DNA of 64,000 nucleotides, from NCBI RefSeq assembly GCF_044704955.1, contig NC_091999.1, positions 21,824,001 through 21,888,000 on the forward strand, in the 5' to 3' direction. Under the pieces are notes generated by a model. It saw only the letters and a program-made list of their open reading frames with translations, was not told the DNA's origin and ran no database searches. Source of the DNA: Pristiophorus japonicus (Eukaryota). Both the position numbers and the translations under genes were made by a program. The first letter of the stretch is position 1. Each line of letters starts with the position of its first letter. Below are positions 1 through 64,000 of this stretch, in pieces.

Positions 1-220
1 TATGATGTACCTGCCCTGGGAGTGTTTGATGGGGTAGTGTTGAGGGAGTTTTTCTCTGTATCTAACCCACACTCTACCTGCCCTGGGTGTATGTGATGGG
101 GTAGTATAGAGGGCACTTGACTCTGTACCTGACACATGCTGTACCTGGCATGAGAATGTTTGATGGTGCGATGTAGAGAGCGCTTTACTCTGTATCTAAC
201 ACATGCTGAACCTGGCCTGG
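1..220 (+). repeat. ~66-bp tandem satellite unit (GTACCTGCCCTGGGAGTGTTTGATGGGACAGTGTAGAGGGAGCTTTACTCTGTATCTAACCC..)
   Basis: About 3 degenerate copies. The same unit recurs at 10890-11300 (+), 22830-22885 (-) and 37870-38160 (-). Confidence 0.8.
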
Positions 221-229
221 AAGTTACAG

Positions 230-490
230 AGTTTAGTGCAGTAATAACTGAGACCGGGTCCAGTGTAATATAAACAGAGAAATGGTCTAGTTTAGTAATG
301 GAAAAGGTTGGGGCTAGTGTAACATAATCCATGTCCTGGTCTAGTTTAATATAAACAGAGACAGGGTCTTGTGTAATAGGAATAAAGGCATGCCATATTG
401 CAGTAATATCTGATATCGGGCCTAGTACAATATTAATAGTTCTAGTGCAGTAATAACTGAGATAGGGCTCCGTGCAGTAATTACTGATGC
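230..490 (+). repeat. Degenerate ~30-33-bp tandem repeat (TAGTGCAGTAATAACTGAGACAGGGTC)
   Basis: Repeated agtgcagtaataactga / taatataaacagaga motifs; a related array lies at ~4120-4330. Confidence 0.6.
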
Positions 491-949
491 AGGGACATTT
501 CTTTATTCGCTTCTGGCATATGGGTGTGGGTGTCGCTGGCAAGGCAAACATTGATGGTCTATTCTTAATTGGCCTTGATAAGCAGATGGTAAGCTGCCCC
601 TTGAACCGCTGCAGTCCATGTTATGAACGGACCTCCACATTGTTTGGTAGCGGGTTCCAAAATTTGACCCAGTGACTATGAAGGAACGGTAATAAGTTCC
701 TAGGTCAGGATGATGTGTGATTTGGAGGGATACACGGAGGTGATGGTGTTCCCATGAGCACGCTGCCCTTGTTCTTCTTGGTGGAAGAGGTCGCAGGTGT
801 GGAAAGGGCTGTCGAGGATATCTTGGCGAGTTGCTGCAAAGCATCTTGGGGGTTTTAATCACTGCAGACATGGTGCGCCGTTGGGGGTGGGAGGGATTAT
901 TTAATGTGGTGGATGGAGTAAAATAAACTTGAGATGGGTCTACTGTAGT

Positions 950-2470
950 GTAGTGGAGTCTTTTTGTGTCCTCGTCACACATTGCTTTTTCTCCCATCTT
1001 TGTATCATCAGAAAACCTGGCTATGTTGCTCTCGATGCATTCTTCAACGTCGGTAGATTGTACATAGAGGGGTTCCCAGCACTGATTCCTGCAGCATCCC
1101 ACTAGTTACTGAATGCCAACCCGAGAATGAACCTTTGATCCTGACTCTCGGTTTTCTGTTAGTCAGCTAATCCTCTATCCATGCTAATATATCAGCCCGA
1201 ACCCCGTGAATGTTTATCTTGTGCAGTAACCTTTTATGTGGCACCTTATCAAATGCCTTCTAGAAGCCCAAATACATCACATCCACTGGTTCCGTTTTAC
1301 CCACCCTGTTTGTTACCTCCTCAAAGAATTCCTGAAAATTTGTCAAACATGACTTCCCCTTCATAAATCCACGCTGACTTTGTCTGACCGAATTTTGCTT
1401 TTCCAAATATCCTGCCACTGCTTCTTTAATAATGGACTCCAACATTTTCCCAAGCGCAGATGTTAGACTAACTGGTTTATAGTTTCCTGCTTTTTGCCTG
1501 CATCCTTTTGCAAATAGGAGCATTAAATTTGTAGTTTTCCAATCTGCTAATCACCTTAAATCTGTGTCCTTTGTTCTCGATCTTCCCACCAATGGGAACA
1601 GTTTCTCTCTACCTACTCTATCTAGACCCCTTATGATTCTGAACACTTCTATGAAATCTCATCTCTACCTTTCTGCTCTAAGGAGAAAAGTTCCAACTTC
1701 TCCAGGCTATCCACATAACCGAAGTACCGTATCCTTGGAACCACAATTGTAAATCTTTTCTGAATCCTCTCTAAGGCCTCACATCCTTGCTAAAGAATTG
1801 GACACAATATTCCAGGTGAGGCTTAAACAGTGTTTTATAAACGTTCATCATAACTTCCTTTCTTTTGTACTCTATGCGTGTATTTACGAAGCCCAGCATC
1901 ATGTAATCTATTGACCATTGTCTCAACCGGCCCTGCCACCTTCAATGATTTGTGCACATATACCATCAGGTCACTGTGTTCATGCACCTACTTTAGCATT
2001 GTACACTTTAGTTTATTTTTCCTCTCCTCATTCGTCTTATCAAAGTGATTCATTTCACACTTTTCTCCGTTTCATTTGCCACGAGTGTGCCCATTCTACC
2101 AGCATGTCTACGTCATCTTGAAGTCATCACTATCCTCCTCACTGTTCACTCTACTTCCAAATTTTGTATCATCTACAAATTTCGAAATTTTACCCTATAC
2201 TCCTAAGTCTCAGTCATCAATATAAATGAAGAAACGCAGTGTTCCTGGTACCAATCGCTGCAGAATACCACAGTGTACCTTCCCCCAGTCCAACACAAAA
2301 TAACTGGTCACCACTACACTGTGGTTCCTGTCACTCCGCCAATTATGTATACCATGCTGCCACTGTTCTCTTTATTCTGTGGGTTTAAATTTTTATGGCA
2401 AGGATATTATTAAGGCACTTTATCAAACAACTTTTAGAAGTCCACCACATCAACCTTATAAACTACGACT
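950..2470 (-). mobile_element. CR1-type LINE ORF2 (RT) fragments, degenerate
   Basis: Minus-strand peptides NYKPVSLTSALGKMLE, GFMKGKSCLTN and FSDDTK are CR1 RT motifs; many stops and frameshifts. Confidence 0.85.
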
Positions 2471-2589
2471 GGGTAAATACTGCGACGGGGTCTGGTGTAG
2501 TGAAAGAAATAATGCCAGATAATTAGAGATTTATTAACCTTCTGCCAGGTACAGGTGCAGTTTCATTTTTTACCATCATGGGCACTAAT

Positions 2590-3095
2590 CATAGAAACAT
2601 AGAAAATATGTGCAGGAGCAGGCAATTCGGCCCTTCGAGCCTGCAGCACCATTGAATATGATCATGGCTGATCATACAACTTCAGTACCCCACTCCTGTC
2701 TTCTCTCCATACCCCCTGATCCCTTTAGCCGTAAAGTCCACATCTAACTCCCTTTTGAATATATGCAACGAACTGGACTCAACAAATTTCTGTGGTAGAG
2801 AATTCCACAGGTTCACACTTCTCTGGGTGAAGATGTTTTTCCTCATCTCTGTCGTAAATGACTTACCCCTTATCCTTAGACTGTGACTCCTGGTTCTGGA
2901 CTTCCCCAACATCAGGAACATTCTTTCAAGATCTAACCTGTCCAATCCCGTCAGAATTTCATATGCTTCTCTGAGATCCCCTCTCATTCTTCTAAATTTC
3001 AGCGAATATAAGGCTAGTCAATCCAATATTTCTGCATATGTCAGTCCTGCCATCCCGCGATTCAGTCTGGTGAACTTTGGCTGCACTCCCTCAAG
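2590..3095 (-). mobile_element. CR1 LINE 3' end
   Basis: ORF 2682-2987 (RGDL..SRTRSHSLRIRG..VNLWNSLP) plus a (TTTCTATG)n tail, read as ATAGAAAC repeats at ~2590-2606. Confidence 0.85.
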
Positions 3096-3417
3096 GTATA
3101 TATCAGAGCTTTCTGGGTGATGCTGAGGTGATCACTAGACGATAAAGCGCAGAGACTGGCGTTTGGTTGCTCATTATCCTCGGTGTGATTTAATCCCGTT
3201 TCACACTGAATACTGCGGACAGAAATGGTCACCTTGGTAACAGAATGGCCAGAGTGACATCATTCTAAACAAGAGCACGCAAGAGAATGTGTTAACAATA
3301 AATGTTAAAGCTATTAAACGACCTGCAATTGCATTTTGAATGAAGTAAAACGCTGAAAAATATTGGCTGAAGCTAATCATTTGTCTTTGTGGAGTGCACT
3401 TGCAGACATTATGAATG

Positions 3418-3550
3418 NNNNNNNNNNNNNNNNNNNNNNNNNNNNNNNNNNNNNNNNNNNNNNNNNNNNNNNNNNNNNNNNNNNNNNNNNNNNNNNNNNN
3501 NNNNNNNNNNNNNNNNNNNNNNNNNNNNNNNNNNNNNNNNNNNNNNNNNN
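3418..3550. other. Assembly gap (133 N)
   Basis: Run of N. Confidence 1.
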
Positions 3551-5056
3551 AACACACATAAACATATACCAAACACTTTTGTGTTCTCTTTTCAGTTGTT
3601 CATTTCACAAGGTGAGAACATATTTTCCGGTGGATATTAGGACACTGTGGCCGCCCATCCGGCGGTGCTCTGAGATCACGGTTCCAGGCTCTGTCCTACA
3701 TAATCAGTGGGTCACGTCAAATACTGGATGAAAAACAATCCTTAACGTTAAAGAACTTGGAGAAATAGGCACAGGACAACACAAGTGTGAATTAGTAACC
3801 TCAAACCCACAGATTTTGCTAGTAGTTCAAAGTGCAGTGAATTGCTCACCTTCCGTCCTGTCCCTCAATCCCAGTCCATTACTGGAAGATTGTTACAAGA
3901 TTCACTCATCCTTTCAACACATTTATTACCGTCATAATAACAGATCAATTAGAGATTGCACACACGTGCTGATAGCTGTTAACAAATCTAAGCATATACT
4001 TCCAAACAAAAAAGTATTGCATCCTCACACCCACACATATATACATCTTTATTTATATTAATATCTGTCAATCCCTCTTTATATCTCCTGCCTATGTAAC
4101 AGACGCATGTGCAAGTGCTGAAATAACTGAGGCAGGGTCGATAGTATAAGAAATACAGACAGGGTCCAGCGCACTAATAGTTTAGACAAGATCTAATGTA
4201 ATATGAAGAGAGACAGGCATTTATTATAATATATTTCAGCCATGGTCTATGGCAGGAATAACTGATGCAGTGCCTCGTGTAATATAAACAGAGACATGGT
4301 CGAGTTTAATATAAACTGAGACGGAGGTAGGGATGGGTGCACGGAGTGAGCGATTGATGGAGGGAGCGATGGAGGAATGGAGGAGTGGAGCAAGGAAGGT
4401 GTAGTGTATTGGACGGGTGGAGTGCGGACGGAGGGAGGGAGAGGTGTGTCCAAGGAGGGAGCGATTGATGGAGGCAGGTATGGAGGGCGAGAGGGATAGA
4501 GAAATGGAGTGATGAAGGAATGGAGAGAAGGAGAGGCGAGTGGTCAGAGGGAATGATGAATTATCTCCCAATTTACCCGATCAAAACTTTTCCTGATTTT
4601 GAACACCTCTATTAAATGGCCCATAACTTGCTCGGCTCTGAGGAGAACAGTCCCAGCTTCCAGCTGCTCTGATGGTGCAGCTCACACAATACAAATCTCT
4701 TAAGTCTGTGAGTCGTTCTGCCTGGGGCACTTCCAGATGTTCCCTGTGGAATCACTGACACTTTTATATGAACCCAGTGAAAATCACAGTGTGGTAATGA
4801 TATCTCAGGCAAGATGAGAGAACTCGCTCCTGATGATAAATGGAGCGTTGTAAGACTGGGCTCAGACCCTGAACTTCAGACATGATGAGCTGAATGGCAG
4901 CATTTTAAAATACAAGCTGTGATATGTTCAAGATTCGGCTCAGTGGGATCACTCTCGCCTCTGATGCAGAAGGTCACAGATACTAAACCCCGCTCGAGAG
5001 AGCTGAGCCGATAATCGAAACCGGCACGCCTGGTGCCAGTACTGTGGAAGTGATGG

Positions 5057-5400
5057 ATGAATAAGGTGGATGAATTAACTGTGCAAATAGATGTTAACGG
5101 ATATGATATGATTGTGATTACGGAGACGTGGCTCCAGGATGATCAGGGCTGGGAACTCAACATCCATGGGTATTCAACATTCAGGAAGGAAAGAGTAAAA
5201 GGAAAAGGAGCTGGGGTAGCATTGCTGGTTAAAGAGGAGATTAATGCAATAGTTAGGAAGCACATCAGCTTGGATGATGTGGAATACATATGGGTAGAGC
5301 AACAGAACATCAAAGGGCAAAAAACGTTAGTGCGAGTTGTGTACAGACCTCCAAACAGTAGCAGTGATGTTGGGGAACGCATCAAACAGGAAATTATAGG
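5057..5400 (+). mobile_element. CR1 LINE APE-endonuclease fragment
   Basis: ITETWL, GVALLVK and VYRPPNS motifs; very similar to 43600-43935. Confidence 0.9.
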
Positions 5401-6119
5401 TTATCACTAGAATGATTTTCCGTAAATTCCATGCTCACCACATTAAAAATAGGATCGGAAAATAATGAATTGATCAACACGGTATCTAATGAAAACTATT
5501 TCCAAATAAAGACCATTCTGGACCATTCAGTCCCTTTATTCAGTACAGGATACACCGTGTTCCTGTTACCCGTGTCTGTTACATAGTCGGTCGCTATTAA
5601 AGTTAGCTGCAAGGATTTGGATATCGAGGTTTGCTGATCACATTATCGGTTCTGATTCACAAGTTTCTCTCATAAAACGCAGGTCTGAAGCGGGACGGAC
5701 CCACTTTCTTATGTGTCTCCGTCAACAACTCACTCCTGAATCATCAGTCAAGCGGACTTATTTTACAGCTAAATTTACAAACGGCTGTCGTCGGGTCACA
5801 GACTCAGGGGCAGTTATTGAAATGCAATGAGAGACAATTGTGTAATGTGAGGAGGATGATCTCATCTCCAGACCAAAAGTGTGTAGCTTTAGCCAAGTAC
5901 ACCGTAAATAGAATCACATTACCCATCTCCCGCACTCGGTTACATAGGTGATAACAATTCAGATTATAGGGGATACTTTATTGGTACAGATGCATGGATA
6001 GATAGCGGGAGATGGAGAAACAGAAACTGGCAGTATCTTTAGACCCTGATAATGTAATTCATTCTCAGAGATTCACATCCTCTGTGAAGGAGTGAGGAAA
6101 TAAAGGGATTTAATTTACA

Positions 6120-6245
6120 GTCCAGATGTGAGTCCATTCTGTTGGTGATGTGGAAGGTGTGATGTGAATCCAGAAACCGCCACTATCAGTGAATCAATGG
6201 GCGGCGCCTGCAACCTCGCCCCCATCTCCCGGGTATTTAACTGCC
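6120..6245 (+). promoter_or_regulatory. Putative VH promoter (E-box CAGATG, TGATGTGA motifs, TATTTAA box; no octamer)
   Basis: TATTTAA at ~6234-6240, about 95 bp before the leader ATG. No ATGCAAAT octamer was seen, consistent with shark VH promoters. Confidence 0.4.
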
Positions 6246-6332
6246 GGTCACTGGGACCGCAATACAACAGTCTGGGAGTGGGTTTGTTCAGTGAGTTCTT
6301 GCCGGAACCATTCACCACACATTGCCAGGAGG

Positions 6333-6378
6333 ATGAGGTCGGCGATTTCTCTCAGTCTGTTACTGGCTTTCTTTTCCC
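6333..6378 (+). CDS. IGHV: IgM VH leader exon ([15 protein letters not shown]-)
   Basis: ATG at 6333; 46-nt phase-1 exon; donor C|GTGAGT at 6379; hydrophobic signal peptide. Confidence 0.95.
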
Positions 6379-6505
6379 GTGAGTAGTTTTTATTGTCCAA
6401 TCTCTCACTGTTACTGTCTCAGTGTTAGTCTCTCTCTGGAATGTTACAGAGTCAGGAATCATTTCACCAGGATTGAATCTTCGGGTATTTTGATTATTTT
6501 TACAG

Positions 6506-6810
6506 GTGTCCAGTCGGATGTGGTGTTGACTCAGCCCGAGGCAGAGATCAGGATTCCCGGAAGCTCCCTGAGACTGACCTGTAAAACCAGCGGCTTCGAT
6601 CTTGGTGGCAGCTACATGTACTGGATCCGCCAGAATCCCGGACAGGGGCTGGAGTGGCTGGTTCAGTATTACAGTCCATCGAACAAGTATTACGCCGCAG
6701 GGATTGCGAGCCGATTTACTGCATCCAAAGACACTTCAAACAACATCTTTGCGCTGGACATGAAGAATCTGAAGAGCGAAGACACCGCCATCTATTACTG
6801 TGCAAGGTAC
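6506..6810 (+). CDS. IGHV: Shark IgM-type VH exon, open frame
   Basis: Acceptor TTTTACAG at 6505; [56 protein letters not shown] with canonical Cys and Trp. Confidence 0.97.
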
Positions 6811-6849
6811 CACAGCGAGAGGAACCAGGGCTGGACCTGTACAAGAACA
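6811..6849 (+). other. 23-bp-spacer recombination signal sequence (RSS) of VH
   Basis: Heptamer CACAGCG (6811-6817), 23-nt spacer, nonamer ACAAGAACA (6841-6849). Confidence 0.93.
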
Positions 6850-7256
6850 GATCGAGGGGGAATTCAACAACTGACATCATAACCTGATGGTCATTAATTG
6901 TGTCAAATGCAATGTTACCGGCAATGTACAGAACAAGACCATAAACCGCTTCTTACAAAACTAACACACTGAGAATTCAATGGTGAAAATATAACACACT
7001 AACCCATGTACTGAGGGGAGGTTTTGATTATGCTCCTGTTTAATGTTAACCGTGTCAGCAATTGCAGAGCTGGAGGTGATGCTCGATTCACTGTGCCTGG
7101 TACATGCAGGGAGCTGGTTAGAACTGTGTTCACTTTCAATTGTGCTATGTAAACTGTTGGCTAAATTCTAAATTTGATCAGAAGCGAATGTGTATTGGAA
7201 GTGAATGTCTATTTGACGTGAATGTTGAGAGTCAGTACTGAGCAGAGAGTGAGTGC

Positions 7257-7284
7257 AGTATGTGTGCGGGTTCCTGTCACTGTG
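7257..7284 (-). other. 12-bp-spacer RSS preceding the fused DJ
   Basis: Nonamer-like AGTATGTGT (7257-7265, 6/9 match to GGTTTTTGT), 12-nt spacer, perfect heptamer CACTGTG (7278-7284). Confidence 0.75.
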
Positions 7285-7352
7285 GGACTGCGGGAGTGGG
7301 TACATTGCCAAGGACTACTGGGGACAAGGGACCATGGTGACGGTGACTGCAG
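7285..7352 (+). CDS. IGHJ: Pre-joined D(-D)-JH segment (DCGSGYIAKDYWGQGTMVTVTA)
   Basis: D1-like GGACTGCGGGAGTGGGT directly after the heptamer, then about 11 junctional nt, then a trimmed J with WGQG; donor G|GTAAGG at 7353; no RSS between D and J. Confidence 0.85.
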
Positions 7353-7389
7353 GTAAGGAACATTCACTCATTCAGTAACTCTTGTATTT

Positions 7390-8640
7390 GTGTCTTTATT
7401 TTATATTTCTGTTTATTTTAATAATTATTTCGTTCACTGAAACTTAGGTTCAGTGGATTTTGTTTTGAGATTTTTTGCAATGTTCAATGTGATTCTGCTG
7501 CAAAGTGATTATAGAATTCAACTGTTTCTCCACAGAAAATGTTGTTGATGTGATTTGGTGTTTATTTGCTGACGAGACATGTGCCTGGGTTACTCTAAAT
7601 ACATTATGGTTTTTACACTGTTTGATGTTTCTGCAATGTTTAATTTTGGTGACCATTAATTGCTGCAGTTTTTCTGATCGAATGCAAACATTGTGTTTAA
7701 ATGTGTTTAAAAGAACATTGTAGGCACAAAACAGAAAGCTTAGCGACCAGTAAATATTCTTAAGGAATTTTAAGTTTTTTAATGAAAATTGGATTGTCAT
7801 CTACTGACCGAATGTTCCCGAAATCTCAGATTCAATACGTGAGCTGTTACTGTAATTAAGTACTGAACAATTAACATATTTCACGCTGGGACAAATTAAA
7901 TTAATATTATTAACATTATTATAATGTAGCAATATCATCACGTTTTATTAAATATGCTATAATATCAACATTAATGTATTTAACATGATCTGTCTAATCA
8001 CAATTCTGCTCTCATTATTTTATATTTCTGTTGAATTCAATCTTTAGTTATTTCAGTGTTAGGCGGGTTCAGTGATTTTGTAATGAGATTTTTTGCAATG
8101 ATACATTTGATTCTGTTGAAAGGGTTGATGAAATGAAGGATCTGCTCCATGAAAGGTTCTGTCGAGGGATTCCGCCCCTCAGTGATGTGATTTAGTGTTG
8201 ATCTGCTGAGGAGAGATGTGCCTGTGTTACTCAGAATACCTAGAATTTGTGAATCTAGGCGTTTCTACAATGTTCAATATCGGTGTCAGCGGGCAGCAGC
8301 AGGTTTGTGCTCGAATGCAAACACGATATGTGTTTGAAACTGTTTGAAAACAGTTTATAGGCAGAGAACAGGACGGGTTTAGAAATCAGAAATCATTGAA
8401 AGGTATTTTAACATAACAATTGTACAAGTGATAATTATATATTCAACTATTAATTTATGTTTACGATGCTGATATTTTATTGTGCGAAATGTAACTAATT
8501 GCCATCTGAATAATTAATGTGTTCAGTATGTAGTTGAATTAAATTAATATTAACAACCGATTATAATGCGATAATATCTCCCAGTGTTATTAAAATATGC
8601 TATAAGTCCAATGTTAATTTATTTAATATTATTCGCCTTC
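7390..8640 (+). repeat. Old ~620-bp tandem duplication at the start of the J-C intron
   Basis: Collinear similar blocks at 7395/8015, 7546/8183, 7678/8311 and 7893/8537. Confidence 0.75.
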
Positions 8641-10889
8641 CAAAATCCTGCTCTACACTGGGCTCCATTAAAGGAAGCAGAAACTTTTAGAGGCTGGATA
8701 CAGTTATTAATTATGCCTGCAATTATTTCATTAACAACATACTCATTCCACCGCTGTGTTCAGTTTGAGTCGGGAGTTCAATTACTTGCTACCTCCTGTA
8801 TACACAGATGAATGACTGAGTGCAATTAATTATAACTTAAAGCCGTGTTGCAAATTGCATTTTGTCAATTTAATATATCTGCCGGGGTATGACATTCTCA
8901 CTGTGCAGCCGAAAATTGTTATTGAATCAATATTGTGTGTTGTTTGATAGAATTATTACTAAATTAATCTTGAACACTTTGCAAGACCAAAAGCTGAGAG
9001 ACAGGCGTCGCTGGCAGTCAAAGAATTTTTCATGTAATTATATTTAAGTTCAAGGCAGGTTCCGACTGCGTATGGCTGGAGACAGGCAAATAATCCATTG
9101 AAATACAAGCAGATTAATTTACTTACAAAAGGTTTTCCTTATTTTGAATTTAAAACAAAATCTATTCTCCCAAAACGCTGATGTATGCGGAATAGAACGG
9201 TAGACAAAGCACAGATAATATCTGAGAGTTATGTTTAATTCTTATGAATGTTAAATTGATGAACAAAGTCTCACCTCATTCAGTTTCAGTGTCGCATATG
9301 GTCTGAATGATGTGTTATCCTCCAGTTTTACACTGACCATTCTGGAAACTATTTTCAAGAAGTAGCAGAATATATTTAATCATTAATTTGCGGGCATTAT
9401 GTGAATAACGGGAGTGAACTATAAAAGATTGTCTGTGTTATTAAACAGCGGAGGCTCTGCTATTGACTTTAAGCTGCACGGGTGGGTTTTAATTAATAAA
9501 ACCATTTTGGGGGTTTAAGATTGAGGAGAATATTTCAGCTTGAGATTCCAGTATTAGTAAACAAGCGGTTTACAACCATCGGAGTTGTGACCTCGGCTGG
9601 ACAGAGAACTATTCAAAATAGTCCACCCCTAAATCCATCATGTGAAATGTTCTCTGCGAATAGACGCAGTTTTTGCTATATCAGAAACATGCAGAGTTTA
9701 AAAAGATGTCGGTCGAGAGCGGGACAGTGGTAGAACTGCGTGATTATTGTCAATTATTCAAATTTGATTCGATTTAAGTAAATATAAGGTATTTTTCTGA
9801 GAATTTATGTATTAATATGCTGCTTAATCTTTTAATATTCATGAATTGTTATTGTAAGTTAAGTTAATCTTAATATATCACAAGTTACCAGGCAGAAAAA
9901 GGTTTTAATATTATTATTAATTAATTGCATTAGTAAGGCTGAAATTCAACAACGTTAATTTAATTTCAAAAGTTCCAGGTACGTGTGCTTCTGAGCAGGA
10001 AGAGCCAGATAGTCACTCAGATTATTTTCAATAATCAGCTAACATGAACATTAACTTAGACAGTAACATCAGTGCTAATTCATTAAACATAAACGATCCA
10101 TTACAATTGTGTTGCATACTGGTCACTATTACAATTATTGCAAAATCTCAATGGTTGCAGATAATGTTTAATTAATTCATAAGTTAATTTACAAAACAAT
10201 GCATGTATAACCCGGCTGTGCTGAGTTTGATAAGGTGTCGCTGCAGATTTTAGTGAATTAACTTCTTGTTTTGCCTCGATGATTTTACAGGTTATATTTA
10301 CTGATGAAAATATATAAAATCAGTGGGTGATCAGGTTTCAATGTAGATGTCCCCTGGATTGTGACATTCTGAATATGTCACCGAGTCCAGTGTGACGGGC
10401 AGCAAATTCCCGTGGAATGCGAATTATTTCCAGATACTTACTTTCAGGGAAGTTAATTTTTACACGGTTTACAAGATAGTTGACAGAGATGGAAAAATGG
10501 CTGGATGTTGAAGAGTCTCTCAAATTAATATCAGTTTAATTTCAAAGAATCTGCAGAGTTGCGGTGGTTGGAAATTGGCAAGAAATAAATTAGAAATCAA
10601 ACAACTTCATTGAAATTAATAGATTGAACTGGTCCCTCTGCCTGGAGCACAGTTTCGTCTGTTCTGTTTATGTGCGCCTGCTCACTGTGTGAGAATCAGG
10701 AGTCCTCCTGACGGGTTGTAAAACTTCTGGATTGTGATCCTGTATTGCGGGGAGTGTCATTTAACTCAGTTATTTAAGAAACTGGCATAGGTGAGAAACG
10801 TGAAAGATTGACTTTGAGGTTGTAGAGTCTCCGCAGAAATGAGATCGTTAATCCAGATTATGATAGTCAGAAGAAGCAGTTCCGAAACA

Positions 10890-11300
10890 CCATGGGGAGA
10901 CAGTAGAAGGAGCTTTAATCAGTTTCTAACCCGGTAGTACCTGCCCTGGGAGTGTTTGATGGGACAGGGCAGAAGGAGCTTTACTCTGTATCTAGCCCAT
11001 GCTATACGTGCCCTGGGAGTGTTTGATGGGACAGTGTAGAGGGAGTGTTACTCTGTATTTAGCCCATGCTCTATGTGCCCTAGGAGTGTTGATGGGACAG
11101 TGTAGATGGAGCTTTACTCTGTATCTTGACCCATGTTGTACCTGCCCTGAGAATGTTTAATGGGACACTGTAGAGGGAGCTTTACTCTGTACCTGTCTTG
11201 GGAGTGTTTGATGGGACAGTGAAGAGGGAGCTTTATTCTGCAACTAACCCGTGCTTTACCTTAAATGGCAGTGCTTGATGGGACATTGCAGAGATAGCTT
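10890..11300 (+). repeat. ~66-bp tandem satellite, about 6 copies
   Basis: Repeated CCCTGGGAGTGTTTGATGGGACAGTGTAGAGGGAGCTTTACTCTGTATC. Confidence 0.85.
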
Positions 11301-12389
11301 AATCAGTATTTCAACTTTTATTTACAAGGACGTGGAGCTTAATTGGTTCCTTCAATATAGATTGATCTTCTATTTAATCAGAGCTCTAGATGAGCTGGTG
11401 CGCTTTAATGGATCAGTGTATCGGAAGCTTTTATTTGTACTTGTGATAATTGTGCTTAATCTAATCGGTCAATTTGATAACGCATTTTAAGATAAGACAT
11501 TTCGTAGCACATCTCTGCAGTACTTCAGCTGGGAATGTTTGACGGGATAGCACAGATAACGTATTACACTGTGTGCAACCCTTGCTATACCTGTCCTGAC
11601 CCACACGGCAGCATAGCGGGAGCTTTGCTCTCTTATCCGTACTATATCTGACCTGAGAGTGCTTGGTCAGGCAGTGTTCAAGGCACCGTTATCTGCGTCT
11701 AACAGATAGCAGATAAACTGCTCGTGCCAGATATATACAATAAATCGTCCCATTGCCCAGATTAAACAACGCACATTCATTGATGTTTATATTCTTTCTG
11801 AAAAAAATGCCCAATTTTTAATGAGTTATTAATGTTTGAACATTTTGAGCATCAGATTACTATTGAACACGATTGGCCTGATCCTCAGCTCACTTTCAGA
11901 ACAAACCGTTTCAGGAAGTGAATAACGCTCCAGAAAGCAGTGCCTGTTCTGATCTGTTGGGAGGCTGTAAGATATTTTCACAATTTAAATGGAGAATATC
12001 GGGACTGCCGCTTCAAATGACCGTCATGAGGACCTCATGTTTAGAAACATTATGTTGTTCAATTCTTCCTGAGAAGGTTAAAGGCAGGGACAAACTATGA
12101 CGAGATGCAGCTATTGGCCTGGGTCACAAGACAAGGCACACAGTCACTGATCTGCAATTCTGTGAAACATTTAAAGAGATAGAGACAACCTGCAATACGT
12201 CATCATTCACAATGAACTTTAAGCCTTTATAACAGCATGCGAATGACTAATTTGCGTCAGATTTATAAGATCCTTTTCTGAAATATCCTCTTTCATTCTA
12301 ATGAACAATAAAAGTAGATCTGGTAGAGGTGTCCAAAATATGAAGCGTTTCCTTCCATTAAATCTAGAAGAACTATTCCCACTGACTCG

Positions 12390-13285
12390 TATAGAATGAT
12401 AGCATCTCACAACACTGAAAGACCATTCAGGCATCGTGCCTGTGCCGGCTCTGAAAGAGCTGTCCAATTTAGTCCAACTCCCCAGGGTTTTCCTTGTAAA
12501 CGTGCAAATGAATCCTGACGTAAAGGATGAACTGCTGGAGCATTCCTGAAATTACCAACCCTCTGTGTGAAAAAATTTCCCCAATTTCCCCTTTCGATCT
12601 TCTACCAATTATTTTAAATCTGTGACCTTTGGTTACGCACCTTCTTTCCATCGAAAGCTGTTTCTCCCTACTTGCTCTATCAAAACCTGTCATAATGTTG
12701 AATATCTCACTTAGGTCTCCTCTTAACCTCTGCTCTAAGGAGAACATCCCAGCTTCTCCAATCTCTCCACATAACTGAAGATCCCATCCCTGGCATCATC
12801 CTGGTAAAAGCCTCCCCTCTACACTCCCCAAGGGCTTGACATCCTTCCTACATTGTTGTTCCAGAATTGTGCACAATACTCCAGCTGAGGTCTAACACGT
12901 GATCTGTAAGTTTAGCATAACCGCCTTGTTTTTGTAGTCAATGTCCCATTTACAAAGTCAAGTATCCCATACGCTTTCATAATAGTCTAACCAGTTTGCC
13001 CTGCCCCCTTAAAAGATTTGTGAATATGTACATCTAGATATCTCTGTTCGTGCATCCCCTCAAAATAATACTATTTAGATTATACTGCCTCTCCATCTTC
13101 CATCCAATGTGCATCGCCTTCTCAATGATTCGCATTAAATTGCAATTGCCATGTTCCGGCCCATTTCACTGGACCATCTGTCTCCTCATGGAGTCTGCTG
13201 CTATCATGTTCACTATTGGCTACGTTGCTAAATTCGAAATTGCATTCCCTATACCCAAGTCCAGGTCATTGTTACATAACAAGAA
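12390..13285 (-). mobile_element. CR1 LINE 3' portion, degenerate
   Basis: ORF 12469-12747 (FSLEQRLRGDL..TKGHRFKI) plus RT remnants. Confidence 0.75.
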
Positions 13286-14044
13286 CAACAATGGGAATTG
13301 AAATGGGCCATTTAAGGAGAAACTTCCAATTAACCGGAATTTGGAATGGTATTTTATTCGGATTAATAATTGAGTGGCAGGGAGGAGGAAACTCAAGAGA
13401 CATGCATTCAATAGGATGGGATAGAGTCCAGATCACAGTGCGCTGAAGGACATCGCTCTCCCTCAAATACTGAGAAAGAAAGGGAGAGATTCAACTCAAT
13501 CGCGATTCATCTACAGACTGAATCTTAGAAACTAGACTATGGAAATGCTACCTGTTGAATTATGTGGCAGGCAAATTTAGAGGGTTTTTTGCTGACGTGC
13601 GAGGCAGGAATTCCGCTGTTACTTTGAAGTGCAGTCACTGTTGTTTTGTAGGGATACGCCGCAGGCAATGTGCACAGAGTAAATTTCCCCAAACTGCAAT
13701 AAAGGACCAAAAATGGTGCTGATTGAGAAATAAATGATGGCCGAAAAAGCAGGAACACGTCTCTGTTCTTCGATTGTATGATCCAATGAAGGATTCTTTA
13801 TTGACGAGTTATGTAAAAGTTCTTGTTGTGTAATGTGATAGAGCTCGGGGATAGAGAGGTGTGTTCCTGACAGGGGCATCGACAGGTGCTTATGACGGAA
13901 CTGACAGAAGCTCAAATGCCCGTGTAGTCTTTGATGGGGAAATGGTGGAATTAGTTTATTCTGCAGTCAAATTTCGAGTTGTTTATTTCTTTTATAAGCA
14001 CGGATTACAGAGTCTAACTTGTTCAATGGGCCATTCCTTCCCAG

Positions 14045-14344
14045 TAACACCGTCTCCCCCCACCCTCTACGCCCTGCTCTCCTCCTGTGAACAACCCAGC
14101 GCCGATGGCTCCATCACGTACGGCTGTTTGGCAATGGACTACTCCCACGACATCACCAGCCTTTCCTGGAAGAAAGATAAAGTGCCGATCACCACTGGAT
14201 TGAAGACCTACCCGCCAGTGCTCAACAAGAAGGGAACCTACACCTAGAGCAGCCAGTTAACCATCACCGAGTCAGAGGTGGGGAGCAGCACAATCAACTG
14301 CGAGGTTCGACGTGGTGTGTCGGTCTGGGCCATCACAATACCAG
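14045..14344 (+). pseudogene. IGHM: IgM Cmu1 exon with in-frame stop (TAG 14245-14247)
   Basis: Acceptor CCTTCCCAG at 14044; [55 protein letters not shown]; donor G|GTTAGT at 14345. The frame is otherwise open. Confidence 0.93.
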
Positions 14345-14423
14345 GTTAGTGGTGTGGGATACAGGGCAAACTGTGATAAGATGAGAAATTATGTTTAACT
14401 TGCATCGGAACTTGATCAGACAA

Positions 14424-14688
14424 CACTTAGAGTACTGTGTACAATTCTGCTCTCTGTATCATAGTTATAATGCTGTGCACAGTTCTAGTCTCCTTATCAC
14501 ATTTAGAATATTGTTTAAAGTTCTGGTTTCCATCTCGTACTTAGAATATTATGCATAATTCTGGTCTCCATATCACACTTAGAGTACTGTGCATGGTTCT
14601 GGTCCCCATATCGCACTTAGAATATTGTGCACAGTTCCGGGCTGCATATTACACTGAGAATTCTGTGCACAGTCCTGCTCTCTGTAAC
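14424..14688 (+). repeat. ~38-bp minisatellite (about 7 copies) derived from the CR1 HLEYCxQFWSP coding motif
   Basis: Units like CACTTAGAGTACTGTGCACAGTTCTGGTCTCCATATCA; compare the CR1 sequence CACCTGGAGTACTGCGTACAGTTTTGGTCTCC at ~59148 and ~62047. Confidence 0.75.
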
Positions 14689-14800
14689 TGCCAGGTTTGT
14701 GTTAGTCTGACAGCAAAGAACCCGTTAAAATATAAGGACACTTTGCATTTCTTAATCATTTATTTTGCAAGCAATGTCAGTAATATGTCTTCTCTTGAAG

Positions 14801-15118
14801 ATCCTGAACGGGACATCGTTCCTCCAACTGTTCTCCTCACACTGAGTTCCACTGAACAAATCACCAGCAGCAGATATGCAAGCGCCGTGTGTTCAATCAT
14901 CGATTTCAGGCCAAAGTCACTGACTGTGAATTGGCTGAAGAGTGGACAACTCATGGATTCGGGCTTCGTCACCTCTCCCGTCTTTGAGGTGAACGGGAAC
15001 TTCTCGACGGCCAGTCGGCTGACAGTCCCCGCCGAGGAATGGTTCACCGGCTCGGTCTACACCTGCCAGGTCACTCATCAAGGGGTCATGCAAAACCATA
15101 ACTTCAGCAGATCTCAGG
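14801..15118 (+). CDS. IGHM: IgM Cmu2 exon
   Basis: Acceptor TTGAAG at 14800; [35 protein letters not shown]; donor G|GTAAGA at 15119; 318 nt, phase 1-1. Confidence 0.95.
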
Positions 15119-15249
15119 GTAAGAGGCACAATCCCGGGAGGTTCCAGACCTTTCTGAGCGCTGATCTCAGTCAAGACTTTTACTGGAATTAGTAAAAAGC
15201 ACAGAACTATTCCTAATTTCCAATCATGCAGTTTGTGTATTCTTGTGAT

Positions 15250-15670
15250 ACAAACTTGCCTTTATACAGCGCCTTCAGCGACCACAGACTGACGCAAAGC
15301 GCTTGCCAGCCAATGAATTAAGTTGTGAAATGTGGTCACAGTTGTAATGTACAAAGTGCGGCAGTCATTTAGTGCACAGCAAGCTCCCACAAACAGCAGT
15401 GTGATAATGACCATTTTTTTTGTTTAGTAGTATTTCTTGAGGGATAAATATTTCCAGGCCACCAGGGAGAACTCCTCTGCTTTTCATTGAAATATTTCAA
15501 GGGGAACGTTTATGTCCACCTGAGAGGCCAGACGGATCCTCGGTTTAACACCTGATCTGAAAGCCGGAACCTCCGATAGTGCACCACGCCCCCAGTACTG
15601 CACTGGGAGACTCAGCTTACATTTTGTGATCAAGTATCTGGAGTGGGACTTCAACCCACGATCTTCTGGT
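15250..15670 (-). mobile_element. tRNA-headed Deu-domain SINE (SacSINE1-like)
   Basis: Reverse complement of the element at 40515-40945 (GAGGTxCCG.CTTTCAGAT.AG..GTTAAACCGAGG core). Confidence 0.65.
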
Positions 15671-15869
15671 TCATGATTCCTCATTGTTCAGGATATATTA
15701 ACCTCGCCAAAGAAGATTTCTCCCTGCTCTAACGCCAGGCAGTGAGTGAAGTGTCCTTAGTCTCAGGTATATCCTGAGTTGGCTGATCATATACAGAGTG
15801 GCAGTCGGAGTCTGGAACCCTTTACCGCTAACTGTCCAGGAACCCACTGCTAGAATGGGCATTTACCCT

Positions 15870-16375
15870 ATTCAGAGCACTGAGCCCAATTCTGGGTTGC
15901 GCAACTCAGGAAGGATATACTGGTCGTGGAGGCGGTAAAGTGCATGTTTACCTGAATTATACCGCGACTAATAATATAAAATGAGCAGGAGACGAATATA
16001 GAACGTTAAGAGATGATCCAATTGACATGTTTAAGTTGATAAATGGAATTGATCGAGTAGATACAGAAAAAATTATTTAGTTTGATGAAAGAATCGTGAA
16101 GAAGTAGCAGAACCTTAAAATTAGAGCTAGGCCGTGCAGAGGTGATGTCAGAAAGGATTTTCTCACAGGAAGACTAGTGCAAGTCGGGATTTCCCTCCCC
16201 AAAAGCTGCTGACGGTTGCTTTCAATTGAAAAGTTGAAAATTGAGATTGATAGATTTTTGTTCGTCAAAATTAGCAAGGGTTACATAACCAAGGCGTGAA
16301 GATGGTGTTGATGATCTAACTGGATGGCAGGACAGGATGGATGGGCTGAATGGCCTCCTCCTGTTCCTCTGTTGC
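15870..16375 (+). mobile_element. Degenerate CR1 3' end
   Basis: CR1 3' UTR hairpin GGGCTGAATGGCCTCCTCCTGTTCCT, preceded by RT C-terminal remnants. Confidence 0.65.
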
Positions 16376-17078
16376 TATTAATGCCCTGAGGTCATATTTC
16401 ACCCTGACTCTCTCTCACCAAACATGATAAATGTTCAGTAATTACAGAAATTGACAAACTACCTCACATCATTACAAATGACGCCCGACCACAAAGATTC
16501 CTTGGAACTCCATTCTCCCGATATTGCACTTCTCCTCTGACGGGGGATGTGACTGGTACCTGCACATTTTCACCGCAACAAAAAACGCAGCAAGAGACCA
16601 GAAATTTAACTTTGTTTCCTGTTGACCTATAAATCCTGAAATTAATTTGACACTGGTTTTGAACCAGTATAATGCTGGTGTAGACCTCTTGAACTTCGGG
16701 CTATTCGGGCTTCAGCTTTTATAACCAGTGGAGATGCATTTGGGTGCAAGGATCTATAGACGGGTGTAAAGGAGCAAGGGATTTCAGGAAGAGCGCAATT
16801 CAATGCCTAACACAATTGCACCCCATCTATTCCCATTTTACGCCGGGTATTTGCTTCACAGCCCATTACAGGTGGCTCTGGCTGAAAATACACAGGAAAT
16901 GTTACAGGTCTACCGGAATCGTTGCCAATTCATTGTCTTCCAATAACGCTGGTGTTGAGGCAACAGCAAGAGGTTGATATCTAAAAAGTGATTTATTCCC
17001 CTTAAAGAGTTAAGGCTAAATATTGGTATCCTGATTCTGAAGCTGCAGCTTTTCTTGACTATCATTCCTGTTTTGCAG

Positions 17079-17387
17079 TGGATGTCCCATGCAGCGATTC
17101 AAAAATCACTCTTCGCTCACCATCACTGGAACAGATATTACTGGAGGCAACGGTGACCTTAACCTGCGTCGTGTCAGACGCTCCTTATGGGCTCACTGTG
17201 ACCTGGACTCGAGAAAAGGAGGCTTTGAAATCAGAAATTGCCGTCCAACCGGGAGAGGATCCCAACAGCGTGATCAGCAACTTAAAAATCTCGACACAAG
17301 ACTGGCTGAGTGGGGATAAATTCTACTGCGTGGTGAGCCATCAGGATATGCCGACACCGATCAGAGAATCCATCCACAAGGAGAAGG
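17079..17387 (+). CDS. IGHM: IgM Cmu3 exon
   Basis: Acceptor TTTTGCAG at 17078; [36 protein letters not shown]; donor G|GTGAGC at 17388. Confidence 0.96.
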
Positions 17388-18286
17388 GTGAGCGGGGAGA
17401 TTGTTGCAATAAGTGACTATTTCTGCTGCATGTGCAAGGGCCAATTCATTATTTAAAGTGTTTAATGGGCTAATCTGATCATTCAGTTTGCTAATTCCAC
17501 GAACTCAGCACTCTGGGACCTGATGTTGTGTATGTTAGGGGAAACTGGATAAGTCCATGAGCGAGAAAGGGTATGGTATTAGGGTTAGATTAAGTTAGCT
17601 AGGAGGAGGCTTGTGTGGAACATACACACCGGCATAGACCAGTTGGCCAAATCTCCTTGTTATGTGCAGTAAATTGTATTTAATTTTCCACACCAATCCT
17701 TCAAGATTTCAGAGTGAAAGATTGTGTTCCCTCTGCTGCGGGATGGAAAACCAGAGGGGCCCCAGAGGGGAAAATGAAAAGCTTTAAAATTCAACGCAGT
17801 TTCCATTTCTTTCACATCTAACCACCTGAAATTGGCTGAATTTTAATGAGGAAGGCGAGTTGTGGGCGGTGGTCTCACTGGTCACCCGGGAGAATGGGAG
17901 GATTGGAAGCCGAGTGAGGAGGTCTCATATCACGGGGGGTGGGTTTTATAGGGATCCTGGATCCAGGGAGTATGTGTAAGGGCAATTATCACCTGGTTGC
18001 AGAAGTCCCCGCCTCGCTGTAACTGCAGGGATTTACACAGTGTGTCCAACCGGACCAGCGACAGTTAAACACCAAATGGTGGCTAAAAAAGAGCATTCAG
18101 CCTAATTTAAATACATTACTCAAATATAATATTACAACTGGGAGTGGGCTAGTTGATGTCGGGATTACGATTTTTAACAATTTAAATACCTCCACGCCCA
18201 AAACCCGCCCGCTGTATTCGTTTAAAGTTCCTCCATTGTCTCTGGAACTGTCCAGTTCATTGGTCTTTATTGTAACTCTTCTACAG

Positions 18287-18678
18287 CGAAAGATCCACGG
18301 GAACCAGCCGTGTCTGTCCTCCTGCCCTCGGCAGAAGAAGTCTCCGCTCAGAGGTTGGTCAGCCTCACCTGCTTAGTGAGAGGTTTCTCCCCCCGAGAGA
18401 TCTTCGTCAAATGGACCGTGAATGACAAGCCGGTGGATTCGGGCAACTACAAGAACACCGAGGTGATGGCGGAGAACGGCAGCAGATCCTTCTTCATGTA
18501 CAGCCTGCTATCCATTGCAGCCGAGGAGTGGGCCAGCGGCGCTTCTTACTCCTGTGTGGTGGGACATGAAGCGATCCCCTTGAAGATCACCAACAGAACC
18601 GTCAATAAATCCAGCGGTAAACCCAGTTTCGTCAACATTTCCCTTATTCTGATGGACACCATCAATTCTTGTCAATGA
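18287..18678 (+). CDS. IGHM: IgM Cmu4 exon with secretory tailpiece
   Basis: Acceptor CTACAG at 18286; [48 protein letters not shown] (N-glycan site, penultimate Cys). Internal donor G|GTAAA at 18617 serves the membrane form. Confidence 0.97.
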
Positions 18679-18716
18679 GAATCTCTCGATTGCATTTTCG
18701 TTCTTAAATTAAAAAC

Positions 18717-18722
18717 AATAAA
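18717..18722 (+). terminator. Poly(A) signal, secretory IgM transcript
   Basis: AATAAA about 39 nt after the tailpiece stop, followed by a GT/T-rich tract. Confidence 0.8.
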
Positions 18723-19639
18723 GGGTTTTTTGTCCAATCGTGAGTTAAACACACAGCCGCTCAATTAACTATGTTTCCTATTTTTGCCAATGTGAGGGCT
18801 GTTTATCTGAAGTAGGGTGTTTGCGCGCCTCGGTCCCAATGCTTGTACAGCCAGCGCTCCCAGCTCAGATACACCATGGGTTGGAGACTGGGTGAAGTTC
18901 TCTTATTACAGAATTCCTGAAAGTAACTTCAGCAGAGAGAGAGTAAAGGCTAATTTTAATTCACTGTACCTCTCACAGCCACCAGCGAGAGGGGAATGGG
19001 AAATGTGTAATTCACGTAACCCCCACTGCCCCTCCTGCAGGGAGATGGGAAGTGAACCACTCTCTTTTAAATGCACTAAGTTGTTATCAGTACAATGTCA
19101 CATTCTAACCCATGGTCTAAAGATTTTAAACTTGCCACATGAGTATTATCTTCTGAAATAACTGTTTATTCCACGTAATATTTTTAAATAGGGTTGGGGT
19201 GCAACAGTCCCTGTTAATTGTAAACTAACATGCTGAATTCTAATGGGCCATATCTAAACTGGTGATTTAATCCTCTGCTAGTTTCTCACAGTTGTGTCCC
19301 TGATGTTTCTGAGGCCCATCGGTTGAATTGTTGCATTCCTTCGGCTGACATCACATTGCGCCTCACACAGGACACATTTACACAGAGCAGGGAGAATACT
19401 TGTGAAAGTGAGTTTGTCTGTGTTCATATGTAAGTGTGTTGATGATTTTTTATAAGTGTGTGTGTTTTTGTGTAAGTGCACAATTACACACAAACACACA
19501 TAGACTTACATATAAAGACATACATTAACACTCTGACACATAATATTATACATAACTAGAATATAATGAAAACCATCATTGTCAAATCCAGTTCTTGATG
19601 CTCTCTGAATATTTTAACAATAGCAATAATACACGTCAA

Positions 19640-20620
19640 TCTAAACGCACACTTACACAACGGATACTTACACACACTTACACACACACAGACAAACACA
19701 TCAATCCACACAGACACTGACATAAAGCACACCTACACACACATAAACACATACATCAATCCACACACACACTTACACAAAACACACTTTCACACACAGA
19801 CATACGCACCAATCCATACACATACACTTACAAAACACCACTTATACACACATAAATGCATACATCAATCCACACACACACTTACACAAAACACACACAC
19901 ACTCGTAAACAAACGCATCAATCCAAACACACATTTACACTAAACACACATACACTTACATGCAAACATACTATTGCACTTAGACACATACATCAATCAA
20001 AACACACACTTTCACAAAACACACACACACAAATTTACCTGCAAACCCATTGTTACACATAAACACACACACGCTTAAACCTAAACATGAACAACACTGA
20101 TACATAGCCATACACTTACAGAAAAACACACAACTGAACAGACTTACACAAGCATGAACATGCATATAAATCCAAACACAAACTAACACAAAACAAACAC
20201 ACACAAACTTATAGGTATACACAATGTTACACGAAAACTCACACACGCACACTTACACCTCAACAAAAACAAACACTTATAAATAACCATACACATACAC
20301 TTGTAGGGAAACACACACATGAACATACATATACACAAGGATACACATACACATAAGCACACACATGAACACCCTTGCACACACACACACACACACACCC
20401 CACACACAGACACACACAAACACTTAGATATGAACATGCTTACACATAAAAGTACACACACTCACCTACACCAAATCGCACACTCGCAACTAAATATAAA
20501 AACACACACTTACATGCATTCTTAAACAAAACATAAACAAAGATATACACACACATACACAATCTTACAAATACACACACGCACAACCTCACAGATCAAC
20601 ACCCTCACAGGGAAACACAA
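19640..20620. repeat. CA-rich low-complexity/degenerate microsatellite in the Cmu4-TM1 intron
   Basis: About 1 kb of (CA)n, CACTTACAC and CATCAATC variants. Confidence 0.9.
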
Positions 20621-21312
20621 ACACTGACTAATCCAGAACAAGAGATAGTCATACAGTGATATAGACATTAAAGAGCACAAACAAAAACGTCAGGCTTTAG
20701 AAGAATGTAGAACTAAGATGCATTTTTATGACGGACAATGTATCCAACGCTTGGCCTGAATAAATAATTCCTGATACCATAATATCTCACAATTCACTAT
20801 TCTGGTCTTACACATACACTGGATCAATGTAGTTGTTGCAAACTGACATGTTATTTATGTTCAGAGCATTGCCGTAACAAATAAAAAAACAAGGTTATAA
20901 CTCACAACTGATCTCTTACCTAGCCTCCTTGGCAGCCTCCAACTAAGTAACTACGTTAACCTAGCGGAAAAATAATCGATATCCTGCTGTAAACCTTCCG
21001 CGATGTTTCATCGTCTTATTTCCGAATGATAGATCGTTGCTATGTCATCCAAAATCAATTAGCCTCTGACATGGAAGCAAAACTATCATTTTTTCCAAAA
21101 CGGACGACAGGGGGATCGTAAAGGAAGAGCGGCTGTGGAGTGAGGAACAGTGAGAGATTGTTGAGAGTGATTAACTTAACACAAAATATACATTGAAAGT
21201 CCAATTAAAGAACAAACTAATACCTTAAGGGAAAAAAGAGAATATAAAATCATAGCATGATACCCGGGATTAATAAACGATCTGAATATATTTCCTCCGT
21301 ACATCCCCGTAG

Positions 21313-21440
21313 ATTCCTCAGACCACATCTGGAATGAAGACTATGAGGACGAGAGCGGCAACATCTGGACAACCGCTTCCACATTCATCATCCTGTTCTT
21401 CCTGAGCATTTCCTACAGCACTGCCGTCACTCTGGTGAAG
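21313..21440 (+). CDS. IGHM: IgM TM1 exon
   Basis: Acceptor CCCCGTAG at 21312; [43 protein letters not shown] (CART motif); donor AAG|GTTGGA at 21441. Confidence 0.95.
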
Positions 21441-21580
21441 GTTGGAAAATTCAATCCGCTCACACTTCCATCTGACTGAAGCCGTTTGACAAATCTCTGG
21501 ATGTTTCATTAATAAAAACCCTGAGATAAATGCCCCAGACCACTAAACTTCCGCTTAATTCTTTTATCTCACTTTTGCAG

Positions 21581-21589
21581 CTCAAGTGA
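21581..21589 (+). CDS. IGHM: IgM TM2 exon (LK*)
   Basis: Acceptor CTTTTGCAG at 21580, then CTC AAG TGA; AATAAA at 21651 and ~21832. Confidence 0.85.
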   Translation, partial: LK

Positions 21590-21939
21590 TGATCTGAATT
21601 TCGGCCGCCGTGGATGTTCCTCATCTGTTTATCATGTCTGTGTCACTAAAAATAAAATATATCCTCTTGGTGATTCTCAGAGTAAAATGCCTTCATTTAC
21701 TAGATCCGAATCAGTATCTGAGAAATATATAACTGGGATTTCCATCTTTCTGTTTGAAATGTGTGCGATAATTGTGGCTGTAATGTAACTGCATCTCAGA
21801 GTTTCACCGTGCCTTGTACATTTCATGTGTAAATAAATAACTTTTCTCATTCTTATTCACAAGTGTTCCCTTCCCTTTATGCTGAGCCCCTGTTCACTCG
21901 CTCTGATGTCTGTCACAACTGTACAGATAGCGGCAGCTC

Positions 21940-22360
21940 TGACATGAGAAATAGGAGAAGGAGTCGGCCCGACGGACCCTCGAGTCTGCTCCGCCATTCA
22001 ATAAGATCCGGGCTCATTATCGACCTCAACTCCACTTTCCCGCCCGATAGCATATCCGTTGCTTCACCTAGAGTCCAAAAATCTAACTATTTGAGCCTTT
22101 GAATTTATTTAGAGACTCAGCATCCACAGCCGACTGGGGCAGGGAATTCCAAACATTCACAACCCTCTGAGTGAAGAAATTCCTCCTCATCTCCGTCTTA
22201 AATGGCCGATCCTTTATCCGGAGAGAGTGCTCCCTAGTTCTAGAGTGTCCAGCCGGGGAAAACAAACCTTCAGCATTTAACTTGTCATGCGCCCTCAGAA
22301 TGTTATGTTTCAATCAGATCACCTCTCATTATTCTAAACTCCAGAGAGTACAGGCCCATC
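21940..22360 (-). mobile_element. CR1 LINE 3' end
   Basis: ORF 22083-22313 (SRTREHSLRIK..RRNFFTQRVVNVWNSLP) and the 3' UTR. Confidence 0.85.
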
Positions 22361-22924
22361 CGCCTGTATTCGGTTCTCAAAGTATTGCTCAGTTATATTC
22401 ACTTTATGTTCACTTTTTTACACTTCCCTGTAAATTGTTTTCTGTGAAATTGTTAATTAATCTCGAATGACAAATGAAGTAACTTGGACTTTGCTGTATT
22501 CCTTTCTCCACGGCTCCTGTACACTGCTCCATTTTCCCTGTCACACTGTGTTTTATTTGCCTGACAGGTATGTTTCACCCGTTCTATCTGGGTTGTGATT
22601 GAACCCAAAGTTCCATTGGCGCCACCCAGTGTCCCATCGGAGAAAAGACATCTCTACCGCAGCCTTGTTGTATCTGGTCCCAGAAGCGGAATTGCGGCAC
22701 AACGACCAGGTGCACCATGCAGTCTCCACTAATATTATGATCTGTCACAGTCACATGGCAGGTTCTGTGAAAAAACAGGTCTCTGTCCCGTCACAGATTT
22801 TCACAGTTCAGTACACGGCAGAGTAAGTCTCCCTTTCACTGTCCCATCAAACTCTCCCAGGGCAGGTACAGCACGGGTTAGAAATCTGACACAAACGCCC
22901 AAGGTAGCACAACACCGGAGAATG

Positions 22925-23455
22925 GCCCCCAATAGGGTGAGCCTGTGCTGGCGTAATAGGGTGAGCCTATGCTGGCCCAATAGGATGAGCCAGGCTGGCC
23001 CAATAGGGTGAGCCCATGCTGGCCCAATAGGGTGAGCCCGAGCTGTCCTAATAGGGTGAGCCCGGGCTAGCCCAATAGCGTGAGCCCATGCTGGCCCAAT
23101 CGGGTGAGCCCATGCTGGCCCAATAGGGTGAGCCGGGTTGGTCCAATAGGGCGAGCCCAGGCTGGCTCAATCGGGTGAGCCCAGGCTGGCTCAATAGGAT
23201 GAGCCAGGCTGGCCCAATAGGGTGAGCCCATGCTGGTCCAATAGGTTGTGCCTGTGCTAGTCCAATTGGATGAGCCCAGGCAGTCCCAATAGGGTGAGCC
23301 CATGCTGGCCCAATAGGATGAGCCAGTGTTGGCCCAATAGGGTGAGCTCAGGCTGGCCCAATAGTGTGAGCCGGGCTGGCCCAATAGGGCGAGCCCGGGC
23401 TGGCCCAATAGGGCGAGCCCGGGCTGGCCCAATAGGTTGAGCCGGGCTGGCCCAG
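22925..23455 (+). repeat. 25-bp minisatellite, about 21 copies (GCTGGCCCAATAGGGTGAGCCCATG)
   Basis: Direct inspection; most units retain CCAAT. Confidence 0.95.
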
Positions 23456-23559
23456 GGTCACCATACAACAGTCAGCACAACTAGACTCCCTGTCAGGGGC
23501 CACTGACCTGGGCACAAACATGTGTTCAATCTAACTGTCAGACACGCTGAAGCCCCGCC

Positions 23560-23870
23560 CATCCATTATCCCTGCCGAAAGGGCCGCGCAAACACCGCCA
23601 TACTCGCCCTGACCAAGATGGCGGCCACTGAGCCCGCTCCCCTGGGAAGCTCACTGACTGGGCCTGGAACCGGGCTGTGATTCGGTTCTTGGGGACGAGC
23701 CCGGGTGTGTGTAAAGCAGATGGTGCGGTGTGTTGCCTCTCGGGCCTGGGCCCGCACTCGGGCTGCGTGTCCCGCCTGGGGTTTATTAACGCAGGAATCG
23801 ATTGATTCTGCACTTTTTGACAGACAGGCGACAAGCCCCGCCCCATCCGGGCACGAATCATTCCATGCAT
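23560..23870. promoter_or_regulatory. CpG-rich promoter-like segment with a YY1 site
   Basis: CpG-dense; CAAGATGGCGGC at 23614-23625; GC boxes CCCCGCCC at ~23553 and ~23836. Confidence 0.5.
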
Positions 23871-23892
23871 GTGGTGCAGAGAAATAAAACTC

Positions 23893-24656
23893 GGGTAAGG
23901 CACTTGGGCTGGGGGAGGCGTGCACTGGGACTGGGGTAAGGCACTCGGACTGCAGTAATGCACTTTGGATGGGGGAGGCTTGCACTGGAACTAGGGTAAG
24001 GCACTTCGGCTGGGGGAGGCATACACTTGGACTGGCTAGGGCACTTCAGCTGGGGGAGGCGTGCACTGGGACTGGGGTAAGGCACTTGGGCTGGGGGAGG
24101 CATGCACTGGGACTGGGTTAAGGCACTTTAGCTGGGGTGGGGGCATGCACTTGGAATGAGGTAAGGCACTTCGGCTGGGAGATGCATGCACTGGGACTGG
24201 GGTAAGGCACTTCGGCTGGGGGAGGCATGCACTGGGACTGGTATAAAGCACTCCAGCTGGGGGAAGCCTGCACTTGGACTGGGATAAGTCACTTCGTCTG
24301 GTGGGGGCATGCACTCGGAGTGGGATAATGCACTTCGGCTGGAGGAGACTTCCACTGGGACTGGGGTAAGGCACGTTGGCTGCGGGAGGCGTGTACTGCG
24401 ACTGGGGTAAGGCACTTTGGCTGGGGGAGGCATATACTGGGGTAAGGCACTTCGCCTGTGGGAGGCATATACTGGGACTGGGGTAAGGCACTTTTGCTGG
24501 GGGAGGCATGCACTGGGTCTGTTGTAAGGCACTTTGGCACTGGATGCATGCACTGGATCGGGTTAAGGCACTTTGGCCGGGGAGGCATATACTAGGACTG
24601 GAGTAAGGCACTTCGGCTGGGGAGGGATGCACTGCGACTGGAGCAAGGCACTTTGG
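23893..24656 (+). repeat. 41-bp G-rich minisatellite, about 18 copies (GGGACTGGGGTAAGGCACTTCGGCTGGGGGAGGCATGCACT)
   Basis: TAAGGCAC recurs at 41-nt spacing (for example 23896 and 23937). Confidence 0.95.
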
Positions 24657-25060
24657 CTTGCAGTCGCTGTCTTCTGGGAGTTCTGCCTCTGTTGTTTCAG
24701 GAAGTCAAAGTGGATCAAGTTACAATTTGCAAAGTCAGTGAGACGTTGGGATGGGTGGTTTCAGTTACACATTCGAGTGAAACCTCAGGCTGTGGCTTAT
24801 CCTCCAAAGGATCCAATCATGCAAAAAGGTTGGAGCATGGCGGCCATTTTTGCAGTACAAATAAGCACATCCTTTATTAAATCGCTCCCTCCCTCCACCC
24901 ATCTCTGACCCCCTGTCTCACCCACCGCGCATGCTCAGCTCACACTGCCTGGCTGATTGACGGCAGCTCCCGCCCAATAGGGAGAGCAGTTGTGGAGCTG
25001 GTGGTCTGGGTGGGCGGTTAGTCTTCCAACCAATCGGCGTGTGCAAGGGGTGCGGCTTGC

Positions 25061-25595
25061 TGTATTGTATAGGGTTAATCACATAGGGTTAATTATGATA
25101 TTTCGACATTTACAGTGTGTTTCTGCTTCATGCCTCGTGGAATGTTGTTGATGCAGAGAGAGAGAGAGAGAGAGACCTTGATGCGCACACCATCTTGTTT
25201 ATGGGACAGTCGGCGCCTCGAGGTCTCATGCTTTGTGAAAGAACAGCTGGGGCCTTACTGATTAGGAGTTGGCCATAAGCCACATGCACCCATGTTTGTT
25301 CAATAGTATAAAGGAATGGAACTGTCCAGTAGCTCTTTTAACTTCACCTTGGACCATGATTCACGAGCGGTGCCGGGACCCCCAAGGCTCCAGACTAGCC
25401 GTCGTTGCGGAGTTCCCGACGGGCCGAAGGCTTTGAGCTTTGTTACATCTTATCATACTTCTCTTTTCTTCATAAACTGTATTATGTTTCTTTTCCCTCA
25501 GTAAACGGTGTTTTATCTTTACTTCATTTGTCTTGTCTCTTATTTAACATTCATCCAGATCCCGAACCTGGGTCTATTATTATCGATCCAAAAAA
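25061..25595 (+). repeat. ERV 5' LTR
   Basis: Starts TGT; about 93% identical by eye to 30902-31430; TATAAA at 25307, AGTAAA at 25500. Confidence 0.95.
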
Positions 25596-25598
25596 TGT

Positions 25599-25616
25599 TG
25601 GCATCACGAACAGGAT
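25599..25616 (+). other. Primer-binding site complementary to tRNA-Ser(CGA)
   Basis: TGGCATCACGAACAGGAT versus TGGCGTCACGAACAGGAT expected from the recalled vertebrate tRNA-Ser(CGA) 3' end (17/18). Confidence 0.8.
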
Positions 25617-25624
25617 CTGGTAAA

Positions 25625-27290
25625 ATGTTTAAGAGAAAAGACAAGGAGCAGTCTCCTCCTGCGGGAGAGAAGTATAGAATACCAGGGTGGAGCATGAGGG
25701 ATGAGTGTTTTGGCTCTCTTGCCAATGTGCTAGCCCAGTTTGCACCCCCGCAGTATTGGGATATGCAGTTATTGGAACAGAGCAAAGATAGAACCGTAGC
25801 CCACGCGGTACTGTCTCTCCTGGAGGAAGCGGGCTTCCCACAGGAGAAAAGTAATCCCTCACAAATGGGATGGATTTTGTTGACAGCATTAAAGACGATG
25901 TGTAAACAACTTAAGGAAAGTGAGGCAGAAAACCTAGAGTTAAAAACAGCTGTTAAGGTTTTTCGAAAGTCAAAACTCGACTCTGACTGAAGCGGTCCAC
26001 ACTGCACAATAACGGGTGGACAAGCTCAATGAACAATCAGAAACTTTAATATGCCATCTGGTGACAGTACATCATTATTAAAAAGCCAGACGACGGAAAT
26101 TACAGATAGATCGGTCAAAGGTACGTGCATTCGTAGCTGGACCCACTTGGGATCCGGCTCATTGGGAAGGAGACATCTGGTACTCCTCTGACTCAGAATA
26201 TGAATGGTCAGATGGAGAGGGTGGGAACGGGAGGAAACTAAAAACTCTCCCCCATACGCTCCGAGCAAGAAAGCTAGACCCCTTATGACAAATAAGGTGA
26301 AACAGCAAGATGGGGAACAGCCAGTAACCACTAGAGGGGTGCGTGACTTCACCACTTGTGAGTTACAAGAAATAGGGTCTCGATTTCGCAAAAAACCCGA
26401 GGAATCATTGTCAGAATGGCTAACCCGGATTTGGGATCAGGGAACATCAGGCGTAATACTTAACCCTGAAGAGTTAATAAAAATGAGGACTATGATTACG
26501 GACTACCATATTACAGCAGTGCTACGAAATGTCCAGGGCACAAGTTCGCTATGGGACATGGTTACTATAGGGGTCCAGCAAAATATCCCTCTGCCGTTGA
26601 TTGGGAAGGGGAGGTAAAACCTTGGAGTACTGTGGTGGAGGGTCCGATACAAATGCACAACATGGAAACACAGGGAGGAACATATCACCAACAATATGGG
26701 GGGCCAGATCAGGAGCTCTTTACGGCAGGAATGCAGAGCAGGCTGATGAAGAGTGACCCTCCTATGCTGAGGGGTGCGCTACGTGCATTATTGGGACCAG
26801 CCCAAGAGCAGCGGGTAGGGGATGCTATCCTGTTGTTAGGACAGTTAGAGGATGTAGAAGATAGTGTGCGAGAGTCGAGAACGGCTAATGTAGAGGGGGA
26901 TCGGGACCAGCGACAACGTTCGACCTCTGGGAAAGATATAAGGTCAGGAAAGTCAAAAAAAAAGAATTGCGCAGAGGGACATGTACGCGGCTTTATTGAA
27001 AGCAGGGGTCCCCAAGGAAAAAAATTGATGCAATCCCAACAGGAGCAATGTATTCTATGTGGAAGCAACACTGCGTCCCGGGAACAGGGAAGGGTAAAAG
27101 GAGGGAGGTAAGGGAGACTAAGTCGGATAGCGTCAAGTCTGCGGATGCGGAGAAACCATCTCCCACTAGTCGATATCCCAGCGTAGAAGAGCTGTGGAAG
27201 GCTAGTAATCCCCTCGACTGGGGTGTGGCCTGGATCCGGGAGTACTCCCCGTTAGAACCACATCAACCCAAGCTCCCGGGGATCTGAGGC
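25625..27290 (+). pseudogene. gag: ERV gag (ERV-L/Fv1-like), with stops and frameshifts
   Basis: ATG at 25625; fragments 25625-25990, 26204-26617 (ESLSEWLTRIWDQG..ILNPEE, an ERV-L/Fv1-type capsid motif), 26551-27111 and 27048-27287. Confidence 0.8.
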
Positions 27291-27299
27291 CACACATTC

Positions 27300-30200
27300 C
27301 GATTACGATACATTGGCGGGGTGGGGGCGAACATACAAAGAGATGTTGCTTTACTAGACACAGGGGCAGAAGTTACTATTATCCATGGAAACCCTAGGAA
27401 ACACACAGGGACCTGTATGATGATTAATGGGTCGGAGGGGGCAGAAACGCCCGCTGTCCGAACAACTATCAGAATGGCGTTGGGAAATGGGCCTCCGCGC
27501 TGCGTAACGGTCTTAATATCGACAGTAAAGGAGCATATTATTGGGATGGACCTTTTAAAGGGAACCACACACAACATCTCGTTCGGGCGATTCTCATTCG
27601 GGATATGGGCGATCATTGAGATTGCAGAGGAAGCAAAGTGGGAACCAGTGGTAATACCACGGCCATTGCGTATAGTGACTATAAAACAGTACCAAATACC
27701 TGGGGGACACAAAGAAATAGGGGAAACCATACAAGGGCTCTTGGAAACGGGAATCATTAGACATGTGGTGTCCCCTACAAAAGCCCTGTTTGGCGTGTGC
27801 AGAAACCCGACAAAAGTTGGAGGATGACTGTGGATTACCGACAACTGAACAAATGTGCCCCTCCCCTGGCAACCGCTGTCCCAGATGTAGTAACTATAAC
27901 AGAGCGGCTGTCTGAAGAAGGTGCGGAGTGGTATGCGGTAACCGACCTGGCCAATGCCAGTTTCGCCATTCTAATAGCGGAAGAATCCCAGGACCAGTTT
28001 GCACTCACTTGGGAAGGGAGGCAATACACGTTTAAACGCCTACCTCAAGGTTACCTACATAGCCCTACCCTATGCCATGGATTGGTGGCCCGGGAACTGG
28101 ACATGTGCACGTTGGCTCCTAATATCTCACTGGCACACTACATCGATGAGGTACTAATAAGGGGTCCCACCGAGGCTGTGGTGTCAGAAGCCCTAGCTAC
28201 TTTAGTCCAACACATGCGAGATCTGGGCTTGGAGATAAATCCGAAGAAGGTGTAGGGCCCTAGCCAGATTGTCCAGTTTGTGGGGATCCAATGGACTCGC
28301 GGTGAGCGCATCATACCCGAGCCTGTGAAGAATAAAATTCAATAAATGGTCACCTCCACGAATAAAACTGAGACACAACGGTTCGTGGGACTATTGGGTT
28401 ACTGGAGGAGACACATACCTCACCTCACGTTGCTATTAAAATCGTTGTATGCCGTAACACGAAAAAAGGCCCACTTCGAGTGGGGAAAGGAACAACAGGT
28501 GGCTTTTGATGCAGCCAAAGAAGCCGTAGCTCAAGCTTTACCCCTAGCCCCGCGAGTGCCTAGACAGCCTTTTGAGCTCCAGGTATCCGTTACCAATGAT
28601 ACTGCAGTATAAAGTTTGTGGCAGGTTCAACATGGCACTCGTATACCGTTAGGGTTATGGTCTAGAACATTGACAGATGCTGCTGCTCGTTACACTCCAT
28701 TTGAGAAACAATTATTAGCATGTTATTGGTTCCTAACAGAAACAGAAGGACAGACAGGGGACGACAAATTCAGTTTAAGACAAGACCTACCCATATTATC
28801 CTGGGTTCTCTCAGAAAATGAGACACACAAGGTCGGGCGAGTGCAGCAAAGCTCCATAGTGCGCTGGAAATGGTATATCGCAGACAGAGCAAGTAAAGGG
28901 AAAGAAGGAATCACCCGACTACATGAGCATGTGGCTGGATACCCACAAACAGCTGAGAGTGAACTTACGCAGTCGTCTGTCAGTTTAACCAAAGAGTCAC
29001 CGATCTCCTGGGATGTGTCTTTTGAACAGTTAACACCCGAAGAACGTAGCCATGCCTGGTTCACAGGTGGCTCAGCGGTCTGGCGAAATGGCCTTCGGTG
29101 ATGGCGAGCCGCTGCCTTCAATCCAAAAAACCAGACAATTGTGCATGATGAGGGCGTGGGAGGCTCCAGCCAGCAAGCAGAACTAGCAGCTGTAGTCCCT
29201 TCGCCAGAAGAGGAACAGCAACAAATACACATATATACTGACTCATGGGCAGTAGCCAATGGCATGGCGGGCTGAATGCGAAACTGGCATGAACATAACT
29301 GGCAAATAACTGGGAAAGACTTGTGGGGAAAGTACCTATGGGAACAAATATGTTCCAAAGCCCAGAAAATGAAAATAACTGTATATCATGTGGACACCCA
29401 CATGAAAAACACTTCAAAGACTTCTGAATATAATAACACAGTTGATAATATAGCCCGGGTACGGGCTGTCAAAGAGGCGGAAGAGGAAGAATATGGCATA
29501 GGCAAGTGGGCCCAATACAAATCTGGACATTTTGGCATTCAGGGTACGATACATTGGGCACGAAATGGGGGGTTACATTTGACTACGGACGGTGTTAATC
29601 AGATCATAAACACCTGTGAAATTTGTCAAAAGGTGAAGCATTTCCCCCTACAACGACAATTAAGAGAGGGACTCAACCAGCACAAATATGGCAAGTTGAT
29701 TATGTAGAACCTTTACCATTGCAACAACGGTTCCAATATTTTCTCACTGTTGTTGATACCTATTCTATACTTTTGATCGCTTATCCTGTGACTAAAGCGA
29801 ATCAACCAAGTACGATTAAAGGACTGGAGAATTTAATCACATACTACGGTGAACCAGCAGAAGTACAGTCCGATAATGGGTCGCACTTCACAGGTCAAAC
29901 AGTGCAACAGTGGGCGGTAGATAACGAGATTTATTGGATGTTTCACATACCTCACTATCCGCAAGCTGCAGGTTTAATGGAACGCATGAATGGATTACTT
30001 AAACAACAGATTAAAATATTAACTCCCACTAACACATTGCAAGGGTGGTTAAAGATTTTCCCACAAGCAGTGCGCAATCTGAATCACTGACCATTGTGGG
30101 GGGAAACTCCCATAAGCCACATGTTAGGCAAAGTTAGTGTCCCTACTATTGAAAAAGAAAATCAGACTCAGAGCACAGTTTGTGAAGGAGGAAAAGTGTG

Positions 30201-30336
30201 GGTGCAGTACCCCCAGAAACGCTTACAAGCAGGGGAAATCTTTGTGAAAGAAGAACAAAACACTTATTGGGTGCTCCTGACCGGTCAAGATGTTCCTCCC
30301 TCTGTTGACAAGGGTAAATTGACTAAACGGGGTTGA
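27300..30336 (+). pseudogene. pol: ERV pro-pol (protease, RT, RNase H, integrase), disrupted
   Basis: LLDTGA; WRMTVDYRQLN, LPQGYLHSP, YIDE (mutated YxDD); RNase H WFTGGS..YTDSW; integrase WQVDY..SDNGSHF..LMERMNG; several stops and frameshifts. Confidence 0.93.
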
Positions 30337-30378
30337 ATTAATATAATTATGCTTCCTCCCACAGGAATTCAGCCCAAA

Positions 30379-30840
30379 ATGGCGACTTACCAACTCGTGC
30401 TGGCCAGCCTCTGTGTCTCGTTATCTGTGACTGTGCTACTTCCATCCTCAAACACAGCATGGGGTGGCGGATAGCTAACACTGATCGTATGCAAGACAAT
30501 TACTAACCTTCCTCCACACTGTAGACCTAACTCGTTAAGCTCAATTTCTAAAAGATAATCAAAAGGTCACTGACGAATTGAGCAAACGAGGGCGTACTCT
30601 TCATACTCTGCAAGTTGCTATGAGTTACAGTGAAGGCGCCTTGGTCAGAGTTGCGACAACGGTCAATGACCTTACTGTACACCATTGGTGGGACATCTTT
30701 TACGAATGGTCCCCAAAGACATCTGCCGCTTTGAAGCTGTTACTACATCCTATCGTTGTTTTACTCATCGCGTTATTACTGATATTTATGTATTCTTTGA
30801 TGTAGATTGTGGGCGTTGTTCGCGCATACACAATATGTAA
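30379..30840 (+). pseudogene. env: Internally deleted env-like remnant
   Basis: Splice acceptor CTTCCTCCCACAG at 30364; signal-peptide-like MATYQLVLASLCVSLSVTVLL; C-terminal HHWWDIFYEWSP plus a hydrophobic TM segment (HPIVVLLIALLLIFMYSLM). Confidence 0.65.
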
Positions 30841-30901
30841 CTGATGCATTACGCTTTCAACTCGATTATATTACTTAGAATGTCTAAATATCAAGATTGG
30901 A

Positions 30902-31430
30902 TGTTATTGTATAGGGTTAATCACATAGGGTTAATTATGATATTCCGACACTTACAGTGTGTATTCTGCTTCATGCCTCGTGGAATGTTGTTGATCCAGA
31001 GAGAGAGAGACCTTGATGCGCACACCATCTTGTTTGTGGGACGATCAGCGCCTCGAGGCCTCATGCTTTGTGGAAGAACATCTGGGGCCTTACAGATTAG
31101 GAGTTGTCCATAAGCCACATGCACCCATGTTTATTCAATAGTATAAAGGAACGGAACTGTCCAGTAGCTCTTTGAATTTCACCTTAGACCGTGATTCGCG
31201 AGTGGTGCCAGGACCCCTAAGGCTCCAGACCAGCCGTCGTTGCGGAGTTCCCGACGGGTCGAAGGCTGTGAGCTTTGTTGCATCTTATCATACTTCCCTT
31301 TTCTTCGTAAACTGTATGATGTTTCCTTTCTCTCAGTAAATGGTGTTTTATCTTTACTTCATTTGTCTTGTCTCTTATTTAACATTCATCCAGATCCCGA
31401 ATCTGGATCTATTATTATCGATCCAAAACA
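30902..31430 (+). repeat. ERV 3' LTR
   Basis: TGT...AACA termini; preceded by a decayed PPT-like TCAAGATTGGA. Confidence 0.95.
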
Positions 31431-33930
31431 CATGCTCGCACAAGTCTTTTACACAGGTTATACAATACAAGCAGCTTGTTGGAGCATAAAATGTTTCTAG
31501 CTTTCTCAAAAGCAATTACTTGTTTTTTTCCCCCATACCCAGTTCTCACCTTTACGCAATAACACATGTAAGGGCTCTAAGAGGGTGCTTAACCCCGGTA
31601 GAAATTTGCCAAAATAGTTGAGAAGTCCCAGGAACGACCGCAGCTCCATGATGTTCTGTGGCCTGGGCGCGTTCCTGATAGCCCCAGTCTTGGCGTCTGT
31701 GGGCCGAATGCCGTCCGCCGCAATCTTTCTCCCCAAAAACTCCACTTCTATTGCCATGAAAACGTATTTCGACCTCTTCAGCCGCGGCCCTACGCTATCC
31801 ATTCGCTGGAGGACCCCCTCTAGGTTTGTAGGTGCTCCACAGTGTCCCGACCCATGACCAATATGTCGTCCTGAAAGACCACTGTGCATGGTACCGACTT
31901 GAGTAGGCTCTCCATGTTTCTCTGGAAGATCGCTGCCGCCAACCGAATTCCAAACGGGCATCTGTTGGAGATGAACAGTCCCTTGTGCGTGTTGATGCAG
32001 GTGAGGCCCTTCGAAGTCTCCTCCAGCTCCTGCATCATGTAGGCCGAAGTTTAGTCGAGCTTGGTGAACGTCTTGCCTCCTGTCAGCATCGCAAATACGT
32101 AGTCTGCCTTAGGTAGTGGGTATTGGTCCTGTAGCGAGAAATAATTAATAGTTACTTTATAATCGCCGCAAATCCTGACTGTGCCATCACTTAGGAACAA
32201 TCGGGCTGGCCCACTTACTGAATTCCACTGGGGAGATGATGTCCTCGCGTTGCAGCCTGTCCAAGTCGATTTCCACTCTCTCCCTCATCATGTGAGGTAC
32301 CGCTCGCACCTTGTGGTGAATGGGCCGTACCTCTGGGACCAAGTGGATGAGCACCTTCGCCCCGGTAAAAATGTCTAATGCCTGGCTCAAAAAGGGAAGG
32401 ATATTTTTAAGAACCTGGGTACATGAGGCCTCATCGACATGTGATAGCGCTCGGATGTCATCCCAGTTCCAGCGGATTTTGCCCAGCCAACTCCTTCCAA
32501 ACAGTGTGGGGTCATCGCCCGGGACAATCCAGAGTGGCAGTTCATGCACCGTGCCCTCATAGGTGACCTTGACCATGGCGCTGCGCAGGACAGTGATGAG
32601 CTCTTTGGTGTACGTTCTCAGTTTCGTGTGCATGGGGCTCAGGGCTGGTATGAGAGTCTTGTTGCACCACAGTCTCTCAAACATCTTTTTACCCATGATG
32701 GATTGGCAAGCGCTAGTGTCCAGTTCCATGGCTACGTGTAAGCCATTGAATTTAACATTTAGCATTATAGGTGGACATTTTGTCGAAAATGTGTACAGCC
32801 CGTCTACTTCAGCATCTGCCTCCTCTCTCTGAGGCTCGAAATTGCTTTTATCCACCATGGACTGATCTTACTCTGCCACGTGGTGGTCAGCAGGTTACAA
32901 GCTCGTTGGAGGAGCCCCATTGTTCCACAGCTGTTGCAAACATACCCTTTGGAGCGGCATGATTAGGCTGAATGGAAGCCTGCACAACGCCAACAAGGTG
33001 TGAATTACCTTGCATTCATCCTTTGTTGCGGACTCTGAGTCATCTGGGTCACCTGAGGCCTTCTGGCTGTTGCAAACTCGTGGTTTCTGCCCTGTACATT
33101 TCTGCTCACAAACACAGTTCCAATTAATTTGTGAACATTGCAAGCACTTGTGTGCTGAGAGATTTGTTTGGTGTTATCACTGACGGACATAAACGCCTGT
33201 GCTATTTCAATGGACTTACTGAGGGTCGGTGTCTCTTCAGTCAAAAGTTTTCGTCAGATGGTCTCGTGGCCAATGCCCAGTACAAAAAAGTCTCCGAGCA
33301 GCTGCTCCAGGTAGCCATCATATTCACATTGTCCTGCAAGTCGCCTTAGCTCGGCGATGTAGCTCGCCACTTCCTGACCTTCAGATCGCTGGCACATGTA
33401 GAACCGATACCACGCCATCAGCACGCTCTCCCTCGGGTTAAGATGCTCCCGAATCAGTGCACACAGCTCCTCATACGACTTATCTGTGAGTTTCACTGAA
33501 GCCAGAAGATTCCTCATGAGGCTGTAGGTCGGTGCCACGCAAACCGTGAGGAGGACTGCTCTCCTTTTCGCAGCACCTCCTTCTCCATCCAGCTCATTGG
33601 TTACAAAGTACTGGTTTAGCCGTTCGACATAGGCTTCCTAGTCCCCATCCTCCAAGACCTTCTCCAGGACGCCCACAGTTTGCTGCATCTTTCCATTGGA
33701 TTTGCATAGTCGTCGCCAGTTATTGTGTTCCTAACAGAGATGAGACTGCACACAGGGAGGTTAAAGTAACAGTGACCTCAGTCTTTATTAAGGCACTCCA
33801 GAATGAGGAACAGGCCTTAGGGGCCGGCTTATATACAGTGCTCCCAAGGGATGCTGGGATCCCTTGGGACTTCAGGGGATGTGATACCTGTTGGCAGAAC
33901 ATGGGAGTGCATGCTTTACAGATACAGAAC
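31431..33930 (-). mobile_element. Gypsy/Ty3 LTR retrotransposon, 5' half (LTR-PBS-gag-PR-RT), cut off at RNase H
   Basis: LTR ~33720-33930 with TATATAA and AATAAA on the minus strand; PBS TGGCGACGAC (33709-33718); gag ATG at 33688 (YVERLNQYF; LRRLAGQCEY); PR MELDTSA; RT WASPIVP, FQDDILV, LRSFLGLLNYF; ends at ..KRLVRAC exactly at the ERV LTR. Confidence 0.9.
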
Positions 33931-33934
33931 ACAC

Positions 33935-34770
33935 CCCTCCCCCAACTCGGGCTCCCACCCCTCCTCTCCCCAACTCGGGCTCTCTCCCAGCTCAACTCGG
34001 GCTCCCTACCCTCCCCCCACAACTCGGGCTCCCTCCCCTCCCACCAACCACAATCTGGCTCGGGCTCCCTCCCCTCCCGACTCGGGCTCCTTCACCCTCC
34101 CCTCTCCTACCGACTCGAGCTCCTACATCCTCCCCTCCCCCCCGACTCGAGCTATCACCACACCCACCCCCCCGCAACTCAGGCTACTCCTCTCCCCCAC
34201 AACTGGGGCTTCTCACCTCCCCCAACTGGGGTTCCTCCCCACCCCCCAACTCGGGCTCCTCTCCTCCCCACAACTCAGGCTCCTCCCCTTCCCCCTCTCC
34301 CCAAAAAACTTGGGCATTCCCCCTCCCCCACTCCCCCAACTCGGGCTCTCCCCCTCCCTCACCCTCTCCCCCAACACGGGCTCTCCCCCTCCCTCTCTCC
34401 CCCAATTCGGGCTCTCCCCCAACTCGGACTCTCCCCTTCCACCTCTCCCTCAACTCGGGCTCCCCCTCCCCCTCTCCCCAAACTCGGGCTCCCCATCCTC
34501 TCTCCCCCAACACGAGATTTCCTCCTCCCCCTCCCCCGCAACCCGGGATCCCCCCTCCCCCTCAATCGGGCTCTAACCCTCTACCCCAACTCGGGCTCTT
34601 CCCCTCCCCCTCTCCCCCAACTTGTGCTCTCCCCATCCCCCCTCCCCCAACTCAGGCTCTCCCTCTCCACCCCTCTCACCCAACTCGTTCTTTCTCCCTT
34701 CCCCTCTCCACCAACTCCGGCTCCCCCAACCCCGTCTCTCCCCCTACCCCAACTCGGGCTCGCCCCCTCC
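33935..34770 (+). repeat. C-rich satellite (CCCCAACTCGGGCTC units); G-rich on the minus strand
   Basis: More than 25 degenerate copies. Confidence 0.9.
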
Positions 34771-34930
34771 CACCTGAAGGTACTGACTCTGGCTGGGTTC
34801 AGTTTTACAGTCACTGGCTCCCCTCCCCTGAATGTACTGACTCTGGCTGGGTTCAGTTCTACACTCACTGGTTCCCTTCCCCTGAAGGTACTGACTCTGG
34901 CTGGGTTCAGTTCTACACTCACTGGTTCCT
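34771..34930 (+). repeat. ~55-bp ZNF-associated repeat (CCTGAAGGTGCTGACTCTGGCTGGGTTCAGTTCTACACTCACTGG)
   Basis: 3 copies; the same unit occurs at 39765-40035 (+) and 47900-48135 (-), each just upstream of a ZNF exon. Confidence 0.85.
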
Positions 34931-35129
34931 CACTGTTTGTGAAATGCTCCTGACACTTTATTAAACACACACAGCAGAAGCCCATGAATGTGATGCTAGA
35001 TCACTGACTCTTGAACAGCCAGCAGTGTTGAGCCTCCTGAGGATTCGATCCCTTTACGGCCAGTATTTACAGGAGCTGGGACACGGGAAATTATACATTT
35101 GTTCACTAAAAATAGTAATTTCTACTTAA

Positions 35130-35610
35130 TTTACAGACGCTCCCTGAACAATCCCCATTTTCCCTCCATTTGCAAACGCTCCCTGATCGGTACCCATTTC
35201 TCCATTTACGGACACTCCCTGTCCAGTCCCCATTTCTCCCAAATTTACAGATGCTTCCTGACCAGTCCCCATTTCTCCTCCATTTACAGACGCTCCCTAA
35301 CAGGTCCCCATTTCTCCATTAACAGACACTCCATGACCGGTCCTCATTTCTCCTCCATTTAAAGACACTCCCAGACCGGTCCTCATTTCTCCTCCATTTA
35401 CAGACACTCCCTGACCGGTCCTCATTTCTCCTCCATTTACAGACACTCCCTGATCAGTCCCCATTCCTCCTCCATTTACAGATGCTCCCTGACCAGTCCC
35501 CATTTCTCCATTTACGGACGCTCCCTGACCAGTTGCTATTTCTCCTCCATTTACAGACACTCCCTGACCACTCCCCATTTCTCCTCCATTATAGACACTC
35601 CCTAACTCGC
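35130..35610 (+). repeat. ~39-bp tandem repeat (CATTTCTCCTCCATTTACAGACGCTCCCTGACCAGTCCC)
   Basis: About 12 copies; the family recurs at 62850-62940 and 63635-63730. Confidence 0.9.
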
Positions 35611-35789
35611 TGGGGATTTCCCAGCACTTCCTGCTGGTCCCAGAGTCTGTGTCTGAAACTGGCGGGTGGTTGTGGTGCAGCGGATAATGCGGCGTGTTGT
35701 CTCTTAAACTCCAGGAGGAATCGGGATTTTGTGTTGTGGCTTAAACAGATGGAACCCTGTGGGGTGGAGTAAACATTGGATCATCTGTT

Positions 35790-36590
35790 AGTGAAAGGGA
35801 TTCATTCAGGACAATCAGCAGGGTTTCAGGAAATCACACAGTGCAGTGAGAAAGGAAATAAATGTAGTGTAGATGGATTGTCAAAAGGTGTTTGATAAGA
35901 TGCCGGACAGGAGGCTTGTTGACCAAATTAATGCTCACAGTATTAAAGGGAGTGGGGCAGCGTGGAGAGGAAGTTGGGTCAAGGGCAGAAAACAGAGAGT
36001 GGCGGTTAATGGAGGTTCTTCAGACTGGGGGGATGTAAACAGTGGTGAGCCCAGGGTCAGTGTTGGAACCATTGCTCTGCTCAATATAGAGAAATGATCT
36101 GGGCTTGGGTATATGGGGCACACAATCAAAATCTCCAGGGAACACCAAAAAGGGCCCATGGCTAACTGTGAAGAGGACTTTAAGTGCCTTCATTGTCAAT
36201 ACACAGGTTAATAATTGGGCAGGTAGATGTGAAATGAAAGTTAATGCAGAGAAATGTGCTGCGATAGATTTTGGGAGGAAGAAAAAGGGAGGAAATGTAT
36301 ATTAAATGGTAAAACTTTCAATGGAGTAGAGGATCAGAGAGATTTAGGATTGTAGGATTCCAGCTAATTCCATGTCTTATTGAGGATCGAGAGACGAGTG
36401 TTAGAACACAAGAACATAATAAATAGGAGCAGGAGTAGGCCATCTGGCTCCTCGAGTCTGCTCCGTCATTCAATAAGATCATGGCTGATCTGATCCTGGC
36501 CTCTAATCAACTTCCTTGCCCGCTGCCCATAACCCTTCACTCCCTGATCGCTCAAAAATATGTCTATCTCCACCTTAAATATATTCAATG
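35790..36590. mobile_element. Degenerate CR1 fragments (+ strand RT; - strand 3' tail)
   Basis: DCQKVFDKMP..KQRV, plus a CR1 tail at 36405-36590. Confidence 0.65.
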
Positions 36591-37869
36591 ATTATTATTA
36601 GAAACATTAAGATTTTAAGAACTGTAATTTGAGCAGATTCTCTGTGCTCTACCACATCAGAGTAAAGATGCAAGTCCCGCGTGTCCACAGTAACTTACAC
36701 CAGGTCAGTTTGCTGGATGGTACCTCGGGTGCCCTGAGCTTGATCTCCGGTGTCTCTAGTCCCCACTGCCCTCGTACATCAGTCACCCCTCACTTTTATG
36801 CCCTGCACTGGTCCATCTCTGGCACTGGACTCTTCTTTGTCTTGTCTGCTGGGTTTGGGCAGGATACGAGGAAAAGACAGCTAGAACGTCTCTAATCCGT
36901 GATTTACAAGGACACTTTCCCTGGTTCCCAGCAGTTACTTTTCTTCAATAATTTTCTCATTATCCCTAAACTCCCCTGCCTGCTGTTAGTTGTTAGTTCT
37001 TATAGTTTCACAATTATAGGTATAAGCATCACGCGTTATATTCTAATCTATTGTGTTACTCACTCTGGTTTAAGCTTACATTCTGGTTACTCACAGACAA
37101 ACCCTGTTCTTTTCCCTGATCTGATTACAGATTGCAACTGTGGATTCAGTGAATGGAATGTCTTATCAGTGTTGCCATGGTGACCTGTCTGCAGTGAATC
37201 GATTGTTTGAGTTTCTAACTCAGACTAAACGTATCTTTCCCATGATGCACATTTAAGTCAAAGTCAATGTATTTTAGCCATTTTATGTTGATAACGTGGT
37301 TAAAGAAGCACAAAGGGTCCTATGGTTTATAAATAGGGCTGTGTAGTACAAAAGGGCAGAGGTCATGTAAACGTGCACAAATCATTGGTTAGGCTGCAGT
37401 TCGAGTATTGTGTCAGGTTTTGGGGATCTTACACCAGGAAGGATATCGAGGCCATGGAGAGGGTGCAGAGAGATTCACTGAGATGATACCAGGGAAGAGA
37501 GGATTTAGTTATCAGGGCAGATTGGAGAAACTGGAACTCTTTTCATTATAACAAAGGGTCATTGGAGATCTGAGGGAGGTGTTCAAAGTTTGATCGGTAA
37601 GTGAGGAAAAACTATTTATACCAGTCGGTGAGTCAGCAACTCGAGGGCATCAAATTCAAATCATCACTAAAAGGCTCAGACCCAGGGGTGAGCTATCGAA
37701 CACACTGTACAACAATGTTCGGGAGACTCACTGTCCCTCCGGATCTGTGTCCAGGGGAGGAACCGATGGGTTTTCCTTATCTTTGGGTTAAATGATGTTC
37801 TCATCGATGTGATGGATGTCAGTGTTTGGGAATGGGTCATTCTGAGCACCTTGTGTCTGCATAAAGCAC

Positions 37870-38160
37870 TTCCAGGGCAGGTAAAGCACGGGGTTAGATA
37901 CAGAGTAAAGGTCTCTCTACACTTTCCCAACAAACACTCCCAGGGCAGGTACAGCACGGGTTAGATACAGAGTAAAGCTCTCTCTACACGGTATCATCAA
38001 AACGCCCAGGGCAGGTACAGTACTGGTTAGATACAGTGTAAAGCTACCTCTACACTGTCCCATCAAACACTCCCAGGGCAGGTACAGAACGGGTCAGATA
38101 CAGAGTAAAGCTCCCTCTACACTGTCCCATCAAACACTCCCAGGACAGGTACTGCACAGG
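37870..38160 (-). repeat. ~66-bp satellite, reverse orientation
   Basis: GATACAGAGTAAAGCTCCCTCTACACTGTCCCATCAAACACTCCCAGGGCAGGTAC, 4 copies. Confidence 0.85.
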
Positions 38161-38650
38161 ATTGCTGCACTGTCAGTGTTGCCATCTTTCAGATGAGTCG
38201 TTCAACCGAGGCCCCATCAGCTCTCAACCAATATCACTCAAACAGATTCTCTGGCCATTGCTGTTCATGGCAGCTTGCTGTGTGCAAATCATCTGCTGCA
38301 TTTCCTATACTACAACAGTGAATGCACTTCAAATGTACTTTGGTGTTGTTGCACTTCATTGGCTGTAAAGCACTTTGAGGTCATGTGAGGTGTTGCATAA
38401 GGACAGGTCTTTGTTAAATGAAGGAGAAAAGTTCCAAAAAAGGAACAGTTAGTAACAGTACAACAATTAGTCTCTTCTTATATTGGAGAATTCAAGGAAT
38501 CGACACACTGTGTGTTGGAACCAAAGCTGATTTATTTGTCAGATATCCAGAACATTAAATCCAGCCCAGTTACAGGGGAAACACAGCCCGACTGTCAGAA
38601 TGAACACGATTCAGTCCTGATGTGATTCACAGCAGAATCCAACCCTGCAG

Positions 38651-39678
38651 TCACTTGTGAACTCGCAGGTGTCTCAGCAGGTTGTATGGGGCAGTGAATC
38701 CCTTCCAACAGATGGAAAGGTGAATGGCCTCTCCCCAGTGCGAACCCGCTGGTGTGTCAGCAGGTTGGATTTCTGAGTGAATCGCTTCCCACACTCTGAG
38801 CAAGTGAACGGCCTCTCCCCAGTGTGAACTCGCTGGTGTGTCAGCAGGTTGTATGGAGCAGTAAATCGCTTCCCACAGACGGAGCAAGTGAACGGCCTCT
38901 CCCCAGTGTGAGTGCATTGGTGTTTCCTCAGGTCATTTCTGCTTTTAAAGCTCTTCTCACAGTCAGAACATTTAAACGGTTTCTTATTGGTGTGAACAAG
39001 TTGGTGTGCCAGTAGGTTGGATGAACAAGTGAATCCCTTCCCACACACGGACACAGGTGAATGGCCACTCCCCAGTGTGAACTGGCTGGTGTGCCAGTAG
39101 GCTGGATGAATCACTGAATCCCTTCCCACACATGGAGCAGATGAACTGCCTCTCCCCGGTATGTATTCGCTGGTGTCTCAGCAGGTGGGATGGCCGAGTG
39201 AATCCTTTCCCATACTCTGAACAGGTGAACAGCCTCTCCCCAGTGTGAATGCGCTTGTGAATTTCCAGCTCAGAACGGGTAACTGAATCCCTTCCCACAG
39301 TCTCCACATTCCCACGGTTTCTCCATGCTGCTGGTATCTCTCCAGATTGGATGATCAGTTGAAGCCTCGCCCACACACAATACGTTTACAAATTCTCTGC
39401 GCTGTGAATGGTGCGATGTTTTTTCAGGCTGTGTGACTGGTTAAAGCTCTTTCCAAAGGCAGTGCCATGGAACACTCTCACTCGGCTGTGTGTGTCTCAG
39501 TGCTTTTGCAGTCACACTGATGTTTGGAATATTTGCCTGCAGGCAGAAGAGACAAACATTTCTCCTTCCACATTCAAAGGCCAATGATATTCATGTTGCG
39601 GTGGATCAAGTGACTCTGTGAGATCTTGGTGATGTTTGGTTCCAGTTTCCCATCTGCAAATCTTCCCCTTCTAATCCC
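38651..39678 (-). pseudogene. C2H2 zinc-finger pseudogene (about 8 fingers, frameshifted)
   Basis: ATG at 39326 ([14 protein letters not shown]) followed by a frameshift; TGERPF linkers across three frames; ends HLRVHK*. Confidence 0.88.
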
Positions 39679-39764
39679 CTGAAAAAGGAGTTTACAAATG
39701 TCATCCCTACTCCCCATGTTGAAATCCAAACCCATTACATCATTGCCAATATTTTTTCCTTCTT

Positions 39765-40035
39765 GCTGAAGTTATTGACTCTGGCTGGGTTCAGTTCTAC
39801 ATTCACTGGGTCCTCTCCCTCTCCTCCCCTGAAGGTGCTGACACTGGTTGGATTCAGTTCTACACTCAATGGTTCCTCTCCCTCTCGTCCCCTGAAGGTG
39901 CTGACACTGGTTGGATTCAGTTCTACACTCAATGGTTCCCCTCCCTCTCCTTCCCTGAAGGTGCTGACTCTGGCTGGTTTCATTTCTACACTCACTGGTT
40001 CCCCTCCCCTGAAGCTGCTGACTCTGGCGAGGTTC
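39765..40035 (+). repeat. ~55-62-bp ZNF-associated tandem repeat
   Basis: 5 copies of CTGAAGGTGCTGAC..GGGTTCAGTTCTACACTC. Confidence 0.85.
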
Positions 40036-40039
40036 TAGT

Positions 40040-40510
40040 TAGGCCACAGCTAGAGTACTGTGTGCAGTTCTGGTCACCACATTACAAGAAAGATGTGATT
40101 GCACCACTCAGGGTACAAAGATTTACGAGGATGTTGCCTGGACATGAGAATTTTAGCTATGAGGACAGATTGGATAGACTGGGGTTGTTTGTTTAGGAAA
40201 AGAGGACGCTGAGGGGAGACCTCATTGAGGTGTATAAAATTATGAGGGGCCTAGATAGAGTAGATAGGAAGGATCTATTTCCCTTAGCAGAGGGTCAATC
40301 GCTGGGGGTGCATAGATTTAAAGTAATTGGTGAAATGTTTAGATGGGATTTGAGAAATCTTTTCACCGAGAGGATGGTGGGAGTCTGGAACTGACTGCCT
40401 GAAAGGATGGTAGCGGCAGAAAACCTCATAACATTTAAAAGTACTTGGATATGCACTTGACGGGCCTAGATAGAGTGGATACGAAGGACCTATTTGCCTT
40501 AGCAGAGGTG
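40040..40510 (+). mobile_element. CR1 LINE 3' fragment
   Basis: LEYCVQFWSP..LRGDLIEVYKI coding remnants. Confidence 0.75.
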
Positions 40511-40514
40511 TCAC

Positions 40515-40945
40515 CTGTGGCTCAGTGAGTCAGAAGGTTGTGGGTTCAAGTCCCACTCCAGAGACTTGAGCACAAAAAATCTACGCTGACACTCCAGTGT
40601 CACTGCACTGTCGGAGGAGCCATCTTTCGGATGAGGCTTTAAACCGAAGCCTGGTCAACTCTCTCTCTGGTGGACATAAAAGATCTCATGGCACTATTTC
40701 GAAAAAGAGGAGGGAAGCTACCCCCGGCGTCGTGGCCAATATTTGTCCTTTAATCAAAATAACAAAAACAGTTTATCTGGTCTTTATCACATTGCTGTCT
40801 GTGGGAGTTTGCTGGTCACAAATTAGCTGCCGCCTTTCCCACATTACAACAGTGACTACACTCCAAAAGTACTTCATTCTCTGTGAATAGCTTTGAGACG
40901 TCCGGTGTTCGTGAAAGGCGCTATATAAATGTACGGCTTTCTTTA
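40515..40945 (+). mobile_element. tRNA-headed Deu-domain SINE (SacSINE1-like)
   Basis: GTGGCTCAGTG..GGTTCAAGTCCC (A/B boxes); Deu-like core CTTTCGGATGAG..TAAACCGA..CATGGCACTATTTC..CCCCGG.GTC.TGGCCAA; tail GGCGCTATATAAAT. Confidence 0.7.
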
Positions 40946-41089
40946 ATGTGCCATAACCTACAGAGCTACAGACCAAGAGCTGTACAGTGGGATTAGGCTG
41001 CAGAGCTATGTGCCAGCCGGCAGGGACACGGTGGGCTGAATGGCCTCCTTCTGTGCTGTCAATGTCTGGGATTCGATGATGTCACAGGT

Positions 41090-41780
41090 CTCACCAGCAG
41101 CTGAGCTGCCTGATTGGTGATTGACAGCCGAGAGTCTGCGCATGCACACCGGGAAAAGCGTCCGGCACAGCGCCCCCCTCGCGATCGCCATCGGTAATAG
41201 CCGCGCATGCCCAGGGGACACCAACCAACTCCTCCCCCCCACACTCGGAGCTGCGCCTCTGCACTCGGATCCTGTGGTGTGGAGTCGGCGCGGCGCCTTC
41301 TGGGGAAAGGCGTTTGTGTCCGTTAAAGTGCCTCGAGCGGTGATGCAAAGCGACTTTCCTCCACTCTGATTGGGTAGAGATTTGCGCGGGGGAGCGGGGG
41401 GGATAGGGAGAGAATAAAGGGAAATCCAAACCCGAGAGCCGCCCATCCGGGTCCCCGAGACCAGTTTTCAGCAGTTTGGCGGAGCGCGCTCGAGGGACAT
41501 GTGACCGGTACTGATTGACGGGAGCTTCCAACCAATGCGGAGCGAGCGGGTCGGGGTTGGAGGAACGAGCCAGCGACAGGTCCTCCAACCAATTGGGGAG
41601 CCCGAGGGGCGGGATTTGTGCCACTGATTGTCTGAGCCACAGGGCGCGACCTTGTGCAGTCCCTTGTTCAGGGCCTGGTGTCCTTGGAGATGGAGCACGC
41701 AGTGTCCACCGGTACGCTCGCGGCCTTCCGCGAGAGGTGGGCACCGGAGGGACTGGAGTGCATCATCACGCCCGGCAACC
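41090..41780. promoter_or_regulatory. CpG island, probable bidirectional promoter between head-to-head ZNF units
   Basis: CpG-dense; NRF1-like GCGCATGC at ~41138 and ~41203; several CCAAT/ATTGG boxes (41112, 41369, 41532, 41589); GGGGCGGG. Confidence 0.65.
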
Positions 41781-42559
41781 AAATTTTAATTTGATTTTAC
41801 GTTTTAAAGTTTAATTTGTTTTAATTGCCGGTGCTTTTAGTGTCCCCCTCTCCTTTTATAGGGGGCACTGGAAAAAGGAACAATTTGATTTTAGTGCCCA
41901 AAAAAAAAACACAAAAAAACCCCCCCCCCCAAAAAAAAAGGGCCTTGTAACTGTCTTGTGTGTGTCATCCAGGTCGGGTGGCACGGATACATGTTTTATG
42001 TTTTGCAGGTTAACTCAAAAGAGTTTCAGGGCCTGGGGCCAGGGGAGGCTATGGGCCTTTATTGTGCGCCCTTTTGGACACATCATCATCATCATCATAG
42101 GCAGTCCTTCGGAATCGAGGAAGACTTGCTTCCACTCCTGAAGTGAGTTATGTGGTGGCTAAACAGTCCAATACGAGAACCACAGACTGTGTCACTGGTG
42201 GGCGGGACAGGTTTGCTGCACACTCCTTCCGTGCCTGAACTTGACCTCTTCATGCTCTCGGCATTGAGACTCAAAGTACTCAATGCCCTCCTGGATGCAC
42301 TTTCTCCATCCAGGGCAGTCTTTGGCCAGGGACTCCCAGGTGTCAGTGGTGATGTCGCACTTTATCAGGGAAGCTGTGAGGGTGTCCTTGTAACATTTCT
42401 GCTGCCCACATTTGGCTCGTTTGCCGTGGACACAAGGCTCTGGGGCTCACAACCCACTGGCTCACATTTTAATGCAGATTTTTAAAATTCATCCTTTTAA
42501 TATAGACTTGTTAAATTCATCAATAAAAGCAGACAAACCCCGTGCTTCTGTGGAATAGT

Positions 42560-42900
42560 CGGGAGGAGACCAGCATCGCGAGACCTGAGCGGACGTGGGA
42601 GTACAAAGGGTAGTGGCAGCTTGGAGCAGCGGCAGTCAGGAGGAGGCCAGCATCACGAGACTTGATTGGATGCGGGAGTACAAAGGGAAGCAGTCAGGAG
42701 GAGGCCAGCGTCGCGAGACCTGAGCGGACGCGGGAGTACAAAGGGCAGCAGTCAGGAGGAGGCCAGCATCGCGAGACCTGAGCGGACGCGGGAGTACAAA
42801 GGGCAGCAGTCAGGAGGAGGCCAGCTGCAGCAGGAACATAAAGTGAAAAAAAATCGAAATCGAAGTGTGACGTCACAGCCAAGCAGGTAAGTGATTGGCT
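42560..42900 (+). repeat. ~59-bp tandem monomers; probable CR1 5' UTR
   Basis: 4-5 copies of GCAGTCAGGAGGAGGCCAGCATCGCGAGACCTGAGCGGACGCGGGAGTACAAAGG, then TGACGTCA and CAG|GTAAGT. Confidence 0.7.
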
Positions 42901-43049
42901 GGTGGATATGTGACTTTATTTTCTTTAAGAAATCTTTGGTATTGTTGTAGGTTTGGAACTGCAATTAAATATATGTGATCTTTATTATCTAAGGAGAACC
43001 AGTTGATTAAATCGGCTGTGTGCTGAAACAGTTTGGGTGGAGATAAGGA

Positions 43050-46000
43050 ATAATAAAGGGAAAAAGTCACTTGGTGGGTGTATTCTATAGGCCGCCGAAC
43101 AGCAGCAACTCTGTTGGTCAGAGTATAAACCACGAAATAGTGGGGGCTAGTAAAAAGGGAACAGCAATAATCATGGGTAATTTTAATCTCCATTATGATT
43201 GGACAAATCAAGTTGGTCAGGTAGCCTTGAGGAAGTGTTCATCGAGTGCATAAGGGATGGGTTCCTTGAACAGTATATAACGGAACCAACCAAGGGGCAA
43301 GCTATCTTAGTTCTGGTCCTGTGTAATGAGACAGGATTAATAAACAATCTCCAAGTAAAAGATCCCCTTGGAATCAGTAGCATGATTCAATTTCAAATTC
43401 AGATGGCAGGGGGATGGGAACCTATGTAGGGAGGCAGAGGGAAATAAAAGGGAGACAGAGGCAAAAGAGAGAAAGGAGAATAGTAAAAGTGGAGGGCAGA
43501 GAATCCCAAGGGCCACATTACAGCAAAATTATAAATCGACAATGTGTGTTAAAAAGACAAAGCTGAAGGCTCTGTGTCTTAATGCAAGGAGTATCCGTAA
43601 AAAGGTGGATGAATTAACTGTGCAAATAGATGTTAACAGATATGGTGTGATTGGGATTACAGAGACGTGGCTCCAGGATGATCAGGGCTGGGAACTCAAC
43701 ATCCACGGGTATTCAACATTCAGGAAGGATAGAATAAAAGGAAAAGGAGGTGGGGTAGCATTGCTGGTTAAAGAGGCGATTAATGCAATAGTTAGGAAGG
43801 ACATTAGCTTGGATGATGTGGAATCTATATGGGTAGAGCTGCAGAACACCAAATGGCAAAAAACGTTAGTGGGAGTTGTGTACAGACCTCCAAACAGTAG
43901 TAGTGATGTTGGGGAAGGCATCAAACAGGAAATTAGGGGTGCATGCAATTAAGGTGCAGCAGTTATCATGGGTGACTTTAATATGCATATAGATTGGGCT
44001 AACCAAACTGGAAACAATACGGTGGAGGAGGATTTCCTGGAGTGCATAAGGGATGGTTTTCTGGACCAATATGTCGAGGAACCAACTAGGGGGGAGGCCA
44101 TCTTAGACTGGGTGTTGTGTAATGAGCGAGGAATGTGTAATGTGAGGCCCCTTGGGGAAGACCATAATATGGTGGAATTCGACATTAGGATGGAGAATGA
44201 AACAGTTAATTCAGAGACCATGGTCCAGAACTTAACGAAGGGTAACTTTGAAGGTATGAGGCGTGAATTGGCTAGGATAGATTGGCGAATGATACTTAAG
44301 GAGTTGACAGTGGATGGGCAATGGCAGACATTTAGAGACTGCATGGATGAACTACAACAATTGTACATCCCTGCCTGGCATAAAAATAAAAAGGGAAGGT
44401 GGCTCAACCGTGGCTATCAAGGGAAATCAGGGACAGTATTAAAGCCAAGGAAGTGGCATGCAAATTGGCCAGAAATAGCAGCGAACACAGGGACTGGGCT
44501 AAATTTAGCACTCAGCAGAGGAGGACAAAAGGTTTGATTAGGGCAGGGAAAATATAGTACGAGAAGAAGCTTGCAGGGAACATTAAAACGCACTGCAAAA
44601 GCTTCTATCGATATGTAATGAGAAAAAGATTAGTAAAGACAAACGTAGGTCCCCTGCACTCAGAATCAGGGGTAGTCATAACGGGAAACAAAGAAATCGC
44701 AGAACAATTGAACGAGTACTTTGGTTCGGTATTCACTAAGGAGGACACAAACAACCTTCCGGATATCAAAGGGGTCAGAGGGTCTAGTAAGAAGCACGAA
44801 CTGAGGGAAATTCTTATTAGTTGGGAAATTGGGTTGGGCACATTGATTGGATTGAAGGCCGATAAATCCCCAGTGCCTGATGGATTGCATCCCAGAGTAT
44901 GTAAGGAGGTTGCCTTGGAAATAGCGGATGCATTGACAGTCATTTTCCAACATTCCATAGACTCTGGATCAGTTCCTATGGAATGGATGGTAGCCAACGT
45001 AACCCCACTTTTTAAAAAATGAGGGAGGGAGAACAGGGAATTATCGAACAGTCAGTCTGACATCGATAGTGGGTAAAATGATGGAATCAATTATTAAGGA
45101 TTTCTTAGCAGCGCATTTGGAAAGAGGTGACATGATAGGTCCAAGTCAGCATGGATTTGTGAAAGGGAAATCATGCTTGACAAATCTTCTGGAATTCTTT
45201 GAGGATGTTTCCAGTAGAGTGGACAAGGGAGAACTAGTTGATGTGGTGTATTTGAACTTTCAGAAGCTTTTCGACAAGGTCCAACACAAGAGATTAATGT
45301 ACAAAGTTAAAGCACATGGGATTGGCGATAGTGTGCTGACGTGGATTGAGAACTGGTTGGCAGACAGTAAGCAAAGAGTAGGAGTAAATGGATATTTTTC
45401 AGAATGGCAGGCAGTGACTAGTGGGGAACCGCAAGGTTCTGTGCTGGGGCCCCATCTGTTTACATTGTACATTAATGATTTAGACGAGGGGATTAAATGT
45501 AGTATCTCCACATTTGCGGATGACACTAAGTTGGGTGGCAGTGTGAGCTGCGAGGAGGATGCTATGAGGCTGCAGAGTGACTTGGATAGGTTAGGTGAGT
45601 GGGCAAATGCATGGCAGATGAAATATAATGTGGATAAATGTGAGGTTATCCACTTTGGTGGTAAAAACAGAGAGACAGACAATTATCTGAATGGTGACAG
45701 ATTAGGAAAAGGGGAGGTGCAACGAGTCCTGAGTGTCATGGTACATCAGTCATTGAAGTTTGGCATGCAGATACAGCAGGCGGTTAAGAAAGCTACTGGC
45801 ATGTTGGCCTTCATAGCTAGGGGATTTGAGTACTGGGCAGGGATGTGTTACTACAGTGTACAGGGCCTTGGTGAGGCCACACTGGAGTATTGTGTACAGT
45901 TTGGTCTCCTAACTTGAGGAAGGACATTCTTGCTATTGATGGAGTGCAGCGAAGGTTCACCAGACTGATTCCCGGGATGGCGAGACTGACATATCAAGAA

Positions 46001-47480
46001 AGATTGGATCAACTGGGCTTCTATTCACTGGAGTTCAGAAGAATGAGAGGGGATCTCATAGAAACGTTTAAAATTCTGACGGGTTTAGACAGGTTAGATG
46101 CAGGAAGAATGTTCAAAAATGTTGGGGAAGTCCAGAACCAGGGATCACAGTCTAAGGATAAGGGGTAAGCCACTTACGACAGAGATGAGGAGAAACTTCT
46201 TCACTCAGAGTGGCGAAACTATGGAATTCTCCACCACAGAAAGTTATTGAGGCCAATTCACTCAATATATTCAAAAAGGAGTTAGATGTAGTTCTTACTG
46301 CTAGGGGGATCAAGGGGTATGGCGAGAAAGTAGGAATGAGGTACTGAAGTTGCATGTTCAGCCATGATGGAATACAATGTCGGAAAGTGTGAGGTCATCC
46401 ACCTTGGGGAAAAAAAACAAAAATTGGGAATATTATTTGAATGGGGAGAAATTACAACATGCTGCGGTGCAGAGGGACCTGGGGGTCCTTGTGCATGTAT
46501 CCCAATAAGTTAGTTTGCAGGTGCAGCAGGTAATCAGGAAGGCGAATGGAATGTTGGCCTTCATTGCGAGAGGGATGAAGTACAAAAGCAGGGAGGTCCT
46601 TCTGCAACTGTATAGGGTATTGGTGAGGCCGCACCTGGAGTACTGCGTGCAGTTTTGGTCGCCTTACTTAAGGAAGGATATACTGGCTTTGGAGGGGGTA
46701 CAGAAACGATTCACTAGGTTGATTCCGGAGATGACAGGTTTACCTTATGATGATAGATTGAGTAGACTGGGTCTTTACTCGTTGGAGTTTAAGAAGGATG
46801 AGGGGTGATCTTATAGAAACATTTAAAATAATGAAAGAGATAGACAAGATAGAGGCAGAGAGGTTGTTTCCACTGGTCGGGGAGACTAGAACTAGGGGGC
46901 ACAGCCTCAAAATACGGGGGAGCCAATTTAAAACCGAGTTGAGAAGGAATTTCTTCTCCCAGAGGGTTGTGAATCTGTGGAATTATCTGCCCAAGGAAGC
47001 AGTTGAGGCTAGCTCATTGAATGTATTCAAGTCACAGATAGATAGATTTTTAATTAATAAGGGAATTAAGGGTTATGGGGAGCAGGCGGGTAAGTGGAGC
47101 TGAGTCCACGGCCAGATCAGCCATGATCTTGTTGAATGGCGGAGCAGGCTCGAGGGGCTAGATGGCCTACTCCTGTTCCTAATTCTTATGTTATGTTCTT
47201 ATGACCTCATTGAATTGCGGTGCAGGCTCGAAGAGCCAAATGGCCTAATCATGCACCTATTTTCTATGTTTCTATGATCTCTAACCAGCGTACTAAGCTT
47301 AAATAAAGGGGACTATGAAGGGATGAGGGCTGAGTTGGCTAAAGTGGACTGGGAAAATAGATTAAAGTGTAGGATGGTTGGTGTACATTTCAGGAGATAT
47401 TTCACAACTCTCAAGAAAAATATATTTCAGTGAGGAGGAAAGGGTGTAAGAGAAAAGATAGCAATCCGTTGGTAACTAAA
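43050..47480 (+). mobile_element. Nested CR1 LINE complex including a near-full ORF2 (EN+RT) at ~43405-46365
   Basis: [42 protein letters not shown] and LEYCVQFWSP; two successive 3' tails, (TTCTTATG)n at ~47200 and (TTTCTATG)n at ~47275. Confidence 0.93.
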
Positions 47481-47685
47481 CGTGTTTCAGCATCCTGATC
47501 ATTTGAGCCAATATCGTTTCTCACTATGGCGGTGATTCCATCCTTTATCATCAGAGCTACCCCACCTCCTTTTCTTTTCTGTCTTTCCTTCTGGATTGTC
47601 AAGTACCCCGAAATGTTAAGTTCCCAGTCTTGGTCACCTTGCAACCATGTCTCTGTAATGGCTATGAGACCATATCCATTTGTAA
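47480..47685 (-). mobile_element. CR1 endonuclease fragment
   Basis: ITETWLQGDQDWELNISGY..GGGVAL. Confidence 0.8.
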
Positions 47686-47899
47686 CTGGTGTTGGTGCTA
47701 AACCCTGACTAAGAACCTAGAGGTCCCACGTTTGCAGCTCTGGGACTTTTTCACGGGAACAGGCCCAGGTTGGCAGCCTTTGTAAAGGTACGATGCAGAT
47801 CTGTGCACCGCTATCACTGTTCGTCGAGCCATAGAGCGCATGTGTGGTCACCTTTTAAATGAACACAGAGTGCTTGGAACTTCAGGGCCTCATCCAGAT

Positions 47900-48135
47900 T
47901 CAGCACCATCAGGGGAGGAGAGGGAGGGGAACCAGTGAGTGCAGAAGTTAACCCAGTCAGTGTCAGCACCATAAGGGGAGGAGAGGGAGTGGAACCAGTG
48001 AGTGTCGTACTGAACCCAGCCAGAGTCTGCACCATTAGGGGAAGAGAGGGAGAGGAACCAGTGAAGGAGAACGGAACCCAGCCAGAGTCAGCACCATCAG
48101 AGTAGGAGAGGGAGTGTAGAACTGAAACCAGCCAT
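47900..48135 (-). repeat. ZNF-associated ~60-bp repeat, reverse orientation
   Basis: CCAGTGAGTG..GAACCCAGCCAGAGTCAGCACC, 4 copies. Confidence 0.8.
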
Positions 48136-48336
48136 AGTTGGTGGGGAAAACTGGGAATGGAGGATAAAATGTCTTGAGAAGTGCGATGTGTTTGGATTTC
48201 AGCAGAAGGAGGAGGCAGCGATTTACAGCCTTGGAGGAACAAGAGAGGAAAAAATGTTCCATAATAACTAGAATTTACTGTTCTGAATTTTTTTTGTGTA
48301 CTTATGGTGATGAGATCTGTAAACTCCTTTTACAAG

Positions 48337-48935
48337 GTATTCAAAGGATTTGAAGATGGAAAACTCAAACCAAACATCACACCAAGATCTGATGGAGTCA
48401 CTCGATTCCTCAGGACCTGAATATCATCGGCCTTTCAATATAGAAGGAGAAATGTTTGTCTCTTCTGCCTGTGGGAAAAATTGCAAACATCAGTGTGACT
48501 GGAGAAGCACCGAGGCACACACACCCGAGTGAGTGTTCCAGTGCACTGACTGTGAAAAGAGCTTTAACCAGTTACACAGCCTGAAAAAACATCGCAGCGT
48601 TCACATCGGGGAGAACCGTACACGTGTTGTGTGTGTGGACCAGGCTTCAACTGAGCGTCCAACCTGGAGAGACACAAGGATACCCACACCATGGACAAAC
48701 CGTGGAAATGTGGAGACTGTGGGAGGGGATTTAGTTCACCGTCTAACCTCGATATTCATCAGCACAGTCACACCGGGGGAAGGGATTCACTCAGCCATCC
48801 AGCCTGCGAACACACCAGGGAGTTCACACCGGGAAGAGGCCGTTCACCTGCGCCCAGTGTGGCAGGGGATTCACTTGGTCATCCCACTTGCTGACACACC
48901 AGCGAGTTCACACTGGGGAGAGGCTTTCCACTGCT
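48337..48935 (+). pseudogene. C2H2 zinc-finger pseudogene (truncated, frameshifted)
   Basis: ATG at 48691 ([14 protein letters not shown]), a deletion inside finger 2, and truncation after about 3 fingers. Confidence 0.85.
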
Positions 48936-51900
48936 GAACTTAGCGTGTGCCCCATAGCATCTCTCTCACCTTCGATGTGTGAATAGAGCATCATGGCTGC
49001 AAACCTGGTTTTAATTTAAATTTGAATCCACTCAGGAAATGTATTTGACAAAAGATGAACAAGTAGACCGATCATATAAATTAATTGGCAAAGCTTTAGA
49101 TTCACCAAAATGAACAAATAAACACATCAGAGCCCAATAGTCCAGCTCTGTATTCACAGGAGAATGTCTGTTATCTAACTGATCGCGTGGACAGAATATA
49201 GAAAGACCATAAGTCCAAGAACCTGTAGAATCTGTTGTAAATATCTTTCAAATCCTGACTGGTACAATCTCTCTGTTTCCTTTCAATTGAAATGACTAAG
49301 ATGAGAGGGGTTTAAGAGGAGTGGTCAGTGAGGGTGGAGAATAAGGGTGAAAGGAGTTGGGATGAAGATGGTTGGAGACAGATGTGCAAGGGGAGTTGGG
49401 ATGCGGGGTTTGGTGAAGAGTAGTGTCTCAATTTCACTGAATAAAATATAATTACTGTCACCAATACGAGTTAAGTGAAAGCTTTCTGAACTTAGGTGTG
49501 AAAGGGCGAATTGGCACAGACCCAAAAACTCAACAAATTGACTTGACAGATAGTAATTAATCAATATTTTGTTCAGTGGAACTGGGGTCCGTAGATCTCT
49601 GGCCATCTCGTTTTACTCAGCCAGGCTATCAATCCAGGATGGAGAATTTCTGGGAGATGTAGGACTAATCTACCAGTAATTGAGCGATGGGTTTGCTAAG
49701 CATGGCTAACCTGACAGAGTGTGCCAGGAACAATGAACATGTGAAGCTGCTCCATACCACTCACTTGACATCATTCCTTGCGAGTCCACAAGGTGACTCG
49801 TACTGAAACTCGGTCGATTGGGTCCAGAGTCAAATTGACGAGGGCAAGTTCCAATTTGACAAAGGGAAGCGTATATTGGTTTACGCAACCCACCTCTGTG
49901 CACAGACTTGAGAAATTAACAGGTGAGAGAGGAGAAGCATAAGGAGCAGGCGAGACAGAGAGGGGAAAAGATCTAAGGTGCAAGTTAACCCAGCCGAGAA
50001 CTCAGCAAAGGAAGGACAAAACAGAATTAGAGAATAAGTTACTGAGATGACAATTTAAAAGGTGAAAAAGGGGAACTTAAAGTTGAAACCAACACTGAAG
50101 CTGTCAGTGTCTGTGCCGAGAAAAATAAAGCACAAGATTACTGAGTGAAAGGAACCTGAAAGGATGCTGGAATTTAAGTTTGGGTGAATTATATTAGAGT
50201 GGAAGTTTTCCTGACCATGACTGTTTAAGAATTTACAGTATTCCTTTTGTCTGAAAGTCTGTCTTTGAAAAAAGCATCTGTTATGTTTGTTTTAGCTTCA
50301 CCCACTTTTCTCTGCATGGAGCTCAAAGCCATTTAACCCTTTGTTGTCTTGGATGTTGGGAGTTTTACAGAAGTGTGGATGTGTTGAGTATGTTCATTTC
50401 AATTCAGATTGTGGAACTAGTAGCATTGGATCTTTGTGATTTACATTTTGAAGTTAAAGACGCTGCTGTGGATATATTTTGACTGGGGCAAGCAGTGCAA
50501 CTCTGAAAGTCAGGCGAGTTTGTTTTACAAAAGATAAGCTTCAGCCTTGAAGTTACGGTTGCCATGTGCCTGATGCATGGTTTGAAATTTCCATAGCACT
50601 TTGTTTTTTCACATTTAAACAAATTAAATCAATATTTGTCTACTCATAGTCAGTATTTTTAGTCATTTGGAAAAGCACCTGAAGGTAACAATGATGTAAT
50701 TTACTGTGTTCTGTAAGCATGTGCTATTTTGTTTCATTTTATCTGTTCTGTATTGTTTAGTTAATAAAATATTGGTCTGAATTAAATTGGAGCTATTGAA
50801 ATTAACTACGCTATGTTTTATTCAAGGATAATAATGATAGCTTTACTAATGATTTTGCTGTTTTAACGGATTTTTAATTCTTAAGGAAGTTATGAAGTTC
50901 CAAACTTAAAAAAAAATAACCAAGTGTTGATTTAAAACAAACTTCTGTTTGTTCACTTGAGTAGTAACGAATTCAGTCTTCTGTTTATAATCAATTTATT
51001 CTTTACCATCAGCATGAAAAGCAATTTACAAGTGGAATATAGTCACAGATGGAGCACGTGTAACCAGGCACGGGTATCTCCATGCTAACGAACAAAGGAA
51101 AAAGCTTACATTTATAGACTGTTTTCTTATCAAACTGGAGCCGGCATTGCCTAATATGGTAGTCTCTGGCTACTGCATAGTTCAGAGACACAAGTTTACA
51201 ACAGCAACACATTTAGAAGCATTGCGGCCTGGCCAAGGTGATCATAAACCACTAGTTCTGGACTTTACTTATCCTAACAATATTTCTAATCCATTCTATT
51301 ATGAATATCGAAGCCTGGTTGGTCACAAAACACCAGCTGTTGCTCAGTGAAATCTGTCTCTCTCTCCCTAATAATATGAACTACATTTTCCCACTATCGA
51401 ATGAATTAAACATAAACCCCTTTCAGAAGCTGAATTAACCAGGGTCCACGTGTCAACCTGTCCCAGAGGTTTTTTTTTATGGGTTACATTACATGTTGAC
51501 AAAGTGTTTTATATCCTTCTTTGTCTTTACTAATCCTGGTTTCCTCTCAGTGTCCTTCCCTTTCCTTATATTTTCAATGTCTCTTATTGACTTCCTTACA
51601 GCATAATGCAATGCCCAGATTCCCTGAAGCTATTATCCGTGCTATCACCAATCCCAGCTGGAACAATCTAATTAGATACTACTTTCCTCCATTCCTGATT
51701 CTCATGTCTCGGGATTGCCTGTTCTGTCTTTCTATTCGTCTATATCATTTGCACTGTGTGTTTCTGGGATGTCCTAATTCGCTGAATTATGAGCTTTAAA
51801 GCCAGAAACAAGGAGAATATAGTGTCCTATATGTGGAATGACTTGAATGGCTTCATCCTCCAGAGGCAGTCTTGTCTGCAGATAAGTTGCGTCATGCTGA

Positions 51901-54574
51901 TGTGCCAGAACCAATGTTTAGCAGCGATACATGTGCTCCTCGGTGGAATCAAGCTAAAGTGATGTTCTAGTATGGGGCATCGGTTTAACCCACAGTCATA
52001 TACGTGACAGTAGTAGTCACACAATACTGTCCTTTTCCTTTACACACGGTATTAGTTTGGCCTTCACCCCATTTACTTACTTCAATCTGGCATTCTGGAG
52101 ATTCTTTGTCGAGGTTGAACCCACAAGCTGGAGCATCTATAAACCCATGTTGTCCCTTTCAGAGTACAACACTGCATATCTGGTGCTATCCAAGTTCCTC
52201 CCTTCTTAATCAGATATCTTGGATATTCCTCATACTGCTTATGGATCGGACCGAGCTCAGTCTTCCACCCTTGCAAACAGTTCTACCCTATACACCGGCC
52301 AAGATTTCGTTTCATTTCCATTTTTCCTTAGCAAAGGCAAGACCAATCCCAATGGTCTAATATCTTCACTTCTTTCTTCTTCCCTACGAGCCAAAATCTC
52401 CAATCCTATTGTCGGCATCACATCAAAGCCTATGACTTGGTTGCCCTAAACCATTTTCTCAGTTGTTCTTCATGAATAAACAAAGGGATTTGATTACTCT
52501 CTCTCTTGTCCAGTCCCTTCTGTATCACATTCATCATAAATGTCACAGAGGCTACACATGATACCTCCAGTAAGCCACATCGTGTTCCCATTCACTTTCT
52601 ATATCTATTCTGTTTACTCCTGCTAACCTTGCTGTGGCTCCTATTCTGAGCTATCCTGTCAGCTCTCACTTTCCTTGTGATTTAAACTGATTCTCCTTGT
52701 GTTCTCCATCTTCCTCATCCCTTGGTTCCTGTTTTCTCTTCTTTACTAACACATTATTTACTAATTCTCTTCCCATTTTGTCTATTAATTGTGAATATCT
52801 CCCTTCACATAATCTAGTTGATAGATTCAAGCTCATGTTTAAAACTTTTGATTTCAATGAACAATTTAAAAACACACATTGTTATATAATACATTTCCTG
52901 ATTCAGTTACTTCTAGTCCATTAAATGTGGGTTCTTTTACTGGATGGGTCAGGTCGAGTTCTTTTTGTGAGGTGGGATGTCATTTTATTTAAGTCCCACA
53001 TATGATGAACACGATCAGCGTTTGTACTTGGCAAACCAATAGTTAACATTACTGATCAACATACAATATTTCTTACTTTAAAATAACCTGCCGTCATTAC
53101 CTTTTAAGTTTGTATTGAAGTATGTTATAATGGTCTTGAATTACTTATTGTCCTGGAGTGATACTAACTCTTTAAGTGAACACTATTAATTTAGTGTTTG
53201 GGGTCAGGATGTGTTCCAACCCACCTGGTTCAGGGGAGTCTTCCTGGTCTCCTAATCTTCCCAAGGAGCACGCTTTAGGGTTCTTTCTCTATTACCACTA
53301 AAAGTATGCTTTTGAGGGTCTATACCTCGGTTTATCACGGATTCCAAAACTAACTCTTTTGAGGTCCTCTGTTTCCTACTGGAGATCGCCTCTCACTTGG
53401 ATCCATGTTTTTTTATGGAGCTTGTAAGGTCTGGCCTCCTTATCTCCCACCTTCAGCTTGTAGCGGATCTGTACACAGCCATGGCCACCTTTTCCAGACA
53501 GAGACAGGCTGACTTTTTTTGTTTTTAGCCTCTCTACAAGCTTTCTTTGTTCAGTACTTAGTGGAGGCCTTGAAACTGATGACCATTCCAGCTGTAAGGA
53601 AATCCTAATTTGGTCAGCATTCTCGCTCCTGTTAATTCTAATGCCTCTGACAAGTAGCAGTGTGTTTAACTCTATCCGGATTATTTCAAAGTCGCTTTCT
53701 CTATGGAGAATGTGTGACGACCTTGATGGTTTAAAAAGTTCTCTCACTCTCCTGTGCCACATTAGCCATTTCATGTTGTGCTGTTGTCGATAACTGAGCA
53801 TGCCTGAGACTCGTTCACACACACACGCAGCGGTATCCCAGTATCATGCCACATGTGACATCTGATCCAAGCCATTTGAGGTGATCTTATCAAAAGATCG
53901 TGGGGTGTCTGAAGATCTTTGCTCATCTCACTCTGCACGGTCCCGATGTCTCGGGTAGTGACCAGATGATCAAATTCAGTTTTCTTATTGTTCAGTGTAG
54001 GCAATGACACAAACATCTCAGAGAAATCTTAGCAATTTCCTACACATCCCTGACTTTAACAAGAATTTACATTAACACCAGATTGTACCCAGGTGATTTA
54101 TGACAATTCACCCAGGAACAATGAGTTAAGAAACATTTCTATTTGGAGATGTAACTTTCCTGTTTTCTTCTTATATCCTCACTCATTTCCTCTCATTACA
54201 TTTTATACAGTGTTCACCATTTCATTCATGAGCACAGAGGAACTTTTCTGTCGAATACAATATTATCATACTGTCTTTAAACATCGATCAAACATTCCCA
54301 CTTGGTCCAAGTTTTGACCCAGTTTCTTTGTTTAATTTTATTTAACCGAACCTCTTCTTGGACCTTTTATTCTCCAAAATATGCCAGAGAGCAATTCAGT
54401 ATCCAAGAGGAAGGATGTTAGTTACCTTTAGCATAACAGTCGCCCCCAAAAACTTATTTCTGAATACATAGTTTGGACAGAACCACAGAGACAGGACTTT
54501 TTCAAAAATAAAACTTAATTATCTCAATTTTCAGCTAAATTTTCCTTCCCATGGGTTTGACCAGTGATGCTTAG

Positions 54575-54577
<3 letters not shown>

Positions 54578-54612
<35 letters not shown>
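54578..54612. repeat. (TA)n microsatellite
   Basis: About 17 TA units. Confidence 0.95.
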
Positions 54613-54617
<5 letters not shown>

Positions 54618-54749
54618 CAGTTTTAATTTCACAAACAAATTATGCCCAGACTTTGTCATTTTACAAAGAAGACAAAAGTAACAATCGCGTTTGGATGCAA
54701 GTCATTTATCTTCCCCTTCGAGCAGTGTGACTTGGACAATAGGATTACA

Positions 54750-55330
54750 TCGGATATAGGACACAGAAACAGGCCATTCGGCCCAACCAGTCCATGCCGG
54801 CGTTTATGCTCCACTCGAGCCTCCTCCCTTCTTTCCTCATCTAACGATATCCACATAACCCTCGATTCCCTTCTCCCTCATATACTTGTCTAGCCTCCCC
54901 TTAAATGCATCGATACTATTCGCTTCAACCACTCCCTGTGGCAGTGAGTTCCACATTCTCACCACTCTCTGGGTAGAGGTTTCTTCTGAATGCCCCATTT
55001 GATTTCTTGGTGACTATCTTATGTTGATGGCCTCTAATTATGCTGGTCCCCACAAGTGGAAACACTGTGTCTACTCTATCAAAACCTTTCATCATTTTAA
55101 AAACATTTGGTCACCCCTCAGCCTTCTTTTTTCAAGAGAAAAGAGACCCGGCCTGTCCATCCTTTCCCGATAGGTACACGCTCGCCTTTCTGGCATCATC
55201 CTTGTAAATCTTCTCTGCACCCTCTCCAGTGCCACCATACCCTTTTTATAATATGGTGACCAGAATTGCACACACAAAGTCTAACCAAGGTTCGATACAA
55301 GTTTAGCATAACTTCGCTACTTTTCCATTC
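54750..55330 (-). mobile_element. CR1 LINE 3' end
   Basis: CVQFWSPYY..LERVQRRFTRM..FSLEKRRLRGD. Confidence 0.85.
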
Positions 55331-56596
55331 CACAACAATTCAATTCTATAACAATCGATCGCAATAATTTAACTCAATACTTTAAATTCTTAAGTCCAAC
55401 TGTGTCAGCATGCTGCAGATAACTGGAGATAATGTTGTCTTAACTGCTGGATCTTTTGCTATTCCATCAACCTCTTATCCAACTGGAACTGGCATTGTCT
55501 AATATGGTAGTCTTTGGCTACGGCATAGTCCAGAGACACAAGTCTGCATTTTCTTCACCATGCATCAACAATGTTAGAAGTACGTAAAACACTGGTCTTC
55601 CTGTGGCAAGCACAAACCACTAGTCTCTGAACTCTTCTTTTTCAAACATAATATTTCTAATCTAAACATTCTATGATGAAAATATCCACGGCCAGTTGTT
55701 TGCAAACACCAACTGCTGCTCAGTGAAATCTCTCTCTAATGATAACAACCACATTTTCCCCGATATGCAATGAACTAAACATGAACACCTTTCAGAAGCT
55801 GAATTAACCGAGTTCCCTATGCCAACACCCCTCTCATCTTCCATTCACTTCAACTGAAAGGAAAACGCCAGATTGTATCAGTCGGGATTTGAAAGATATT
55901 TACAACAGATGCTAGATATTCTTCGAGTTAGCATTGTTCTCTATTCTGTCTAATCGAGGAGTTTGATAACAGGCTTTCTCCTGTGAATGTAGAGCTGGAA
56001 TCTTGGGCCGGAATGTATTTACTTGTTCATCTTGTTGACTCTAAACCGTTGGCAATTATTTGATGTGATCTGTATTTTCTTAAATACATTTGCTGAATAA
56101 ATTCAAATTTAAATTGAACCCAGGTTTGCAGGCGTGAAGCTCCATTCACACATCGAAGGTGAGAGAGATGCTGTGGGGCACACGCTAAGTCCAGTATCTG
56201 AAAGTGATTCACAGACTGGGTTTTGTGTTTAGTGATCCGGGGCATGTTACCGACACCTTCCCACAATTCCAAGGGGAGGAGAGGTACTCTGGAAGGTATG
56301 GGGAACTGGCATTTGTCCACGAGAGTAACCAAAGGTATGAGAACTGAAATAATCCAGAGTTAGAAAGGAGAAAAGGCCCCAAAATGGTGGAGTCAGTAAC
56401 AGGACATCAATTAGTCTCCTCTTATCTTGGAATATTAAATGTCGACACACGCTGTTATTGAAACATCAAAATATTATATTCCAGCCCAGTTATAGGGGTT
56501 ATTATCATCAGAAACAAACTTCAACTGTCGGAATGGACACGATTCAGTCGGGATGTGATTAACAGCAGCAATGATAGCAGAATCCAACCACTGCAG

Positions 56597-57355
56597 TCAC
56601 TTGTGAACTCGCTGGTGTGTCAGCAGGCGGGATGACACAGTGAATCCCTTCCCACACACGGAGCAGATGAACGGCCTCTCCCCAGTGTGAACTCGCTGGT
56701 GTGCCAGCAGATTGGATGACACAGTGAATCCCTTCCCACACACGGAGCAGATGAACGGCCTCTCCCCAGTGTGAACTCGCTGGTGTGCCAGCAGGTGGGA
56801 TGACCGAGTGAATCGCTTCCCACACACGGAGCAGGTGAACGGCCTCTCCCCAGTGTGAACTCGCTGGTGTTTGAGCAGATTGGATGACAGAGTCAATCCT
56901 TTCCCACACTCCGAGCAGGTGAACGGCCTCTCCCCGGTGTGAACTCGCTGGTGTGCCAGCAGGTTGGATGAAACAGTGAATCCCTTCCCACACACGGAGC
57001 AGATGAACGGCCTCTCTCTAGTGTGAACTCGCTGGTGACTCAGCGGGCTGGATGACACAGTGAATCCCTTCCCGCACTCAGAGCAGGTAAACGGCCTCTC
57101 CCCAGTGTGAACTCGCTGGTGTGCCAGCAGGTCGGATGACTGAATGAATCCTTTCCCACATTCAGGGCAGGTGAACGGCCTCTCCCCAGTGTGAACAAGC
57201 TGGTGTTTCACCAGGCTGGATGACTGAGTGAATGGCTTCCCACACACGGGGCAGGTGAACGGCTTCTCCCCAGTGTGAATGTGTTGATGAATTTGCAGCG
57301 CAGACGGGTAGCTGAATCCCTTCTCACAGTCCCCACATTTCCACGGTTTCTCCGT
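56597..57355 (-). CDS. Intact 9-finger C2H2 ZNF array (252 codons) beginning at ACG instead of ATG; no KRAB seen
   Basis: Open frame from ACG GAG AAA CCG TGG AAA TGT (57355) to HQRVHK* (56597); all nine CxxC..H..H fingers intact; exon acceptor at 57719. Confidence 0.7.
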
Positions 57356-57834
57356 GGTGCGGGTGTGGTTCTGTCTCTCCAGGTTGGATGATCAGTTGAA
57401 GCCTCCTCCACAGACAACACGTTTACAGTTTTCCCCCGCTGTGAATGGTTCGAGGGTTTTTCAGGCTGTGTAACTGGTTAAAGCTCTTTCCACAATCAGT
57501 GCACTGAAACACTCTCACTCGGGTGTGTGTGTCTCAGTGCTTTTTTCAGTCACATTGATGTTTGTAATCTTTCCCCACAGACAGAATAAACAAACATTTC
57601 TCCTTCCACATTCAAAGGCCGATGATATTCAAGTCCTGCTGAATCGAGTGACTCTATCTGATCATGACGTGATGTTTAGTTTGAGTTTCCCTCCTTCAAA
57701 TCCTCCCCTTCTAACACCCTGCAAAAGGAGTTTACAAAAGTCATCACTAAGTACAGGATCGAAATTCAGAAGAGACAATTCTAGTTTCTATGGAACATTC
57801 TTTCCTTCTGCTGTGTGGCTTTAAGTATTGACTT

Positions 57835-59705
57835 AATAAAAATAATAAAGAGGGAGAAGATATATTGAGGGTAAACTGACAAGGAACATAAATACAGTCA
57901 GAGCTTCTACAGATATATAAAAAGGAAGAGATAGCAAAAATAAACGTTGGTCCCTGAGAGAATTAAACGGGGAAATGGCAGAGACTTTAAACAAATATTT
58001 TGTGTGGTCTTCACGGTGGAAGACACTAAAAGCATCCCAATAATAATAGATAATCAAGGGTTCACAGGGAGCGAGGAACTTAAAACAATCACTATCACTG
58101 GAGAAAAAGTACGAGACAAACTATTGGGACTAAAGGTGGACGTCCCCTGGACCTGATGGCCTGCATCCTGGGGTCTTAAAAGTGGCTGCAGAGAAAGTGG
58201 ATGGATTGGTTGTAATCTACCAAAATTCCCTGGATTCTGGCAAGGTCCCAGTGAATTGGAAAACCTCAAATGCAACACCTCTATTCAACAAGGGAGGGAG
58301 AGAGAGAGAAAGCAGGAAACTATAGAGCAGTTAGCTGAACATCTATCATTGGGAAAATGCTGGAGTTCATTATTAAGGAAATAGTAGCAGGACATTTAGA
58401 AAACCATAATAGTCAAGCAGAGACAGCATGGTTTTATGAAAGGGAAATCAGGTTTGACAAATTTGCTGGAGTTCTTTGAGGATGTAACGAGCAGGGTGGA
58501 TGAAGAGGAACCAGTAGCAGTTGTGTATTTGGATTTCCAGAAGTCATTCGATAAGGTGCCAGATAAAAGGGTACTGCACAATATAAGAGCTCACAGGGTT
58601 GGGGGTAATATATTAGCATAGATGTAGGATTGGCGAACTAACAGAAAACACAGAGTCGGGATAAATGGGTCATTTTCAGGTTGGCAAACTGTAACTAGTG
58701 GGGTGCCACAGGGATCAGTGCTGGGGCCTCAACTATTTACAATCTATATTAATGACTTGGATGAAGGGACGGAGTGCACTGCAGCCAAATATGCTGCTGA
58801 TACAAGTGGGAAAGCAAGTTATGAGGAGGACACAAAGAATCTGCAAAGGGTTATAGACAAGCTCAGTGAGTGGGTAAAAATTTGGCAGATGGAGTATAAT
58901 GTGGGAAAATGTGAGGTTATGCACTTTGGTAGGAAGAATAAAAAAGCAAATTATTATTTAAATAGCGACTGCCAAATGCTGCGGTACAGAGGGATCTGGG
59001 GGTCCTTGTGCATGAAACACAAAAAGTTAGCATGCAGGTACAGCAAGTAATCAGGAAGGCAAATGGAATGTTGGCATTTATTGAAGGGGAATGGAGTATA
59101 AAAGTAGAGAAATCTTGCTACAATTGTACAGGGTGTCCGTGAGACCACACCTGGAGTACTGCGTACAGTTTTGGTCTCCTTATTTAAGGAGGGATATACT
59201 TGTATTGGAGGCAGTTCACAGAAGGCTCACGAGGTTGATTCCTGAGATGAAGGGGTTGTCTTATGAAGTAAGATTGAGCAGGTTGGGCCTGTACTCATTG
59301 GAGTTTCGAAGAATGAGTGGTGATCTTATTGAAACGTGTAAGATTCTGAGGGAGCTTGACAGGGTAGATGCAGAGAGGATGTTTCCCCTCGTGGGGGAAT
59401 CTAGAACTAGGATGCTTAGTTTCAGAATAAGGGGTCGCCCATTTAAAACGGAGATGCGGAGGAATTTCTTCTCTGAGGGTCGTGAATCTTTGGAATTCTC
59501 TACCCCAGAGAGCTGTGGAGGCTGAGTCAGTCAATATATTTAAAAGGGAGATAGACAGATTTTTGAATTATCGGGGAATCAAGAGTTATGGGGAGCAGGC
59601 AGGAAAGTGGAGTTGAAGTCAAGATCAGATCAGCCATGATTTTATTGAAAGGCAGAGCAGGCTCGAGGGATCCAATGGCCTCCTCCTGCTCCTATTTCTT
59701 ATTGT
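57835..59705 (+). mobile_element. 5'-truncated CR1 LINE
   Basis: RT motifs [18 protein letters not shown] and HLEYCVQFWSP, plus the 3' UTR. Confidence 0.9.
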
Positions 59706-59841
59706 TAATCTGTGAACCTTGACCTGAACCTTCCAAAATGTTACTGATTTTGAGGAATAGACAAAATATCTAAGCATTGATAAATGCATCATCAAACATC
59801 TCCAACTGAGCTAACCTGCTGTAACTATGTCAGTATTTGTG

Positions 59842-60270
59842 TCAGCTGTGACTCAGTGGGTAACACACTTGCCTCTGGGTCACAAGGTTGTGGGTTGATG
59901 TCGCACTCCAGAGACATGAACACAAAAATCTCAGCTGATGCTCCAGTGCAGTGCTGAGGGACTGCTGTACTGGCGGAGGTGCTGTCTTTTTGATAAGATG
60001 TTAAACCGAGACCCCATCTGCTCCCTCAGGTGGATGTAAAAGGTCCCATTGCACTATTTCAAGCAGAACAGGGGAGTTATCCCCGATGTCCTGGCCAATA
60101 TTTTCCCTTATCAGTGAAGCAGATTATCTGGTCATTATCACATTGTAAATTGGTTGCTGCGTTTCCTACATTACGATAGTGACTACACATCAAAAATAAC
60201 TTAATTGACTGTAAAGCGCTTTGGGGCATCTGGTGGTGGTGAAAGGTGCGAAATAAATGCAAGTCTTTTT
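59842..60270 (+). mobile_element. tRNA-headed Deu-domain SINE (SacSINE1-like)
   Basis: Same structure as 40515-40945. Confidence 0.7.
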
Positions 60271-60789
60271 ATTTTCTATGTGTCTTTTATTACTCTCCCT
60301 TCTCCCATTGTGCCTCCTTTTGTCTGCTGTCACTTCCCCACCTCTTCTTCCCCACCCAACTTTACAGTTCATTTCTTGTGTACATGGTCTCTCTCTCTCT
60401 ATCTCTCCTTTCCCTCACTGTATCGCTCCCGATAAGCTGTCCATTTGCCATATCTCCCAGTTCTGATCAAATGCTCTCCCTGACCCATCACCATTTCTCC
60501 TTCCTTTATCAACAACAACAACTTTTATTTATATAGCACCTTTAAGAACATAAGAGTTATGAGCAGGAGTAGGCCATACGGCCCCTCGAGCCTGCTCCAC
60601 CATTCAATAACATCATGACTGAACAACAACCTCAACTCCACTTTCCCGCCCGATCTCCATATCCCTCGATTCTCCAAAACACCAAAAATGTATCTATCTC
60701 AGCCTTGAAATAACTCTGTAAAATGGCCCCTGGTACTTCACAGGAGCATCATCAGATAGCATGACACAGAGGGTCAAAGAGGCACATTT

Positions 60790-62612
60790 TAAAGAGGGTT
60801 AAAAAGGAAAAGAGTGGCTAAAGTAAATGTTGGTCCCCTGGATGATGAGACTGGGGAATTAATAATGGAGAACAGGAAAATGGCAGAGACGTTGAACAAA
60901 TGTTTTGCATCGGTCTTCACGGTAGAAGACACTAAAAACATCCCAATAGTGGATAATCAAGGGGCGATAGGTAGGGAGGAACTTAATACAATCACTATCA
61001 GTAATGAAGTGGTACTAGGTAAAATAATGGGACTAAAGCTGGACAAGTCCCCGGACCTGATGCCTTACATCCCACGGTCTTAAGAGAAATGGCTGCAGAG
61101 ATAGTGGATGCATTGGTTGTAATCTACCAAAATTCCCTGGATTCTGGGGCGGTCCCAACAGATTGGAAAACCACAAATAACGCCCCGATTTAAAAAAGGA
61201 GGCAGACAAAAAGCAGTAAACTACAGATCAGTTTGCCTAACATCTGTCGTTGGGAAAATGTTGGAGTCCATTATTAAGGAAGCAGTAATGGGACATTTGG
61301 AAAAGCATGATTCAATCAAGCAGAGTCAGCATGGTTTTATGAAAGGGAAATCATGTTTGACAAATTTGCTGGAGTTCTTTGAGGATGTAACAAGCAGAGT
61401 GGATCAGGGGGAACCAGTGGATGTGATGTATTTGGACTTCCAGAAGGCATTCGATAAGGTGCCACATTACAGGTTACTACACAAGATAAAAGCTCACTGG
61501 GTTGGGGGTAATATATTAGAATGGATAGAGAATTGGCGAACTAACAGAAAACAGAGTCGGGATAAATGGGTCTTTTTCCAGTTGGCAAACAGTGACTAGT
61601 GGGGTGCCGCAGGGATCGGTGCTGGGTCCTCAGCTATTAACAATTTATATTAATGACATGGATGAAGAACAGAGTGTAATGTAGCCAAGTTTGCTGATGA
61701 TACAAAGATGGGTGGGAAAGCAAATTGTGAGGAGGACACAAAAAATCTGCAAAGGCTCAGTGAGTGGGCAAATATTTGGCAGATGGAGTATAATGTGGGA
61801 AACTGTGAGATTATCCACGTTGGCAGAAATAATAGAAAAACAAATTATAATTTAAATGGAGAAAAATTGCAAAGTGCTGCAGTACAGAGAGACCTGGGGG
61901 TCCTTGTGCATGAAACACAAAAAGTTAGTATGTAGGTACAGCAAGTAATCAGGAAGGCCAATGGAATGTTGGCCTTTTTTGCAAGGGGGATAGAGTATAA
62001 AAGCAGAGAAGTCCTGCTACACCTGTACAGGGTATTGGTGAGGCCACACCTGGAGTACTGCGTACAGTTTTGGTCTCCTTATTTAAGGAGGGATATACTT
62101 GCATTGGAGGCTGTCAGAGAAAGTTCACTAGGTTGATTCCGGATATGAGGGGGCTGTCTTATGAAGATAGGTTGAATAGGTTGGGCTTATACTCATTGGA
62201 GTTCAGAAGAATGAGAGGTGATCTTATTGAAACATATAAGATAATGAGGCAGCTCGATAAGGTGGATGCAGAGAGGATATTTGCATCCACTCATAGGGGA
62301 AACTAAAACTAGAGGACATAGTCTTAGAATAAGGGGCCGCCCATTTAGAACTGAGATGGGGAGAAATTTCTTCTCTGAGGGTTGTAAATCTGTGGAATTC
62401 TCTGCCCCAGAGAGCTGTGGAGGCTGTGTCATTGAATATATTTAAGGTGGAGATAGACAGATTTTTGAACAATAAGGGAGTAAAGGGTTATGGGGAGTGG
62501 GCAGGGAAGTGGAGCTGAGTCCATGATCAGTTGAGCCATGATCTTATTGAATGGCGGAGCAGGCTCGAGGGGCCAAATGGCCGACTCCTGCTCCTATTTC
62601 TTATGTTCTTAG
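60790..62612 (+). mobile_element. 5'-truncated CR1 LINE
   Basis: QHGFMKGKSCLTNLLEFFE, DFQKAFDKVPH and FADDTK; tail TTCTTATGTTCTTA. Confidence 0.92.
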
Positions 62613-62949
62613 GGTCTTAAAGGAGGAAGGAGAGGTTTAGGGAGGGAATTCTGGAGCTTCGGGCCTAGGCAGCTGAAGGCATGGCCACCAATGGTGGTGT
62701 GATTAAAACCAGGAATGCGAGGGAGGCCAGAGATCCTGGAGGGTTGTCGGGCTGGAGGAGGTTACAGAGATAGGGAGGGGCGAGGCTACGGAGGAATTTG
62801 AAAACAAGGATGAGAATTTTAAAATTGAGCTTCATGCCCAGTCACCATTTCACCTTTCTTTACGGACGCTCCCTGACCACTCTCCATTTCTCCTTCCTTT
62901 ACAGACGCTCCCTGGCCACTCTCCATTTCTGCTACATTTTTTGAAATAT

Positions 62950-63630
62950 TTAAAGATTTTAATAAATCTTTGAAGGTCGCAGGACAGGTTAACAAAGCTG
63001 TTAATAAAGCGTAAAGGATCCTGGCTTTATAAATCGAGGCACAGAGTATTAAGCCGGGAAGTTATGCTAAAGCGATATAAAACACTAGCTCGAGCCCAGC
63101 TGGAGGATTGGGTCCAATTCTGGGCACACTTCAGGAAGGACACAAAGGCTTTGGAGAGGGGACAGAAGAGATTTACTGGAATGGTGCCAGGGATGAGGAA
63201 CTTCATTTATGTGGAGACTGGAGAAGCTGGGATTGTTCTCCTTGGAGCAGAGAAGGTAAAGACGGGATTTGATAGAGGTGTTAAAAATCATGAAGATGAG
63301 ATAGAATAAATAGAGACACTGTTTCTATCGGCTGATAACCAGAGGGCACAGATTTGAGGCGATTGGCAAAAACAGAGGTCACATGAGGAAAACCATTTTC
63401 CCACAAGGAGTGGTTAGGGTTTGGAATGCACTGCCTGACGGAGCGGTGGGGACAGAGTCAATAGTTGCCTTCAAAAGTGAACTGGACAAACACTTGAAGC
63501 AGAATGATATTGCAGGGATTTGGGGAAAGAGCGGAGGAAGTGGGATAACCGGATTGCTCCCCGAAAGTATCGGCGCAGACTCGATGGGCCGAATGGCCCC
63601 CATCTTTGCTGTAATATTCTGTGATTCTAG
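62950..63630 (+). mobile_element. Degenerate CR1 3' end
   Basis: LERGQKRFTGM..VVRVWNALP and the 3' hairpin GGGCCGAATGGCC. Confidence 0.75.
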
Positions 63631-63799
63631 AATTCTTTACAGATGCTCCCTGCTCAGTCACCATTGCTCCTTCATTTACAGACGCTCCCTGGTCCATTAC
63701 TATTTCTCGTTGAGTTACAGACGCTCCCTGAGAGTTTGACGCAGACACAGCGCGTGCACTGACCGCTCCTTCGGGCTGGAACGGACCCAGGACCCGGCA

Positions 63800-64000
63800 G
63801 GCAGGAGGAGAATGTTCCCTGGTTTATATCCCCCCCCCCGCACCACCCCACCCCACCCCACCCCACCCCGGTGTGGGGAGAATGTTCCCCGGTTTATGTC
63901 CCCCCTCTCCCCCCTCCCCGGTGTGGGGAGAATGTTCCCAGGTTGATATCTCCCCCCCCGGTGTGCAGTGAATGTTCCCCGGTTTATATCCCCCCCCCCG
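63800..64000 (+). repeat. ~40-bp tandem repeat (GGGGAGAATGTTCCCCGGTTTATATCCCCCCC)
   Basis: 4 copies running to the end of the window. Confidence 0.8.

Follow-up and report, generated by a model that had tools for sequence, protein, structure and literature searches.

A single complete IgM minicluster, with the sole V and the sole J found there, is contained in the 64-kb stretch of Pristiophorus japonicus DNA analysed here (64,000 nucleotides, hereafter the window). It is probably best described as a partly germline-joined squalomorph IgM minicluster with the layout V - D(D)J - Cmu, of which this copy is most likely a pseudogene. In this layout V is left free while the D-J side is fused, so that one 23/12 pair of recombination signal sequences (RSSs) is left at the V-D position. 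The features of the cluster are as follows.

6333..6378, + strand: leader exon 1, ending on the first base of an R codon; donor GTGAGT at 6379
6506..6810, + strand: VH exon, open, with conserved Cys/Trp/Cys (Pfam V-set, E 1.5e-15)
6811..6849, + strand: V 23-RSS, CACAGCG / 23 nt / ACAAGAACA (consensus match 6/7 in the heptamer, 7/9 in the nonamer)
6850..7256, + strand: V-to-D intersegment DNA, 407 bp (contigs of paralogs and of another species align, 80-95% identity)
7257..7284, + strand: 12-RSS directly 5' of the coding piece, nonamer AGTATGTGT / 12 nt / heptamer CACTGTG (7/7 in the heptamer, 6/9 in the nonamer)
7285..7352, + strand: D(D)J coding piece, 68 nt, GGACTGCGGGAGTGGGT-ACATTGCCAA-GGACTACTGGGGACAAGGGACCATGGTGACGGTGACTGCAG, abutting the 12-RSS and followed by donor GTAAGG
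7285..7301, + strand: D-derived part of the coding piece, 17 nt, GGACTGCGGGAGTGGGT (by comparison with the unjoined D of organism B)
7302..7311, + strand: ambiguous 10 nt, ACATTGCCAA, either the untrimmed J 5' end or D2/N/P nucleotides (alignments end at 7312/7313)
7312..7352, + strand: J core (..DYWGQGTMVTVTA) with a normal WGQGTMVTVTA end; donor GTAAGG at 7353
14045..14344, + strand: Cmu1 exon, 300 nt, with an in-frame TAG (79% identical to Heterodontus mu; Pfam)
14785..15117, + strand: Cmu2 exon, open, limits approximate (tblastn with P0048; Pfam C1-set, E 3.4e-17)
17084..17386, + strand: Cmu3 exon, open, limits approximate (tblastn; Pfam C1-set)
18289..18678, + strand: Cmu4 exon and secretory tail, stop TGA (tblastn; Pfam C1-set)
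21312..21443, + strand: TM1 exon, limits approximate (tblastn)

The exons were searched individually, and a spliced V-DJ-C model was left out. The leader was found to match a Heterodontus VH leader (P0003) in a protein database search, and the VH ends in ..TGT GCA AGG TAC, corresponding to ..TAIYYCARY in the protein. The mu exons are 62-83% identical to those of horn shark mu by tblastn with the Heterodontus sequence, and one V-set and four C1-set domains are recognised by Pfam. As in other IgM miniclusters, a leader and a VH with a 3' 23-RSS are followed on the same strand, within about 15-20 kb, by Cmu1-4, the secretory tail and TM1, which lie 3' of J and extend out to 21.4 kb. The separate D1, D2 and J of the canonical split form, each with its RSS, are not found between V and the J donor, where there is a single RSS.

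The neighbouring DNA is rich in repeats. A long CA/TG-rich low-complexity tract (19600-20500) lies between Cmu4 and TM1, and 3' of the TM exon there is an LTR-retrotransposon-like insert (25500-31000) with RVT_1 at 27761-28252 and an integrase core at 29620-30087. LINE-type fragments with reverse transcriptase/endonuclease frames occur at 500-3000, 5054-5407, 43400-47100 (RVT_1 at 45003-45914) and 58600-63700, one such fragment being less than 1 kb upstream of the VH leader. Reading frames of C2H2 zinc-finger arrays are present beside the Ig cluster at 56600-57391 (- strand, 8 fingers), 38650-39400 (- strand) and 48533-48934 (+ strand), and 133 consecutive N, a gap or a mask, occupy 3418-3550, 2.8 kb upstream of the leader.

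The preliminary description of this DNA stated that the VH keeps a 23-RSS and that a single 12-RSS lies downstream, the D 3' RSS, a separate D2 and the J RSS all being absent. A scan for RSSs from V to the J donor agrees with this on every point. The V 23-RSS was found at 6811-6849, and the 12-RSS, whose nonamer is also written ACACATACT, faces the coding piece in the opposite sense, with 407 bp between the two. At thresholds that both RSSs pass, no further matches were detected on either strand of the 64-kb window, for which the chance expectation from shuffled sequence is 0.06 matches for the 12-RSS and 0.15 for the 23-RSS. No further credible RSS was found between V and the J donor, the other match there being the weak CACACTG/24/ACACTAACC at 6965-7004. 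This match was considered as a relic D RSS and was rejected, since it has no partner RSS, is of chance-level quality, and lies in intersegment DNA that is kept in another species.

The 68-nt coding piece is open in the J frame, with the translation DCGSGYIAKDYWGQGTMVTVTA, and it shares an identical FR4 with other shark IgM sequences (P0012, P0019). Its two ends were compared with unjoined segments. At the 5' end, a contig of a related species (organism B, run X5) aligns up to 7289, that is, over the first 5 coding nucleotides (GGACT), and then continues with ACAGTGGGT and CACGGTG. The unjoined D of organism B is thus GGACTACAGTGGGT (GGACT-AC-AGTGGGT), with its own 3' heptamer CACGGTG adjoining; the window reads GGACT-GCGGG-AGTGGGT at this place, with no heptamer after it. 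At the 3' end, a contig from the same sample as the assembly's probable own runs carries an unjoined J that reads CACTGTG|ACGGCATGGACTAC.. (ACGGCAT) and is identical to the window from 7312 (GGACTACTGG..). The unjoined J of organism B reads CACTGTG-ACTACCTC-GACTACTGG, with the J start ACTACCTCGACTAC. Because the 5' end is derived from D and the 3' end from J, and because the RSSs that flank the split segments are missing, the 68-nt piece is to be read as a D(D)J fusion rather than as a long J. Fusion, loss of RSSs and homology to split segments, by which a germline-joined gene is recognised, are all observed, with unjoined D and J aligning to the two ends. The proposal that the D-J side is fused with V left free was therefore borne out by the unjoined D of organism B and the unjoined J of the same sample.

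A cluster that was never joined, in which an original light-chain-like V(23)-(12)J arrangement carries the 68 nt as a normal long J with its own RSS, would also present a V 23-RSS and a 12-RSS before J. This layout resembles that of lambda-type light chain loci, and J lengths do vary between clusters. It is rejected: the first 5 coding nucleotides (to 7289) and AGTGGGT match the RSS-flanked D of the related species, homology to the unjoined Js begins only at about 7302-7312, and the constant region is a standard mu. The long-J explanation is thus barely credible. A protein search with the 41-aa reading frame across the RSS and the DJ gave one match only, to an unrelated unjoined J (P0019).

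The internal structure of the fused piece is less sharply defined than its two ends. The preliminary description parsed it as a D1-like sequence, an 11-nt junction and a 5'-trimmed J. The D-like stretch stands, with a length of 17 nt, while the trimming is doubtful, as the J may start at 7302. It also read ACATTGCCAAG as a trimmed and N-added junction and hence as a sign of germline TdT. The unjoined Js of the same sample and of organism B both begin with AC, and AC-ATT-GCC-AAG-GAC-TAC may equally be an untrimmed J 5' end, joined flush to a D with its full ..AGTGGGT. J 5' ends were also observed to vary in length across clusters and species (GM-DYW, YL-DYW, YYSF-DYW). The number of untemplated nucleotides is 0 under the flush parse and 5-11 under the trimmed and N-added parse, the divergence between paralogs being about 12%. 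Since both parses fit at this divergence, the claim of TdT activity is unsupported.

No D2 is recognisable within the 68-nt piece. In horn shark clusters, D1 carries 12- and 22/23-bp RSSs, D2 carries 12/12 and J carries a 23-bp RSS. If the D1 3' RSS here was of the 22/23-bp type, as in other sharks, joining D1 straight to J would violate the 12/23 rule and a D2 intermediate would be needed. Either D2 was trimmed away, or it is hidden in GCGGG/ACATT, or the 12/23 rule was broken.

Whether the join is inherited was addressed with contigs of four public runs, aligned to 6300-7700 at a likeness of at least 80%. Runs X1-X4 derive from one sample, probably that of the assembly itself, and are not independent support; the support is at the level of contigs. 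Three distinct contigs, each present in X1 and X3, were found to align without a break over 6975-7363, 7031-7342 and 7151-7441, with 33-48 mismatches, few gaps, about 85-88% identity, and no joint or loose end. A split cluster could not align in this way, so that the unbroken alignment across the RSS and the DJ indicates that diverged paralogs share the layout, and we infer that at least three paralog contigs carry the same D(D)J join. Because these diverged paralogs cross the RSS-DJ region unbroken, an old germline join is favoured over a somatic join or a misassembly, in keeping with the origin first proposed for this cluster.

A somatic DJ rearrangement or misassembly in the reference, with a true germline arrangement of V-D-D-J, would be compatible with several facts. 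The tissue sequenced is not on record, V-DDJ is known to occur as an intermediate of somatic joining in lymphocytes and thymocytes of the nurse shark (PMC2435157), and the alignments are of contigs, not reads. Against this, a clonal somatic join would be carried by very few reads and would be lost from the consensus, at least three diverged paralog contigs have the unbroken RSS-DJ layout, and the divergence of about 12% between copies implies age. A somatic or assembly origin is therefore very improbable.

The sequences are consistent with the following course of events. The ancestor may have been a V-D1-D2-J cluster whose D side was fused to J by RAG-type recombination in germ cells. Such a fusion would have left both the V 23-RSS and the 5' 12-RSS of the first D intact, while eliminating the D 3' RSS together with the RSS of J and any D2 that was still free. 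The joined cluster would then have been duplicated, giving rise to the several diverged copies that are now in the genome. A join that appears to be inherited, duplicated and diverged fits RAG activity in the germ line, to which the joined Ig genes of sharks are generally ascribed (PMC2193156).

Other joined contigs were also observed. Same-sample contigs (X1, X3; joints in 6802-7319) link V directly to J through GAATAGATGGTGGCTGGTACTCTCTTGCGGAT, and three more contigs (X1, X3) continue from 6806 with AGACATTGGCTGGTACTCTCTCGCGGAGTG. These V-J contigs have the appearance of a small germline gene family in which VDJ is fully joined and the CDR3 is ..G(G)WYSLA(D/E)W; alternatively, they could be clonal somatic joins. 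Organism B (X5; 6804-7316) has a high-depth V-to-J joined contig (GGAGGCAGTGAGTACTACTACCTCGAA) besides its unjoined D and J contigs, so that this species, too, has both split and joined IgM clusters.

The preliminary description further presented the cluster as a working heavy-chain locus that rearranges in one step, like a light-chain locus. One half of this claim holds, in that the 23/12 pair obeys the 12/23 rule. Judged from its sequence, the convergent pair would permit one deletional V-to-DJ join, excising 6811-7284. An untrimmed V-to-DJ join is out of frame, so that the usual junctional variation would be needed, and the CDR3 of the product would be fixed C-terminally (..DCGSGYIAKDYW), with diversity at one junction only. 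The other half, that of a working locus, is not supported, in view of an in-frame TAG in Cmu1 and the lack of an upstream octamer. The TAG lies at 14245-14247 in an otherwise intact Cmu1 (GTYT*SSQLTIT), at a codon that is Leu or Gln in other cartilaginous fishes; the other mu exons are open. No octamer ATGCAAAT, with at most 1 mismatch, was detected in the promoter-proximal region of about 700 bp upstream of the leader. The sole 1-mismatch match, ATTTGGAT, is at 5615, 718 bp upstream of the ATG, and a TATA-like TATTTAA is present at about 6233. Shark VH promoters are taken here to require an octamer. Two features of a functional gene, uninterrupted frames and a promoter octamer, are thus both wanting, and on the strength of the Cmu1 TAG and the missing octamer we regard this copy as most likely a pseudogene; at best, it would serve as a non-productive substrate for recombination. 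Escape from this status, by the TAG being allele-specific or by skipping of the 300-nt Cmu1, is of low probability.

It is quite unlikely that the copy is a working one-step heavy-chain gene with a semi-invariant CDR3, in which the TAG is allele-specific or bypassed, for example by Cmu1 skipping. In keeping with such a gene, V, the two RSSs and the J donor are intact, as are Cmu2-4, the secretory tail and TM1. The DJ has no stop in the J frame, the 300 nt of Cmu1 make its skipping frame-neutral, and early-life expression of joined shark Ig genes is possible (PMC2193156, PMC4279169). The TAG, however, is at a conserved Cmu1 position, no octamer is found within 700 bp of the ATG, and the joined H-chain genes of horn shark were not found to be expressed (PMC2193156). 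The single RNA contig that aligns on the stretch (X22) is also of no help to this explanation, as it is a VDJ-Cmu transcript of another cluster. A broader suggestion, unlikely and put forward tentatively, is that V-D(D)J IgM clusters may persist in sawsharks as a small, expanded subfamily. Certain members would have an intact Cmu and would use a single light-chain-like step to give semi-invariant, germline-encoded CDR3s, for example early in life; within it, the present copy would have decayed, or it might encode a Cmu1-less chain by exon skipping.

A database model of P. japonicus, P0001 ('Ig heavy chain Mem5-like'), has a V part that is identical residue for residue to the VH exon, and is 93% identical over the whole query, a query that includes intron read-through. 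After V, the model continues with ..AKDYWGQGTMVTVTA and then with the same Cmu1, ending at the TAG codon at 14245-14247. It also contains a spurious N-terminus of 80 aa and a non-canonical 'intron' that starts within the V RSS (..YHSE) and leads into the DJ (AKDYW..). P0001 is thus an automatic model of this locus, and its junction is an annotation artefact, not evidence of splicing. No other P. japonicus models were found in the P0001 protein search within its length range, for which full-length mu is too long. At loci of this kind automatic annotation goes wrong by placing a false intron between the V RSS and the DJ, an artefact typical of unrearranged Ig loci.

How does this cluster relate to the joined antigen-receptor genes already known? 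Shark germline-joined antibody genes are the main natural evidence for RAG acting in germ cells to reshape antigen-receptor loci. The germline forms given in reviews are VD-J, VD-DJ and VDJ (PMC5192425, PMC4279169, PMC3308330). The sawshark cluster is similar to the joined IgM clusters of horn shark and skate in that segments are fused in germline DNA without RSSs, which is ascribed to RAG in germ cells (PMC5192425, PMC3308330, PMC2193156). Those clusters exist in many copies, many of them without detectable expression (PMC5192425, PMC3308330, PMC2193156). In the horn shark and skate classes described in reviews, V is fused to D, whereas in the sawshark cluster the fusion is confined to the D-J side and V stands free. 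The cluster therefore does not belong to the VD-J or VD-DJ class: its V stops at 6810, where the 23-RSS is intact, and spacer DNA of 407 bp follows. The literature search, which had key older primary papers outside its scope, found no germline V-DJ or V-DDJ form named, and nothing on sawshark Ig loci.

A further likeness is to the somatic V-DDJ intermediates of nurse shark (Malecek et al., 2008; PMC2435157), which have the identical configuration of V-RSS, intersegment, and 12-RSS-D1D2J; in the literature read, V-DDJ is reported solely in this somatic role. These intermediates indicate that V-DDJ arises readily by RAG action and can proceed to V joining (PMC2435157). The nurse shark V-DDJ is somatic and was seen in single cells, whereas the sawshark form is in a reference assembly together with diverged paralogs, and so is probably inherited. 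In nurse shark IgM1gj, too, a mu-type gene is joined in the germ line and its CDR3 is set in advance (PMC4279169). The join in IgM1gj covers all of VDJ and rearrangement is unnecessary; the gene is without Cmu2 and is expressed in neonates. The sawshark cluster differs from it in that one join is still needed, all four Cmu exons are present, and Cmu1 has a stop.

IgNAR type III and bamboo shark IgNAR2/5/6 are similar in that fusion is confined to the D side and V is recombination-competent (PMC8692893). They differ in being of another isotype, and in having a D-D fusion with J still separate. Lambda-type light-chain V(23)-(12)J loci also have one 23/12 pair and one rearrangement step. This likeness is a functional analogy only, as the sawshark sequence derives from a heavy-chain D and J, with Cmu downstream.

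Overall, the probable germline V-D(D)J is a new configuration of a well-known phenomenon, predictable from the random order of RAG joining. The practical weight of the present copy is small, since it is probably a pseudogene. A heritable fusion of D and J only, in several diverged copies, would widen the catalogue of joined forms, in which those listed have V-D or all segments fused. Joined and split paralogs provide a natural pair for dating joins and for asking about TdT-like additions in germ cells. Finally, such a D-J-only fusion would show that germline joining can begin at the J end, as does somatic joining in the nurse shark.

What the first reader, a model, noticed from the sequence alone, without database searches (positions are those of the whole stretch)
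14045..14344. Single nonsense codon in Cmu1 of an otherwise intact IgM gene: pseudogene or CH1-skipped heavy chain
Seen: TAG at 14245-14247 is the only lesion found in the L, V, DJ, Cmu1-4, tailpiece, TM1 and TM2 exons. All splice sites are canonical, and J and Cmu2 are both phase 1, so skipping Cmu1 keeps the frame. Known: the recalled horn shark sequence has TYTQSSQ here, so this would be a CAG>TAG change. CH1 is the domain that binds BiP and light chain, and its loss underlies camelid heavy-chain-only IgG. Inference: any protein from this locus would be VDJ-Cmu2-3-4, a candidate independent route to light-chain-free Ig. Against this, the VH keeps the conventional light-chain interface (G44-L45-W47, W103) and the Cmu1 Cys that pairs with light chain, so recent pseudogenisation is at least as likely.
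Basis: partly seen in the sequence, partly recalled or inferred. Interest (0 to 1): 0.7.

Follow-up and report, generated by a model that had tools for sequence, protein, structure and literature searches.

The report
Recently broken shark antibody gene copy
One of a shark's dozens of near-identical IgM antibody gene copies carries a stop codon in its first constant exon, and it is most likely an ordinary copy in early decay, not a new light-chain-free antibody.

Summary
The in-frame TAG at 14245-14247 in Cmu1 is in the assembly, and every other exon is open with canonical splice sites. It occurs at 1 of 63 matching sites in the genome. Two sister clusters, 99.3-99.4% identical over 17 kb, are intact and carry CAG, so the stop is young and private. 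Nothing specific points to a CH1-skipped antibody. The Cmu1 splice sites equal the sisters' sites, the V-DJ region is identical to an intact sister's, and the V keeps the light-chain interface. The copy's private changes fall on coding DNA at the intron rate (6 of 1738 versus 40 of 14085 sites). Other clusters carry lone lesions in Cmu2, Cmu3, Cmu4 or TM, and Cmu1 is no more relaxed than Cmu2 or Cmu4. 'Skipping keeps the frame' holds for Cmu1, Cmu2 and Cmu3 alike. The gene is not fully intact: Cmu1 also lost a conserved proline, 3.7 kb upstream is deleted, and V is still unjoined. Reads neither confirmed the T nor tested skipping. This scan noted similar decaying IgM copies elsewhere in this genome. 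Verdict: likely a young pseudogene.

The parts
5396..5403 (.). Junction of a deletion of about 3.7 kb in this copy relative to sister C23:17.68, 930 bp upstream of the ATG; a LINE endonuclease fragment ends at it
6333..6378 (+). Leader exon, open
6506..6810 (+). VH exon, open, two cysteines, conventional light-chain interface (I37, G44, L45, W47; Kabat numbers recalled); identical to intact sister C23:17.68
6811..6849 (+). V 23-RSS (V not yet joined)
7257..7284 (-). D1 12-RSS; its nonamer differs at one more position than in conventional clusters, a change shared by the 7-copy subfamily
7285..7352 (+). Germline-joined D1-(D2)J segment, W103 kept, phase-1 GT donor; same junction in 7 copies
14045..14344 (+). 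Cmu1 exon with intact AG/GT sites identical to the two nearest sisters; keeps Cys14, the likely light-chain link (inferred)
14146..14148 (+). Private Pro34>His in Cmu1; aligns to the BC-loop proline of solved CH1 domains
14245..14247 (+). Private nonsense codon TAG (CAG in sisters), 97 nt before the exon end and upstream of the second intradomain Cys (codon 85)
14801..15118 (+). Cmu2 exon, open; one private Thr>Met change that also occurs in other clusters
17079..17387 (+). Cmu3 exon, open
18287..18678 (+). Cmu4 with secretory tailpiece, open; internal TM donor after 18616
21313..21440 (+). TM1 exon, open
21581..21589 (+). TM2 coding part, open

Best explanation
This is a young duplicate of a shark IgM gene cluster with a private stop codon in Cmu1, and it is likely a null copy in early decay whose transcripts would keep Cmu1 and be destroyed. 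Shown: the cluster lies in a duplicated block of at least 47 kb, has intact near-identical sisters, and gained CAG>TAG and Pro34>His after splitting from them. Inferred: if a B cell joins V to the pre-fused DJ, splicing would include Cmu1, because its sites are unchanged; the stop lies 97 nt before the exon end with further junctions downstream, so nonsense-mediated decay would remove the mRNA. Any fragment made would end before the second Cmu1 cysteine, could not fold or reach the surface, and the cell would rely on another cluster. Redundancy among dozens of clusters likely lets such nulls drift. The null may be fixed or polymorphic.
For: TAG at 1 of 63 sites. Sisters C23:27.76 and C23:17.68 are 99.3% and 99.4% identical over 17.1 kb and open in all 10 features scored; the three form a supported clade in the Cmu1 tree (99/95). 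Window-private substitutions: 6 of 1738 coding and 40 of 14085 non-coding sites (Fisher p 0.63), so no depletion; sister C23:27.76 has 0 of 1738 and 31 of 14085. No private substitution or indel lies in 13367-14044 or in the Cmu1-Cmu2 intron. Window 6500-7420 is 100% identical to C23:17.68. Among 41 clusters, others carry one lesion elsewhere: Cmu3 frameshift (C23:34.63), Cmu4 stop (C23:38.58), TM1 frameshift (C3501), TM2 acceptor (C4133), Cmu2 acceptor (C23:66.14), Cmu2 frameshift with V missing (C23:56.62); 3 of the 7 subfamily copies are hit, each in a different exon. Cmu1 is broken in 23 of 71 clusters by at least 5 separate events; of the other 22, the 16 whose V or other exons were found are also broken there, and 6 were not resolved. 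pN/pS among 26 open clusters: V 1.18, Cmu1 0.45, Cmu2 0.48, Cmu3 0.24, Cmu4 0.44. One contig of spliced run X8 joins the frameshifted Cmu1 of cluster C23:13.88 to Cmu2, so a broken Cmu1 can be kept in RNA. A stop in CH1 elicits NMD in mouse IgH (PMC7072976, passages). Nurse shark has IgM pseudogenes (PMC5192425, PMC2435157, passages).
Against: Both radical changes (Pro34>His and the stop) lie in Cmu1, while the four other private coding changes are two synonymous and two mild missense changes seen in other clusters, and L, V and DJ have none. That is the pattern expected if only Cmu1 were released, although chance gives it easily (P 0.61 for a second Cmu1 hit; P 0.23 for 2 or fewer missense among 4). 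The loss-of-constraint test is underpowered (window versus sisters, p 0.16). Some lone single-base indels in other clusters may be assembly errors. The C23:13.88 contig is a single contig from a cluster with no V within 19 kb. NMD was not measured in shark.
Confidence: 0.82

Rival explanations
1. Unselected leak: the copy is a pseudogene, but a minor share of its transcripts skip Cmu1, escape NMD and yield traces of a VDJ-Cmu2-3-4 chain.
For: Skipping keeps the frame. 5-30% of nonsense changes alter splicing in human data (PMC8464065, abstract). Normal mice make J-hinge transcripts without CH1 (PMC2150980, passages). Crocodilian IgD skips stop-bearing C exons (PMC4279169, passage). The change is CAGA>TAGA, as in the SMN2 exon 7 enhancer loss (recalled; not scored, no matrix available). 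The Cmu1 donor in this lineage departs from consensus at +3, unlike conventional clusters.
Against: The stop lies mid-exon and both splice sites equal those of intact sisters. The one aberrant Cmu1 splice seen in this family used a cryptic donor 36 nt downstream and did not skip the exon (one X8 contig matching C23:14.35). The locus must first rearrange through a 12-RSS with an extra nonamer change.
Confidence: 0.1
2. The T is an assembly error and the cluster is an intact, partly germline-joined IgM gene.
For: No T-bearing contig was laid at 14245 in DNA run X4 (C in 894.9 of 894.9 depth). The sisters are nearly identical, a setting prone to mis-assembly.
Against: Three other private sites (14147, 15089, 15151) are missing from X4 in the same way, which points to contigs collapsing paralogues. 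The copy has 46 private substitutions spread over 15.8 kb and its own deletion, like its sisters' 31 and 24. Collapse would pull a base towards the majority C, not to a unique T (inference).
Confidence: 0.05
3. A selected heavy-chain-only IgM: the stop and NMD remove Cmu1-containing mRNA, skipping supplies a CH1-less chain that leaves the ER without light chain, and selection keeps V and Cmu2-4.
For: Both damaging changes are in Cmu1 and the rest is open. The fused DJ encodes a cysteine in the J frame. A CH1-less IgM cluster exists in ratfish (PMC3149040, passage).
Against: No donor mutation as in camelids (G>A at the 5' splice site; PMC6167435, passage) and no exon deletion as in ratfish. V is identical to a Cmu1-intact sister and keeps G44/L45/W47/W103. 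The DJ cysteine is shared with intact sisters and V has no extra cysteine to pair with it. The stop is in a single copy. Cmu1 decay is not above chance. In mice, removing CH1 without V adaptation gave a deficient antigen-specific response (PMC6167435, passages).
Confidence: 0.03

Closest known systems
Elasmobranch IgM minicluster pseudogenes (nurse shark G2C and groups 6-8; PMC2435157, PMC5192425, passages)
   Same: A complete L-V-D-J-Cmu1-4-sec-TM cluster in a multi-copy family, disabled while close sisters stay intact.
   Different: A much larger family here (71 Cmu1 exons compared); the lesions of the nurse shark pseudogenes could not be read (Lee 2008 not held).
Partly germline-joined IgH clusters of horned shark and little skate (PMC2193153, PMC5192425, passages)
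   Same: Segments fused in inherited DNA with RSS loss and a junction shared between copies.
   Different: Here V is free and D1-(D2)J is fused (V-DDJ). The passages read list other germline forms; V-DDJ appears there as a somatic intermediate (PMC2435157).
Camelid heavy-chain-only IgG2/IgG3 (PMC6167435, PMC3149040)
   Same: The CH1 exon is still in the gene, and skipping it would keep the frame.
   Different: Camelids lost the CH1 donor and use adapted VHH genes; this gene keeps its donor and a conventional VH.
Ratfish CH1-less IgM cluster, and shark IgNAR (PMC3149040, passages)
   Same: Cartilaginous fish cluster genes can give light-chain-free antibodies.
   Different: CH1 is lost from those genes; here the exon is complete apart from two point changes and V is not single-domain.
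Crocodilian IgD with stop-bearing C exons that are skipped (PMC4279169, passage)
   Same: An in-frame stop in a phase-symmetric Ig constant exon.
   Different: Skipping was seen in transcripts there; none is shown here.

Membership tests
Elasmobranch IgM minicluster | L, V, D/J, Cmu1-4, secretory tailpiece and TM exons in one cluster | tested here: met
   Cmu1 of the intact sister matches CH1 domains of solved antibodies
Elasmobranch IgM minicluster | RSS pair that allows rearrangement (V 23, D 12) | tested here: met
   activity of the variant nonamer not tested
Partly germline-joined IgH cluster | Coding joint with lost RSS, shared by several genomic copies | tested here: met
   same D1-(D2)J junction in 7 copies; unjoined D1 with 22-RSS in related clusters
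Heavy-chain-only antibody genes (criteria of PMC3149040, section 4) | CH1 absent from the gene or forced out by splice-site loss | tested here: not met
   exon complete, both sites identical to intact sisters
Heavy-chain-only antibody genes (criteria of PMC3149040, section 4) | CH1 absent from the mRNA (J spliced to Cmu2) | tested here: inconclusive
   no RNA from this copy identified; loose-end table cut to 24 of 106 rows
Heavy-chain-only antibody genes (criteria of PMC3149040, section 4) | [quoted passage not shown] | tested here: not met
   I37, G44, L45, W47, W103 kept; V identical to a Cmu1-intact sister
Heavy-chain-only antibody genes (criteria of PMC3149040, section 4) | Non-canonical disulfide in V (optional) | tested here: not met
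   V has two cysteines; one DJ-encoded cysteine has no partner and is shared with sisters
Heavy-chain-only antibody genes (criteria of PMC3149040, section 4) | Diverse single-V repertoire that binds antigen; secreted dimer without light chain | not testable with these tools
   needs repertoire sequencing and serum protein work
Duplicated Ig pseudogene | ORF-breaking lesion absent from intact sisters | tested here: met
Duplicated Ig pseudogene | Loss of purifying selection after the lesion | tested here: inconclusive
   coding rate equals intron rate (p 0.63), but only 6 coding changes
Duplicated Ig pseudogene | No functional product | not testable with these tools
   needs locus-specific RNA and protein data

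The most novel reading that the evidence does not exclude
A nascent heavy-chain-only IgM in a true shark: a mid-exon stop plus NMD acts as a filter that leaves only Cmu1-skipped mRNA, so a one-step V-to-DJ cluster makes a light-chain-free VDJ-Cmu2-3-4 receptor before any V adaptation. It would be an independent origin caught at its first step, by a route (stop plus skipping) unlike camelid donor loss or ratfish exon deletion.
Probability: 0.04. Interest if true: 0.7.

Novelty: new member of a known kind. Interest (0 to 1): 0.12.

Why it matters
As read here it matters little: it is one more decaying copy in a large shark IgM family, useful only as a young example of gene birth and death and as a natural reporter allele for NMD and nonsense-associated skipping in shark B cells. 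If the skipped chain were real and secreted, it would show how heavy-chain-only antibodies can start from a conventional gene, and the intact 99.4%-identical sister would be an ideal control.

Tried and rejected
Reads: no RNA holder was listed for the stretch. Laying contigs could not confirm or refute the T. No J-Cmu2 loose end appeared among the 24 of 106 rows shown, while J-Cmu1 ends appeared in runs X5 (23 contigs) and X6 (2 contigs) of other organisms; the table is cut and those runs are not this locus, so this is not counted as evidence. In spliced run X8 all 5 contigs at 14246 carry the Leu-codon base and none the base of the window's Gln lineage; contigs drop rare variants, so this is not counted either. 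Stop readthrough was considered and set aside: the TAG-A context is not a known leaky one (recalled), and Pro34>His would remain. A somatic lymphocyte origin of the DJ joint was rejected because 7 copies share it. Flags corrected before counting: 'RSS' flags in 15 clusters are germline V-D joints (checked on one cluster of each type); the V '+1' of C23:54.89 is an extra end base; the TM2 '-1' shared by 8 clusters is probably a variant exon. Fifteen of 41 clusters (the window and broken or incomplete ones) were left out of the pN/pS count. C23:37.29, whose Cmu1 has a stop and an altered donor, was checked as a better candidate and is also broken in Cmu2 and Cmu4. Papers not held: Kokubu 1988 (two papers), Lee 2008. 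The supplement of PMC3149040, which covers CH1 loss, could not be read. PMC3964593 main text had none of the terms. Searches for a CH1-skipped shark IgM transcript and in earlier scan notes showed none in their listings; the library lacks most subscription papers.

Full report
Observation. The window holds one shark IgM cluster on the + strand. The Cmu1 exon (14045-14344) has an in-frame TAG at 14245-14247, codon 67. All other exons are open with canonical sites. Cmu1, Cmu2 and Cmu3 each start and end in phase 1, so skipping any of them keeps the frame; this is the usual Ig exon design and says nothing special about Cmu1. V is not joined. It ends in a 23-RSS at 6811 and faces a 12-RSS at 7284 in front of a fused D1-(D2)J segment. 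Related clusters show the free D1 with 12/22 RSS, and conventional V-D1-D2-J clusters lie on other contigs. Seven copies share the window's junction, so it is inherited, not somatic.

How common and how old. A genome search returned 40 scored Cmu1 matches of 120 candidates. A pattern count found 63 sites: TAG 1, CAG 31, CTG 29, other 2 (the exact TAG context once). Two sisters match the window at 99.3% and 99.4% over 17.1 kb and are open in all 10 features scored. The duplicated block runs at least 47 kb. The three copies form a supported clade among 71 Cmu1 exons. Polarised with four outgroup copies, the window has 46 private substitutions in 15,823 sites; the sisters have 31 and 24. The stop is one of the 46.

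Is Cmu1 singled out? Six private changes are coding: the stop, Pro34>His in Cmu1, Thr>Met in Cmu2, synonymous changes in Cmu3 and Cmu4, and Val>Ile in the tailpiece. Pro34 aligns to the BC-loop proline of solved CH1 domains, described as a cis-proline in CH1 (PMC12227049, passage). It is not significant: given the stop, a second Cmu1 hit among five has P 0.61. Coding and non-coding rates are equal (0.35% and 0.28%, p 0.63), while sister C23:27.76 has no coding change against 31 non-coding ones; the contrast between window and sisters is not significant (p 0.16). Among 26 open clusters pN/pS is 0.45 for Cmu1, 0.48 for Cmu2, 0.24 for Cmu3 and 0.44 for Cmu4 (a simple count of distinct variants, not a tree-based estimate). 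Lone lesions in other clusters fall in Cmu2, Cmu3, Cmu4, TM1 and TM2; some single-base indels may be assembly errors. Cmu1 is broken in 23 of 71 clusters by at least five events, and the 16 of the other 22 that could be examined further are broken elsewhere too.

Is there a skipping mechanism? The Cmu1 acceptor and donor equal those of the intact sisters. No private substitution or indel lies in the 678 bases before the exon or in the Cmu1-Cmu2 intron. Camelids skip CH1 through a G>A change in the donor (PMC6167435, passage), and the ratfish IgM cluster lost CH1 (PMC3149040, passage); neither holds here. Nonsense-associated skipping remains possible: 5-30% of nonsense changes alter splicing in human data (PMC8464065, abstract), normal mice make some J-hinge transcripts (PMC2150980, passages), and crocodilian IgD skips stop-bearing exons (PMC4279169, passage). 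I could not score splicing enhancers.

Is V adapted? No. Window 6500-7420 is 100% identical to the Cmu1-intact sister C23:17.68. V keeps I37, G44, L45, W47 and W103 (Kabat numbers recalled) and has only the two canonical cysteines. Of the criteria for heavy-chain-only antibodies in PMC3149040 (section 4 read whole), those testable from DNA are not met.

Reads. Only assembled contigs were available. DNA run X4 showed C at 14245 in all laid depth, and also the sister base at three other private sites, so rare-copy alleles are being dropped and the test is inconclusive. Run X8, with the same species label as the DNA runs, has contigs that cross Cmu1-Cmu2 and Cmu2-Cmu3 junctions, so it is spliced RNA. 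One junction motif matches 12 clusters of the conventional lineage. One matches only C23:13.88, whose Cmu1 has a 19-base frameshifting deletion and is nonetheless spliced to Cmu2. One matches broken cluster C23:14.35 and uses a cryptic donor 36 bases into the intron. These are single contigs of other copies. None could be assigned to the window's copy.

Mechanism. Shown: a young duplicate with a private stop, a private loss of a structural proline and a private 3.7 kb upstream deletion, beside intact sisters. Inferred: after a V-to-DJ join the mRNA would include Cmu1; the stop is 97 bases before the exon end with more junctions downstream, the setting in which a CH1 stop triggers NMD in mouse IgH (PMC7072976, passages). 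A translated fragment would lack the second Cmu1 cysteine and all later domains, so no receptor would form. Shark B cells carry non-productive rearrangements beside one functional one (PMC2435157, passages), so such a null likely costs little.

Comparison and novelty. It is a member of the elasmobranch IgM miniclusters and of the partly germline-joined clusters known from horned shark and skate (PMC2193153, PMC5192425, passages), and likely a pseudogene of the kind known in nurse shark. It is not filed as a heavy-chain-only gene. Earlier notes of this scan reached similar readings for other copies in this genome; they are leads, not support. Searches listed no report of a stop-driven CH1-skipped shark IgM, but key subscription-era papers were not held.

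Verdict. Observation confirmed in the assembly, with corrections. Young null copy 0.82; unselected leak of skipped transcripts 0.10; assembly error 0.05; selected heavy-chain-only IgM 0.03. Interest 0.12.

Noticed in passing
window 5396-5403: About 3.7 kb present in sister C23:17.68 is missing here, 930 bp upstream of the ATG; roughly 1.8 kb of the lost DNA is flank shared by both sisters. Any effect on the promoter is unknown.
   Followed up: partly
window 14245-14247 and paralogues: The codon is Leu (CTG) at 29 of 63 sites, aligning to a leucine of solved CH1 domains, and Gln (CAG) at 31 sites in one supported clade, so the path was likely Leu>Gln>stop; the whole clade may have a less stable Cmu1.
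   Followed up: partly
window 7257-7352; L031-L037, L043-L052, L056-L059: V-free, D1-(D2)J-fused clusters occur with several different junctions, suggesting repeated germline joining; this form is not among the germline forms listed in the passages read.
   Followed up: partly
window 7257-7265: The D1 12-RSS nonamer of the 7-copy subfamily has one more departure than that of conventional clusters; it may lower rearrangement.
   Followed up: partly
window 7285-7352: The fused DJ encodes a cysteine in the J frame, shared by all 7 copies, with no partner cysteine in V.
   Followed up: no
window 14345-14350 and paralogues: Most clusters on contig C23 have a Cmu1 donor with T at +3, while conventional clusters have the consensus; many C23 clusters also have a second GT donor 36 nt downstream, which this copy lacks.
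   Followed up: partly
L151/L183/L184 (C23:13.88) and L105/L106/L185 (C23:14.35): Two broken clusters with no V found within about 19 kb upstream match spliced contigs of run X8, so dead constant-region copies appear to be transcribed.
   Followed up: partly
L154, L180-L182 (C23:37.29): Cluster whose Cmu1 has a stop and an altered donor; it also has stops in Cmu2 and Cmu4, so it is dead.
   Followed up: yes
window about 38970-39380 and 56570-57200, minus strand: C2H2 zinc-finger-like repeats, with a stop and a frame change in the first stretch, seen in six-frame translation.
   Followed up: no
window 10903-11300, 14423-14682, 22928-24658: Minisatellite-like arrays in the J-Cmu1 intron, the Cmu1-Cmu2 intron and downstream of TM2.
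   Followed up: no
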